Assembly (NCBI GenBank): GCA_049512935.1
Contig: JBEKWR010000015.1
Coordinates: 1-42,974 of the forward strand
Source: Candidatus Bathyarchaeia archaeon
GTDB taxonomy: Archaea > Thermoproteota > Bathyarchaeia > Bathyarchaeales > Bathycorpusculaceae
Reading direction: 5' to 3'
DNA length: 42,974 bases
Part shown: in pieces, positions 1-42,974 of the stretch
Numbering within the stretch: the first letter of the stretch is position 1
Layout of the letters: the number at the start of each line of letters is the position of its first letter
Notes under the pieces: model-generated
The model's database searches: none
What the model was told of the DNA's origin: nothing
The model's input: only the letters and a program-made list of their open reading frames with translations
Position numbers and translations under genes: made by a program

Positions 1-72
1 CATCATAAAGCAAGTATGACTCAGATGGATGAAAAATTTACAAAACCTAGCCAGCAAGCACCCTTGAGTTAG
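1..72 (+). CDS. 3' end of a truncated upstream ORF (HHKASMTQMDEKFTKPSQQAPLS*), unknown product
   Basis: Frame 1 is open from base 1 to TAG at 70-72, co-oriented with the following genes; too short to identify. Confidence 0.3.
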   Translation, partial: HHKASMTQMDEKFTKPSQQAPLS

Positions 73-141
73 TCTTTTAAGCTGTAGTCGACAAGTAGAA
101 AGTGCCGAGCGTCCTCTAATGTTTAATGGATTTGAACAGTA

Positions 142-1413
142 ATGGTTCAATGTGAAGTGTGTGGAAAACAAGTAGATTTACCGTTCAGGTGCAACTATTG
201 CGGAGGTCTATTTTGTGCTGAACATAGGCTCCCTGAAAGTCATCAATGTCTCCACTTACCCAAAGAATCCCCTGAGTATCTGAAGGAAAGATTACCCGAA
301 AAAAATCAAGATGCACCTCGAAAGCAACCTCTGCCTCTCAACAAAGACGTTGAATATGTCAGCCAAGGTCCTCTTCACTTCGAAAAAGGAGGGGGTTGGG
401 AAAAAAAGCGAAAAGAAAAAGCAAGAAAAAGAAACATTGCTTTTGCATGTTTCTTGACAGCAATAATCTTTGTTGCTATATTTTTTCTTTTTATAAATCC
501 AAACATCTTAAACCAAAATAACATTTCAACTAAGAACCCAATTACCTCGCCTTCTGCGGTTCCATCGTTTACGACTGGACCACAAGCCACACCGAATACA
601 GACGCCTATTCAGATTTAGTAAATTACGCTCTTTCATTAATCAATTCTGATAGGCAATCAAAGGGACTCCAAAATGTTACCCTCAGCAGCATTGACTCAG
701 CACAGCTTCACGCTGAGGATATGCTCAAAAACGGTTATTTCAGCCATTGGGACATGAACGGCTACAAACCCTATATGAGGTACACTTTAGCGGGCGGTGA
801 AGGTGCAGTTTCTGAAAACTGTGCTTGGCAAGGGGAAACTGGTAATATTGTTGGCATTAATGTCGAGTCAGCTCTTAAGAGCATGGAATACAGTATGATG
901 TATAATGATTTGGCTTCAAATTGGGGTCACAGAGACAACATATTAAACCCGTTGCATAACGAAGTGAGCATTGGAATTGCATATGATAACAATAACGTGT
1001 ATTTCGTTGAAGATTTTATAAATGACTATATTTCATGGAACCAACTGAGCGTTAATGGTAACGAAGTGACTATGCAAGGAACTATACAGACACAGCCAAG
1101 TAACATTCAACAAATTGGTATTTTTTATGACAACCCTTCACCTTTGACTGTAAACCAATTAGAACAAGCACCATATCAAGACGGGTATGACGCAGGAACT
1201 TATGTTGGGTCAGTTTTGCCTCCAAATTGGCAAGCAACTGGAGGAATCACAATAGCAGCCGATAACTGGAACCAAAATGGAAATAGCTTTCAGATTAGCT
1301 TCTCGTTGTCACAAGCTATAGCGGTTTATGGAAACGGTATATATACTCTTTACCTTGAGACAGGGAGTAGTACGGCTGATTCCCTTACCACTTATTCTGT
1401 TTGGATAAATTAG
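142..1413 (+). CDS. AN1-type zinc finger + transmembrane helix + CAP (SCP/Tpx-1/PR-1) domain protein
   Basis: N-terminal CEVCGKQVDLPFRCNYCGGLFCAEHRLPESHQC (AN1 pattern); basic stretch then a TM helix (IAFACFLTAIIFVAIFFLFI); S/T/P linker; CAP motifs INSDR, AQLHAEDMLKNGYFSH, SENCA, GHRDNIL, VSIGIA. Confidence 0.85.
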   Translation: MVQCEVCGKQVDLPFRCNYCGGLFCAEHRLPESHQCLHLPKESPEYLKERLPEKNQDAPRKQPLPLNKDVEYVSQGPLHFEKGGGWEKKRKEKARKRNIAFACFLTAIIFVAIFFLFINPNILNQNNISTKNPITSPSAVPSFTTGPQATPNTDAYSDLVNYALSLINSDRQSKGLQNVTLSSIDSAQLHAEDMLKNGYFSHWDMNGYKPYMRYTLAGGEGAVSENCAWQGETGNIVGINVESALKSMEYSMMYNDLASNWGHRDNILNPLHNEVSIGIAYDNNNVYFVEDFINDYISWNQLSVNGNEVTMQGTIQTQPSNIQQIGIFYDNPSPLTVNQLEQAPYQDGYDAGTYVGSVLPPNWQATGGITIAADNWNQNGNSFQISFSLSQAIAVYGNGIYTLYLETGSSTADSLTTYSVWIN

Positions 1414-1592
1414 TGCACACAACAACGCTATAAACTTAGAATGCGGTCTAACTTTTCATGGTGATAATTTTAAATCTTGATAGCGTAGAAATACTCAAAC
1501 ATGGTTGTCATCGAGCTTGGCAAAAACTTAAAACAGCTATCAGAAAATAATTAAGTTCCTGAAGATAGTAAACAGAGAAAGAGGAAATATCA

Positions 1593-2102
1593 ATGGTTTA
1601 CAACCGCAGGCGAGGTACTGCTATAGTCGAGTTTCCCGAGGGCATTTTAGTTGTTAGTCAAGGCAGTGAAACTTTTATGCTTCCAGGTGGTGGAGCAAAC
1701 AAAGGTGAAAGCCGAAAAAGTGCGGCAATGCGAGAACTTCAGGAAGAAACAGGTCTAAAGCCAGTAGAGTCTATATTATTGTTTCCTCATGAAGGCCGAC
1801 TCCATAAAACTTATAATGGTAAAGGGCATTTCCGAGATTACCACAAGGTCTTTTTGATTACGGTTAATGGCACTCCAAAGCCTCAAGGAGAAGTCAAACA
1901 TATAGCTTTCTTCAAAAATGGTTCAGATCTAAAGTTGTCATACTCTACGAGGGAAATAATTGAAAGGTTCTTAGCTATGAAAGGTGCGGGGCTTATACCC
2001 TTGGTGTGTGATCATTGTGGAGGGATTGATTTTCATCCCTCAACAAAAATCCCTAATGCACTCGAATGTGACCATTGTGGAAAAAATTTTACAAAAAGCT
2101 GA
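1593..2102 (+). CDS. NUDIX hydrolase with C-terminal zinc ribbon
   Basis: Nudix box GGGANKGESRKSAAMRELQEETGL; C-terminal CDHCG...CDHCG. Confidence 0.88.
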   Translation: MVYNRRRGTAIVEFPEGILVVSQGSETFMLPGGGANKGESRKSAAMRELQEETGLKPVESILLFPHEGRLHKTYNGKGHFRDYHKVFLITVNGTPKPQGEVKHIAFFKNGSDLKLSYSTREIIERFLAMKGAGLIPLVCDHCGGIDFHPSTKIPNALECDHCGKNFTKS

Positions 2103-2179
2103 ATTAGAATAAGCCTCGCATCGCAAGTTTTCCTATGGTAAAAAGTCTTAAATCTGCATCGCGCAGAAATAGCCTAAAC

Positions 2180-2569
2180 ATGGCAGATAAGGAAAATAAC
2201 GATGTAACTAAGAGATTAGATGAAAGAGAATTTCAGTTAGAAATGATGAAAGTTCAAATCTGCGCCGACTATGTTCATGCAACATTCACAACATTTTCGT
2301 CTTTTTTCTTGGTTCTTCTTGCTGGCGGTATTGTATTAGCATTGACAATCCGTTATTCAACTATTCCTTTTGCTGACATTGTGTCCATATCTCTGTTTGT
2401 TATATTTTTGGTTATGTCTATTAGCGGATTGATTTTGGTCGTGCAAAATTACGATAAGGGCTTTAAAGAAATCTCAAAAATGATGGAATCGGTAAAAAAA
2501 GGAAAAGAGTTACCACCATTAAATGAGATAGAACTTCTGAAAAGTAACCTAACAAAATTAAGAAAATAG
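2180..2569 (+). CDS. Hypothetical two-TM membrane protein
   Basis: Track ORF 2135-2569; ATG 2180 (MADKENND) is a more plausible start; two hydrophobic segments flanked by charged helices. Confidence 0.6.
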   Translation: MADKENNDVTKRLDEREFQLEMMKVQICADYVHATFTTFSSFFLVLLAGGIVLALTIRYSTIPFADIVSISLFVIFLVMSISGLILVVQNYDKGFKEISKMMESVKKGKELPPLNEIELLKSNLTKLRK

Positions 2570-2630
2570 TCAAAAGCTGAGAGACGCAAAAACTAAAAAG
2601 GTACATAGGTTAAAGTAGAATCGAGTCGAA

Positions 2631-2840
2631 ATGAACAAAGCAATACTCACTGGTCTGGGAATATTGCTATTATTGATAGGTTTAATTATAGCTTACTTTG
2701 CTGGAAGGGAATTAATAACCAATATAACTGTAACAAACATGTTTTCTCATGTCTACAGTTACTTGATAGAGGCTGCTATTGCGATTGCTTTTATGGTCGC
2801 TGGTGGACTCTTGGTTTATTTCGGAGTCAACAAATCTTAA
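2631..2840 (+). CDS. Small two-TM membrane protein (69 aa)
   Basis: Two clear hydrophobic helices; fills the gap between co-oriented genes. Confidence 0.65.
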   Translation: MNKAILTGLGILLLLIGLIIAYFAGRELITNITVTNMFSHVYSYLIEAAIAIAFMVAGGLLVYFGVNKS

Positions 2841-2891
2841 ATCTATACCCAAAGTGAAAACCAAGTAAAGAGCAGAATAGGCGCATATGGA

Positions 2892-3821
2892 ATGCCACAA
2901 TTTAAGAGAAAGGTAAATTGGCTCGAGGTTTTTTATTCCATTTTTGACATAAGATTATACAATAGATTTATGATAGCCAGTCTTTTTTTCTTGGCTTTTG
3001 GCTTTACTATTCCCTCTTTCATATTTTACATTTTGGCAACTAGAACTTCTATTGGGTGGTTGCCCTTTGCTATGTACATTTTTGTTTTTTTGTCAGCGAT
3101 AATATCTTCAGCAATATTCAGCAAAAATTTGTCTTTTTCTAAAAAACCACATGAATTCCAAGCTCTCAACAATTGGATTAGCTACTTTTTCTTAGTATCA
3201 AGCTGCCTTGCGTTTACATTCACTTTTATTGTGCTCTATCAGAAAAACGCGTTAGGGATACTTCAATTCAGTTTGGTATATGCCGTTTCTACTCTTACGC
3301 TAATCATTTCAATAATTGAAATATCAGTAGCTAGTCAAAGATATTCAGTCAGAAGAAACTTGGGCTTAACACAGGAAGCCCTCAATAAGCAAATGAAAAT
3401 ATGGAAAGAAAGTTTGGTTGATTTTCCAAATCACCAAGAACTAATAAGTAGTGTTGACGATTGCCGTTACGTTATCACCTTATTCGATAGAGGTTCATTC
3501 AATCTTGCGGTTCTATGGTTATGCAATACAATGGAACAAACTATAGATGCAGCCACTAAAGGAATTATCTCTGAAAATATCCAACGAAGAGACGTTTTTA
3601 GAAAAGAAGGAAAACCTAAGGCATACAGCACTCAACTAGAAACTTTTGGCTTTAAAATTAACAAGAGCAACGAAATTTCTATTGGAACACTATGGCATGA
3701 AATTAGAGTTAATGTTGCTCATCACAATTTTTCGCCTGATTTTAAGCAAACTTGTGGTGCAATAAACATTCTCCTTGCCTTCGTAACAGAGATGCCTGGA
3801 ATATTGCAAGCTTGGCGATGA
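2892..3821 (+). CDS. Four-TM membrane protein with putative C-terminal HEPN domain
   Basis: About four hydrophobic helices in the N-terminal half; helical C-terminal half with LAVLWLCNTMEQTI and an R-x4-H motif (IRVNVAHH). Confidence 0.6.
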   Translation: MPQFKRKVNWLEVFYSIFDIRLYNRFMIASLFFLAFGFTIPSFIFYILATRTSIGWLPFAMYIFVFLSAIISSAIFSKNLSFSKKPHEFQALNNWISYFFLVSSCLAFTFTFIVLYQKNALGILQFSLVYAVSTLTLIISIIEISVASQRYSVRRNLGLTQEALNKQMKIWKESLVDFPNHQELISSVDDCRYVITLFDRGSFNLAVLWLCNTMEQTIDAATKGIISENIQRRDVFRKEGKPKAYSTQLETFGFKINKSNEISIGTLWHEIRVNVAHHNFSPDFKQTCGAINILLAFVTEMPGILQAWR

Positions 3822-3985
3822 AAACTTTTTAGCACTATTCTAAGTTGAGTGCAATTAGTAAAGCAAGGTTTTTTATTCATCTGAATCCCAAATCTATATT
3901 TTCGGGTTTTTATTCCGATGCTATTTATAACTTGGCAAATTAATAGTTGGAGGTCAATATTTTCGAGACCTATGAAGGCACGATA

Positions 3986-4654
3986 ATGACTGACACTCAT
4001 GCGGTAACAATCTTGCGAATACTAAAAGGCGCCCTAGCGATGCCGAGGCTGGTTAAGCCAAAAGTTGACCCGTTCGAAACCTTGATTGTAACGATTATTT
4101 CACAGAACACCGCTGACACCAACACTGAGCGAGCCTTCGAAGCCCTGTCGAAGCAGTTCGAAATAACCCCTTCAGCGCTGGCTAATGCTGAAACAGAAAG
4201 AATTGAAGCTTGCCTTCACGTTGCAGGCTTATACCAAGCAAAATCCAAAGCAATACAGGCAACCTCAAAAATCATTATTGAAAAATTCGGTGGCTCTCTT
4301 GCGCCTGTTTTGTCTTTGCCTTTGGACGAGGCGAGAAAAACGCTTATGGAGTTGCCTGGTGTTGGACCGAAAACAGCCGATGTTGTCTTGCTCTTCTCAG
4401 CAAACCAGCCCACCATCCCCGTGGATACGCACGTGAACCGCGTGTCTAAACGGCTTGGCTTGGCACCCGCAAACGGCGATTACGAGGCTGTTCGCCTCAG
4501 CCTTCAGTCGTTTTTCGAGCCGAAGGATTACCTCGCGGTTCATCTGCTTCTGATTGCTCACGGTAGAAAAACCTGCAAGGCACAGCGCCCACGCTGCCAC
4601 GAATGCCCAGTTTACGATTACTGCCCGTCAAACTGTTTGGGGGATAAGGTTTGA
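3986..4654 (+). CDS. nth: Endonuclease III (HhH-GPD DNA glycosylase/AP lyase, 4Fe-4S)
   Basis: DPFETLIVTIISQNT, HhH LPGVGPKTADVV, PVDTHVNRV, and Fe-S motif CKAQRPRCHECPVYDYC; start placed at ATG 3986. Confidence 0.93.
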   Translation: MTDTHAVTILRILKGALAMPRLVKPKVDPFETLIVTIISQNTADTNTERAFEALSKQFEITPSALANAETERIEACLHVAGLYQAKSKAIQATSKIIIEKFGGSLAPVLSLPLDEARKTLMELPGVGPKTADVVLLFSANQPTIPVDTHVNRVSKRLGLAPANGDYEAVRLSLQSFFEPKDYLAVHLLLIAHGRKTCKAQRPRCHECPVYDYCPSNCLGDKV

Positions 4655-6582
4655 TTAAGCTGCCGAGCCAAGTGTCCGAGTTCTTCCCCTACAGCAGCGT
4701 GCGACCGCACCAAGACGAGTTCGTCAGCACCGTCTACAACGCCGTGCACGAGCGTCGTTCGGTTCTGATTGAAGGCAGCAACGGACTGGGAAAAACCATT
4801 TCGGCTCTTTCCGCTTGCGTTCCAGTAGCCGTAGAGAAGAACTTGAAGATTCTTTACGTTGCAAGGACGCATCGGCAGCATGACCGCGTCATCGAGGAGC
4901 TGCGGGCGATCTACAACAAGCACCGTGTCTCAGGCGTTTCAATACGCGGACGCAACGAAATGTGCCTCAACGTGTTCGCGCAGAGAGGCGCGTTTGACTC
5001 GAAGTCCCTTATGGAGGTCTGCGAGCTTCTTAAAGCCAAAGGCAGATGCCCCTACTATAGGAGCGTGGACGAGCGAGGATACGATTACCTTGTGCTTCAG
5101 CAGCAAGTCGCAACCCGACCGTACATGGCGTCGGAGATCATCAGTGTGTGCAAGAAAAAACAGGTCTGCCCCTACGAGCTGGTCAAGTCGGCGTTGTCAG
5201 ACGCCAAAGTAATCGCGTTAAGCTACCTCTACGTCTTCGACCCCCAAATCCGAACCGCCTTCCTCAAGAATTTGGAGACTGAGCTTGGGAAAATCATCTT
5301 GGTCGTTGATGAAGCACACAACTTGCCTGAGACAGCCATCGACATTTCAAGCGTGAGCCTGTCGCTTTTCGTGATGAAACAGGCGGAGCTGGAAGCCAAC
5401 AGGTTCCACAACAAGGACGCTGAGGAGTTTGCCCTATTCTTCAGAACCGAAGTGGAGAAGCTACTTGAACATGTCAACAGAGAAGAAATCATTCCCGCCG
5501 AATCCATCATTGGAATCATCGAAAAGCAAGGCATCAAGGATCCACGCGAGTTTTTTGAGCAGCTGCATGATGCGGGCGGCGCAATCAGAAAGAGTTTGTT
5601 GGCTGAAGGGAAGAATCCGCGTTCTTATATTCATGCGATGAGCGAGTTTTTGCTTAAATGCCTCGACACTTTGGGAGACGACTCGTACATTACCGTCGCA
5701 AGCTGCTACCTAAATAAGGAAAGGAACAGGACGGCGAAGCTGCAGATCGTCGCGTTGGACCCGTCGAAAATCACAGAGCCCGTTTTCTCATCGACCTACG
5801 CCAACGTGATAATGTCAGGTACGCTTCAGCCGCTGGACGCGTTTAAGCGGATAACGAGGCTGCCGCAGAACACAGTTGAATGCGTTGTGCCGTCGCCGTT
5901 TCCAAGGGAACACGTTTTTTCAGCGGTCTGCTGTGGCGTCAGCACGTCTTTGGAGAAAAGAACCCCAGCCATGTACCAGACAATGATTCAGCGGATAGAT
6001 GAGGTGGTTGAGAACACTCCGACTAACACTGGGGTTTTTGCCGCCTCATTTGGAGTGCTAAACTCGCTGATTACCGAAGGCTTAGAGAATACGCTGCAAA
6101 AACCGCTTTTTCATGAACGAAGAGACATGACGTCAAAAGCCAACGAGAAGTTGGTTCAGGATTTTAAGGCGTGCGGCGGCAAAGGCGGCGCCGTTTTCCT
6201 CGGCGTGCAAGGCGGGAGAACCTCTGAGGGCGTGGATTTCCCAGGCAACCAAATGAACTCTGTGGTGGTTGTGGGTGTCCCGTATGCTGAGCCGACCCCC
6301 CGTGTGAAGGCGCAGATTGAATATTATGAGAAGCGTTTTCCAGGATTGGGTCGCGAGTACGGTTATGTTTTGCCCGCCATGAAGAAGGCGTCTCAGGCGG
6401 CAGGAAGACCGATAAGAACGCTGGATGACATGGGAGCCATAGTCTTCTTGGACTACCGCTTTTCCACAAGTTACTGCCGAAGCTTCTTGCCATGTTGGAT
6501 AACCGACGGCATGAAGACGCTGCCGAATGAAAAAGGGGTTTTAGCGCAGGAAATAAGCGGCTTTTTCAAAGATCAGTCTTGA
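4651..6582 (+). CDS. xpd: XPD/Rad3-family Fe-S 5'-3' DNA helicase
   Basis: Q motif FPYSSVRPHQ, Walker A GSNGLGKT, Fe-S cysteines, DEAHNL, SGTLQP, SEGVDFPG, QAAGRPIR, LDYRF. Confidence 0.9.
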   Translation: MIKLPSQVSEFFPYSSVRPHQDEFVSTVYNAVHERRSVLIEGSNGLGKTISALSACVPVAVEKNLKILYVARTHRQHDRVIEELRAIYNKHRVSGVSIRGRNEMCLNVFAQRGAFDSKSLMEVCELLKAKGRCPYYRSVDERGYDYLVLQQQVATRPYMASEIISVCKKKQVCPYELVKSALSDAKVIALSYLYVFDPQIRTAFLKNLETELGKIILVVDEAHNLPETAIDISSVSLSLFVMKQAELEANRFHNKDAEEFALFFRTEVEKLLEHVNREEIIPAESIIGIIEKQGIKDPREFFEQLHDAGGAIRKSLLAEGKNPRSYIHAMSEFLLKCLDTLGDDSYITVASCYLNKERNRTAKLQIVALDPSKITEPVFSSTYANVIMSGTLQPLDAFKRITRLPQNTVECVVPSPFPREHVFSAVCCGVSTSLEKRTPAMYQTMIQRIDEVVENTPTNTGVFAASFGVLNSLITEGLENTLQKPLFHERRDMTSKANEKLVQDFKACGGKGGAVFLGVQGGRTSEGVDFPGNQMNSVVVVGVPYAEPTPRVKAQIEYYEKRFPGLGREYGYVLPAMKKASQAAGRPIRTLDDMGAIVFLDYRFSTSYCRSFLPCWITDGMKTLPNEKGVLAQEISGFFKDQS

Positions 6583-7658
6583 ATTTCCCTCAATTTCTCG
6601 TCTAAAAGAACCTTGCCTATCACAATCCTTGCGGGTTTGGCTGAAACGGCGGTTTGCACCTTCAGTTCTTTTCTTTTTTGGTTGATTTCACGCAGAACGC
6701 CTATTCCTAAAAATTTGTTTCTAGAACCGTACAGCCCGACAAGCACGCCTTTTTCTGGGGTTTGATCCTTCGGAATAGCCTTGAGCGTTTCGATAGCTAA
6801 CTGGCTCATTGGGTAACATTGAAGTTTTGCATGCTTCAAGTACCTTGCGTAGGTCATTTCCCTGAGGATTTTGCGTTTTTCCGCGGTTCGCTGGCTCAAA
6901 GAGGAAGAAAGCTCAACTGTAAGCACCGTTTGTTCCATGTCAGCGATCAACTCGTCAAGTTCATCCGCGACTTGAACGCCCACTATGACGTCGGGTTTTA
7001 GCTCTTTCACCATGTCCGCCTTGTAACGGATTGCGATGTCACCCGTAACCAAACCGTCCGTGTTGACCACCACAAAATCAACCGATTTCTGGGAGATTTC
7101 AGCCTTCAAAGCAGCCAAGCCCTCAATTATTCTGGGTAAGGCGGTAATCGGCGATGTGACGCCCATGAAAAAGGCGTTCTCAAGCTTCAAATCGTACAGT
7201 TCCGCAACGGGCTTATGGGTCAAGGCGTAGCCGACGGTGCCTGATGACCCGATGTCTGATTGTCCTAAATCGCCGTCTAAGACAGCGACCCTGCACTTGC
7301 CGTCTACTAACCTGTTAAGCAAGTAGGTGCAAAAGCTGCTTTTCCCAGAATCACTTTTCCCTAAAACCATAACAACCGCGGGCTTCTTCGGCAAATTCAA
7401 AATTGCTTCAAGAGGCTTATCCCATGAGCTCGGTATGGTGGTGCCCTCGGCTTCTCCAACGCTAGCGTTTGCGCCAAGCGATACGTCGAAGACGGCTTTT
7501 TCGAGAACAAAGAAAGGAAGCCGCTTGCCTTCCCGCACCACGACCCTTTGAGTCTGCTTAAGTGGGCAGCCGAAAACTTCAGCCTTGCCGCTGACAACCT
7601 TCACAGATGCGGGACCGTCAACTATCAGTGTCCTATTGGATTCGACCGTTTGTTGCAA
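6573..7658 (-). CDS. Clp1/Grc3/NOL9-family polynucleotide 5'-hydroxyl kinase
   Basis: N-terminal beta domain (IVDGPASVKVVSGKAEVFG), Walker A GKSDSGKSS, LDGDLGQSDIG, VNTDG, lid RKILRE; TTG start at 7658 behind GAGGAG. Confidence 0.85.
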   Translation of the reverse strand: MQQTVESNRTLIVDGPASVKVVSGKAEVFGCPLKQTQRVVVREGKRLPFFVLEKAVFDVSLGANASVGEAEGTTIPSSWDKPLEAILNLPKKPAVVMVLGKSDSGKSSFCTYLLNRLVDGKCRVAVLDGDLGQSDIGSSGTVGYALTHKPVAELYDLKLENAFFMGVTSPITALPRIIEGLAALKAEISQKSVDFVVVNTDGLVTGDIAIRYKADMVKELKPDVIVGVQVADELDELIADMEQTVLTVELSSSLSQRTAEKRKILREMTYARYLKHAKLQCYPMSQLAIETLKAIPKDQTPEKGVLVGLYGSRNKFLGIGVLREINQKRKELKVQTAVSAKPARIVIGKVLLDEKLREIQD

Positions 7659-8289
7659 TCTTCTTTCTCCTCTGAACAATATAGCCTGTTCTTGCAGCTA
7701 TGCTTATGGCGGAGGAAATGTGCCTGATTTTTCGGCTTCGCTTGTTCTCTGCTAAGGGTCGGTTCGTACCCGCTTCACCTACGACTTCCAGCGCAACTTC
7801 AGGCGGAAGCGCCTCGTCCAAGTTTTCAACCATTTCCTTGTAGACTGGAACCCCGTTGCCGATTTTAACGGAGACGTTTGTTACTGAAAAATTTACGTTT
7901 CTAACCATGCGGCTTATGCTGTTGATTAGTTCCTGTGTGCTGAAACAGTTGCTTTCTTCAATCACTTCGCCGTCCGCAATTATCGCAAGCCCGATTGCTC
8001 CGCCCGGGTCGATGCCGACGGTTATTTTTTCGTAAGATTCTTTGCCTGAAAGCGTGCGTTTTACCGCGTTAATTAAGGTGTCAAGCTCGGTGTCGTCGCT
8101 GAGGACCAATATTTTTTCGTGTTTTATCAGGTGGCGTTCCCGCTCGGTTGTTATAACCACTTTCACTTCGGAGGGCACTGGCTCGCCTGGAACCACACTT
8201 ACGAAAGGGATGCGTTGTTCTCGTAACTCGTTAACGATTAGAAAGTAAGCTTTTCCCTTTACCGTTGCGACCGCAACTTTTTCTTTCAA
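7633..8289 (-). CDS. Conserved archaeal protein with YqgF/RuvX-like RNase H fold
   Basis: VGIDPGGAIGLAII, VKIGNG, VVGEAGT, ISSAISIA; likely TTG start at 8289 (track start 8340 runs into the divergent promoter region). Confidence 0.65.
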   Translation of the reverse strand: MKEKVAVATVKGKAYFLIVNELREQRIPFVSVVPGEPVPSEVKVVITTERERHLIKHEKILVLSDDTELDTLINAVKRTLSGKESYEKITVGIDPGGAIGLAIIADGEVIEESNCFSTQELINSISRMVRNVNFSVTNVSVKIGNGVPVYKEMVENLDEALPPEVALEVVGEAGTNRPLAENKRSRKIRHISSAISIAARTGYIVQRRKKIATNGRIQ

Positions 8290-8364
8290 TAAATCAACCT
8301 TATAGTATACGTTTAAGTGCAAAAACATTACTAGATTCAAGTTTAATAAAACTTGGGTATAAAA

Positions 8365-9063
8365 ATGGCTACAATCAGCACAGGCTGCGTATGCATCGAC
8401 AGCAAAATCGGGGGAGGCATCTCGCCCGAGAGCGTTACCTTAGTCTATGGTGAACCAGAAACTGGAAAAACAACGCTTGCCATGCAATGCGCCGTCAGCT
8501 GTGCGGTTCTAAACTTCAAGGTTTTGTTTGTCGACTGCGATAACACTTTCTCAACGAAGAGGCTTTCTCAACTTTCAGGTGACAAGTTTGACCAGGTGGC
8601 TACGCAGATTATTTTGATTAAGCCTAAAGATTTCCGTGAGCAAACCGTGCTTGTAGATCACATTCAAGATTACACGGAAAAGAATTTTGGGTTAATAGTC
8701 GTCGACACGTTAACGTCCCTGTACGGGGCAGAAGTCTCCCAATACTCGGGTAAAGCCTTCAGCGTAAACCGCGAGTTAAACAGGCAATTAGCCATTTTAG
8801 CTCAAACCGCAAAGATCCGGAAAATTCCAGTTATAATAACAAGTCAGGTCAGAAGCGTTTTTGACAACCCGAATGTCAGTGTTGCTCCAGTCGCTAACCG
8901 AGTCTTGAAATTTTGGGCGGACACGATAATAGCTTTGAAGCCGACGGATTATCCTCAAATCCTAAAAGCGGTTGTGGAGAAAACACGGGAAAATTCTCAA
9001 GAAGTTAACTGTTATGTACAAATAGTCGAATCTGGAATACAAGATACTAAATTCCAAGAATAA
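8365..9063 (+). CDS. radB: RadB-like RecA/RadA paralogue
   Basis: ISTGCVCIDSKIGGGI, Walker A GEPETGKTT, Walker B IVVDTLT, VIITSQV; lacks the RadA N-terminal HhH domain; ATG at 8365. Confidence 0.72.
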   Translation: MATISTGCVCIDSKIGGGISPESVTLVYGEPETGKTTLAMQCAVSCAVLNFKVLFVDCDNTFSTKRLSQLSGDKFDQVATQIILIKPKDFREQTVLVDHIQDYTEKNFGLIVVDTLTSLYGAEVSQYSGKAFSVNRELNRQLAILAQTAKIRKIPVIITSQVRSVFDNPNVSVAPVANRVLKFWADTIIALKPTDYPQILKAVVEKTRENSQEVNCYVQIVESGIQDTKFQE

Positions 9064-9572
9064 TGACGGTTGAACACATGGACATAGCCCTACTGGTAGT
9101 TGACGCGTTAAAGTTTATTTTCCCAGCCTACTGCGCAAACGCCACGCCCGTGCTCGCTGGCGGAGGAGCCAAAATGGATTTTGGAAGAAACTTTTTCGAT
9201 GGCAAACGAATTTTCGGAAACAACAAGACTTTCAGAGGCTTCTTTTTCGGCTTAGCCATAGGCATGCTGGTTGGGTTCATGGAAGTTGTCGCTTTTCATT
9301 TTCCCGCTCTGTTCCTCCTCTTGATTCCTTTAGGGGCGCTTTTAGGCGATTTGGCAGGGGCATTTCTTAAGAGGCGAGTGGGGATTGCGCCTGGAGGTTT
9401 ACTGCCTATCGTTGACCAAGTGGACTTTGTGATTGGGGCAATCGTGTTCTCGATTCCTTTAGCCATCGTGAGCTGGCAACTGGCAGTTACGGTTCTGCTG
9501 ATTACGCCGCCTATCCACCTTTTCACAAATTTTGTCGCTTACAAGTTGAAGCTGAAAAAAAACCCATGGTAG
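9063..9572 (+). CDS. carS: CDP-archaeol synthase (DUF46)
   Basis: PAYCANATPV, DGKRIFGNNKTFRG, GDLAGAFLKRRVGI, PIVDQVDF, KLKLKKNPW. Confidence 0.93.
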   Translation: MTVEHMDIALLVVDALKFIFPAYCANATPVLAGGGAKMDFGRNFFDGKRIFGNNKTFRGFFFGLAIGMLVGFMEVVAFHFPALFLLLIPLGALLGDLAGAFLKRRVGIAPGGLLPIVDQVDFVIGAIVFSIPLAIVSWQLAVTVLLITPPIHLFTNFVAYKLKLKKNPW

Positions 9573-9695
9573 AAAATGGCGCCGCTACACTGAAGATTTC
9601 AAGAAAGATTATGAACGCTGCGGCTTTTCACCACAGAAAAACTTGAAGAAATAATTCTCAAAATGGGATGCGCAAACCAGTGGGAGAGGTGGGGT

Positions 9696-10121
9696 TTAGG
9701 CTCCGCCTGAGTTTTTGAAAGCGATTGAGCCTTCCAAGAATATGTATGACAGAAACAGAAACGTCACGCCTATAATGAGCAGCATGTAAGCTTGCCTCGG
9801 TTTGTAGGCGCTCTTGGTGCTTTGGTAAATCGCGAGAAGACCGACGAAGCCGAAAGCGTACAGTATGCACGCGATGATGGTGTCCGAAACGAACTGTCCA
9901 CTGATGCTCGGATAAAGGAAGTAAATTGTGGAGGTGCCTAAATAGGCTGGAAGGGGATGCGTGATTAGAGTGTATAAGCCGCCGCCGAAAAGGAACACGG
10001 TGTAACCGATTCCAAGGATGGTGAGTATAAGCGTCGTATGGGGGGTTGCTTGGATTCTTCGAAACCATCGACTCAGCCCAAAGGACAGGTCTGAAGACCG
10101 CTTCTTTATTTTATCTGACAT
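9696..10121 (-). CDS. OSTC/DC2-like (OST3/OST6 family) three-TM oligosaccharyltransferase accessory subunit homologue
   Basis: Three TM helices; FLFGGGLYTLITHP and FLYPSISGQFVSD match, from memory, the eukaryotic DC2 pattern FLITGGIIYDVIVEP ... FLAYRVNGQYIME; similar length (141 aa). Confidence 0.7.
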   Translation of the reverse strand: MSDKIKKRSSDLSFGLSRWFRRIQATPHTTLILTILGIGYTVFLFGGGLYTLITHPLPAYLGTSTIYFLYPSISGQFVSDTIIACILYAFGFVGLLAIYQSTKSAYKPRQAYMLLIIGVTFLFLSYIFLEGSIAFKNSGGA

Positions 10122-10335
10122 TTCCGTTCCCTTCCTTGATTAAGTGCTTTACCACATCTTTAGCCCATTCTCCAGTTAATGAATTTTTCTGAATCTCAAC
10201 CAAATACTCCATCCAAACTACCTCAGATGCCCTCTTCCATACGTCAAATTTCTCCAAAACGTTCTGGTAGGCCTTCAAATGCAACGCGCAAAAATCGTTC
10301 TCCTCCGCTTCCCTGCCGCAAATTTTACATTTCAA
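10111..10335 (-). CDS. Small zinc-binding protein (CxxC...CxxH)
   Basis: MKCKICGREAEENDFCALH; overlaps the topA stop and the start of the next gene, so probably co-transcribed. Confidence 0.75.
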   Translation of the reverse strand: MKCKICGREAEENDFCALHLKAYQNVLEKFDVWKRASEVVWMEYLVEIQKNSLTGEWAKDVVKHLIKEGNGNVR

Positions 10336-12409
10336 CGGTTTTGTTCGCTCCTTTCGAAGGACAATTAGGGTTCAAGCATAGTTTCCAAGGCTGCTTCCTC
10401 TTCAGCCAAACGCTTACCACCGGGCACCCACAGCTTCTGCAGGCGCTCTTCAACGGCTTTATTTCGCCTCTCTGGGGCAACGGAAAAGTCAGGTTGCATT
10501 TCCCTTCGAAATAGTTTGTGCAGCCGACAAAACGTTTGCCAGAGGTTTTGGACCGCAAAATAACCAGTTTCCCTTCATGGCATTTTGGGCACACACCGAG
10601 TGTTCTTTGGTCAACCCACGCGTTTTTCAAAGCTTGACTCAACCGTTGACCTATGACCTGCTCTTTTGCCTTAAGCTCAGAAATAACGGGCTTTAGAACC
10701 GAAACGGCGTTCTGCAGCACGGCTTCCTTTGTTTCTATGCCCTGTTGGACTTCATCCATTTCCCGCTCAAGACTTCTGGTTAATTCAGGCAAAACAACCG
10801 TTGGACAGCAACTTGACAGTATTTCAGTGACTTCAAAGCCAAGCTCAGAAACGCCGAAAGCATCAGTTCCAAAGAGGTATTTGCGGTCGAGGAGCGTCTG
10901 TATAGTCGCCGCCCTCGTGGCCTTCGTGCCTATGTTTTCTTGCTCCATTTTCAAAAGCAAACTGCGCGGATTATAACGGGAAGGCGGCTTAGTAAAATCG
11001 TCCTTAAGAACCACCCGTTTGACGGCCACTTTTTGTCCCACGGTTACCGGCGGCAAAAAGTCGTCTTTCACTTGATGGTAGGGCTTGTAAAGTCCAAGCC
11101 ACCCTTCACTCAAGGTTCGCGCACCGTTCAAGCTGAAACGGTTCCCGTTAAGGCTCAGCGTCACTTTCACGGCTTGCCGTCGGGCGGGTTCGCCGAAAAC
11201 AGCCATGAACCGGCGCACGACAAGGTCGAAAATGTTTTTTTCAGGAACGCCGAGAGGTTTTTGAGGCAGGTTACCAGTCGGGTAAATTGCCGGGTGCGCC
11301 GAATCAACTTTTCCGCCCTCGCTAGGCTTCAGAATTGGTTTTGACAGCAGCTCAGACGCCTGCTCTGCGTAAACCTGCACCTTAGCCAGCTTTCTCAGTA
11401 TGGTTTTGTAGCCGATCGTCGGCAAAAGTTTTTGGCTGCTTGTCCGCGGGTAAGAAATCAAGGCGTCTAAGTACAGGCGTTGAGCTACGCTTGAGGTGCG
11501 CATAGGCGTGTACCTGAAGATTCGGTACGCTTCACTCTGTAAAGCGCCCAAGTCGAAAGGGAACGGCGGGTTCAAAGCAAACTCCTCCACCGCCACAGCT
11601 TCCACCACTCCTTCTTTGGCTTTGCAAGCTGCCATGACCTGAGTTGCTTCCTGCTTTGTCTGAAGGATCTTTTCGTATTCAGCCACGCACGCCACGCCGG
11701 AAATGTCAATTTTAGCTGTTATGGTCCAGTAGGGCGTGGGCACGAAGCTTCTCACGGCTTTTTCTCGCTCCTCCAGAAACTTGAGGGTTGGACCCTGCAC
11801 GCGTCCAGTGCTGATGGTAGCGTACCGTCCGCCAGCGCCTTGTGCAGCCGACGTTAATGCTCTTGAGAGGTTTATGCCGTAGAGCCAATCTACTTCGTGC
11901 CTAGTCAAACCCGCTTGAACCAAGGAAAAATCCAAGTGAGACAACAGGTGATCGTAGGATTCTTGCAGTTCCTCTTTTGTGAGCGTGGAGTACTTCATGC
12001 GTTTGGCAGTTTGCTCCTTGCCGCCGCAGGCAAATTTGAGTATGCAGTAGCCTATGATGCTGCCTTCAACGTCGAAGTCGCAGGCGTCAACGAACACATC
12101 AGCGTCCTCCGCCAACTTAGAAATCACTTCCAACCAAACACGAATCCTCGACGCTTTCCTTTCAGCCACGTACCTTGGAACCCACCGATAACTGAAAACT
12201 GGATAATCCCGCTTCCCTTTCTTCTCCTCGGCAAGCGTGTACAAGTGCCCAAGAGCTGGAACAATAACCACGTCTCCGTTTCGGCAAACCTGATAGTATG
12301 GAACCCCGTGGGCAACGGTTTTTTTCACGTTTCCACCCAAATCCAAAGCAGCAGCTATTCTGCTGGCAGCGTCAGGTTTTTCAGTTATGATTAAAGTGTA
12401 CTTTCCCAA
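10325..12409 (-). CDS. topA: DNA topoisomerase type IA with C-terminal zinc ribbons
   Basis: TOPRIM IITEKP and ACDFDVEG, STGRVQGPTL, catalytic ISYPRT, AHPAIYPT, GTKATR, C4 ribbons CPKC/CRSC. Confidence 0.95.
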   Translation of the reverse strand: MGKYTLIITEKPDAASRIAAALDLGGNVKKTVAHGVPYYQVCRNGDVVIVPALGHLYTLAEEKKGKRDYPVFSYRWVPRYVAERKASRIRVWLEVISKLAEDADVFVDACDFDVEGSIIGYCILKFACGGKEQTAKRMKYSTLTKEELQESYDHLLSHLDFSLVQAGLTRHEVDWLYGINLSRALTSAAQGAGGRYATISTGRVQGPTLKFLEEREKAVRSFVPTPYWTITAKIDISGVACVAEYEKILQTKQEATQVMAACKAKEGVVEAVAVEEFALNPPFPFDLGALQSEAYRIFRYTPMRTSSVAQRLYLDALISYPRTSSQKLLPTIGYKTILRKLAKVQVYAEQASELLSKPILKPSEGGKVDSAHPAIYPTGNLPQKPLGVPEKNIFDLVVRRFMAVFGEPARRQAVKVTLSLNGNRFSLNGARTLSEGWLGLYKPYHQVKDDFLPPVTVGQKVAVKRVVLKDDFTKPPSRYNPRSLLLKMEQENIGTKATRAATIQTLLDRKYLFGTDAFGVSELGFEVTEILSSCCPTVVLPELTRSLEREMDEVQQGIETKEAVLQNAVSVLKPVISELKAKEQVIGQRLSQALKNAWVDQRTLGVCPKCHEGKLVILRSKTSGKRFVGCTNYFEGKCNLTFPLPQRGEIKPLKSACRSCGCPVVSVWLKRKQPWKLCLNPNCPSKGANKTVEM

Positions 12410-12557
12410 AGACTCTTAACCCACTGCTTCAACGTCACAAAACAATCACTCTTGAAATAAAGGTTTGCAGTACCACAGCGCCAAACCCGAACAGGGAAGA
12501 GCTAGTTTTAGCAACCAATAAATACGCCATGACCATGTTACTACTCGGAGAATGGGG

Positions 12558-12728
12558 ATGCCGCAAAGGGTTATTTGCCATGGTTGCAATTACGTCTTGT
12601 ACGAAGGATCTGAGCTTAAACCGCCTGACGAGATTATTTCTCAGAACGGCGGAAAATGCCCCAAGTGCAGTCGGAAACTTTCATTGTTGCCTATTGAGGT
12701 TGAAGTTAAACCACTAAGCAGACACTGA
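12558..12728 (+). CDS. Small zinc-ribbon protein, 56 aa (MPQRVICHGCNYVLYEGSELKPPDEIISQNGGKCPKCSRKLSLLPIEVEVKPLSRH)
   Basis: Read by hand (below the track's apparent length cut-off); ATG 12558 with GGAG 7 nt upstream, two CxxC pairs, TGA 12726-12728. Confidence 0.8.
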   Translation: MPQRVICHGCNYVLYEGSELKPPDEIISQNGGKCPKCSRKLSLLPIEVEVKPLSRH

Positions 12729-13082
12729 AAAACGCGGAAAAGAAACTGAACCGTCGCCTGCGGTTGAAACATCATTAATGCCAAACAAAAAAGCCGCACT
12801 TTTCCGAAAAGAAGACTGAAAACGGCATCTGCGCGTTAATTGCCCTTGGTTGTTGCGCCAATTTTTTGCTGCTTAAACGACAGCTTATGGACGCGTGGTT
12901 AAGAAGCAGCGGCATAACCTTGCCATTTGTTTAACTGGAGCCCATGGCACTAACCAGCCTTCCTTCGCAGATGGCTTCGGCTCATTTTGGAAAGCCATAA
13001 ATAAACGTCCTATGTGTATAAATTGAGAATTAACGCAAATAGGCAATCGCGAAATTAATGAAATGATGAAGGATGGCTTAAC

Positions 13083-15395
13083 GTGGGGGAAGGAATTAAA
13101 GACAGACTCAGTAAAAGGCTAGAACCTTTCAGCAGATTGCGGCTCGAAGTAAGTCACGGCACAATAATAGCGTATTCAGCTTTGGCTCTTATACTTTTTA
13201 TCGCGTTCGTTGTACGCATTCTGCCGTTGCGATGGGAAAACCTCGCAGCTGGAACAACCACGCTGAACGAGTTTGACCCCTACTACCAGCTTACCGTGAC
13301 ACAGTACATGGTAAATCACGGTTTGCTCTCACCCTACTTTCCAACACACTGGATTAACATGCAATTATGGTACCCACACGGGCTTGACATGTCCACAGCC
13401 CTGCCCTCGATACCCATAACAGGAGCGGCAATCTACGACGTTATCCGAGCTTTTGGCGCAAACGTCGACATAACCACATTGTGCGCGTTGATCCCACCCG
13501 TTGTAGGTGTAATTACAGTTTTCATTATGTACTTGTTAGGCAAAGACATCGGAGGAAGAACAGTTGGTTTGCTCTCTGCACTGTTCATTTCTTTGGCGCC
13601 GTCAATCATCGAAAGAACCAGCCTCGGATTCTACGACACGGAAGTCCCAGGCACGCTCGGGCTGATACTGTTTATCTTCCTGTTCCTAAGATCTATTGAC
13701 AACCGAAGATCCCTGCGCACATCCGTCTTTTACTCCATAGGCGCGGCAGCCACCTTAGCTTACTTTATTGCAGGGTGGGGAGGAGCGTACTACATGATTG
13801 ACGCCACGGTCCTGTTTATTTTCGTGCTGCTCGCGATGAGAAGGTACAATCAACGCCTGCTAATTAGTTACACAGTGACCTTCGGGTTAGGACTGATGAT
13901 CGCGACAAAGGTTCCCTACATGGGACTCGTCTACCTGACTTCAGGCGCAGTGCTCCCAGTTGCCGCTGGGTTTGTCCTGCTTCTAATAGCAGAGCTCTTA
14001 CGCAACAACATATCTTTGAAGTCCAAGCTGACCATGGCGATAGGCGCACTCGTCATAATTGTCGGGGGCTTCGCAGGGCTAGTCGTAAGTGGACTCATCA
14101 GTGGCAGCGGCATCACAGGAAAATTCGAAACAGTGCTTGACCCCTTCATCAGGGCTTCATCGCCCATCATTAACTCGGTGGCTGAACAGCAAATTACGGC
14201 TTGGGGAAACATCTACATTGAACTAGGCATCGGCTTACTATTCTTCCTGATCGGCATTTACTTCATACTTCAGAACCCAAGCACCAAATACATCTTCCTA
14301 ATGGTCTTCGCTGTAACATCTCTCTTCTTCGCAGCCTCCATGATCCGTCTACTGGCAATATTTGATCCAGCCTTCGCCATCATCGCGGGAATAGGCATAG
14401 TGAGCCTGCTCAAACCCTTTTACAATCTGCTGAAAGAGGCACCTCGCACCCTCGCCAAATCGAAACGAAGACTGGCACGCGTCAGCAAAGAATACAGCGG
14501 AATCGCAATCTTCCTGATATTCCTCATCCTCGTAATGAACCTCGCATTCTCGCCGCAAACTGGCGGAATTCCAAGACCCATCGAGTCTGCTTATGTGCCA
14601 ACCGCGATCAGCGGGTCAAGCCTTCCGTTAGGAGGCGCATCCCTCACTCAACCAGTCAGCGCATGGCTAGACGCGTTAACTTGGATTCAGAGCAATATTC
14701 CTTCAAACAACGTGGTGGTCGCTTGGTGGGACTACGGCGATTGGCTAAGCGACATTGGGAACGTCACCACGCTCTGCGACAACACGACTTACAACGCCAC
14801 ACAAATAGGCAACGTGGGCTTCATAATGATGGGCAACGAAAACCAGTCGATGCACATGCTGAACTTCTTCGACAACTACAACAACCCTGGACGCGTCACC
14901 TACATACTCGTATTCACCACAATCGCGGTTCAGTCATCATCTAACGGCGCCACATACGCATACCCTGCTGGATACGGAGACGAAGGCAAATTCGTTTGGA
15001 TGGCAAGAATTTCAGGAACCTACGAGCAATACTACTTAAACAACGGCTTCATGGGCACAGGCGCAGGCTTAACTGAATGGAAGGATGAAACCTCCTTCGG
15101 CAATTACAGCTCAACAACCGGGCAGTGGCAGTGGAATTCGCAAGGACAGAACTGCACCATAGCCGAACTAATGTACGACGCCGCTTACCAGTACTGCCAA
15201 GCTGCGAGCTCATCATCAGGAACCACCATCACGCCAACCTGGACAGCCTCGATGCCAAAGTACTTTACACCAGTGGAGATCTTCGGCGTAAATACACCGC
15301 CGACCCAATACGGCGGACTGGTGCCATTAGTTGCCCTGTACAAAATCGACTACTCGGCTTACTACGCCGCAACTGGCGCAACAGGCACAGGCTAA
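13083..15395 (+). CDS. aglB: Oligosaccharyltransferase catalytic subunit AglB/STT3
   Basis: EFDPYY, RTSLGFYDTE, SVAEQQ, WWDYG, LCDNTTYN, GDEGKFVWMARI; many TM helices plus a C-terminal soluble domain. Confidence 0.95.
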   Translation: MGEGIKDRLSKRLEPFSRLRLEVSHGTIIAYSALALILFIAFVVRILPLRWENLAAGTTTLNEFDPYYQLTVTQYMVNHGLLSPYFPTHWINMQLWYPHGLDMSTALPSIPITGAAIYDVIRAFGANVDITTLCALIPPVVGVITVFIMYLLGKDIGGRTVGLLSALFISLAPSIIERTSLGFYDTEVPGTLGLILFIFLFLRSIDNRRSLRTSVFYSIGAAATLAYFIAGWGGAYYMIDATVLFIFVLLAMRRYNQRLLISYTVTFGLGLMIATKVPYMGLVYLTSGAVLPVAAGFVLLLIAELLRNNISLKSKLTMAIGALVIIVGGFAGLVVSGLISGSGITGKFETVLDPFIRASSPIINSVAEQQITAWGNIYIELGIGLLFFLIGIYFILQNPSTKYIFLMVFAVTSLFFAASMIRLLAIFDPAFAIIAGIGIVSLLKPFYNLLKEAPRTLAKSKRRLARVSKEYSGIAIFLIFLILVMNLAFSPQTGGIPRPIESAYVPTAISGSSLPLGGASLTQPVSAWLDALTWIQSNIPSNNVVVAWWDYGDWLSDIGNVTTLCDNTTYNATQIGNVGFIMMGNENQSMHMLNFFDNYNNPGRVTYILVFTTIAVQSSSNGATYAYPAGYGDEGKFVWMARISGTYEQYYLNNGFMGTGAGLTEWKDETSFGNYSSTTGQWQWNSQGQNCTIAELMYDAAYQYCQAASSSSGTTITPTWTASMPKYFTPVEIFGVNTPPTQYGGLVPLVALYKIDYSAYYAATGATGTG

Positions 15396-15401
15396 AAGCG
15401 C

Positions 15402-16295
15402 ATGACAACAAAAAGCCGCGCGGTGTTCCCAAAGGTTCCTGACCAACATAAACCTGGAAAACCACTGGTACCCAACGGCTTAGGCGTCGCCTACGTCCTG
15501 TTCACCACAGTCTACCTTTTTGTTCTTTACTTTTCAGGATTGATAAAGAACCCGTCCAACGTTTCAGCGCCCATCTCAGCGCCCTTGATCCTGGCGGCAT
15601 GCATTCTTTTCGGCGGCTTCATGGGTTTACTTGACGATTGGATGGATCTTAAATGGCGGTACAAGGCGTTCATGCCCCTGATCGCGGCTTTGCCCCTCAT
15701 TTACTACGCGAAAGAAATAGGGGCAAGAACAACCCTGTTCATACCTTACATCACGACGCTTCATCTGGGTCCAATTTACTTTTACGTGATCCTTCCAGTC
15801 ATCGTGATGATAGTTACAAACACGGTTAACATGCTCGGCGGGCTCAACGGGTTAGAAACAATATGCCCAGCCATCGTCATAATCGGATTAATGATCATCT
15901 CATCCTCTTACATCCTGATGGTCGGACCGATACTGTTCTGGCTGGTACTGGCGTACTTCAACTTCAGAGGAAAGATTTTCGTCGGCAACTCAGGCTCTTT
16001 CGCCATAGGAATGACCATAGCCGCGTTCGCGGTGATTTCAGACTTAAAAGCAAGCCTGTTCATCGCAATTCTGCCCTACATCTTCAACTCATCATTGATA
16101 CTGCTAACAGTTTTCTTCACGCGCCAAAAAGCCCAAGTTAACTTCGACGGCGACAAATTGTGCTCCGACCACAGAAGAAGCCTAATCACGTTGATAACTT
16201 TCCATCACCCGATGAGTGAAAAACAGGTCGTCAGGATAATCGCTTTGATAGTTGCGGTTTTCACCGCGTTAGCTGTCATTAGCCAACTGATATGA
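15402..16295 (+). CDS. aglH: UDP-GlcNAc:dolichyl-phosphate GlcNAc-1-phosphate transferase (GPT/AglH/ALG7, MraY superfamily)
   Basis: DQHKP..VPNGLG, GLLDDWMDLKWRYK, TNTVNMLGGLNGLE, KIFVGNSG; starts 6 nt after the aglB stop. Confidence 0.8.
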   Translation: MTTKSRAVFPKVPDQHKPGKPLVPNGLGVAYVLFTTVYLFVLYFSGLIKNPSNVSAPISAPLILAACILFGGFMGLLDDWMDLKWRYKAFMPLIAALPLIYYAKEIGARTTLFIPYITTLHLGPIYFYVILPVIVMIVTNTVNMLGGLNGLETICPAIVIIGLMIISSSYILMVGPILFWLVLAYFNFRGKIFVGNSGSFAIGMTIAAFAVISDLKASLFIAILPYIFNSSLILLTVFFTRQKAQVNFDGDKLCSDHRRSLITLITFHHPMSEKQVVRIIALIVAVFTALAVISQLI

Positions 16296-19031
16296 TTAGG
16301 CAAGGAAACTTTCAAGCTTCGTTAACCCGATAATTTCCTCAAAACTCAACCCCAACGCATCAAGGACCTGGTCAAAAGTTGACTGCAAGTAAGCAACGTA
16401 CTTGTCAACGTCCACCTCGTTTCTCGACGTTAACTCAACGGGTTTCACGCCAGAGTTGACATCATCCAAGGAGCCACGTGAAGACGATTTAAGCACTTTG
16501 ACAAAACTAATCTGGTCGCCTGCCCTCAGTTCCTTGCCGCTTTTCTGCAGGATCCGCGCAGCCTTAACGTGCTGAGGAGTAGTTTTCGTATAACTGGACA
16601 ACTCGTCACCTAACACCATGTGGAACGCAAGCTCATTAATGTCAGCCCATTCTCTCCGTTTAAGCCGCTGGTAACGCTCACGGATTATTCCCGCTATTTC
16701 TTTTTTGGCTTTTTCGAAGTCCTCGGGGTTCTTGACTTTTGCAAGTTTTTCCTTCATTTCGTTAAATGAGTCTTTGATGAAGATGGGGATGTGTTTTTTC
16801 TTGCCTGTTAAGCCTTTAACGTCAACTGTGCCATCCTCTAGGACTCCAAGGTAATTCTTTTTGCGTGCGCTGAAGACAGCGTATCGATAGACTTTGTCAA
16901 CGTCTATGCCCATGTGCAATTCATGTTCTGTGAAGCTGACGACATCTTCAATCTGTTCTTTGGTGGGGTTCTTGAGGAAGAGGCTGTCTGTGTCGCCGTA
17001 GAGAACCTTGATGCCCACAGACTCGGCGTGTTTGAGTATCTGGGTGATCGAGTATCTGCCGATGGCTGCCGTCGCTTCAGCAACGGGCGGGCAGTAGAGG
17101 TCGAAGCTGTCGGCGCCGAATACTCCGTAACTTGCGTTTAAGATGACTTTGAGCGCTCCTTGAGTGATGTTGTACCAGCTTCTGAGTTCAGGAGGCAAAG
17201 TTTTGTCTTTTGCTCGGCTCTTGTACCAATTTACGCGTAAATCTCTAAGTGAGCCTATAAGCAAGCTTTCGAGTGCCCGTTTTTCAGTGCAGACCCAATG
17301 CTGAGTGTCAGGAATGCTGTGTCCTTTGCATCCAGGATGGTTACAGCGGATAGATTGGTAGCCTAAATTCCAAACCTTGATGATTGAAGGGTACAGACTT
17401 GGAAAATCCATGACTGCAACGTTAAAGTGGACGCCAGGGGTTGGCTCGACGACTATGGCGCCCTTGTATTTCTTGCCCTTAATGACGGCGGTTGTTGACG
17501 TTTTTCCTTTCTTTGTAAGGATGTCTGCTGCGTTTGGAATCAGTATGTTGTGTTTGCGGTGTTCCCGATGCATAAAATTGCGTATCCATCGGCTCACTCC
17601 TTGGCGGCTGACATCCTCCATAGGCATGCTCGCGATGCGGGCCAGAACAAGGATTAGTTTCATGGCTGAATCGTTGTCAAAACTGGTTAGTTTGTAGGTG
17701 ATTTCTGAGTCCCGCAGGCAGTAAGCGGCAAGTTCAGAGTAGTTCAGTTCCCCGAAGGCTTTTTCTAAATGAATTTTCTGTTCGCCTAAGAGAGCGTTGC
17801 CGACGTCGTCAAGGCTCACGTCTTTGTATCGGTTGCCATAGGCGTAGATTTGCACGGAACGGTTAAAGAAGAACTTGTAGAGGTCAATGTGGATGCCGTA
17901 CTTAAGTAAGCAAACCCTATCGAGTACTTGTATTGGGATTTCACTTGGCTTCATACCCAATTTTAGCGCTCGATTACTGAGGTAACGTAAGTCAAAATCG
18001 TCACCGTTAAAAGTCAGAATGAAGGGGTAATCCCAAAGCACGTCGAAGGTTTTCTTGAGCAGTTCCTCCTCTGTCTCGTAATATTCTACCTTGATGTCCT
18101 GTGTGAGGCGTGGGATGCCTTCTCTCATGCCTTCGCGTCTTAGAACAAGAACTCTCTTTTCCCCGTCTGAACTGTACACGGATACGGCGATAACTTGTCC
18201 TTCCGCTACATCCGGGTTAGGCATCCTTGTCGCTATCGAAGACAAAACTTCAATGTCTATGGCTGCCCTGCGGAACTTAGGCGCTGGGTACTCCAGCAGT
18301 TTCGCCCACATTTCAGCGTAACTACGTTCTTCTTCAGAACAGCCCTTGAACAACGCCCGTATCGTGTTTAAGCTATTCGCGGCTTCTTCAACCACTTTTT
18401 CAACAAGAGCACCGTCTTTGACCTCGTAAATCATCCCCGGCAGCAGTTGGCGGTCGTAAATGTATGATTGATAATATTTGATGCTTGACTCCCAGACCTT
18501 GACATCTTCCCTTGCAACTGGCATGTCCGAGACTTTCGGAAAATCCTCAGGAATAATGTCTCTTATGGTGCCGTATGGTTTGCCACCGATGGCTAACGGA
18601 TCGTTAGTCACTATTTTTGTTACTTCAATTTCTTGATCTGAAAAAGGATCTAATTTCTTGCATGTTTCGATATGGTCAAAGCCAGGGTGTTTAACAACGC
18701 GCTCGATTTTTTCCAAGTCAACCCTTGACAAATTAGTCAGGCAGTAGGGTTTGTGTCCAGTGTTGTCGTACCAAAAATAGATTTGCCCCGACTCAGGCTC
18801 GTAAAGTTTGATGACGGCTTTCTTTAGGCGTCCATCATACGATGCCGATACAAAGTAGGATGCTGGAAGATTGGCGGGCGCAACAGGCGGAAACTCGCGG
18901 GGCTTCCTCTCCCGCTTTATTTCTTGAACTTTCTCCAGCTCAGGCGTCGGCGTAGATTCCGCTTTAGGCTCAGCTTTCGGCAGGGGCTTAGCTGGTTCAC
19001 TGATGCAATAATCTAAGAGGGTGCGCGCCAT
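16296..19031 (-). CDS. polB1: Family B DNA polymerase (crenarchaeal PolB1 type)
   Basis: Exonuclease motifs IDIEV, TFNGDDFDL, YCLRDS; polymerase motifs DFPSLYPS, KVILNASYGVFG, YGDTDS, KKNY; N-terminal YDNTGHKPY typical of PolB1. Confidence 0.93.
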   Translation of the reverse strand: MARTLLDYCISEPAKPLPKAEPKAESTPTPELEKVQEIKRERKPREFPPVAPANLPASYFVSASYDGRLKKAVIKLYEPESGQIYFWYDNTGHKPYCLTNLSRVDLEKIERVVKHPGFDHIETCKKLDPFSDQEIEVTKIVTNDPLAIGGKPYGTIRDIIPEDFPKVSDMPVAREDVKVWESSIKYYQSYIYDRQLLPGMIYEVKDGALVEKVVEEAANSLNTIRALFKGCSEEERSYAEMWAKLLEYPAPKFRRAAIDIEVLSSIATRMPNPDVAEGQVIAVSVYSSDGEKRVLVLRREGMREGIPRLTQDIKVEYYETEEELLKKTFDVLWDYPFILTFNGDDFDLRYLSNRALKLGMKPSEIPIQVLDRVCLLKYGIHIDLYKFFFNRSVQIYAYGNRYKDVSLDDVGNALLGEQKIHLEKAFGELNYSELAAYCLRDSEITYKLTSFDNDSAMKLILVLARIASMPMEDVSRQGVSRWIRNFMHREHRKHNILIPNAADILTKKGKTSTTAVIKGKKYKGAIVVEPTPGVHFNVAVMDFPSLYPSIIKVWNLGYQSIRCNHPGCKGHSIPDTQHWVCTEKRALESLLIGSLRDLRVNWYKSRAKDKTLPPELRSWYNITQGALKVILNASYGVFGADSFDLYCPPVAEATAAIGRYSITQILKHAESVGIKVLYGDTDSLFLKNPTKEQIEDVVSFTEHELHMGIDVDKVYRYAVFSARKKNYLGVLEDGTVDVKGLTGKKKHIPIFIKDSFNEMKEKLAKVKNPEDFEKAKKEIAGIIRERYQRLKRREWADINELAFHMVLGDELSSYTKTTPQHVKAARILQKSGKELRAGDQISFVKVLKSSSRGSLDDVNSGVKPVELTSRNEVDVDKYVAYLQSTFDQVLDALGLSFEEIIGLTKLESFLA

Positions 19032-19141
19032 CCCATTCTGACCTACCCTGTCTATGCTCAGTGGCTACTAAAATCTTTAGTGACCCAAAAACGGCTTTTT
19101 ACCCGTTAAGGCTAAAGACCAAAAACTGGCTGAAAAATGGC

Positions 19142-19309
19142 TTAATATTCATGGAAGCATCCATGCATGCCTCTCTCGTATGGTTCATGCTTCAGGTAAA
19201 TGTGTTTATCAACTGATTTTTTGTCCTCGAAGATTTCACCGCACTCGGGGCACATGTACTGACCTGCCTTTGTTTCAGGAGTGCTTCGGCGCTTGACTAC
19301 CTGGCTCAT
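19142..19309 (-). CDS. Small classical C2H2 zinc-finger protein
   Basis: YMCPECGEIFEDKKSVDKHIYLKH; ATG at 19309 preceded by a GAGGTGA Shine-Dalgarno. Confidence 0.8.
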   Translation of the reverse strand: MSQVVKRRSTPETKAGQYMCPECGEIFEDKKSVDKHIYLKHEPYERGMHGCFHEY

Positions 19310-19673
19310 TAACTCACCTCGCTTAACCAACTAAAAACAAAAGTGAAATAAACCGCTGTGTGCAGATTCCAAGTTACACACTCAGCCAACCCCCTCTTTT
19401 TCTTCACGAAAACTCGGCTCCATTTTTGTGATGGTTTTGGTCACAAATACTAGACCCCTCTCCCTCTCGGGTAGGTCAGGGCTTGTTTCTGGCGGATTTT
19501 TTGATTTAGAGCTTGAATCTGGTTTAGGTTAGAATGCAAAAATAGAAGAAAGAAAGAGAAGATAAAAAGACGCTTGCCTGCAAAGGGTCTAAAATGAAAA
19601 TTGCAACTGAATGTGAGGATCAAACTTGAATTCTTATTTAGAAGCGCTGCATCTTCTTTAGGCGTGAACTGAT

Positions 19674-21020
19674 TTGTTGAAGGATGCTTGGACAGTCGCC
19701 ATTGAAACCCTAAGCTGGATGGAAATGCAGAAGCTAAGCGAACACTTAGCCCTCGCCAAAACCATAAAGCAGCTCGGCGTAAAAGACCCAAACGCCATAC
19801 GCTTCGCCTACGGCCTCATCGTTGAAACCACCCGGCGCCGAAACCTCATAGACAAACTCGTCAATATCGTCGTGGCTCCAAAAAAAATCGGCGATTACAA
19901 CCTCGGCGTCCAATCCTTCCTTCGACTCTACGTTTACCAAACTCGCATCGCGAAGAACTGGGGAAAAATCAACCTTCAAGAAGCACAGCACATCGCCAGC
20001 ATGGGCAGAGCAATCCTCGGGTGGCAAACCCTGCGGGAAGTCGAGCCTTACCTTGGGTTTCTTCTCACGCGTCAACTCGCGCCGATCTTGGAGGGCGCTG
20101 ATGACGAGGAGCGGGTCAGCCTGGAAACTTTTCACCCATCATGGTTCGTCAAGTACTGCATCAACCTCATGGGGCGCAACGAAGCCATAGCCTTCCTTCA
20201 GGGAAGCATGAACCCGCCGCCCACATATATCCGCCTCAACACCTTGGCAGATACAGAAGAAGGAATCCTGCAAAAAATCGACGCTGAAGAGATAAAGCTG
20301 GAAAAGGTGGAGCTGCTGAAGCATACATACAAGGTTTTGGAGACAAAGCAGCCTCTAAACTCGTTTCCAAGCTACAGGGAAGGCTTATTCTACGTGCAGG
20401 ATAAGGCAAGCTGCTTCGCCACACAAGCCGCCGAACCCAAAGAGGGAAGCATGGTCTTCGACGTCTGCGCAGCACCAGGCGCCAAAACTACCTACTTGGC
20501 CCAGCTCATGCAGAACCATGGCGCCATCTACTCGGTAGATTTTTCAGCGCGCAGAATGCAGACTTGGAAACGGGAAACAAGCCGAATGGGAAACGAAATC
20601 GCTGAGCCAATAATCGCCGACGCACGCGTTAGCCTGCCCTTTTCAGGCGAAGCCGACCTGATTGTGTTGGACCCGCCCTGCACGGGCACAGGCATCTTCG
20701 CCAAGCAACCCTCAGCCAAATGGCGCATCACTCAAAAATCAATCAACAAAATGGCGGATATTCAATGGCAAATGATCAACAGCTGCGCCGAAAAAGTGGC
20801 GGCTGGCGGCGTCATGATTTACTCAACGTGCAGCATAACCGTGGAAGAAAACGAGATGATAATCGAACGGTTCTTGAAAGAGCATGCGGAATTCCGCTTG
20901 ACTGAGATAGAGCCAATAATCGGTTTGCCAGGGCTGCAAGGGTTAACCCTGTGCCAGCGGCTTTACCCACACATTCACCAGTGCAACGGCTTCTTCATAG
21001 CTAAACTGCGAAAAGAATAG
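19674..21020 (+). CDS. RsmB/NOL1/NOP2/Sun-family RNA m5C methyltransferase with NusB-like N-terminus
   Basis: YIRLNTL, FYVQDKAS, DVCAAPGAKT, LDPPCTGTG, YSTCSITVEENE, GFFIAKL. Confidence 0.92.
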   Translation: MLKDAWTVAIETLSWMEMQKLSEHLALAKTIKQLGVKDPNAIRFAYGLIVETTRRRNLIDKLVNIVVAPKKIGDYNLGVQSFLRLYVYQTRIAKNWGKINLQEAQHIASMGRAILGWQTLREVEPYLGFLLTRQLAPILEGADDEERVSLETFHPSWFVKYCINLMGRNEAIAFLQGSMNPPPTYIRLNTLADTEEGILQKIDAEEIKLEKVELLKHTYKVLETKQPLNSFPSYREGLFYVQDKASCFATQAAEPKEGSMVFDVCAAPGAKTTYLAQLMQNHGAIYSVDFSARRMQTWKRETSRMGNEIAEPIIADARVSLPFSGEADLIVLDPPCTGTGIFAKQPSAKWRITQKSINKMADIQWQMINSCAEKVAAGGVMIYSTCSITVEENEMIIERFLKEHAEFRLTEIEPIIGLPGLQGLTLCQRLYPHIHQCNGFFIAKLRKE

Positions 21021-21183
21021 CGCGTTGCATGGTCAGAAGTTCTTTAGTGGAAAAATTCTCCGAGACGAGATTGAACTGCTTTGTGTCCGTGGCTTTCTGG
21101 ATTTGCTGGTTCGTTTGGTAAATGTTGTAAGCATGTAAGCCCTCGTCTCTTGATGCTGGTTCGTGTTGGGCTTGTTGAGAACG

Positions 21184-21207
21184 TTTAAAAGTATGACAAC
21201 CGTCATA
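21184..21207 (+). promoter_or_regulatory. TATA box TTTAAAAG followed directly by palindromic operator TATGAC-AACC-GTCATA
   Basis: Seen directly 22 nt upstream of the TTG at 21230; the same arrangement recurs before the paralogue. Confidence 0.7.
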
Positions 21208-21229
21208 AACACTAGAGAGCTGAAGGATT

Positions 21230-22021
21230 TTGATAAAAAAGAAATCTATTCACACTTACCTTTTTCTAACAATAATAGGACTGCTTCTAATCGCGCCAGT
21301 AGCACAAGTTTCAGCCCAGACGGAATGGAACCTACAGGTAACCAACTTGGGAGACACAACCGCCAACTACGCCTACAACCAACTCTTGGCGATGCCACAA
21401 ACCACCGTTTACGCCAACGAGCTTTGCTACGGCGGCTCCGTAGCCAGCGGCAACTGGGTCGGAGTCAGCCTTAGCTATCTACTTCAGCAAGCAGGACTAA
21501 CCCCAGCAGTCGCTTCGATTGATTTCCAAGCTCAAGACGGGTACGCAGTTATCCTCCCAGTTCAGGAGGCTATGCAGTCTGACGTGATCATTGCTTACGA
21601 ATTAAACGGGTCACCTTTACCTGAAACGCTACGTCTGGTGGTTCCTGAAGAAAACGGCAACATTTGGATAGCACTGATTACTTCAATAACAATGAGCACA
21701 AACGTAGTTCAATCAGCGTCTGGCGGTGGAGGAACAGAAGGCGCAATCCCTTCATCCAGCCCAACTGTGCAATCTTCAACTCCACCCGTACAGCAACCAT
21801 CAACAACGCCACAAAACCAGACCCAAACTGAAACAGGCGTACTTTCATCAAACACCACTCAACCCGAACAAAAAACAACTGCGCCTCAAACTCCCCTGAG
21901 TTCAAGTTTTCCATCCGTCGCTTTATACGCCATAGCAGTTGCCGCGGCTGCAGGGTTTGCGGCGGCAGGCTTTACAGCTTATAAGCGCAAGCGCGCAAAC
22001 CAAAGCGTCAGCCTGCCCTAG
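21230..22021 (+). CDS. Secreted, C-terminally membrane-anchored molybdopterin-dependent oxidoreductase (sulfite-oxidase/MsrP fold) domain protein, copy 1
   Basis: Signal peptide ending VSA-Q; ELCYGG, WVGVSLSYLLQQAG, AQDGY..LP, IAYELNGSPL, LRLVVP; S/T/P/Q linker; FPS + TM + KRKR. Confidence 0.8.
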   Translation: MIKKKSIHTYLFLTIIGLLLIAPVAQVSAQTEWNLQVTNLGDTTANYAYNQLLAMPQTTVYANELCYGGSVASGNWVGVSLSYLLQQAGLTPAVASIDFQAQDGYAVILPVQEAMQSDVIIAYELNGSPLPETLRLVVPEENGNIWIALITSITMSTNVVQSASGGGGTEGAIPSSSPTVQSSTPPVQQPSTTPQNQTQTETGVLSSNTTQPEQKTTAPQTPLSSSFPSVALYAIAVAAAAGFAAAGFTAYKRKRANQSVSLP

Positions 22022-22172
22022 GGGTTTAGAAAAGATGCGAAAAGAGGGCCAAGTCTCAAATTTCCTAATTTTTTAGCTACTTAGCTAAGCAGCCTGCTAA
22101 GTGAATGAGGTAAGTGCGGAGGCAGGTAAGTGCACCATTTCGATGGTGATTCTTTTGGTTTAGCTGGGAATG

Positions 22173-22196
22173 TTTAAAAGTATGACGCGCGTCATA
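22173..22196 (+). promoter_or_regulatory. TATA box TTTAAAAG followed directly by perfect 16-bp palindrome TATGACGCGCGTCATA
   Basis: Seen directly 21 nt upstream of the TTG at 22218; arms identical to those at 21192-21207. Confidence 0.72.
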
Positions 22197-22217
22197 AATA
22201 CTGTAGAGATGTGAGAT

Positions 22218-23015
22218 TTGACAGAAAAAAAAATTCTCCAAACCTTCCTTTTCCTAACACTATTCGGGTTGCTGCTGATAACCCCGATAGGAAAAGCGGC
22301 AGCTCAAACAGATAACAGCTTACAAGTAACCAACACAGAAAACGCGACCGCCAGCTACACCGACAATCAACTCTTAGCGATGCCACAAACCACCGTTTAC
22401 GACGATTGCTACTGCACAGGCGGTTCGATAACCAGCGTGGAGTGGGTCGGAGTAAGCCTCTACTATCTGCTTCAGCAAGCAGGACTGGATTCAACGGTCG
22501 CTTCTGTTGATTTTCAAGCTTCAGACGGAAACTCAGCAAGCCTTCCACTGCAGGAGGCCATACAGGCCAACGTGATTGTCGCCTACGAAGTAGACGGTTC
22601 ACCTCTATCTGGGCTACGCTTGGTGGTTCCTGGAGAAAACGAAAACGTTTGGTTAGCGCCTCTTACTTCAATAACCATGAGCACCACCGTAACTCAATCC
22701 GCAACTTACAGTTCAAAAACAGCGGTAGTTGTGCCGTCACCCCCTCCAATCGGGCAATCTTCAACCCAGCAAACGCCCGTTCAATCACAACCCACTGCCA
22801 CCCCACAAAACCAGAATAGCCCTGAACCAGCTGCATCTCCATCAAACGTCACCCAACCCGGACAGAAAGCAGCTGAGCCTAAAGTTTCCGCAGGAACAGG
22901 TTTTCCTTCCGCAGCGCTCTACGTGTTGGCAGCTGTAGCAGCAGTTGCATTGGCGGCGGCAGGCTACACGGCTTATAAGCGCAAGAGCAAGACAAAAACC
23001 ACACAGTCAACCTGA
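22218..23015 (+). CDS. Secreted, C-terminally membrane-anchored molybdopterin-dependent oxidoreductase-fold protein, copy 2 (tandem paralogue)
   Basis: Shares NQLLAMPQTTVY, WVGVSL.YLLQQAGL, DFQA.DG, LRLVVP.EN.N.W and FPS-TM-AYKRK with copy 1; has DCYCTGG. Confidence 0.8.
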   Translation: MTEKKILQTFLFLTLFGLLLITPIGKAAAQTDNSLQVTNTENATASYTDNQLLAMPQTTVYDDCYCTGGSITSVEWVGVSLYYLLQQAGLDSTVASVDFQASDGNSASLPLQEAIQANVIVAYEVDGSPLSGLRLVVPGENENVWLAPLTSITMSTTVTQSATYSSKTAVVVPSPPPIGQSSTQQTPVQSQPTATPQNQNSPEPAASPSNVTQPGQKAAEPKVSAGTGFPSAALYVLAAVAAVALAAAGYTAYKRKSKTKTTQST

Positions 23016-23041
23016 AAAGAGACCGAGAAGAAATCTTCAGG

Positions 23042-23638
23042 CTATTCGGTTCCGAAGTCGCCTAGAGTTCTCTGAGGTGTTTCTTTGCTGAATAAAGGGT
23101 ACGTTATTCTTGTTCCTTCCACCTTCGCCGTCTCGTTTAGCTCATGGTTGATGCAGCTTGCCGCGCTTATGATGTGCTGCACTTTAACGTGTCGCACGAC
23201 GAGCGCGTCAGAGATGAGGCTTCGGTGGCACCGCCACGGCAAGGCTTCAGCGCACATCAGCCCAAGGCAGTTTTCCCGCGCGAGGGCGACGATTTTCAGC
23301 AGGTTTTCGGTGAACTCTTTGGTCTGCATGTAGTCGGCGTAGCCGCGGAACCCCGTGTTTTTCCAAGCAAGGTTTACCGAGTCGTGTTTGGGTCTGCGCA
23401 AGCCGCCGATTTCTGGCATGTGAATGTACCGAACGCCGCTGGGTTTGAGGCTGCCGGGCAGGGTTTCCTTGTTGAACTGGGGGTTGTGCCTGCTGCGGGG
23501 AACCGTCCGCACGTCAACCACAAGGCTGATGCCGTATGCTTGAAGCAAACCGATGAACTCGTCAAGCGTCCGGGTCGAGTGACCGATAGTGAAGACAGTT
23601 AATTCTGAGTCCTTAGCCAAACACGTCGCCTTCATCAT
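23042..23638 (-). CDS. DUF488-family protein with C-terminal PIP-box-like motif
   Basis: FTIGHSTR, VDVRTVPRSR, GGLRR, FRGYADYM, LMCAEALPWRCHRSLISD; tail QRTLGDF. Confidence 0.88.
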   Translation of the reverse strand: MMKATCLAKDSELTVFTIGHSTRTLDEFIGLLQAYGISLVVDVRTVPRSRHNPQFNKETLPGSLKPSGVRYIHMPEIGGLRRPKHDSVNLAWKNTGFRGYADYMQTKEFTENLLKIVALARENCLGLMCAEALPWRCHRSLISDALVVRHVKVQHIISAASCINHELNETAKVEGTRITYPLFSKETPQRTLGDFGTE

Positions 23639-23691
23639 GATGAACTGTGTAAAGACAAAATATAAGCGTGAAATTCTTATGCAACTTAGGA

Positions 23692-24126
23692 TTAAGATTT
23701 CGGTTTAAGTACTCTTATATTTGTGACTTCATTTGCGTTAGTGCAAAGTTTTTGGTCCGCAGTGTAAAGTGTCCCATTCATTCTTTCTGAAGCTGCAACA
23801 TAGAGAGCGTCATATATGCTCAAGTTACGGCTCAAAGCAATCTGCATTGATTCCGCTGCAAGATCCCGACTTGCAATGACGTTTAACCCATCGTATATTC
23901 TGGTAAGGTCTTCTATCGTCGAGTTTACCTCTTCCAACTCCAAATCCTTAATCAACCTTGCATGTTTCCAAATTACGTTTAAGGTTTCGATCAAAGCAAG
24001 ATCTATCGTGTAGAGTGCATATCCCTTTTTTAGGAAGGCTGCAACCGTATTTCGAGCCTCTTTTGAGCCAGGCTCGCTAATTATGAGTTTCGAAATTATG
24101 TTGGAGTCAAGGATTAAATTTGGCGT
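23692..24126 (-). CDS. vapC: VapC PIN-domain toxin (144 aa if initiated at ACG 24126)
   Basis: Frame extends upstream of the track start as PNLILDSNIISKL...IETLNVIWK...SIYDALYVA...LYTADQKL, giving all four PIN acidic positions; no ATG/GTG/TTG precedes the first Asp. Confidence 0.8.
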   Translation of the reverse strand, partial: TPNLILDSNIISKLIISEPGSKEARNTVAAFLKKGYALYTIDLALIETLNVIWKHARLIKDLELEEVNSTIEDLTRIYDGLNVIASRDLAAESMQIALSRNLSIYDALYVAASERMNGTLYTADQKLCTNANEVTNIRVLKPKS

Positions 24127-24335
24127 TCTCTGTCCTCCCTTATCAACGCGGTTGAATCTATCTTTGTTTTTCTCTTGTCTGCCCGCTTCTCAACTTCCTG
24201 AAGAGTTTTCAACATTTCAACCTGCTTGATTCTTTCTTCTAGGAAGGCTCTAACTTCTTGGCTCCATTGAGCGGGGTTCTTGTCCATTTTCTCTTTAAGT
24301 TCCCGAGGTATTCGTACAGTTATGGTTGTAGACAT
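24114..24335 (-). CDS. vapB: VapB-type antitoxin with ribbon-helix-helix N-terminus
   Basis: MSTTITVRIPRELKEKMDK...WSQEVRAFLEERI, C-terminal LIREDRER; overlaps the PIN gene. Confidence 0.85.
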   Translation of the reverse strand: MSTTITVRIPRELKEKMDKNPAQWSQEVRAFLEERIKQVEMLKTLQEVEKRADKRKTKIDSTALIREDRERQI

Positions 24336-24486
24336 AACGCATCCCGTCTAGCTCATTTGTTTGAAATGTCTTAAAAATGTTGTGTTGCAAAATGTTTACA
24401 ATTCTGTGCACAGGCAGCATTAGAACAAATCAAAAAAATCCGAGCCTGCAATAATCATCAGTCCCATTTCTGACGAAAAAATAAAG

Positions 24487-25395
24487 TTAAGAGAAGTGGC
24501 TATGTTGGGACTTTTCTAATTGGCACAGCATTTCAAAAACAACTTTTGCGGCTGCAATCGCCGAGATTCCTTGGTCGAAGATTGGCACGATCTCCATCAC
24601 GTCAAAGCCGAGCACGCGCTTGTCGCACAGGCTGCAGGCAAGGTCGATGAGGTCGGTGGTTGAGATGCCTTCGGGCTCTGGGTTCTGCACGGCTGGCGCG
24701 TACGCTGGGTCAAGCACGTCCATGTCCACCGTCAAGTACAGGTTGTCGTAGGGCAACAGTTTCTCTTTGAGCTGTTCGCCGATAAGCAGGGAGCCTTGCC
24801 TTGCGATTTCTTGGGCGGTGAAGTATTCGACGCCCGCCTTCTTTGCGTAAGCCAACTCTTCCTTGCAGGCTGAACGGGTGCCGACCTCGACGATTTTGGC
24901 TGGCTTAACCTCCTCGCTGATAAGCTGCATAAACGTCGTGTGGGAAAGCGTTGAACCCATGAATTCGCAGCGCAGATCCAGATGCGCGTCGAAACTTACA
25001 ACCGCCGTTTTAGCCGCTCTGCCGCCCAAACCCTTCGCCGCGCCTAAGGTAACCGTGTGTTCGCCGCCTAAAGCAACGGGCACTTTGCCAGCTGCCAAGA
25101 GCTCCTCAACCACGAGGCGGGTCATTTCAAGGGTTTTCTGCGCGTCCATCGATACGTCTAAGTCGCCAGCGTCATGCAACGCCAAATCCTCAACGTCGAC
25201 GCCGCTGCGGAAACTGTACGTTTCAATGTTCAGAGACGCCTGCCTAATCGCGGCTGGAGCAAACCTTGCGCCGCTTCGGTAAGTGCTGGTTGCGTCGAAC
25301 GGCACGCCGAAGACAACGTATTTCGCCTTTTCAAACGGCTTCTGCACTCCGCTGAAAACGTTGGTTTGCGAAGAGAACAACTCAAGATAAGTCAT
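24487..25395 (-). CDS. speB: Agmatinase (ureohydrolase family)
   Basis: GVPFDATSTYRSGARFAP, GGEHTVT, FDAHLDLR, DMDVLDPAYAPAV, PEPEG; start moved to ATG 25395. Confidence 0.9.
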   Translation of the reverse strand: MTYLELFSSQTNVFSGVQKPFEKAKYVVFGVPFDATSTYRSGARFAPAAIRQASLNIETYSFRSGVDVEDLALHDAGDLDVSMDAQKTLEMTRLVVEELLAAGKVPVALGGEHTVTLGAAKGLGGRAAKTAVVSFDAHLDLRCEFMGSTLSHTTFMQLISEEVKPAKIVEVGTRSACKEELAYAKKAGVEYFTAQEIARQGSLLIGEQLKEKLLPYDNLYLTVDMDVLDPAYAPAVQNPEPEGISTTDLIDLACSLCDKRVLGFDVMEIVPIFDQGISAIAAAKVVFEMLCQLEKSQHSHFS

Positions 25396-25514
25396 GCAGA
25401 GGTTCCTGTCCTTCTCTTGGTATTCACTTAAGCTTCTTCTAAACTTTTTCGCTAACTTATATGCATTAAATTTATTAATTAAACCTCCACTGCATAGGGT
25501 AAAGGCGAACACAA

Positions 25515-25874
25515 GTGTCCTTAGCGACTTTAACGTCTAAACTCAAAAACCTCAACCGCATAGAACTGGCAGCGTTAGCGTTCTACATCGTCAGCGGAGT
25601 AATCCTTCTGGTCTTCCTGCCCTTAACCAGCTATGCACCCCAGCTTGGGCTCCTAGGAATCCTGAGCTTGATAGTGGCTTACGGCATCTTCACAAAACGC
25701 GGTTGGGCTCAATGGCCGATTTTCATCCTGTTCGTTGCCGCCTCAACCTTCTCGCTCTACACGCTGGTCGTAGTGGGATTCAGCAGCGCACTTTTGGGTT
25801 TAAGCATGGTTGGCTACGTGGTGCTCACCTGGATATTCGCAATTTATCTGCTGCTGATAAGAAGAAAACCCTAA
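25515..25874 (+). CDS. Hypothetical four-TM membrane protein
   Basis: Four hydrophobic helices and a basic C-terminus; divergent from speB across an AT-rich promoter region. Confidence 0.7.
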   Translation: MSLATLTSKLKNLNRIELAALAFYIVSGVILLVFLPLTSYAPQLGLLGILSLIVAYGIFTKRGWAQWPIFILFVAASTFSLYTLVVVGFSSALLGLSMVGYVVLTWIFAIYLLLIRRKP

Positions 25875-25993
25875 ACCCTTACCTTTTGAAGATCACGGAA
25901 CAGAGTCGTGCTGAATATTTCCATTTTCGAAATATTACCTAGCTGAAACAAGCAATTTATAAAAAAGCGCCATTCTCAGATGCAGGGGAGAAC

Positions 25994-26146
25994 ACGGAAA
26001 CACAAAAAGTCAACTGGCTGGAGTTAACCGATTCTCAAAGAGCCAGCGTACTTGAGCAAGTTAGAACTTATGTACATGAGCAAATGGAAGAAGCGAAGAT
26101 TTCTAAGACCGTGATTAAAGTTCTTGACAAACACGGCCTCATGTAA
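25994..26146 (+). CDS. Possible 50-aa helical protein lacking a canonical start (ACG)
   Basis: Open frame (T/M)ETQKVNWLELTDSQRASVLEQVRTYVHEQMEEAKISKTVIKVLDKHGLM*; TTTATAAA at 25956-25963 and GGGGAG just upstream. Confidence 0.35.
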   Translation, partial: TETQKVNWLELTDSQRASVLEQVRTYVHEQMEEAKISKTVIKVLDKHGLM

Positions 26147-26174
26147 AAAAGAAAAAAGCCTTTCTTAAGCAAGC

Positions 26175-27425
26175 CTAAGCTTTGCCTGGCTGGTTGCGGA
26201 AAAGTGAAACCGCGACTTCTTCATTTGCATCCACAAACTGCTCGTTTTCAGGAATCTCCACGAACCCGTCAGCCTTAGCCAACGTGGTGATCGCTCCTGA
26301 CGCGCCAGACTCAACGGGTTCAGCAATCAAACGGCAGCTTTCATCAAACATCAACTTCACCATGACAAACGTTCGCCTGCCCTTAGCGCTGAACATTCGG
26401 GAGCCAGCGACGGCTCTGACCGTTTTCATAGGTACGACAGGCCTGCCCGCCAACTGCTGAATCAAGGGTCTAGCAAGCAGATAAAAAATCAGCAGCGCCG
26501 AGGTTGGGTGACCCGGCAGGGAGAAAACGGGTTTGTCCCCGACGAACCCCACGGTGGTTGGTTTGCCAGGCTTAACGGCGATGCCGTACACGATTATTCC
26601 AGGCTTGCCCAGTGAATCCACGATTTGCGGGGTGTAGTCCCGCGGACCCACGGATACGCCGCCTGAAGTAATCACCATGTCAGCAGAAGCCAAAGCCGCA
26701 TGCAAAGACTTAGACAAAGCCGCCTTGTCGTCGGCTACGACGCCGAAATAGACGGGTTTGCCGCCACTCTCAACCACCGCCGTGCTTATGCTGTAAGCGT
26801 TGATGTCGTAGATTTTTCCAGCAGGCAAAGGCTTGCCAGGCTCGGTTACCTCGCCGCCCGTGGACAAAACCGCAACCATCGGGATCTTTGAAACCCAAAC
26901 TTTCGTCAAGCCCAAGGCTGCCAAAACGCCGATCTCCGATGAACCTAAAACCTGCCCCTTCTTGAGCACCACCTCGCCCTTCTTTATGTCTGAGCCGCGT
27001 TTCATAACGTTCTCGTTTGGGGTGACAGGTGTGAAAACATGCAACTCTTCGTTTTCCCGCTCGGTGTCTTCAACCATGACTGCAGAATCCGCGCCTTCAG
27101 GAATCGGTGCTCCCGTGACGATTTCCGCCGCTTCGCCCTTGCCGACCTTAACCTGAGGCTGCTCCCCAACGCTTACGACGCCGCTGACTCTGAGAGTTGC
27201 AGGCTGGTTTTCGTCTGCGCCGAAAGTGTCCTGCGCTTGGACGGCGTAACCGTCGACTGTGGAGCGGTTAAACGGGGGAATATCAAGAGTTGAAACCACG
27301 TCTTGGCTGAGAACGCGGTTGTAAGCCTCAAGAAGCACCGCTTCTTCTTCGCCTAAAGCTGGGGGTTTAAACTGGGATTCGATCGCTTTCTGCGCTTCGT
27401 TAAACGTCATGAGTTTACGGAACAC
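26175..27425 (-). CDS. moeA: Molybdopterin molybdenumtransferase MoeA
   Basis: PPFNRSTVDGYAV, IVTGAPIPEGADSAVMVE, STGGEV, TSGGVSVG, KPGKP, LPGHPTSA. Confidence 0.93.
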   Translation of the reverse strand: MFRKLMTFNEAQKAIESQFKPPALGEEEAVLLEAYNRVLSQDVVSTLDIPPFNRSTVDGYAVQAQDTFGADENQPATLRVSGVVSVGEQPQVKVGKGEAAEIVTGAPIPEGADSAVMVEDTERENEELHVFTPVTPNENVMKRGSDIKKGEVVLKKGQVLGSSEIGVLAALGLTKVWVSKIPMVAVLSTGGEVTEPGKPLPAGKIYDINAYSISTAVVESGGKPVYFGVVADDKAALSKSLHAALASADMVITSGGVSVGPRDYTPQIVDSLGKPGIIVYGIAVKPGKPTTVGFVGDKPVFSLPGHPTSALLIFYLLARPLIQQLAGRPVVPMKTVRAVAGSRMFSAKGRRTFVMVKLMFDESCRLIAEPVESGASGAITTLAKADGFVEIPENEQFVDANEEVAVSLFRNQPGKA

Positions 27426-28666
27426 TACGATGCAGCCTCCACGACTCCAAACATGTGCACCATCACAGTTTCGCCTTCGCTCACGCCTTCACGGTTCTCG
27501 GGAACCACAAGAAAACCGTTGCTCTGCGTCATGGTGGAGATTGAGCCTGAACCTTTCGTGCTGACCGGCTCAGCAATAAACTCGCCCTGCTTCGACGTCA
27601 CGCGGACCCGAACGTAGGTTTTTCTTCCGAGAGCGCTTGCCACCCGCCTCGACAGAGTTGCCTTCAACATTGGCCTCGGCTCCGTTTCAGTCATGCCTAG
27701 CATTCGGCAAACCATTGGGCGCCCGAAAACTTCGAAACCGATGATTGCTGCGACTGGGTTGCCTGACAGAATCAAGACAGGCTTATCTTTCAGAATGGCG
27801 AGAGCCGTCGGCATCGCAGGTCTAACTGCTACCCCGTGAACCAACACGCCCGGCTTTCCCAGCTTCTTGACGGCGTCAGGAACCAAGTCTAAACCGCCTA
27901 CGCTTGTGCCGCCCGTGGTGACCACGGCATCCATGGTTTTTAGGGCTGTTCCTATTTTTTCGGCGATTTCGTCAACGTCGTCTTTTGCGATGCCGTAGTC
28001 GGTTGTTTCTGCGCCGAGCTCTCTGCACACGGCGGAAATCATGACTTTGTTCGAGTCGTAAATCAGGCTGCCGCTCAGCTTTGACCCCGCCTCGGCAAGC
28101 TCGTTTCCCGTGGCTAAGATGCCGATCTTCGGTTTCACGGCGACTTTAAGCTGGTTTAAGCCTAAGGCAGCGGCTAAGCCGAGGTGGTAGGGGTTCAAGC
28201 GTGCGCCAGCCTTAGCGATGAGGGCGCCTTTCTTGAGGTCTTCCCCAATCTTAGCAATGTTCTCGCCCGGGGCAAGTTGGCTCCAAACCTCCAGTTTCCC
28301 CTTGACTTCTTCGGTGTTTTCAAGCATGATGACCGCGTCAGCGCCTTTCGGAATGGGGTTTCCAGTCCAAATCTGCTTGGCTTGCTTGGCGCCCACTTCT
28401 TGGCTGTCGACTAACTGGAAGCTTACGGGTTTTGACTGGGACGCGCCCGCGGAATCCGACGAGTTCAAAGCGTACCCGTCCATGGCTGACCTGTCAAACC
28501 TCGGCAGGCTCTCCTCTGCGACAAGGTCTTCGGCTAAAACACGTCCTAACGATTCCTGCAAAGACGCCAGTTCACATTTGGGCTTCCCAATCTTGAGGGT
28601 TGCAAGCCACGTTTGCAGGGCTTTGTCGGTTAACGTTAATTTTTGGAACCCCTTAAGTTTCACCAA
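27425..28666 (-). CDS. moeA: Molybdopterin molybdenumtransferase MoeA paralogue
   Basis: PRFDRSAMDGYA, IWTGNPIPKGADAVIMLE, ATGNEL, TTGGTSVG, RPAMP, SGNPVAA; likely start TTG 28666 or GTG 28663. Confidence 0.92.
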   Translation of the reverse strand: MVKLKGFQKLTLTDKALQTWLATLKIGKPKCELASLQESLGRVLAEDLVAEESLPRFDRSAMDGYALNSSDSAGASQSKPVSFQLVDSQEVGAKQAKQIWTGNPIPKGADAVIMLENTEEVKGKLEVWSQLAPGENIAKIGEDLKKGALIAKAGARLNPYHLGLAAALGLNQLKVAVKPKIGILATGNELAEAGSKLSGSLIYDSNKVMISAVCRELGAETTDYGIAKDDVDEIAEKIGTALKTMDAVVTTGGTSVGGLDLVPDAVKKLGKPGVLVHGVAVRPAMPTALAILKDKPVLILSGNPVAAIIGFEVFGRPMVCRMLGMTETEPRPMLKATLSRRVASALGRKTYVRVRVTSKQGEFIAEPVSTKGSGSISTMTQSNGFLVVPENREGVSEGETVMVHMFGVVEAAS

Positions 28667-28742
28667 AACAATCCCACACAGAGCACTAAGCGACGTTATG
28701 TAAAAAACGTATCGAAACAAAAAACGCCGAATTAAGCGTTGA

Positions 28743-29270
28743 CTAACCCGTGACCTTGGTTTTTGGCTGTGCCTCTTCCGTCATTTTTTTGAGGAACGCC
28801 TTGAGACCTTCCTGTTGGCCGTAAACGACCAGCCGTCCATCCTTCTGCTTGTTCACTGAAAGGCTGTTTTCCTTGGCGATCTGCGTCAGCTTTTCCGCAG
28901 GCAGGTTGGGGATCGGCTCGATTCTTATCCACTTCTGGTCTCTGGGCACACCGGTGATGAAGCCCTTTTCGCTTTCCGCGCGCATTTCGCAGGTTGGCAG
29001 GCTGGCTTCGTCCAGACGCTTAAGCCATAAATCAACTTCTTTTTCGGCCAAAACGTTCTGCGCTTCTGTGATGAGGTCTGATTCGACGCTTGCAAGGATG
29101 GTTTCCAGCTTCATTGTTGCGTCTCCGCTGCCTTCCCCTGCCTCGCCGATTTTGATCATCAGCTTGGCGCTTCGAAAATCGCTAATGACGTTTGAGGGAG
29201 TTTCGAACCCTTTTTTGCGAAGCTCAATCATCAGGTCCTCAAGGACTTTCCACTTGGCTGTGTAACCCAT
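28743..29270 (-). CDS. DUF2096-like conserved archaeal protein
   Basis: WKVLEDLMIELRKKG..P..V..DFRSAK, VESDLI, GVPRDQKWIRI resemble this family as I recall it. Confidence 0.6.
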   Translation of the reverse strand: MGYTAKWKVLEDLMIELRKKGFETPSNVISDFRSAKLMIKIGEAGEGSGDATMKLETILASVESDLITEAQNVLAEKEVDLWLKRLDEASLPTCEMRAESEKGFITGVPRDQKWIRIEPIPNLPAEKLTQIAKENSLSVNKQKDGRLVVYGQQEGLKAFLKKMTEEAQPKTKVTG

Positions 29271-29456
29271 GAGTTTCCACGTGTGTCTAGTTTAAACGTG
29301 AGCCTTTAAACCTTGCTTTGCGCCTGTTGGAAAGAAATAAATTCCTAAACTTTTTTGATATACCTGTAGAGGTAACGTTTCTTGTCGGAGGATAAAAAGT
29401 CTCAGATTAAAGCGCAGTTGCCGACGCCCACCAATTTGCCGCTCAAAAATATCCGC

Positions 29457-30182
29457 TTATTCTTCTTTTTCCTTAACAATTGCCTTTGCCATTCGGCTAA
29501 GCTTATCCTTAGGCTCTAATAGTTCCTGAACAAGGTTGAACTGGCGTTTGTAGATGTGGCAGTTTTTTGAGTGGAAAATCAGTTTGCCCGTTTTCAACGA
29601 AAGGTTTCCCCGCTCATTAATTTCCGCCACGAAAGCCTCGTTGAAGAGCTGAAGCCCCGCGATGTTTGCAGGTAGCCCAGCGAAGGCGTCCCATGAACGG
29701 AAATAGCAGGTTAAATGCATTTGCCCGTCAAGAATCTCTGTGTCGATTAGGCTTAGGCAGGGAGGTTCATGGCGTTCCTTTGTTTTGGGATTAATCTTGT
29801 AGATGTCCTCGGGCAGCCTTACAACCATTGTCACTTGCCTGTCCCGTTGCTCTTTCACGTAGTTTTTGATGGCTTCTTCAACCTGGTCAACGGGTTCCCG
29901 AAGCCTGCTGCCGTACGTGTAAGTCTCGTCCTGTTTTCCTTCGCCGCACCACAGGTAGGTTAACGCGTACCATTGAACATACTTCATGTCGCAGGGGGCT
30001 TTGTCGCTGATGAGCGGGCGATTCTCGGGATGAAGTATCTCTATTGATAAATTGAGCTTTTTTGTCTCGGTGATCTCAGAGCCGTAACCCACTTGGAAAT
30101 CGTCCCCCTCATGCCAAATGGCGTTTAACCCTTTGAAGTAAGCATCGGGACAGTCGAAGGCTGTAATCTTAACGTGTTTCAA
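29457..30182 (-). CDS. thyA: Archaeal-type thymidylate synthase
   Basis: YTYGSRLR, catalytic PPCL, FRSWDAFAGLPAN, HIY; TTG start at 30182. Confidence 0.85.
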   Translation of the reverse strand: MKHVKITAFDCPDAYFKGLNAIWHEGDDFQVGYGSEITETKKLNLSIEILHPENRPLISDKAPCDMKYVQWYALTYLWCGEGKQDETYTYGSRLREPVDQVEEAIKNYVKEQRDRQVTMVVRLPEDIYKINPKTKERHEPPCLSLIDTEILDGQMHLTCYFRSWDAFAGLPANIAGLQLFNEAFVAEINERGNLSLKTGKLIFHSKNCHIYKRQFNLVQELLEPKDKLSRMAKAIVKEKEE

Positions 30183-30292
30183 CCGCGAGTTATTCTCCAA
30201 GTTCCAACTAAACCCTACAAGCAAATATAAGTTTACTTAGAAAAACCTAAACTTGCAACCAAAAACAAGAATTCACCGATGAAAGCCTGATC

Positions 30293-30316
30293 AAAAATTA
30301 AAAAAGATAAAAGAAG
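30293..30316 (-). terminator. Oligo-T archaeal terminator downstream of the thermosome gene
   Basis: Minus strand reads TTCTTTTATCTTTTTTTAATTTT just after the ths stop. Confidence 0.45.
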
Positions 30317-30323
30317 GGGCTTT

Positions 30324-32000
30324 TTAGTAGGGCATTCCGCCCATACCGCCCATGCCACCCATTCCACCCATGCCGCCGCCCATTCCGCCTGGAGGCATCG
30401 GAGGCATTTTTCCGCCGCCTTTGACGCTGATTAGGTCGTCGATTTTGAGTATCATGTTTGTGGCTTCGGTGGCTGATTTTATGACCTGCTGCTTCACCCG
30501 CAGTGGCTCAATGACGAGTAGGTCTAGCATGTTTTTGATTTTCCCTGTTGTGACTTCTATGCCCATGTATTTGCTGTCTGCTTTTTCGTGTGCTGATCTG
30601 AGTGCCACCATGACGTCGATGGGGTCTAACCCTGCGTTCTCAGCCAACGTAAGCGGAATCGATTCGACCGCTTCAGCGTAAGCTTCAACCGCGAGCTGTT
30701 CTCTGCCGCCGACTTTAACCGCATACGCGCGTAAACCTTTGGCTAGTTCCGCTTCGGGTGCGCCGCCGCCTGCAACGATTTTGCCGTCTTCAATCGCGTT
30801 TCTCACAACACATAAGCCGTCATGCAGTGAACGTTCTGCCTCGTCGATAACATGGTTGGATGCGCCTCGGATGACGATTGTTACGGCTTTGGGGTTCTTG
30901 CATTCGCGTATGTAGATGAGTTTGTCATCGCCGATTTTTACTTCTTCGACACGCTTTGCTTTGCCAAGTGTGTCAGCGCCCAAGTCTTTTACGTTTGCAA
31001 CTATTGTGGCGCCTGTTGCTTTGGATAGTTTTTCTATGTCGCTGCTGCTTACGCTTTTAACTGCTAAGACTCCTGCTTTGCCGAGGAAGTGTAGTACCAT
31101 GTCGTCAATGCCTTTTTCGCAGAAAACAACGTTTGCACCGGATTTCGTAACTGACGTAACCATTTCTTTGAGCATGCGTTCTTCTTCGTCGAGGAAAAGT
31201 TGCATTTGGTTGGGGCTTTCAATGTTGATTTTAGCGTCGAATTCTGTTTTTTCAATCTCCATCTTTGTATCTAACAGGGCGATTTTGGCGCCGTCGATCA
31301 CTTTGGGCATCCCTGAGCTTGCGACTTCCTTGTCGATAACCATTCCTTTGACAAGTTCTGTTTCGTCTAGGCTTTTGCCGTGTTTTTTGACTACTTTTAT
31401 TAGGTCAATGTCAGCTTTGTATTTGCCGTCGACTTTTTCAGAAACCTGTTTAACCGCCTCAACGATGATTTTTGCAAAGTGCTCTTCAGCAACATTGATA
31501 CCTTTGCTAGCCAGGGATGTGATTGCTACATCCTTCAGGGTTTTATCATCATCTATGGAAACAGGAATGGCTATTTGATCCAAAATTTCTTGAGCTTTCT
31601 CACTTGCCTTCTTGTAACCTTCAATTATAACTGTGGGATGCACGTTTTTGTCAAGCAAGCCTTCAGCCTTTGAAAGCAGCTCTCCAGCTAAAATCACCGC
31701 TGTTGTTGTTCCGTCGCCTACCTCGTTGTCCTGAGCCTTGGCAACTTCAACCAGCATTTTTGCCGCTGGATGCTGAATGTCAAGTTCTTTCATGATGGTT
31801 GCGCCGTCGTTAGTTATGGCTACGTCGCCCATGCTGTTAACGAGCATTTTGTCCATGCCGCATGGACCAAGCGTGCTTTTCACTGCTTCAGCCACTATTT
31901 TTGCAGCCATGATGTTGTTTTTTTGTGCTTCGCGACCTGTTGTTCGGCCTGTTCCTTCTTTCAGTACTAGGATTGGGACTGTTCCTCCACCTTGAGACAT
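30324..32000 (-). CDS. ths: Thermosome (group II chaperonin) subunit
   Basis: [43 protein letters not shown]-repeat tail; ATG at 32000. Confidence 0.97.
30334..30390 (-). repeat. Degenerate 9-bp coding repeat for the chaperonin (GGM)n tail
   Basis: Plus strand carries CATTCCGCC/CATACCGCC/CATGCCACC units. Confidence 0.8.
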
Positions 32001-32051
32001 AATTTTCACCAAGTTTTAATCTTTTAATATAAACGGAATTCAACAATCAGG

Positions 32052-32072
32052 TATTTAAATATAAATTTTTCT
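32052..32072 (-). promoter_or_regulatory. BRE/TATA promoter of the thermosome gene
   Basis: Minus strand AGAAAAATTTATATTTAAATA about 50-70 nt upstream of the ATG. Confidence 0.5.
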
Positions 32073-32207
32073 AAGCAAACATTGAACACGGCTACCTAAT
32101 TGATGCTCATTTGCGAGTAGCACGTTCACTTTCAGGGTTGCCGCCGTTTACTTTTTGGTGTGGCACCGTGAGTTTGCGGCTTGCAGCGCAATGTGGTTAA
32201 GAACCCA

Positions 32208-33266
32208 TTAGGCTTTGATGATGTGGTAGCCTGACGCTTTGCGCAGCCTGTTCATGACGGCTAACCCGAGACCTTCAGAGGGGACGCCTTCAGCTATTAT
32301 CACGTCAACGCCTTGGCTGTCAACCTCCCGCAGCAAACGGAAAAGGTTTCTGGCGACAATCGCCAAGTTAAAGCGGCTGCCTAAGGATTCAACCACGTCC
32401 GCGGTGTAGCTGGCTTGTGTTTCGTCAGTGGCTAAGACTCCTATTTTTGCGCCCTTAAGCCTGTACGATTCGGTCAGCTGCTTCACTTTAGCCACAACCG
32501 CTGGAACATCACCTTCCACAAGGATAACATCCGCCCTTGGCGCGTAATGCTTATGCTTCATTCCAGGAGACCGAATCTTCTCCAGAGGCAACTCAGCCTC
32601 AGCCTCAACAAACGGGTGAAGCCTAATGTCGCTGAAAACCTGCTTTAACGCTTCAAAAGAGGTTCCGCCTGGCCGAAGAACCATCGGCGGATCAACGCTT
32701 AAGTCCACAACGGTGGATTCAACCCCGATGCTTGTGGCACCGCCGTCCAAGATAACGTCGATTCTTCCGTTTAAGTCATCATAAACGTGCTGGGCAGTGG
32801 TCGGGCTGGGTTTCCCCGCGAGGTTTGCGCTTGGAGCGGCTATGGGGCAACCGCTTTGCCTAATCAACGCCAACGCGACCTTATGCTTTGGCATGCGAAT
32901 CGCAACCGTGTCTAAACCCGCAACTGTCACGCTGGGCACAGCACTTGAACGTTTGAAAACCAGCGTCAAAGGCCCCGGCCAAAACCGCTCCATCAGCACT
33001 TCAGCCTTCTTCGGCACCGCGTCCACAAGCCTGCGGACTTCACCTTCGTCAGCGACGTGAACGATCGGCGGGTTATCCAGAGGACGCCTCTTAGCTTCAA
33101 AAAGCGCCAGAACAGCGTCAGCGTTCAGTGCGTCTGCTCCTAAACCGTAAACTGTCTCTGTGGGAAAAGCCACCAGCCCCCCTTTGCGGATGACCTGTGC
33201 AGCGACCTCTATTTTTGAGAGGTCTGGGTTTTCTGAGTCGACTTTTAGCACGAGTGTTTCTTTCAT
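32208..33266 (-). CDS. sua5: Threonylcarbamoyl-AMP synthase Sua5 (YrdC + SUA5 domains)
   Basis: AFPTETVYGLGA, KRRPLDNPPIVH, FWPGPLT, AAPSANLAGKPSPT, SPGMKHKHYAP, MNRLRKA. Confidence 0.95.
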   Translation of the reverse strand: MKETLVLKVDSENPDLSKIEVAAQVIRKGGLVAFPTETVYGLGADALNADAVLALFEAKRRPLDNPPIVHVADEGEVRRLVDAVPKKAEVLMERFWPGPLTLVFKRSSAVPSVTVAGLDTVAIRMPKHKVALALIRQSGCPIAAPSANLAGKPSPTTAQHVYDDLNGRIDVILDGGATSIGVESTVVDLSVDPPMVLRPGGTSFEALKQVFSDIRLHPFVEAEAELPLEKIRSPGMKHKHYAPRADVILVEGDVPAVVAKVKQLTESYRLKGAKIGVLATDETQASYTADVVESLGSRFNLAIVARNLFRLLREVDSQGVDVIIAEGVPSEGLGLAVMNRLRKASGYHIIKA

Positions 33267-33327
33267 TCAGGATTGCCTTTTCAGTTTGAGTACTGGTTAA
33301 TCATTGGGTTTCACTGTTTTTCGGTTG

Positions 33328-33699
33328 TCAGGTTGCCGTCGGCTCCTTTTGGCCTTCACCCTTAATAATTTTGTCAATGAGGTGCATGAAGAATCCTTGG
33401 GCTTGAATTTCGGTCACCGTATCCAGGTAAACTGAGACAAGGGCGATTTTGCCTTTTTTGGAAGCCACATACTCAGCGAACATTCGCGCCGAAATGACGT
33501 CCTTGTCTCCTAAAAGCACGGACGACGTGACGGGGGCAAGCGCGTCTTTGGCTCTGGGAACAGCGATAGCCAGGGTTCCAAGCTTATCTTCTTTTTCGCT
33601 TAGCATCACCATGCACGAGTTTTTTGATTCAACGTAAACCGCCAGGAAACGGGTGTCCTGTTGAGTAACCTCTTCCTTCGTGACTTTGGCGCGTTCCAA
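33328..33699 (-). CDS. Proteasome assembly chaperone PAC3/PAC4-like protein
   Basis: 123 aa; KLGTLAIAVP, VTSSVLLGDKD and AEYVASKKGKIALVSVYL resemble human PAC3 (KMGTLVSLEP, TTKVLLGQDE) and PAC4 (LRNLAVAM, VSTSLLGD, AQRLARKTNKQVFVSYNL) as recalled. Confidence 0.65.
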   Translation of the reverse strand: MERAKVTKEEVTQQDTRFLAVYVESKNSCMVMLSEKEDKLGTLAIAVPRAKDALAPVTSSVLLGDKDVISARMFAEYVASKKGKIALVSVYLDTVTEIQAQGFFMHLIDKIIKGEGQKEPTAT

Positions 33700-33884
33700 T
33701 TTCGTTTCTCTCCTTTTTCAATGCTGGTTAATGATTGGACTCCTTAAAAAACTTCACAAGCCGCCAGCGCAGCATTTCTTGGAAGAGCCGCATCTGCATT
33801 TCCGAGAGCCCACGACTAAAACGGGATTTTACAGCAAGACATTAAGGGCGGAACACTTTAACAGTCAAACGTAAGGTCTGTGCC

Positions 33885-35162
33885 ATGAGCGGAGCCAAAC
33901 AGGTCAGAAAGTATCTGCTTCCGACCTTACTCATCGTCGTGCTGCTGGTTTCCGTAGGGGCGTACACTTCTTACTCGATTGGAAACCAGCCTAAGCCGAA
34001 TCCGAACGTTTACGTCGGGGTGGCTTTCGGGGGAAACACCACCGAGGAAGCCAAAGTTTTGATTGACAAGGTGAAAAGCTACACGAACCTTTTCATATTG
34101 GCCACTGGGCGCAATTCAATTACGCAGAACGAAACGGCGGTTGAGGAGATTTGCAATTACGCCGTCGCGAACGGTTTAAGCGTCATCGTGGACATTGGTG
34201 TTAAGGATCATCTTGACGCCAGCCGCTACTGGTTTTGGAAGCAGCCGCTTAACGTCACTGAGAGGTGGGAGGCGATGTGGGGTGACAAGTTCTTGGGAAT
34301 GTACTATAACGACGAGCCAGGCGGAATCCAGCTTGACGGGAACTGGTCAGAGTGGTTTAGCACTTACGGTCAACATTACCTTCAGCAGAACACTTCCAAA
34401 ACAGCCAGAGACCTCGACCAAATCTACCTGAAGATGCTTGGGTACATGGGAAACGGGACGAGCCCTCCAAACTACAATTTGGAAGCCAACTTTTTCGTCC
34501 AAGACATCCTTGGAGGGGACAGCGGATTTAACGCTTTGAAAGCCGCCAACGTCACAACGTTCACCTCTGATTATTGCCTGTACTGGTTCGATTACAAGGG
34601 AGGATACAACGTCATGTTCGCCGAGTTAGGGTGGAACTGCAGCGCAGCCGAGCAGATCGACCTTGTGAAGGGAGCGGCAAGAATGCAGGGTAAAGAGTTT
34701 GGCACGATGATCACTTGGAAGTACTATGAGCCACCTTACCTTGAGAACGCATCCCAAATCTACGACCAAATGCTAACTTCCTACGAGGCTGGAGCAAAAT
34801 ACATCGCTGTTTTCGATTACCCCTACAATGGGACCGGTCAGTACGGCGTGCTAACCAATGACCAGTTAAACGCGATGCAGAGCTTCTGGAACGACATTCA
34901 CCAGAAAACTTTTCCCAACCTGAGCGCGTCAGACGCAGTGTTGGTGCTGCCTCAGAACTACGGTTGGGGCATGCGTGACCCGAACGACACAATTTGGGGT
35001 TTCTGGCCGCCCGACAACAAAACCGTGCAGGTAGCCACAGCCATGAGCACGCTTCTGAAGCAGTACGGGGTTAGCCTTGACATAGTTTACGTTGACCCGC
35101 AGTTCCCAGTTGCCGACGTGGGGTACAAAAGCGTTTACTACTGGAACCAAACGGGCATTTAG
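33885..35162 (+). CDS. Membrane-anchored extracellular protein, putative glycoside-hydrolase-like TIM barrel
   Basis: N-terminal signal anchor; YYNDEPGG and MFAELGW motifs; aromatic-rich; 14 N-x-S/T sequons. Confidence 0.55.
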   Translation: MSGAKQVRKYLLPTLLIVVLLVSVGAYTSYSIGNQPKPNPNVYVGVAFGGNTTEEAKVLIDKVKSYTNLFILATGRNSITQNETAVEEICNYAVANGLSVIVDIGVKDHLDASRYWFWKQPLNVTERWEAMWGDKFLGMYYNDEPGGIQLDGNWSEWFSTYGQHYLQQNTSKTARDLDQIYLKMLGYMGNGTSPPNYNLEANFFVQDILGGDSGFNALKAANVTTFTSDYCLYWFDYKGGYNVMFAELGWNCSAAEQIDLVKGAARMQGKEFGTMITWKYYEPPYLENASQIYDQMLTSYEAGAKYIAVFDYPYNGTGQYGVLTNDQLNAMQSFWNDIHQKTFPNLSASDAVLVLPQNYGWGMRDPNDTIWGFWPPDNKTVQVATAMSTLLKQYGVSLDIVYVDPQFPVADVGYKSVYYWNQTGI

Positions 35163-35240
35163 CGAGCCTACGAGCGTTTGCGCTTGTTGGAAATACTTAA
35201 TTAATAGCTTCTCTTATTGCTGGGTACGGAAGGATAAAAT

Positions 35241-35615
35241 TTGAGTGATGAACTTTCAAGGTTACCGCCTAACGTGCAAGAAAGACTTCTTAGACTGCAA
35301 CAGCTGCAGCAGACACTACAGTCGATTCTTGCGCAGAAACAGCAGGTTGACATGGAAAAATCAGAGGTTGAACAGACCATAACTGAACTTCAGAAAAGCG
35401 CCGACGACGCGGTCATCTACAAGGCTGCGGGTTCACTGCTGATTAAAGCGGAGAAGCCGAAAGTGACCGAGGAGCTTGTTGAACGCAAAGAGCTGCTGGA
35501 CACGAGAAGCACGGTTCTGAACAGGCAAGAAGAACGGATGCGCAGCCAAATAAAAGAGTCACAGACGAAGCTCCAAGAAGACCTAAACCCCGTTAATCAG
35601 GCGCCGTCATCTTAG
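35241..35615 (+). CDS. pfdB: Prefoldin subunit beta
   Basis: LPPNVQERLLRLQQLQQTLQ coiled coil, IYKAAGSLLIK hairpin, second coiled coil. Confidence 0.93.
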   Translation: MSDELSRLPPNVQERLLRLQQLQQTLQSILAQKQQVDMEKSEVEQTITELQKSADDAVIYKAAGSLLIKAEKPKVTEELVERKELLDTRSTVLNRQEERMRSQIKESQTKLQEDLNPVNQAPSS

Positions 35616-35626
35616 GTGAACGCCCG

Positions 35627-35914
35627 TTGGATGAGCTGGGGATACCAGAGCTATCCACCGAGCAGATAGAAACTTTATGCGAGACGGCTGAGAACGCAGC
35701 CAGAAAACACGTTCTCTCCAAAGTTTCTTCTAAAGCTGTTGACAGGCTGAACATCAGCGTGGAAGCCGAAGGCTCAAAGCCTGTGAACGTTACTGTGGAG
35801 ATAGACCTCAACTTGAAGGCTGAAGCTAAAGACGTGGATGCGCAGGCGCTCACCAGTGAAGCAGCAGGAGCGGCGCACAGAGCAGTTGAAAACTACTTGA
35901 GAAAACTAAAATGA
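35627..35914 (+). CDS. DUF3194-like protein
   Basis: ELSTEQIETLCETAENAARKHVLSKV...LNISVE...VEIDL; position directly after pfdB is typical of this family. Confidence 0.7.
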   Translation: MDELGIPELSTEQIETLCETAENAARKHVLSKVSSKAVDRLNISVEAEGSKPVNVTVEIDLNLKAEAKDVDAQALTSEAAGAAHRAVENYLRKLK

Positions 35915-36909
35915 ACGATTTCCAAAAACTTCTTCAAATTCTTCAGGATAGCAAGGCGTCTTTTGTTCTTTTACTGTGTCACCGTAGCGCTGACGCCGAC
36001 GCTATCTGTTCAGCCTACGCTTTGCAAGGGCTGCTGAAGCGGTTTTTGCCCGACGTGGTGTTTGAGGTCGGTTGCCCACAAGGCGTCAATAAGCCGTCTA
36101 AGCTGCTTTTGGAGCGCATGCCGATAACGGTTAACTTGAAGCCGAACATCGAGTCTGCGGAAGTTATTGTTTTTCTGGATTTAAACACGGTTGACCAGCT
36201 TGACCAGGTGGCTGAAACCATAAGAAAGTCGCCTGCGCCGAAAATAATCGTTGACCACCATTACCCAAGCTCTGAAACCGTCAGAATCTGCGGGCTATGC
36301 ATCATAGACGACAAGGCAGGCGCAAACTGCGAAATAGTCTACAGGCTTTTTAAGCAGGCGAAAACCAAACCCGACTTCAACGAAGCCAAAGCACTGTTTC
36401 TCGGCATAGCCTTTGACACGCGGCATTTCTCCTTGGCAAGCGCTTCGACTTTTGGGATCTTGGCTAAACTGGTCAGCGAGGGCATAGATGTGCAGGCGAC
36501 GCTGCAGGAGTTTGCCTTGCCCATCGACACGTCTGAGCGCCTGGCGAAGTTGAAGGCTTGCAAAAGAGCCAAAATCGTAAGGGTCAACGGCTGGATAATC
36601 GCCCTATCACACGTCAGCGCCTACCAAGCAGCAGCAGCGAAATCTCTGGTTGACTTAGGCGCCCATGCCTCGGCTGTGGCAGGGCTTAAAAACGGGAAAA
36701 TCGAGGTAAGCCTACGCTGCACACGCCAGTTCGCTGAGGAAGCAGGCGTCAACTTGGGAAAGGACATTGCGGCGCCCCTTGGGGAGTTTCTGAAGGGAGT
36801 CGGCGGAGGACACGCGATGGCGGCGGGTGTCAGCGGTACAGGAGAAATAGAACCAACACTAAAAGAGTGTCTTGCGCTTCTGAGGCGAAGAATAGCCAAA
36901 GTTGGGTAG
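35911..36909 (+). CDS. DHH/DHHA1 phosphoesterase (NrnA-like)
   Basis: HRSADADA, FLDL, VDHH, GIAFDT, SLR, GGGHAMAAG. Confidence 0.9.
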   Translation: MNDFQKLLQILQDSKASFVLLLCHRSADADAICSAYALQGLLKRFLPDVVFEVGCPQGVNKPSKLLLERMPITVNLKPNIESAEVIVFLDLNTVDQLDQVAETIRKSPAPKIIVDHHYPSSETVRICGLCIIDDKAGANCEIVYRLFKQAKTKPDFNEAKALFLGIAFDTRHFSLASASTFGILAKLVSEGIDVQATLQEFALPIDTSERLAKLKACKRAKIVRVNGWIIALSHVSAYQAAAAKSLVDLGAHASAVAGLKNGKIEVSLRCTRQFAEEAGVNLGKDIAAPLGEFLKGVGGGHAMAAGVSGTGEIEPTLKECLALLRRRIAKVG

Positions 36910-36959
36910 CTACGCTTAAATGAGCAGTCGTTAACGCTTAAGGATGCAGGCACAAAACC

Positions 36960-37811
36960 ATGGCTATAATCGAAACCAAAAACCTCACTTACACTTATCC
37001 AGGCGCAACTAAACCGTCGATTCTTGACGTCTCCATCAGGGTGGAGAAGGGCGAGTTCGTGCTCGTCACGGGTCCAAGCGGCTGTGGAAAAACAACTTTG
37101 TGCCGATGCTTCAACGGGCTCATCCCGCATTTTTACCAGGGCGAACTGAAAGGCGAAATCACGGTTGCAGGCGAAGACGTGCTGAAACGCCACACCTACG
37201 AAATGGCGCGGCACGTGGGGTTAGTGTTCCAGAACCCTGAAAACCAGCTTTTCGCCCTCTCCGTTGAGAAAGACGTGGCTTTCGGGCTGGAAAACTTCGG
37301 AGTTCCCCGAGAAGAAATGAGAAGAAAAGTTGATTGGGCGCTAAACCAGACAGGCATTTACGACCTGCGTGAACGTTCTCCTCATGAAATTTCAGGGGGG
37401 CAGCAGCAGCGGGTGGCGATCGCGGCGGTTTTAGCCATGGAACCCGAAATCATCGTGCTTGATGAGCCGACTTCTTTTCTTGACCCGTTGAGCGCCGAGA
37501 AAATTTTTGATGTGATCTATGATTTGAACAGGAAGCAGGGTATAACCGTGGTTCTGGTTGAGCACAGGCTGGACTTGACGGCAAAGTACGCGAACCACCT
37601 GGTCGTCATGGATGAGGGGAAAGTGCGTTACGAGGGCGACCCGAGAGAAATCCTCAGCACAGAGGAAACGCGACTAATCGGCGTCGGGATTCCCAAGGCA
37701 ACCCTGCTTTACCAGATGCTCAAGAAAGACGGGTTAAACCTCGGCGGCAACACGCCCCTGTCCAGCGATGAGTTGGCTGACCAGCTGTTGGAGGCGCTCA
37801 AAGCCAAATGA
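36960..37811 (+). CDS. ecfA1: ECF transporter ATPase A
   Basis: GPSGCGKTT, FQNPENQL, ISGGQQQR, LDEPT, VEH. Confidence 0.9.
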   Translation: MAIIETKNLTYTYPGATKPSILDVSIRVEKGEFVLVTGPSGCGKTTLCRCFNGLIPHFYQGELKGEITVAGEDVLKRHTYEMARHVGLVFQNPENQLFALSVEKDVAFGLENFGVPREEMRRKVDWALNQTGIYDLRERSPHEISGGQQQRVAIAAVLAMEPEIIVLDEPTSFLDPLSAEKIFDVIYDLNRKQGITVVLVEHRLDLTAKYANHLVVMDEGKVRYEGDPREILSTEETRLIGVGIPKATLLYQMLKKDGLNLGGNTPLSSDELADQLLEALKAK

Positions 37812-38635
37812 TCGAGGCAAGAGACGTCCGTTTCAGCTACGCTAACAGGGTGGAAGCCCTCAAAGGCGTCTCGTTGACCGTGAAGGATGGCGAGTTCCTC
37901 GCGGTAATGGGGCAGAACGGCGCTGGAAAATCAACGTTCGTCAAGCATTTTAACGGTCTCCTGAAACCCTCGTCGGGAACCGTGCTTGTGGACGGGGTGG
38001 AAACAACCAAGACAAGCGTTGCGGCGCTGGCGCGGAACGTGGGTTTCGTCTTTCAGAACCCTGACCATCAACTCTTCAGTGAAACGGTCGAGGAGGAAAT
38101 CGCTTTTGCCCTCAAAAACTTCGGGTTCCAGCCAGACGTGGTTGAGGATCGGGTAACGTGGGCTCTGGAGCTGCTTTCGCTTAGCCAGTACCGCAAGACT
38201 TCGCCTTTCCTCTTAAGCGGGGGCGAGCGGAAACGTGTCGCGTTGGCTTCCGTCCTAGCGTGGGATCCGAAGATGCTGATTTTGGATGAACCCACCATCG
38301 GGCAGGACCATGAGCAGAAGGAGAAGTTGAACCAGTTTATCATGCAGATGCAGCAGCAGGGGAAAACCGTGGTCATCGTCACGCATGACGTCGAGTTCGT
38401 GGCGGAATGCAACCCCAGAGTTGTTCTGATGAAGGATGGCAGAATCCTCGCGGAAGGCGAGGGAAAAGAAATCTTGACTAACCCGCAGGTTTTGGCTGAG
38501 TCGTCGATTGTGCTGCCGCAGATAGCGCAGGTGTTCGCGAAGCTGTCGCCTCTGGGTTTCCCCAAGGGTGTGATTGACATTTACGAGGCGGAAAAGATAA
38601 TCTTGGACGCTAAGGAGAGCAGGCGCCTGCCATGA
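37808..38635 (+). CDS. ecfA2: ECF transporter ATPase A'
   Basis: GQNGAGKST, FQNPDHQLF, SPFLLSGGERKR, LDEPTIGQD, VTHD. Confidence 0.9.
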   Translation: MIEARDVRFSYANRVEALKGVSLTVKDGEFLAVMGQNGAGKSTFVKHFNGLLKPSSGTVLVDGVETTKTSVAALARNVGFVFQNPDHQLFSETVEEEIAFALKNFGFQPDVVEDRVTWALELLSLSQYRKTSPFLLSGGERKRVALASVLAWDPKMLILDEPTIGQDHEQKEKLNQFIMQMQQQGKTVVIVTHDVEFVAECNPRVVLMKDGRILAEGEGKEILTNPQVLAESSIVLPQIAQVFAKLSPLGFPKGVIDIYEAEKIILDAKESRRLP

Positions 38636-39420
38636 GCGTTTTTGACGGGTTAAAGTTCAGGAAGGTTCACTCGCCTATCCATGATTTAGACCCGAGAGTA
38701 AAATTCGCCTATGTCATATCGGTCTTCGCCGTCGCCATCATCTTTTACCAAATCATCCCGCTTCTTTTCCTGTTCGTGCTTCAGGTGCCGTTCGTGCTGC
38801 TGGCGCGTGTGCAGCGGCAGTGGCTCAGGTCTCTTCGAGGAGCGGCTTTTTTGGCGGCAGTTATCTTCATCGTTAACGTCGGAACCTCCTACTTCTACTC
38901 AGGCTACAAAGTAACCCCGCCTGCCGTGGAAAGCGCCCTTGCTTTAACCCTGCGTTTCGTGGTGCTCGTTGAATCTTTCTCAGTTTTCTTCCTAACCACT
39001 TCGCCAGACCATCTTGGCTTAGCGCTGGAAGAGTCCCACGTGCCCTACGAGTTCGCCTTCGCCTTCACCACCGCCGTGCGCTTCGTACCAGTCCTCGCCG
39101 AAGAATCCCAGACCATCATGGATGCCCAAAAGGCAAGGGGGCTGGAGCTGGAGAAGGGCGGCTTCATGAAACGCATCAGAAACTACATCCCCGTGCTAAT
39201 CCCCCTCATCGTCAGCGCCATTCGAAGAAGCTTGGAGTTGGCGGAGGCGATGGAGAGCCGAGCGTGGGGAGCCAGCAAGAAACGCACCAACCTCTACGCG
39301 CTGAAACTGCACAAGGGAGACTACACCTTGATAGCAATCACCGTCGGAATCTTGATTGCGTCTATTTATGTGCGCTTGTACGTGCCTATCCCGACCGTAG
39401 TGCACCTGCTTAAGTTGTAG
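38632..39420 (+). CDS. ecfT: ECF transporter transmembrane component T
   Basis: SPIHDLDPRVK, AVRFVP, AQKARG, AMESRA coupling-helix motifs. Confidence 0.92.
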   Translation: MSVFDGLKFRKVHSPIHDLDPRVKFAYVISVFAVAIIFYQIIPLLFLFVLQVPFVLLARVQRQWLRSLRGAAFLAAVIFIVNVGTSYFYSGYKVTPPAVESALALTLRFVVLVESFSVFFLTTSPDHLGLALEESHVPYEFAFAFTTAVRFVPVLAEESQTIMDAQKARGLELEKGGFMKRIRNYIPVLIPLIVSAIRRSLELAEAMESRAWGASKKRTNLYALKLHKGDYTLIAITVGILIASIYVRLYVPIPTVVHLLKL

Positions 39421-39501
39421 AAGCGCCCATTTTTGCATGCATAAATGATTTTGCATGGAAAACCTTAATGGCTTACAACCGAAAAGAAAAAGAGGGATTT
39501 G

Positions 39502-40389
39502 ATGGCTGAGCGTACCCGTTTTGGACCCGCAGGCGTGCCGCCGATGTTTAGGCTTATGGGAGCCGACTTGCCTGATGTTCCGCGGCTGCTGCGTGAAGAA
39601 GGCTTGGATGCTTTTGAGTACGAGGCGGTCCGTTGGGGTCCGAAGCCGCAGATTTCTAAGGACCTTGCTGAAAAGCTGGGTGCTGCCGCGAGAGAAAATG
39701 ATGTGCGGCTAAGCCTTCACGGCTCCTACTACATTAACTTGAGTGGCAAACGGGAAGTGGTGGAAGCAAGCAAACGGCGGCTCATCGCGTCCGCCACCGC
39801 AGCCGACTGGATGGGAGCCTACGTCATGGTGTTCCACACTGGGTTCTACGGACGCTTTGAGAAGGACTTCGCCTTCAAAACGTGCCTAAACGCACTGAAA
39901 GAGGTCAGCGCGGAAATGCGAAGCCTTGGACTTCGGGTTAAGCTTGGACCTGAAACTATGGGAAGAAAATTTCAGGTAGGTAGCTTAGACGAAATCCTCA
40001 GGCTCAACCAAGAGATTGAAGGCACACAGCTCGTCGTTGACTGGGCACACCTGCACGCCCTGCACCAGGGAAGCCTCAGGAAAACCGAGGATTTCAGGGC
40101 AATCGCCGAAAAAGTCGAACAGACTCTTGGCACTGAAGCGATGCGGAGCATGCACTGCCACTTCTCAAAAATCGAGTTCACCGCCCAAGGCGAAAAACGG
40201 CACCACACTCTCGACGAGGAAAGGTTTGGACCAGACTTCCGCATGCTCGCCGAAGTCATCGCCGACTTCCAAATGCACCCCACAATGATATGCGAATCGC
40301 CAATCCTGGATGTGGACGCACGAAAAATGAAAGCAACGCTGGAAGAAATTCTTGAAAAAAGGCATAAGTCTTCTGGTCAAACTGCTTAA
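39502..40389 (+). CDS. nfo: Endonuclease IV-family AP endonuclease (TIM barrel)
   Basis: RFGPAG, SLHGSYYINL, VFHTGFY, GPETMG, VDWAHLHA, HCHFS, EKRHH, ICESP. Confidence 0.85.
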   Translation: MAERTRFGPAGVPPMFRLMGADLPDVPRLLREEGLDAFEYEAVRWGPKPQISKDLAEKLGAAARENDVRLSLHGSYYINLSGKREVVEASKRRLIASATAADWMGAYVMVFHTGFYGRFEKDFAFKTCLNALKEVSAEMRSLGLRVKLGPETMGRKFQVGSLDEILRLNQEIEGTQLVVDWAHLHALHQGSLRKTEDFRAIAEKVEQTLGTEAMRSMHCHFSKIEFTAQGEKRHHTLDEERFGPDFRMLAEVIADFQMHPTMICESPILDVDARKMKATLEEILEKRHKSSGQTA

Positions 40390-40408
40390 GAATAAAACTG
40401 GGCATCAA

Positions 40409-41029
40409 CTACTTTTTGTTTTGTTGACTTATCAAGCGTTCAGCCAGTTGCAGTTCCTGTACCGTGTTGATGTTTACAGCGAGTTCGTCTAGGTCTATTA
40501 GGCAGATGTCTTGGTCGAGCCATTCGTCGCCGTACCGCTTGCGCCCGTCGATAACGTTGATGCCAACAGGAACCACATCCTTGTCGTCCATCTTGAACGA
40601 GTACTCAACGCACATGCCAAGCTTCGTCTTCGTGCTTAACGGAACAGCCACGGTTAACGCTGGCTTGCCGCAGCGCTCATAACGTTCCACAATGGAGTCC
40701 AACACCTCAGCCGTCACGAGAGGCAAGTCCGCCGCGATGGCAAGGAAAACGCCCAGTCTCAGGTTTTGGCTGGCGTAGCCCATGTCGGAAACGTAGTCTT
40801 TCCCAGGCGTCTCAACCACTTTGACGGGGAAGCCGCTCATGTACTTGGCGGTTTTCGGAGTGCAAGCGCTTGTGGCAACAATGATGCCGTCGATTTTCTT
40901 GGCGTTCCGCAGCGCCGCAATCACGTATTCAATGACGGGTTTCCCGCAGACGTTAATGAGGGGTTTTTCCTCGCGGATTTGCATGCGGGTTCCTTTTCCG
41001 CCCGCCATCACAAGCGCAGTTACGCCCAA
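40409..41029 (-). CDS. cobY: Adenosylcobinamide-phosphate guanylyltransferase (MobA-like NTP transferase)
   Basis: MAGGKGTRM..EKPL, TPGKDYVSD, AADLPL, PVGINV, NINTVQEL; directly downstream of cobS; TTG at 41029. Confidence 0.85.
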   Translation of the reverse strand: MGVTALVMAGGKGTRMQIREEKPLINVCGKPVIEYVIAALRNAKKIDGIIVATSACTPKTAKYMSGFPVKVVETPGKDYVSDMGYASQNLRLGVFLAIAADLPLVTAEVLDSIVERYERCGKPALTVAVPLSTKTKLGMCVEYSFKMDDKDVVPVGINVIDGRKRYGDEWLDQDICLIDLDELAVNINTVQELQLAERLISQQNKK

Positions 41030-41775
41030 GCAACCACCGCCAACAAAACAATCACGCAAACCATTCGGGTTATCTCGTTAGTTGCTCCGAACACGTCGCC
41101 CGTAACCCCGCCGAAATGCCTGTGCGCAACAGCAGTCATCACCAAACTCGTAAGGACGCCTGCAAAAACAACTAAAACGCCCGCCCAACGGAGCAGAGGC
41201 AAAGCAACCGCCAGAGAAAGCAACAGCGCAACAATCAAGCGCAGATCTCCTTTTCCGCCGTGCATGGCTTCAAGGAAAGGCGAATTCATGCCCTGATGCA
41301 CGGATTTCCCAGCCCAAGCCATAACAACCATCGAAAGTTTCGCCGAAGCTTCAACGGCTATTACGCCGCCGACGATTAAACCGATTTTCAGTTGCCCAAG
41401 AGCTAAGGCGCTGATGAGAAGGGTCATCATCCCCAAGGCTAAGCCGCCTGCGCCTGTCAACTGGTCATGCATAACCTCGATCTTGTGCTCGGGTGTGCCG
41501 TGAGCCATGACGCCGTCGCCGAAATCCAGCAAGCCGTCGGTGTGGTGAAGCCCAGTTATGAGCAGCAGCACCGCCAAGACCAAGCCGCCGACCACTATGC
41601 CTGGCACAAAATGGTAAGCCACCCAGCCGAAGACTCCAGCAATTAAACCGATAAAAGCGCCGATCAGCGGGAAAGCCCACATGCCTTTGGCGCAGTCAGT
41701 AAGCATGTCTTTGTCCATTGCTACGGGAAAGATTGTGAGGAAAGACAGCAGGTTCTTTAGCTCTTTAATAACCAT
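41020..41775 (-). CDS. cobS: Adenosylcobinamide-GDP ribazoletransferase (cobalamin synthase)
   Basis: SFLTIFP, FPLIG, TGLHHTDGLLDFGDG, MHDQLTGAGG, FGGVTGDVFGATNE. Confidence 0.95.
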   Translation of the reverse strand: MVIKELKNLLSFLTIFPVAMDKDMLTDCAKGMWAFPLIGAFIGLIAGVFGWVAYHFVPGIVVGGLVLAVLLLITGLHHTDGLLDFGDGVMAHGTPEHKIEVMHDQLTGAGGLALGMMTLLISALALGQLKIGLIVGGVIAVEASAKLSMVVMAWAGKSVHQGMNSPFLEAMHGGKGDLRLIVALLLSLAVALPLLRWAGVLVVFAGVLTSLVMTAVAHRHFGGVTGDVFGATNEITRMVCVIVLLAVVAWA

Positions 41776-41776
41776 C

Positions 41777-42877
41777 TCACTTCAAACCCATAAGCAAACC
41801 ATAATTGCGCTCTATCTCTTTAAGCAATAGGTCAGCCGTGACCGCGCCGCCAAGCTTCGCCATCGCAGCAATAGAAGCGCCGCCCGCGCCCACACCCTCC
41901 TTGACCAGCCCAGTCTCGTAAATCTGCAAGCCTGGGAACCGTGATTTGCTAAAGTTCAAGTCTGCCGCCAAGATCGGGGCGTCGCAGAACTGGGTAACTA
42001 TGCCTTTAAGGTCAGACGACTTGTCCTTCGCAACCCACCTTGTAGTGCCCACCGCCACGTTACAGAGAACGCCAGGCTCCAACGCGTTCACCACGGCTAA
42101 GACTGCGCTCATCTGCGTTCCACCAGCCATCAGCACAGGCACCTGAGACGCGGCGCCAATGACTAATCCTGAGAAAGCAGCCATCATCGGGTCGCCAACA
42201 CAGGAAATGGCTCGAACAGGGTCCTTCGCCAAACTGCCGAAGCTTTCGCCCGCCGCCGCCAAGCCTGCCCTAACCGCCTCAGCCTTCAAACCATGGGGGT
42301 TTTGGGGCAGTGTGCTGCTCACTTTCCCCTCCGCCTTCACGCCTAAAGCCGAAAGCACGCCAAGCGCGGTTGTTGTCCCGCCTGGAATGCTCTCGCCAAT
42401 CAAAAGATAATCGGCTGTCTTAGCCAACTGCAATCCAGCGACCTTGGAGCGTTCAATGACTTCTGCGACGTTGTCAACTGCGCTACCGCTTCGAATGTCC
42501 CTGCCTGGGCTGCCGCCTAAATCTAAAAAGGGAATCTGCGGTTTCACCCTAACGCCGCCGTTGGCTACTAGCACGGGAATGTCAGCTAACTGCAGGGCCG
42601 ACCTGGTGATTAACCCTGGCGTTGGGATTCCGTCTGGAGTAATTGGAACACCCGCGATTGACTTGCATCTGCCTAAAAGAAGCAGTTCAGCGTCAGCGGG
42701 CGGAGTGTAATCCGTGAACTCCGGGTTTGCTCCAGCCGCAGATATGCCGGGAATTTTGCCCGTTTCCGTGGTGCCGATTGTGCAGATGAAAAGCGGGTTT
42801 TTCCCCGTGATTTCGTCGAGGAAAGCTTTCGCTTTAAGCTCGTTGTTAGCGATTAATACGTCAAGTGTCTGGTCCAT
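41777..42877 (-). CDS. cobT: Archaeal nicotinate-nucleotide-dimethylbenzimidazole phosphoribosyltransferase
   Basis: TETGKIPGISAAG, YTPPADAE, GIPTPGLIT, GESIPGGTTTA, VGDPMM, AGGTQM, VKEGVGAGG. Confidence 0.9.
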   Translation of the reverse strand: MDQTLDVLIANNELKAKAFLDEITGKNPLFICTIGTTETGKIPGISAAGANPEFTDYTPPADAELLLLGRCKSIAGVPITPDGIPTPGLITRSALQLADIPVLVANGGVRVKPQIPFLDLGGSPGRDIRSGSAVDNVAEVIERSKVAGLQLAKTADYLLIGESIPGGTTTALGVLSALGVKAEGKVSSTLPQNPHGLKAEAVRAGLAAAGESFGSLAKDPVRAISCVGDPMMAAFSGLVIGAASQVPVLMAGGTQMSAVLAVVNALEPGVLCNVAVGTTRWVAKDKSSDLKGIVTQFCDAPILAADLNFSKSRFPGLQIYETGLVKEGVGAGGASIAAMAKLGGAVTADLLLKEIERNYGLLMGLK

Positions 42878-42878
42878 T

Positions 42879-42974
42879 CTACGGTTTTACCTTGCCTTTC
42901 GGCTTGACTTCGAACTTTTTGATTTCAAGGTACCCGAAGCCGCCGTCTAGCTTGTGCTTTGCCGTTTCTAGACT
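42879..42974 (-). CDS. C-terminus of a truncated upstream gene (SLETAKHKLDGGFGYLEIKKFEVKPKGKVKP*), unknown product
   Basis: Frame open from the window end to TAG at 42879-42881, 1 nt before the cobT ATG. Confidence 0.5.
   Translation of the reverse strand, partial: SLETAKHKLDGGFGYLEIKKFEVKPKGKVKP

What the first reader, a model, noticed from the sequence alone, without database searches (positions are those of the whole stretch)
9696..16295. Eukaryote-like N-glycosylation locus: DC2/OSTC-like subunit near an STT3-like AglB and GPT
Seen: 9696-10121 encodes a 141-aa three-TM protein with GGGLYTLITHP, FLYPSISGQFVSD and MLLIIGVTFLFLSY, collinear with human DC2/OSTC as I recall it (GGIIYDVIVEP, FLAYRVNGQYIME, LLLFIGFVCVLLSF). 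About 3 kb away lie aglB and a GPT gene, and carS is adjacent. The AglB has eukaryote-style motifs: EFDPYY, SVAEQQ, WWDYG, NVTTLCDNTTYN and DEGKFVWMARI. Known: characterised archaeal AglBs act as single subunits, while DC2 bridges STT3A to the Sec61 translocon. OST3/6-family homologues have been noted in Asgard-related genomics, so the family itself may not be new. Inference: this organism may build a multi-subunit, translocon-docked OST.
Basis: partly seen in the sequence, partly recalled or inferred. Interest (0 to 1): 0.82.

Follow-up and report, generated by a model that had tools for sequence, protein, structure and literature searches.

The report
DC2-like glycosylation subunit in Bathyarchaeia
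A small three-helix membrane protein in this Bathyarchaeia genome is a real relative of the eukaryotic DC2/OST3/6 helper subunits of the protein-glycosylating enzyme, and the genome also encodes a ribophorin I-like protein, so part of the multi-subunit enzyme appears to be older than eukaryotes and their closest archaeal relatives.

Summary
ORF 9696-10121(-) encodes a 141-aa, three-TM protein carrying the quoted motifs. An STT3A-like AglB and a DPAGT1-like GPT start 3 kb away, and carS is adjacent.

Homology to DC2/OST3/6 is solid. An archaeal family profile hits human OSTC at E 7e-17 and MAGT1 at 2e-6. The AlphaFold model (pLDDT 91) matches only DC2, MAGT1, Ost6 and Ost3 chains above Z 8, out of 48,161 chains compared.

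The protein is DC2-shaped: no thioredoxin domain, N-terminus inside, C-terminus outside. Relatives occur in every sampled Bathyarchaeia genome, in about half of the other Thermoproteota sampled, and in Asgard archaea.

In several other Thermoproteota families the gene sits directly beside aglB on the opposite strand. The genome also encodes a ribophorin I/OST1-like protein that a direct Pfam search missed. OST48, DAD1, OST5, KCP2 and TRAP-gamma were not found.

Binding to AglB or to SecY was not tested, because the complex-prediction job never ran.

The family is already described for Asgard archaea, and one paper mentions it for TACK. This is a new member of a known kind, of moderate interest.

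The parts
9696..10121 (-). DC2/OSTC-like member of the OST3/OST6 family (called DC2L here). It is 141 aa: a basic N-terminal helix, then three TM helices with the N-terminus inside and the C-terminus outside. It has no thioredoxin domain.
   Evidence: ORF and motifs. Pfam PF04756 gives E 8.5e-5 and 22.6 bits, under the 27-bit cut-off. Only OSTC chains are hit in the PDB by phmmer. Family profiles hit OSTC at E 7e-17 (A1) and 2.9e-9 (A4). The model has pLDDT 91.4. The top 10 Foldseek hits are all DC2/Ost3/Ost6/MAGT1 chains. VIA gives Z 13.0, 12.4, 10.7 and 9.1 for those four families, and the next hit is 6.8.
10111..10335 (-). 74-aa zinc-ribbon ORF that matches the C-terminal end of archaeal topoisomerase I. 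It overlaps both TopA and DC2L by 11 nt. It is listed as operon context, not as a glycosylation part.
   Evidence: NF004438 positions 605-671 of 677, E 1.7e-13. It is found in 69 of 80 Bathyarchaeia loci.
10325..12409 (-). DNA topoisomerase IA, the first gene of the same-strand string TopA-Zn74-DC2L. It is context only.
   Evidence: Topoisom_bac E 1.3e-109 and Toprim. TopA lies on the same strand and ends less than 600 bp upstream of DC2L in 63 of 80 loci.
12410..13082 (.). 673-bp intergenic region from which the TopA-Zn74-DC2L string and aglB-GPT are transcribed in opposite directions.
   Evidence: ORF coordinates. The divergent orientation is seen in 42 of 43 Bathyarchaeia loci that hold aglB within 8 kb. 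No promoter was mapped.
13083..15395 (+). AglB, an STT3-type oligosaccharyltransferase and the catalytic subunit. It is the only clear STT3 gene in the genome.
   Evidence: Pfam STT3 E 4e-35 and STT3-PglB_core. It is the single strong STT3 match in the genome. Best solved relatives: STT3A 3e-67, yeast Stt3 1e-54, STT3B 1e-50. The motifs are confirmed.
15402..16295 (+). GPT (AglH/Alg7-type UDP-GlcNAc:dolichyl-phosphate GlcNAc-1-phosphate transferase), 7 nt downstream of aglB.
   Evidence: PF00953 E 6.5e-24. Human DPAGT1 5lev_A E 2.4e-14. It follows aglB in 40 of 80 loci, a count limited by the flank length.
9063..9572 (+). CDP-archaeol synthase CarS, which converges on DC2L. It is a conserved neighbour listed as context.
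   Evidence: PF01864 E 1.9e-42. NF003114 at 181 bits, over the cut-off. It lies next to DC2L in 79 of 80 loci.

Best explanation
The 141-aa protein is an archaeal member of the OST3/OST6/DC2 family with DC2 architecture: three TM helices, N-terminus in the cytoplasm, C-terminus outside, no thioredoxin domain. The most likely reading is that it is a non-catalytic subunit packed against the membrane domain of the STT3A-like AglB. A ribophorin I/OST1-like protein encoded elsewhere in the genome (G000:C1:151805-153640) would be a third subunit. AglB would then work as a small hetero-oligomeric oligosaccharyltransferase that transfers the lipid-linked glycan started by the neighbouring GPT. By analogy with human DC2 and ribophorin I, the small subunit may hold AglB next to SecYE-beta, and the four-helix cytoplasmic domain of the OST1-like protein may contact the ribosome. 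Glycosylation would then be coupled to translocation. Shown here: homology, fold, predicted topology, phyletic pattern and gene neighbourhood. Inferred: binding to AglB (my estimate about 0.6) and translocon docking (about 0.35).
For: Sequence evidence:
- phmmer of the protein against the PDB returns only two distinct sequences at E<=10, and both are OSTC.
- A profile of 104 relatives hits OSTC at 7e-17 and 1.2e-14, and TM2-4 of MAGT1 at 2.2e-6.
- A profile of 16 sequences, the window's own protein and 15 from other Thermoproteota genomes, gives 2.9e-9, 1.5e-8 and 7.3e-6.
- 79 of 104 relatives match PF04756 at E<=0.01.

Fold evidence:
- The model has pLDDT 91.4.
- The ten best Foldseek matches are all DC2, Ost3, Ost6 or MAGT1 chains.
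- In a Foldseek-independent scan of 48,161 chains, only those four families reach Z>=8.

Topology and conserved residues:
- There are 7 K/R before TM1, none in the 52-78 loop and 3 in the 100-113 loop. This matches the Ncyt-Clum three-TM topology shown for DC2 (PMC5674889, passages).
- G47, Q76, G94 and K136 are invariant, and Y50, P71 and E80 nearly so, in the 16-sequence alignment A4. G47, Q76, G94 and K136 align with identical residues of human OSTC; residue 80 is D in this protein and aligns with E in OSTC.

Partner and context:
- AglB is STT3A-like.
- DC2L and aglB are immediate divergent neighbours in 9 of the 15 regions fetched from other Thermoproteota genomes, spanning 4 coded families.
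- aglB lies within 8 kb in 43 of 57 Bathyarchaeia loci that have enough flank, and 42 of those 43 are divergent.

Phyletic pattern:
- DC2L is found in 224 of 401 sampled Thermoproteota genomes. That includes all 59 other genomes of the same class.
- The families that lack it (f15 1/56, f16 0/16, f24 0/23, f25 1/12, f29 0/5, f30 0/15) also lack the OST1-like protein entirely. Their AglB matches are weaker: E 1e-13 to 1e-68 in f16, f24, f25, f29 and f30, and 1e-33 to 1e-92 in f15, against 1e-108 or better in most DC2L-bearing families.

OST1-like protein:
- Orthologues pass the Ribophorin_I cut-off.
- The profile hits human RPN1 at 2.2e-15 and the MK-D1 OST1 cytoplasmic domain at 1.4e-14.
- The model shows beta domains, one TM helix and a cytoplasmic four-helix bundle.
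- The eight best Foldseek hits are all ribophorin I or Ost1 chains.
Against: - No physical or predicted interface was obtained.
- On its own, the protein scores below Pfam's gathering cut-off (22.6 against 27 bits).
- The adjacency to aglB sits inside a deeply conserved block that also holds RadB, CLP1, CarS, DUF460 and TopA. Neighbourhood may therefore reflect inherited gene order rather than shared function.
- In this genome DC2L appears to be co-transcribed with topoisomerase, not with aglB.
- In 27 of the 47 non-Bathyarchaeia genomes that I could pair by hand from the printed lists, the two genes lie on different contigs. In 5 more they are far apart on one contig.
- The correlation of evolutionary distances between DC2L and AglB is the highest of 10 pairs (r 0.765, partial r 0.456). 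The lead is not significant: it is the top pair in 330 of 500 bootstraps, and the difference to the next pair runs from -0.073 to 0.098.
- KCP2, DC2's partner in OST-A, is not detected.
- AlphaFold may have learnt OST structures, so the fold match is not fully independent of the sequence match.
- From my own knowledge, not checked here: the archaeal AglBs characterised so far are active alone.
Confidence: 0.6

Rival explanations
1. DC2L binds AglB but has nothing to do with the translocon. It would stabilise the enzyme or shape the lipid-linked-oligosaccharide and peptide entry site, as the TM2-4 bundle of yeast Ost3/Ost6 is thought to do, and glycosylation would occur after translocation. This differs from the best explanation only in its docking sub-claim.
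For: The fold matches MAGT1 (Z 13.0), Ost6 (10.7) and Ost3 (9.1) as well as DC2 (12.4). In STT3B/yeast-type complexes these proteins are not translocon adaptors (PMC5674889, passages). No KCP2 or TRAP-gamma was found.
Against: The architecture is that of DC2: no thioredoxin domain and no extra first TM helix. Both sequence profiles prefer OSTC to MAGT1 (7e-17 against 2.2e-6; 2.9e-9 against 7.3e-6). AglB is closest to STT3A. The genome also has an OST1-like protein with the cytoplasmic helical domain, which binds ribosomes in human RPN1 and in MK-D1 OST1 (PMC11417166, section 7).
Confidence: 0.25
2. DC2L is a true homologue that works independently of AglB. It could be a small transporter or channel subunit (MAGT1 and TUSC3 were once proposed as Mg2+ transporters, and Pfam calls the family 'transporter family'), or a general membrane-protein biogenesis factor at SecYE-beta.
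For: No interface has been shown. The gene belongs to a housekeeping synteny block and lies in a string with topoisomerase. In many genomes it is far from aglB.
Against: From my own knowledge: every solved member of the family is an OST subunit bound to STT3. The gene is an immediate divergent neighbour of aglB in four coded families. Its phyletic pattern follows the STT3-like AglB type and the OST1-like protein.
Confidence: 0.12
3. The resemblance is convergent: a generic three-helix membrane protein that matches OST3/6 only through hydrophobic composition.
For: The single-sequence Pfam score is below the cut-off, and weak hits to MerC, DUF6962 and Chromate_transp appear beside it. Helical bundles often give middling structural Z-scores (note).
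Against: Profile E-values of 7e-17 and 2.9e-9 are specific to OSTC and MAGT1, and the next hits have E>=0.1. Polar and glycine positions shared with OSTC are conserved. A gap of Z 9-13 against 6.8 separates the family from all other chains.
Confidence: 0.03

Closest known systems
Human/metazoan DC2 (OSTC), the OST-A-specific subunit that links STT3A to Sec61
   Same: Length class (141 aa against 149 aa). Three TM helices with the N-terminus in the cytoplasm and the C-terminus outside (PMC5674889 passages). No thioredoxin domain. Shared conserved positions: GG..Y in TM1, Q...E at the start of TM2 (D at the last position in this protein), G..G in TM2, G in TM3 and K in the C-terminal tail. Superposition at rmsd 2.0-2.7 A over 107-115 residues. 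The catalytic partner is STT3A-like.
   Different: Only 17-20% identity. It has a longer basic N-terminal helix. No KCP2 was detected. The membrane is the cell membrane, not the ER. Binding to AglB or SecY is not shown. The gene lies in a string with topoisomerase.
OST3/OST6/TUSC3/MAGT1 (Pfam PF04756), the oxidoreductase subunits of yeast OST and human OST-B
   Same: It is homologous to their C-terminal TM2-4 bundle. Pfam profile positions 180-291 of 294 are matched. The profile hits MAGT1 residues 214-327 at E 2.2e-6. VIA Z is 13.0 (MAGT1), 10.7 (Ost6) and 9.1 (Ost3).
   Different: It lacks the lumenal thioredoxin domain and the first TM helix. No fused form of 351-2000 aa was found with the family profile (weak evidence, and proteins of about 250-350 aa were not searched).
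Asgard 'OST3/OST6 family protein' (for example Lokiarchaeota TXT65921.1; MK-D1 DSAG12_01196)
   Same: It is the same family. The Lokiarchaeota cluster P0255 is a direct phmmer hit of this protein, and a Jordarchaeales cluster is another. These too are short (128-183 aa) and have no thioredoxin domain. The Asgard proteins are treated in print as OST subunits. An AF2 model of the MK-D1 Sec61/OST/TRAP assembly has been superposed on the human translocon (PMC11417166, section 7).
   Different: This one is from Bathyarchaeia (Thermoproteota/TACK), where no TRAP-gamma, OST5, DAD1 or OST48 homologue was detected. Some of the unnamed relatives that branch with the Lokiarchaeota protein carry a longer basic N-terminal extension.
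Single-subunit archaeal AglB and bacterial PglB
   Same: The catalytic subunit here is an AglB with the WWDYG motif and the STT3 fold family.
   Different: Solved archaeal AglBs match this AglB only in the short C-terminal core (E 2e-5 and 2e-4), against 3e-67 for STT3A. Here two candidate accessory subunits are encoded. That the characterised AglBs work alone is my recollection and was not checked here.

Membership tests
OST3/OST6/DC2 family (Pfam PF04756) | Score over the curated Pfam gathering cut-off | tested here: inconclusive
   22.6 bits and E 8.5e-5 against a cut-off of 27. The best E-value among relatives is 1.2e-12, and 79 of 104 match at E<=0.01. The model is 294 positions long and this protein can match only its last third.
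OST3/OST6/DC2 family (Pfam PF04756) | Significant and specific sequence homology to bona fide members | tested here: met
   Profile A1 hits OSTC at 7e-17 and 1.2e-14 and MAGT1 at 2.2e-6, with the next hit at 0.95. Profile A4, built only from genome-derived sequences, gives 2.9e-9, 1.5e-8 and 7.3e-6, with the next hit at 0.1.
OST3/OST6/DC2 family (Pfam PF04756) | Three-helix membrane bundle superposable on DC2 or on TM2-4 of Ost3/6 | tested here: met
   Model pLDDT 91.4. Foldseek ranks 1-10 are all family members, with TM-score by target of 0.51-0.82. VIA gives Z 9.1-13.0 for the four family representatives, and the next hit is 6.8.
DC2/OSTC subtype | Three TM helices, N-terminus cytoplasmic, C-terminus outside, no thioredoxin domain | tested here: met
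   Hydropathy and charge distribution. Secondary structure. The protein is 141 aa with no other Pfam domain. The topology is predicted, not measured.
DC2/OSTC subtype | Stable subunit of an STT3-containing complex | not tested
   The one complex-prediction job (AglB alignment A3 plus DC2L alignment A1) was never accepted by the server. No biochemical data exist.
DC2/OSTC subtype | Mediates contact of OST with Sec61/SecY | not tested
   No computation was run, and experiments would be needed.
DC2/OSTC subtype | Occurs together with KCP2 | tested here: not met
   PF09775 gives no match at E<=1 in the genome, which is 93% complete. KCP2 is a partner rather than a defining feature, and small divergent proteins are easily missed.
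STT3/AglB oligosaccharyltransferase | STT3 membrane domain plus a WWDYG-bearing core with the first-loop acidic motif and a DK-type motif | tested here: met
   PF02516 E 4e-35 and PF21436 over the cut-off. EFDPYY, SVAEQQ, WWDYG and DEGKFVWMARI are present. The protein aligns with STT3A over residues 26-646. The motif names are recalled.
Ribophorin I/OST1 (PF04597), gene outside the window at G000:C1:151805-153640 | Sequence match to the family | tested here: met
   The protein's own Pfam scan finds nothing. It is 36-48% identical to eight Bathyarchaeia proteins from genomes with Ribophorin_I matches, six of them over the cut-off. The profile of these hits human RPN1 at 2.2e-15, MK-D1 OST1 at 1.4e-14 and yeast Ost1 at 1.1e-3.
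Ribophorin I/OST1 (PF04597), gene outside the window at G000:C1:151805-153640 | Architecture: extracytoplasmic beta-sandwich domains, one TM helix, cytoplasmic four-helix bundle | tested here: met
   Model pLDDT 79.8, with strands at 34-393, a helix at 397-424 and four helices at 476-612. Foldseek ranks 1-8 are all RPN1 or Ost1 chains (E 1e-24 to 2e-16), and the next hit is 3e-6.
GPT/Alg7/AglH (PF00953) | Glycos_transf_4 domain closest to the eukaryotic GlcNAc-1-P transferase | tested here: met
   PF00953 at 85 bits. All five PDB hits are human DPAGT1, E 2.4e-14 to 3.8e-13.

The most novel reading that the evidence does not exclude
The original form of the OST3/6 family was a DC2-like three-helix adaptor, already present with an STT3-type AglB and a ribophorin I-like, ribosome-contacting subunit in the common ancestor of Thermoproteota (TACK) and Asgard archaea. 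A translocon-docked, co-translocational, three-subunit OST would then predate Asgard archaea. Eukaryotic DC2 would keep the ancestral form, and Ost3/6/TUSC3/MAGT1 would be later fusions with a thioredoxin domain. Bathyarchaeia and cultured relatives such as Tardisphaera would offer a minimal natural version of the OST-A/Sec61 assembly for structural study.
Probability: 0.3. Interest if true: 0.7.

Novelty: new member of a known kind. Interest (0 to 1): 0.42.

Why it matters
Textbooks treat archaeal N-glycosylation as the work of a lone AglB, and treat the multi-subunit OST as a eukaryotic or at most Asgard feature. This window shows that an ordinary peat or wetland Bathyarchaeon carries an STT3A-like AglB, a DC2-shaped OST3/6 homologue and a ribophorin I homologue. 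The same trio is widespread in Thermoproteota. That pushes the origin of at least a three-part OST below the Asgard node. It also offers small and possibly simpler complexes in which to test how DC2-type and ribophorin-type subunits couple glycosylation to translocation. The family, and its presence in 'TACK', are already mentioned in print and in database names. The gain is therefore in detail and testability, not in discovering a new kind of system.

Tried and rejected
- Complex prediction of AglB (A3) with DC2L (A1). It gives no information in either direction.
- Direct Pfam searches of the genome for other subunits. Ribophorin_I gave nothing, which later proved a false negative. OST48_N, Ost5, DAD, KCP2, Ribophorin_II and TRAP-gamma gave none. 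For Ribophorin_II no control genome rang, so that result is uninformative. Ost4 gave only E 0.136 inside a 574-aa frame. Ost5 matched 1 of 61 class genomes, weakly and inside a 371-aa frame. The genome is 93% complete and small TM proteins are easily missed.
- A second PF04756 hit in the genome (C11, profile positions 44-108) lies in the thioredoxin part of the model. The same search rang in 12 of 14 control genomes. I took it for an ordinary thioredoxin-fold protein and did not follow it.
- Search for longer fused forms with the family profile (351-2000 aa): none. This is weak evidence, and lengths of about 250-350 aa were not covered.
- Mirror-tree co-evolution: suggestive but not significant.
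- Expression: one metatranscriptome run (X22) holds exact contigs on aglB (13065-13374, 14365-14502 and 14474-14639) and none on DC2L, TopA or GPT. These are contigs from a library that may contain DNA, so this shows neither transcription nor silence.
- The search for related loci with the broad alignment A1 failed because no stretch was conserved enough. It was repeated with the narrower A2.
- The search of earlier findings by sequence found nothing. By words it returned one note on a Thorarchaeal ribophorin I.
- Literature. A search for 'oligosaccharyltransferase' + 'Asgard' + 'DC2' found 0 papers. 'OSTC' + 'DC2' + 'archaea' found 4, none about archaeal homologues judging by titles and abstracts. 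'OST3' + 'archaea' + 'Bathyarchaeota' found 7. In the two of these whose passages I read, OST3/6 is not ascribed to Bathyarchaeota.

Full report
**What is in the sequence**

The ORF at 9696-10121 on the minus strand starts with ATG and encodes 141 residues. Hydropathy gives three membrane segments at about 29-51, 77-100 and 111-134. There are seven Lys/Arg before the first segment, none in the 52-78 loop and three in the 100-113 loop. The positive-inside rule therefore puts the N-terminus in the cytoplasm and the C-terminus outside.

AglB (13083-15395, +, 770 aa) carries all five quoted motifs and matches Pfam STT3 at E 4e-35. The next gene (15402-16295) is a Glycos_transf_4 protein whose only PDB relatives are human DPAGT1 chains, E 2.4e-14. 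carS (9063-9572) converges on the small ORF.

Not everything between the small gene and aglB is glycosylation DNA. A topoisomerase IA gene (10325-12409) and a 74-aa zinc-ribbon ORF (10111-10335) precede the small gene on the same strand, each overlapping the next by 11 nt. The other 30-odd genes of the window are housekeeping.

**Is it a DC2/OST3/6 homologue?**

Alone, the protein scores 22.6 bits (E 8.5e-5) on Pfam OST3_OST6. That is under the 27-bit cut-off, and it matches only profile positions 180-291 of 294. Against all PDB sequences it finds only two distinct sequences at E<=10, and both are OSTC/DC2, at E 0.007.

An exhaustive phmmer search of 1.84 billion representatives gave 147 clusters at E<=0.001. 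I kept the 103 of these that are 120-200 aa long and aligned them with the query (A1). The A1 profile hits human OSTC at 7e-17 and 1.2e-14, and TM2-4 of MAGT1 at 2.2e-6. The next hit is at E 0.95. Of the 104 members, 79 match PF04756 at E<=0.01.

The representatives are unnamed, so I repeated the test with a profile of 16 sequences: the window's own protein and 15 translated from other Thermoproteota genomes (A4). It gave OSTC at 2.9e-9 and 1.5e-8 and MAGT1 at 7.3e-6.

The AlphaFold2 model is confident: pLDDT 91.4 and pTM 0.76. Its ten best Foldseek matches in the PDB are all DC2, yeast Ost3, Ost6 or MAGT1 chains (rmsd 2.0-2.5 A for DC2 in 8b6l, 8pn9 and 6s7o). After these, E jumps above 0.5. 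A Foldseek-independent alignment to 48,161 representative chains found four chains with Z>=8: MAGT1 13.0, OSTC 12.4, Ost6 10.7 and Ost3 9.1. The next chain scores 6.8.

Positions G47, Q76, G94 and K136 are invariant in the diverse set, and Y50, P71 and E80 nearly so. G47, Q76, G94 and K136 align with identical residues of human OSTC, and residue 80, which is D in this protein, aligns with E in OSTC.

The homology is therefore real. The architecture (three TM helices, Ncyt-Cout, no thioredoxin domain, about 140 aa) is that of DC2, whose three-TM Ncyt-Clum topology was shown experimentally (PMC5674889, passages seen). One caveat applies. AlphaFold may have seen early OST structures in training, so the fold match is not fully independent of the sequence match.

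**Distribution**

The word-indexed search gave 1653 proteins at E<=0.001. In the GTDB species genomes, 201 stretches encode a relative. Of the best 80, 79 carry Bathyarchaeia, Bathyarchaeota or MCG titles, and one is labelled Limnocylindrales, probably a binning label.

In an even sample of 401 genomes of the window's phylum, 224 have a match. These include all 59 other genomes of the same class and 164 of 341 genomes from other classes. Whole coded families lack it: f15 1/56, f16 0/16, f24 0/23, f25 1/12, f29 0/5 and f30 0/15.

I looked up 30 clusters, and 6 carried an organism name. All were archaeal: Lokiarchaeota/Promethearchaeota (named 'OST3 / OST6 family protein'), Jordarchaeales, Tardisphaera miroshnichenkoae together with Thermoprotei, Bathyarchaeia twice, and 'archaeon'. 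The Atlas neighbours are Bathyarchaeota and Promethearchaeota clusters in which 16-31% of members carry PF04756. The longer relatives I inspected have basic N-terminal extensions, not thioredoxin domains. A search for fused forms of 351-2000 aa found none, which is weak evidence.

**Partners in this genome**

AglB is the only clear STT3 gene. Its best solved relatives are mammalian STT3A (3e-67 over residues 26-646), yeast Stt3 (1e-54) and STT3B (1e-50). Solved archaeal AglBs match only the short C-terminal core, at 2e-5 and 2e-4. The double sequon DNTTYNAT after WWDYG is the feature reported for TACK and Asgard AglBs (PMC8993221, passage).

A direct Pfam search for ribophorin I found nothing in the genome. 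The same family does, however, match 69 of the 401 phylum genomes, 59 of them over the cut-off. Using eight Bathyarchaeia orthologues from those genomes as tblastn queries, I found a 613-aa gene at G000:C1:151802-153640 that is 36-48% identical to them.

The profile of this set hits human ribophorin I at 2.2e-15 (including the TM helix and the cytoplasmic domain), the crystal structure of the MK-D1 OST1 cytoplasmic domain at 1.4e-14, and yeast Ost1 at 1.1e-3. The model (pLDDT 79.8) shows a signal or anchor helix, beta domains at 34-393, one TM helix at 397-424 and a cytoplasmic four-helix bundle at 476-612. Its eight best Foldseek hits are all ribophorin I or Ost1 chains, with E from 1e-24 to 2e-16, and the next hit is at 3e-6. 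Atlas clusters for it are already auto-named 'Ribophorin I family protein' in Bathyarchaeota.

With this profile, 159 of the 401 genomes have the protein, 50 of them among the 59 other genomes of the class. None of the families that lack DC2L has it: f15 0/56, f16 0/16, f24 0/23, f25 0/12, f29 0/5 and f30 0/15. OST48, DAD1, OST5, KCP2 and TRAP-gamma were not detected. OST4 gave only a chance-level hit, and the Ribophorin_II search was uninformative.

**Gene neighbourhood**

Counts in the 80 Bathyarchaeia loci:

| Neighbour of DC2L | Loci |
|---|---|
| CarS | 79 |
| RadB | 78 |
| TopA | 71 |
| zinc-ribbon ORF | 69 |
| AglB | 46 |
| GPT | 40 |

The AglB and GPT counts are limited by the 8-kb flanks. 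Among the 57 loci with at least 7.9 kb on the relevant side, 43 hold aglB. In 42 of these it is divergent from the TopA-DC2L string, at a median of 4.0 kb.

Outside the class, I paired by hand the coordinates printed for 47 genomes:

| Position of DC2L relative to aglB | Genomes |
|---|---|
| Immediately adjacent | 9 |
| 1.3-2 kb apart | 4 |
| About 5 kb apart | 2 |
| Far apart on one contig | 5 |
| On different contigs | 27 |

I fetched the first 15 of these. ORF calling with hmmsearch and tblastn confirmed immediate divergent adjacency in nine genomes of four coded families (f23, f27, f28, f33). The gaps run from about 0 to 525 bp. In three others RadA lies between the two genes. In one an unassigned 573-aa ORF lies between them, and in one TopA plus the zinc-ribbon ORF.

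RadB, and often CLP1, CarS and DUF460, flank DC2L in these distant genomes too. DC2L and aglB are therefore part of an old, slowly rearranging block. Adjacency supports a functional link but does not prove one.

The phyletic pattern points the same way. Families without DC2L have AglBs that match the Bathyarchaeia AglB profile less well: E 1e-13 to 1e-68 in f16, f24, f25, f29 and f30, and 1e-33 to 1e-92 in f15. Most DC2L-bearing families match at 1e-108 or better. This comparison is confounded by relatedness.

Pairwise-distance correlation across 39 genomes is highest for DC2L-AglB (r 0.765; partial r 0.456). That is the top of 10 pairs among five neighbouring proteins. Bootstrapping shows the lead is not significant: it is the top pair in 330 of 500 samples, and the difference interval runs from -0.073 to 0.098.

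**How it most likely works**

I take the following as established knowledge of the eukaryotic enzymes; only the PMC5674889 passages below were checked here. DC2 and the TM2-4 bundle of Ost3/6 pack against the membrane domain of STT3. In OST-A, DC2 lies between STT3A and Sec61.

Passages of PMC5674889 add three points. DC2-/- cells keep peptide-level OST activity but lose the Sec61 association. The lumenal parts of DC2 are needed for assembly into the STT3A complex. The accessory subunits are unstable without their STT3.

Mapping this onto the archaeon, DC2L would bind AglB through its three helices and through the conserved outside loop and C-terminal tail. The OST1-like protein would add a second accessory subunit. 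Its cytoplasmic bundle is homologous to the domain shown to bind ribosomes in both human and MK-D1 OST1 (PMC11417166, section 7 read in full).

I rate subunit status at about 0.6 and translocon docking at about 0.35. The one decisive computation available, a controlled complex prediction, could not be run.

**What is already known**

OST3/6 and ribophorin I homologues in Asgard archaea are attributed to the 2017 Asgard paper. I did not see that paper; it is cited in PMC8993221 and PMC10307638 (passages). PMC10307638 adds Ost2, Ost4, Ost5, Swp1 and Wbp1 for Asgard archaea. PMC11284389 names the MK-D1 Ost3/6 gene (passage).

[quoted passage not shown] It also models the MK-D1 Sec61/OST/TRAP assembly. 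An older survey found no prokaryotic homologues of the accessory subunits (PMC4973528, passage).

I found no paper that describes the archaeal proteins as DC2-like (0 papers for oligosaccharyltransferase + Asgard + DC2). Nor did I find one that reports their universality in Bathyarchaeia, their adjacency to aglB or their co-distribution with OST1. The supplements and figures of the papers above were not seen and may hold such data.

**Verdict**

The 'multi-subunit OST' inference is strengthened by the OST1-like gene and by the neighbourhood data, but it remains untested at the level of binding. The family is known, and its presence in TACK has been noted in print. This is a new member of a known kind, with useful added detail, and its interest is moderate.

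Noticed in passing
window 10111-10335 and 10325-12409 (-); also L100:6558-8821: The last zinc ribbon of topoisomerase I is encoded as a separate 74-aa ORF in another frame. It overlaps the TopA stop by 11 nt (GTTGAAATGTAA) and the start of the next gene by 11 nt. The arrangement recurs in 69 of 80 Bathyarchaeia loci and in a genome of another class. It is either a conserved split gene or a programmed frameshift.
   Followed up: partly
G000:C1:151805-153640 (outside the window; L113:2303-4141): This is a ribophorin I/OST1-like gene of 613 aa that the direct Pfam search missed. It was recovered through orthologues, a profile-to-PDB search and a structure model. A parvulin-type PPIase gene lies about 700 bp downstream.
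   Followed up: yes
L086-L094 (G081, G073, G309, G114, G074, G017, G033, G137, G025): In four coded families of other Thermoproteota classes, the DC2-like gene and aglB are immediate divergent neighbours, with RadB on the other side of the small gene. Three other genomes have RadA inserted between the two genes.
   Followed up: yes
window 13065-13374: An exact contig from a metatranscriptome run begins 18 nt upstream of the GTG start of aglB. It could mark a short 5' leader, but one contig from a library that may hold DNA proves nothing.
   Followed up: no
window 1-4000: G+C drops to 0.35-0.40 here, against about 0.47-0.54 in the rest of the window. The stretch includes two ORFs with no Pfam match (2135-2569 and 2892-3821) and a protein that joins an AN1 zinc finger to a CAP/cysteine-rich secretory domain (142-1413).
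   Followed up: no
window 21230-23015 and 26175-28720: There are two tandem pairs of paralogues: two molybdopterin-oxidoreductase-domain genes and two MoeA genes.
   Followed up: no
L055:2190-5321 and L057:2160-5288: Two Bathyarchaeia genomes have aglB reading frames of 1043-1044 aa, about 270 aa longer than the others by my ORF call. This is either an N-terminal extension or an over-extended start.
   Followed up: no
proteins P0221, P0232, P0202, P0212, P0236, P0255: Some relatives of the small protein carry lysine-rich N-terminal extensions of 40-200 aa with a recurring '..PW....LRKPKIK.P' stretch before TM1. The only named one among them is from Lokiarchaeota. This may be a cytoplasmic contact region.
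   Followed up: no

Follow-up and report, generated by a model that had tools for sequence, protein, structure and literature searches.

A single-copy archaeal relative of the proteasome chaperone PAC4 is a candidate helper of the UbiD-type decarboxylase of the mevalonate pathway

The 42,974-nucleotide stretch of Bathyarchaeia DNA analysed here (the window) carries a gene, called PAC-like below, whose relatives in other archaea are repeatedly encoded in tight linkage with a UbiD decarboxylase. We favour, with moderate confidence, the interpretation that its product is a helper of the mevalonate-pathway UbiD enzyme, anhydromevalonate-phosphate decarboxylase (AMPD), comparable to bacterial LpdD, rather than a proteasome factor. 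This interpretation is based on the homology to PAC4 and LpdD, the fold, the single copy and the purifying selection on the gene; on translationally coupled PAC-like–UbiD pairs in two archaeal classes, together with PAC-like–UbiX–UbiD–AcnX operons in family f9; and on the complementary distribution of LpdD-type and PAC-like genes within the phylum. Table 1 compiles the features of the window that are mentioned in the text.

Table 1. Features of the window, with positions counted from its first nucleotide.
Feature	Positions	Strand	Description
PAC-like gene	33328..33699	minus	PAC4/LpdD-superfamily protein; 123-aa ORF, TTG start
Region upstream of the PAC-like gene	33700..33760	minus	putative promoter and ribosome-binding site, from sequence
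PAC-like–sua5 spacer	33267..33327	minus	61 nt
sua5	32208-33266	minus	PF01300 and PF03481, TIGR00057
Thermosome subunit gene	30324-32012	minus	downstream neighbour, context only
Prefoldin beta	35241-35615	plus	opposite to the PAC-like gene, 1.5 kb away
EndoIII	3947-4654		Pfam
XPD-like helicase	4651-6582		Pfam
CLP1_P	6573-7679	minus	Pfam
DUF460/RuvX-like gene	7633-8340	minus	235 aa
KaiC/Rad51-like ATPase	8353-9063		Pfam
CarS	9063-9572		Pfam

A preliminary description of this DNA had proposed a single archaeal gene for a 123-aa protein resembling both PAC3 and PAC4. The open reading frame is real, and its translation contains the four stretches quoted there, KLGTLAIAVP, VTSSVLLGDKD, ARMFAEYVASK and IALVSVYL. 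Where the window gene has a TTG, a genus-mate (G077) has an ATG. The dN/dS values, 0.095 for the pair G000-G077 and 0.062 for G061-G222, indicate that purifying selection acts on the gene. On the minus strand, the upstream region contains a T-rich, TATA-like run, TTTTTTTAAGG, approximately 45-55 nt ahead of the start and, approximately 12-15 nt ahead of the TTG, a GGAG motif of the Shine-Dalgarno type; the two may represent the promoter and the ribosome-binding site. In the family alignment, N27, G41 and G64 are invariant and T42, P48, S59, A75, E76 and S89 nearly so, and in LpdD-type proteins the aligned counterpart of the window protein's loop G64-D65-K66-D67 is the metal loop GHKD. The structural model of the protein (pLDDT 92.8, pTM 0.85) predicts a beta5-alpha-beta-alpha fold, with five strands followed by a helix (68-82), a strand (85-91) and a second helix (97-113), which corresponds to the six-stranded sheet and two helices of PAC3 and PAC4. 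The stretch ARMFAEYVASK, which had been taken for a helix, falls in helix 68-82, and IALVSVYL forms strand 85-91.

The Pfam profile of PAC4, PF16093, matches the window protein over profile positions 9-75 of 77 with 24.1 bits (E 3.5e-5), which is under the gathering threshold of 31 bits and leaves the protein outside the curated membership. The cut-off is passed by 9 of its 56 family relatives (31.4-35.7 bits), and 49 of the 57 family members match the profile at E<=0.01. When the family profile was compared with the PDB, human PAC4 was the sole match (E 1.1e-7, 34.9 bits, about 60 residues), in an alignment that includes the common motifs LLGD and LA.RLA.K; a search of the PDB with the window protein as a single sequence gave nothing meaningful (best E 0.29). 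The likeness to PAC4 is far beyond chance in both sequence profile and structure comparison, and the window protein is a genuine homologue. The PAC4 strings given in the preliminary description, LAVAM, VSTSLLGD and LARKTNKQVFVSYNL, are indeed present in the aligned PDB chain. NCBIfam has no family for the window protein, and some of its relatives already bear the NCBI name “proteasome assembly chaperone 4 family protein”, in line with the guess that automated annotations of homologues exist. PAC4 (PSMG4)/Pba4 (5WTQ, 8QYJ chain M, 8TM3) has the same length and is the best solved sequence relative. For PAC3 (PSMG3)/Pba3 (2Z5E, 6JPT, 2Z5B/2Z5C), a sequence match is absent: no PAC3 chain was found at E<=10 with the family profile, and the best match to PF10178 in the whole genome has an E of 0.305.

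The fold, in contrast, is common to both eukaryotic chaperones. Foldseek placed the PAC4 and PAC3 chains of a human alpha-ring intermediate (8qyj) as the best structural matches of the model, with PAC4 at the top (chain M, TM 0.74/0.80, E 6.7e-8) and PAC3 at TM 0.68/0.71 (chain L). The structures of PAC3, PAC4 and Pba3/4 gave Z scores of 7.2-13.0, including 13.0 for PAC3/Pba3 (2z5b_A) and 12.2 for PAC3 (2z5e_A), compared to 6.2 for the next unrelated fold. An entry titled as a PAC3 homodimer, 6jpt, was matched with an E of 2.6e-6, and by that title PAC3 can crystallise as a homodimer. The structure comparison asked for in the preliminary description returned the same fold for both chaperones; the dual resemblance claimed there holds for PAC4 in sequence and for PAC3 in fold only.

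The nearest prokaryotic structure is LpdD of Lactiplantibacillus plantarum (8PO5/8PZO/8PZH/8P4W; PF21758), which has the same fold and a similar size (8po5_A: Z 10.7, rmsd 3.0 over 107 residues, TM 0.61-0.64; Foldseek E 2.4e-5). LpdD is a homodimer that, according to the available text of PMC10865409, binds prFMNH2 and, as a chaperone, activates UbiD enzymes. The homology of the PAC-like family to LpdD is made only by way of an archaeal LpdD-type family (A8) whose genes adjoin UbiX: our family alignment (A1) matches A8 in hhalign with 96.2% probability (E 2.5e-9), and A8 matches L. plantarum LpdD 8po5 with an E of 1.6e-14. A direct sequence link to the LpdD chains was not obtained at E<=10 from A1, from the single member P0200 or from A7, a sub-alignment leaning towards PF21758, all three of which matched only PAC4 in the PDB. 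PF21758, named PAC_bac in one Pfam copy and LpdD_chaperone in Pfam 38.1, includes a Methanosarcina member; it has no match in the window's own genome at E<=0.01; it is matched by 10 of the 57 family members at that level, and P0200 alone passes its gathering threshold of 27 bits, with 32.6 bits. In sequence, PAC4 is a closer relative of the PAC-like family than LpdD is, a point that we counted against a helper role. Another one is the metal site. LpdD has a strictly conserved His-His-Asp triad (H35/H61/D63), and the archaeal LpdD-type family retains the motifs PH.G, GHKD and GIH, whereas in the profile-profile alignment the triad falls on K39/D65/D67 of the window protein, and the consensus of the PAC-like family at these positions is not His.

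The genomic context of the family was analysed at 71 orthologous loci, drawn from 18 of the 43 f12 genomes and, outside f12, from 53 of the 54 genomes with a hit. At 31 of these loci, in seven families and two classes, the next gene on the same strand is a full-length UbiD of 400 aa or more: f12 (18/18), f2 (5/5), f1 (4/14), f3 (1/2), f4 (1/3), f6 (1/1) and f14 (1/1). Relative to the PAC-like stop, the 31 UbiD starts range from 32 nt before it to 1 nt after it, and the overlaps are mostly 4 or 8 nt. At two other loci the UbiD that follows is truncated at a contig end or fragmented, and two f9 loci have the order PAC-like–UbiX–UbiD–AcnX–AcnXs, with a UbiX that scores 259 bits on TIGR00421. UbiD is the conserved partner of the PAC-like family, and the linkage to UbiD/UbiX is the only one that is tight and repeatedly conserved. 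UbiD is absent within 600 nt at 36 of the 71 loci, which likewise counts against a helper role; these loci include all of those in f5 (5, one cut at a contig end), f19 (8) and f24 (3). A scan with the single protein P0190 gave five more Bathyarchaeia loci, none with UbiD. Like LpdD, the PAC-like family is encoded beside genes of the UbiX/UbiD system, and this applies to the family and not to the window itself. When two copies of the PAC-like protein of G013 were co-folded with the UbiD of the same operon, the score was 0.00 against a mark of 0.32, with the UbiD chain alone scored, a value that speaks neither for nor against the pairing.

The PAC-coupled UbiD is the mevalonate-pathway enzyme AMPD, which converts trans-anhydromevalonate 5-phosphate to isopentenyl phosphate, since single-copy UbiD genes lie alongside aconitase-X genes in every case examined; the archaeal mevalonate pathway is understood here as in the available text of PMC11816158. 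The partner differs in this respect from that of LpdD, which is a gallate decarboxylase. The only UbiD of the window's own genome lies on another contig, in a mevalonate kinase–UbiD–AcnX operon. It is 34-43% identical to the PAC-coupled UbiDs, and in the UbiD tree its clade is never PAC-adjacent among the loci examined; this origin, and the position of the window gene away from UbiD, were counted against a helper role. Searches recovered no canonical UbiX from this genome, from any of the 16 other f1 genomes or from f3, f4, f6, f19 and f24, a result counted in the same way; unlike the system of LpdD, many genomes with a PAC-like gene are without UbiX. The genome's only PF02441 protein is the archaeoflavoprotein AfpA. 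We rejected AfpA as a general stand-in for UbiX, given its presence in only 23 of 301 genomes; it was not found in f2, f3, f4, f6, f19 or f24.

The placement of the gene upstream of sua5 and the thermosome gene on the same strand, with a prefoldin beta gene within 2 kb, is as had been described. The “proteostasis-rich neighbourhood” read into it is confined to the window's own family, f1, the only one in which the PAC-like/sua5/thermosome arrangement is seen, and arose by loss of UbiD from the locus. In four f1 genomes (G013, G133, G148 and G288), the interval before sua5 holds a UbiD gene of 447-449 aa that overlaps the end of the PAC-like gene by 4-10 nt, in the order EndoIII–[PAC-like]–UbiD–Sua5–thermosome. 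The neighbourhood in the window is a remnant, left after UbiD dropped out of this older PAC-like–UbiD–Sua5–thermosome order. The genes from EndoIII to CarS, which immediately precede the PAC-like gene in many relatives, are now approximately 24 kb away (3947..9572).

The genome has one PF16093-like gene, with the next match at an E of 0.168, and no PF10178-type paralogue. Across the phylum, the PAC-like gene is a single match in 96 of the 97 genomes with a hit; the remaining one, G137, has two fragments on separate contigs. A single copy without a PAC3-type paralogue fits a homo-oligomer, and the protein is probably homodimeric, as we infer from these data; the two paralogues that form the PAC3/PAC4 (Pba3/Pba4) heterodimer are not found in this genome. 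Of the 301 genomes of the phylum, 204 gave no match to the gene. LpdD-type genes are present in 26 of the 301 (24 of 25 in f18), only in families without the PAC-like type, and adjoin UbiX at 9 of 9 f18 loci. UbiD is present in 278 of the 301 genomes, so presence and absence cannot discriminate a co-occurrence with the PAC-like gene, and many families of the phylum have UbiD and neither a PAC-like nor an LpdD-type gene. Three of six sampled genus-mates (G169, G190 and G258; 96-97% complete) keep UbiD without a PAC-like gene and have an empty slot upstream of sua5, which indicates that the protein is dispensable for that UbiD type and counts against a helper role. One genome, G037 (98% complete), was counted likewise, with a PAC-like gene and no UbiD match; it has no real AcnX match either, and a missing contig is the likely cause. 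The family also includes Asgard members, such as P0211 from Helarchaeota, for which a scan of metagenome contigs gave no match.

As a helper of UbiD, the PAC-like protein would act as bacterial LpdD does, converting the apo-decarboxylase into the active holo-enzyme. It could hold the reduced prenyl-flavin cofactor and hand it to UbiD, or it could stabilise the UbiD enzyme during loading or assembly. The protein would then bind UbiD physically and bind the cofactor, and the role would persist in the window's genome despite the location of UbiD elsewhere.

The same linkage could be explained if the PAC-like protein belonged permanently and stoichiometrically to the AMPD oligomer as its small subunit, on the model of VdcD with VdcC, a reading that we regard as unlikely. 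Overlaps mostly of 4 or 8 nt suggest translational coupling and equimolar synthesis with UbiD; the coupling is tightest in families without UbiX, where a hand-off from UbiX to UbiD makes less sense; and the cofactor-linked His triad of LpdD is absent. There is also a precedent in VdcD, an integral part of active VdcCD in the available text of PMC10865409. Against a permanent subunit stand the 36 loci in which the two genes are unlinked, the three genus-mates that keep UbiD alone and the many families that have UbiD and neither helper-type gene.

The alpha-ring assembly job assigned to the protein in the preliminary description, in which a homodimeric, pre-duplication form of PAC3/PAC4 would bind the beta-facing side of the alpha subunits and assist or check ring formation, appears more improbable still. 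The strongest sequence homology and the best structural matches are to PAC4 and to the chains of an alpha-ring intermediate, the genome encodes a proteasome, with one alpha subunit (contig 33) and one beta subunit, as well as three genes of the PAC2 family, purifying selection on the PAC-like gene persists where UbiD has moved or was replaced, and lineages that lack UbiX carry the gene. At 7 of the 71 loci, a gene of the PAC2 family (PbaA/B-like) is located at a distance of 1.9-4.6 kb, an observation that also counts against a helper role. The genomic context gives this job no support, however: no gene for an alpha or beta subunit was matched within about 5 kb at any orthologous locus with either model, while tight and recurrent linkage is to UbiD/UbiX only, and the sua5/thermosome/prefoldin neighbourhood is lineage-specific. 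To our knowledge, proteasomes are universal in the phylum, and the gene was not found in about two thirds of its genomes. Eukaryotic PAC4 pairs with PAC3, and the heterodimer acts on a hetero-heptameric alpha ring, whereas the window's genome has one such gene and one alpha type, which implies a homomeric ring, and such rings are reported to self-assemble (PMC13022661, available text). PAC4 R82, an alpha4-contact residue in the available text of PMC11410832, corresponds to a Tyr in the window protein, outside the conserved columns of the family. The studied archaeal “proteasome assembly chaperone-like” proteins, PbaA and PbaB (about 250 aa; available text of PMC3605417), belong to the PAC1/PAC2 family (PF09754), unrelated to the PAC-like protein in family and fold class.

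The least probable explanation that we weighed is a generic small-dimer assembly or ligand-binding module whose client in this lineage is neither UbiD nor the proteasome, suggested by an HD-domain neighbour in 13 of the first 20 loci, by a radical-SAM gene directly upstream in f19, by the upstream DUF460/RuvX-like gene and by the persistence of the PAC-like gene after UbiD replacement, but these neighbours are housekeeping genes of unrelated pathways and, unlike UbiD, none is translationally coupled across classes.

As for the eukaryotic chaperones, we propose tentatively, and at low confidence, that PAC4 (and PAC3) may descend from an archaeal family whose first client was a UbiD-type decarboxylase of isoprenoid synthesis and not the proteasome. 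The window family would be a surviving intermediate because its sequence is closer to PAC4 than to LpdD, it has Asgard members and it retains the coupling to UbiD; in lineages that have UbiD and the PAC-like protein without UbiX, such as that of the window, the protein may serve a UbiX-independent activation of the decarboxylase. Our search of open PMC and bioRxiv texts found no literature tying LpdD or PAC4-like proteins to archaea or to the archaeal mevalonate pathway. An archaeal homologue of PAC3/4 is likewise unmentioned in the available portions of three proteasome-assembly reviews (PMC13022661, 10.1101/2025.05.09.653063 and PMC4541365) and of an Asgard structure survey (PMC12962969).

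If the protein is a helper of UbiD, it would be a so far unrecognised accessory factor of the UbiD-type decarboxylase in the archaeal mevalonate pathway, which would be relevant to archaeal lipid synthesis and to the engineering of the ATP-saving archaeal pathway in bacteria. Archaeal genes labelled “proteasome assembly chaperone 4 family protein” would in that case carry a name that misleads as to their function. Whole families of Bathyarchaeia and their relatives present a puzzle, with a UbiD in the mevalonate operon and no detectable UbiX; in these families, either prenyl-flavin would be made differently or the UbiD enzymes would work without it. If the proposed descent is true as well, eukaryotic PAC3 and PAC4 would have a concrete origin, in a chaperone of another oligomeric enzyme that was later recruited to the proteasome.

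The PAC-like gene, a short open reading frame related to the proteasome chaperone PAC4, is real and constrained. All the stretches quoted in the preliminary description are found in its translation, its start position is the same in genus-mates (with ATG in one of them), and its dN/dS, taken from pairs with unsaturated dS, is 0.095 between the window's own genome (G000) and G077, and 0.062 for both G061-G222 and G013-G148. A protein collection clustered at 90% contains 2760 matches to it at E<=0.001; the 120 listed among them are 80-100% identical, and those few with an NCBI name are mostly from Bathyarchaeia. At the 50% identity level, 94 representatives match at the same threshold.

Features of the window and related stretches of the same genome (G000) and of a fetched locus (L023)
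Feature	Location	Strand	Remarks
AN1 zinc finger (N-terminal) and CAP (cysteine-rich secretory protein) domain	142-1413	plus	one 423-aa ORF
Recurrent upstream gene, ~190-235 aa	7633-8340; L023:7006-7584	minus (window)
STT3/AglB oligosaccharyltransferase and GT4-family gene	13083-16295
Two tandem molybdopterin-oxidoreductase-domain genes	21230-23015	plus
Two tandem MoeA paralogues	26175-28720	minus
Thermosome gene	30324-32012	minus	downstream of PAC-like gene
sua5	32208-33266	minus	downstream of PAC-like gene
PAC-like gene	33328-33699	minus	123 aa, start codon TTG
425-aa protein	33885-35162	plus	divergent from PAC-like gene; no Pfam/NCBIfam family
Prefoldin beta	1.5 kb from PAC-like gene	plus
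FMN-reductase/WrbA-like gene and AfpA gene	G000 contig 11, L046:860-2058		overlap of 4 nt between the two
Stretches tied to the UbiX puzzle	G000 contig 1, ~7.3-9.8 kb; contig 11, ~45.0-46.3 kb		outside window

Among the other features, the AN1-CAP fusion is unusual, the molybdopterin-oxidoreductase and MoeA pairs all lie within 8 kb, and the translation of the 425-aa protein shows numerous N-x-S/T sequons and a hydrophobic N-terminus.

Judged by its sequence, the PAC-like protein is a relative of PAC4 and, judged by its modelled fold, of both PAC4 and PAC3. The Pfam PAC4 profile (PF16093) matches it with E 3.5e-5 and 24.1 bits over profile positions 9-75 of 77, short of the 31-bit cut-off, above which 9 of its 56 relatives score; 49 of the 57 family members match at E<=0.01. 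When the 57-sequence family alignment (A1) was compared with the PDB, only two distinct sequences were returned at E<=10, both human PAC4 (5wtq, 1.1e-7; 8qyj_M/8tm3, 1.4e-7). AlphaFold modelled the protein with confidence (pLDDT 92.8, pTM 0.85), and the model's top Foldseek match is PAC4 (8qyj_M, E 6.7e-8, TM 0.74/0.80), followed by PAC3 (8qyj_L, 6jpt, 2z5e) and then yeast Pba3/Pba4. Fifteen Foldseek matches have E<=0.001, and beyond PAC4, PAC3, Pba3, Pba4, and LpdD the listed E-values drop to about 0.1. A second, independent structure aligner gave Z scores of 13.0 (2z5b_A), 12.2 (2z5e_A), 9.4 (2z5c_E), and 7.2 (5wtq_A), compared with 6.2 for the best unrelated fold. The resemblance to PAC3 as well as PAC4 claimed previously therefore holds in fold, but in sequence it extends to PAC4 only: PF10178 reached a best E-value of 0.305 for PAC3 in the window's own genome, and no PAC3 chain was among the PDB matches of A1 at E<=10. 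The PAC4 homology of this archaeal family is already reflected in automated annotation, since NCBI names some relatives, one of them from a Helarchaeota (Asgard) MAG, "proteasome assembly chaperone 4 family protein", a name also borne by ESM Atlas clusters; our search of open PMC and bioRxiv papers found none on this homology.

Both structure searches also returned LpdD of Lactobacillus plantarum (8po5; Foldseek E 2.4e-5, TM 0.61-0.64; Z 10.7). According to PMC10865409, LpdD is a dimer with the Pba3/Pba4 fold; its ligand is the reduced form of prenyl-FMN, it contributes to the activation of UbiD-family decarboxylases, and its gene is co-transcribed with lpdB, a UbiX homologue. The corresponding profile, PF21758 (PAC_bac in the Pfam copy used, LpdD_chaperone in Pfam 38.1 per the Atlas output), matches 10 of the 57 PAC-like family members at E<=0.01, one member exceeding both cut-offs. 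An alignment of archaeal PF21758 proteins (A8) matches LpdD with E 1.6e-14, PAC4 with E 1e-3, and the PAC-like family with 96.2% probability (E 2.5e-9). In the alignment of A8 with the PAC-like family, K39 and G64-D65-K66-D67 of the window's protein stand opposite the His-His-x-Asp metal site of LpdD; the family keeps the loop but not the histidines. The family thus forms a third branch of the PAC3/PAC4/LpdD superfamily, closer to PAC4 in sequence while sharing its genomic company with LpdD. Among 301 sampled genomes of the phylum, PF21758 genes occur in 26 (24 of 25 in family f18, one each in f33 and f41), and no PAC-like gene was found in these three families. In the nine f18 loci (L126-L134) the LpdD-type gene is always tail-to-tail with UbiX, the prenyl-FMN-making partner of UbiD; the genes upstream of it differ (thymidine-phosphorylase-like, Topo VI A).

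The PAC-like gene itself was detected by family profile search in 97 of the 301 genomes, essentially as a single copy. Its carriers are almost all of the genomes sampled from the window's class, the 43 genomes of f12 without exception, and genomes of f14, f19, and f24; many other families of the sample gave no hit. Neighbourhoods were fetched for 71 carriers (53 of 54 outside f12 and 18 of 43 within it; G137, whose gene is split across two contig ends, was omitted) and scored with local profiles. A same-strand, full-length UbiD lies directly 3' in 31 of the 71 loci, starting from 32 nt before to 1 nt after the PAC-like stop; overlaps of 4 or 8 nt predominate (f12 18/18, f2 5/5, f1, the window's own family, 4/14, f3 1/2, f4 1/3, f6 1/1, f14 1/1). 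Two further loci have an incomplete UbiD: in G125 the gene is cut off by the end of the contig, and in G216 (L062, f4) it is spread over five ORFs, reflecting either decay of this copy or faulty assembly, with a second UbiD match elsewhere in the genome. Both f9 loci have the order PAC-like-UbiX-UbiD-AcnX-AcnXs, with UbiX identified by TIGR00421 (259 bits) and PF02441 (E 7.9e-50). The aconitase-X genes that adjoin the coupled UbiDs mark them as anhydromevalonate-phosphate decarboxylase, an enzyme of the archaeal mevalonate pathway outlined in PMC11816158. In most of the f12 loci L023-L027 and L074-L086, a Cys-rich, Lys-tailed gene of 125-150 aa without a family abuts or overlaps the PAC-like start, giving a string of small Zn-ribbon-like gene, PAC-like gene, and UbiD.

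The best-supported reading, which we hold to be somewhat more probable than its negation, is that the PAC-like protein is an accessory of this UbiD-type decarboxylase that aids formation of the active enzyme. It could instead be a permanent subunit of the decarboxylase; we consider this unlikely. The preliminary description had proposed a single pre-duplication gene serving proteasome alpha-ring assembly; the homology stands, but this function is not supported. Alpha and beta models found no proteasome gene in any of the 71 loci, and we regard a proteasome chaperone as improbable. In 7 of the 71, a PAC2-family gene is found at a distance of 1.9-4.6 kb.

The order EndoIII-[PAC-like]-UbiD-Sua5-thermosome is kept in four f1 genomes (G013, G133, G148, and G288), whereas UbiD is absent from this slot in the window and in the other f1 members. 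The window's genome has its single UbiD on contig 1 instead, in an operon of the order mevalonate kinase-UbiD-AcnX. This UbiD shares just 34-43% identity with the PAC-coupled UbiDs and falls in a separate clade common to f5 (FastTree, 43 UbiDs). The adjacency of sua5 and the thermosome gene, previously described as a proteostasis-rich neighbourhood, is therefore a remnant of UbiD replacement and not a functional grouping. Former upstream neighbours (EndoIII, CLP1, the DUF460/RuvX-like gene, a KaiC-like ATPase, and CarS) are still present, at 3.9-9.6 kb of the window. The PAC-like gene is gone in three of six sampled genus-mates, which keep sua5 and, where the fetched stretch extends that far, the thermosome gene. 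The recurrent 190-235-aa upstream gene matches DUF460 (E 2.5e-4) and RuvX (E 0.042) weakly and may encode an RNase-H-fold nuclease.

The PAC-like protein is tied to UbiD, not to UbiX. Canonical UbiX was not detectable in the window's genome, whose only PF02441 protein is the archaeoflavoprotein AfpA (TIGR02699, 221 bits), nor was it found in any of the 16 other f1 genomes or in f3, f4, f6, f19, and f24; f16 likewise lacks detectable UbiX though UbiD is present. Whole families thus have UbiD in a mevalonate operon yet no detectable UbiX. The sole f2 genome in which UbiX was found is G045; the PAC-like gene is missing from just two sampled genomes of the window's order, and G045 is one of them. 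An unaltered hand-over of reduced prenyl-FMN from UbiX to UbiD is ruled out in this lineage because no UbiX is detectable there. AfpA is present in 13 f1 genomes, all but the four with PAC-coupled UbiD, and the 12 of these with a typed UbiD all have the replaced type (mevalonate kinase-UbiD-AcnX); it was not found in those four, nor in f2-f4, f6, f19, and f24. A PF02441 search of five genomes without AfpA returned only a CoaBC-sized protein in two and nothing in three.

Alongside the puzzle of UbiD enzymes in families without detectable UbiX, the window contributes a PAC-like gene that is still under purifying selection although its partner has been displaced.
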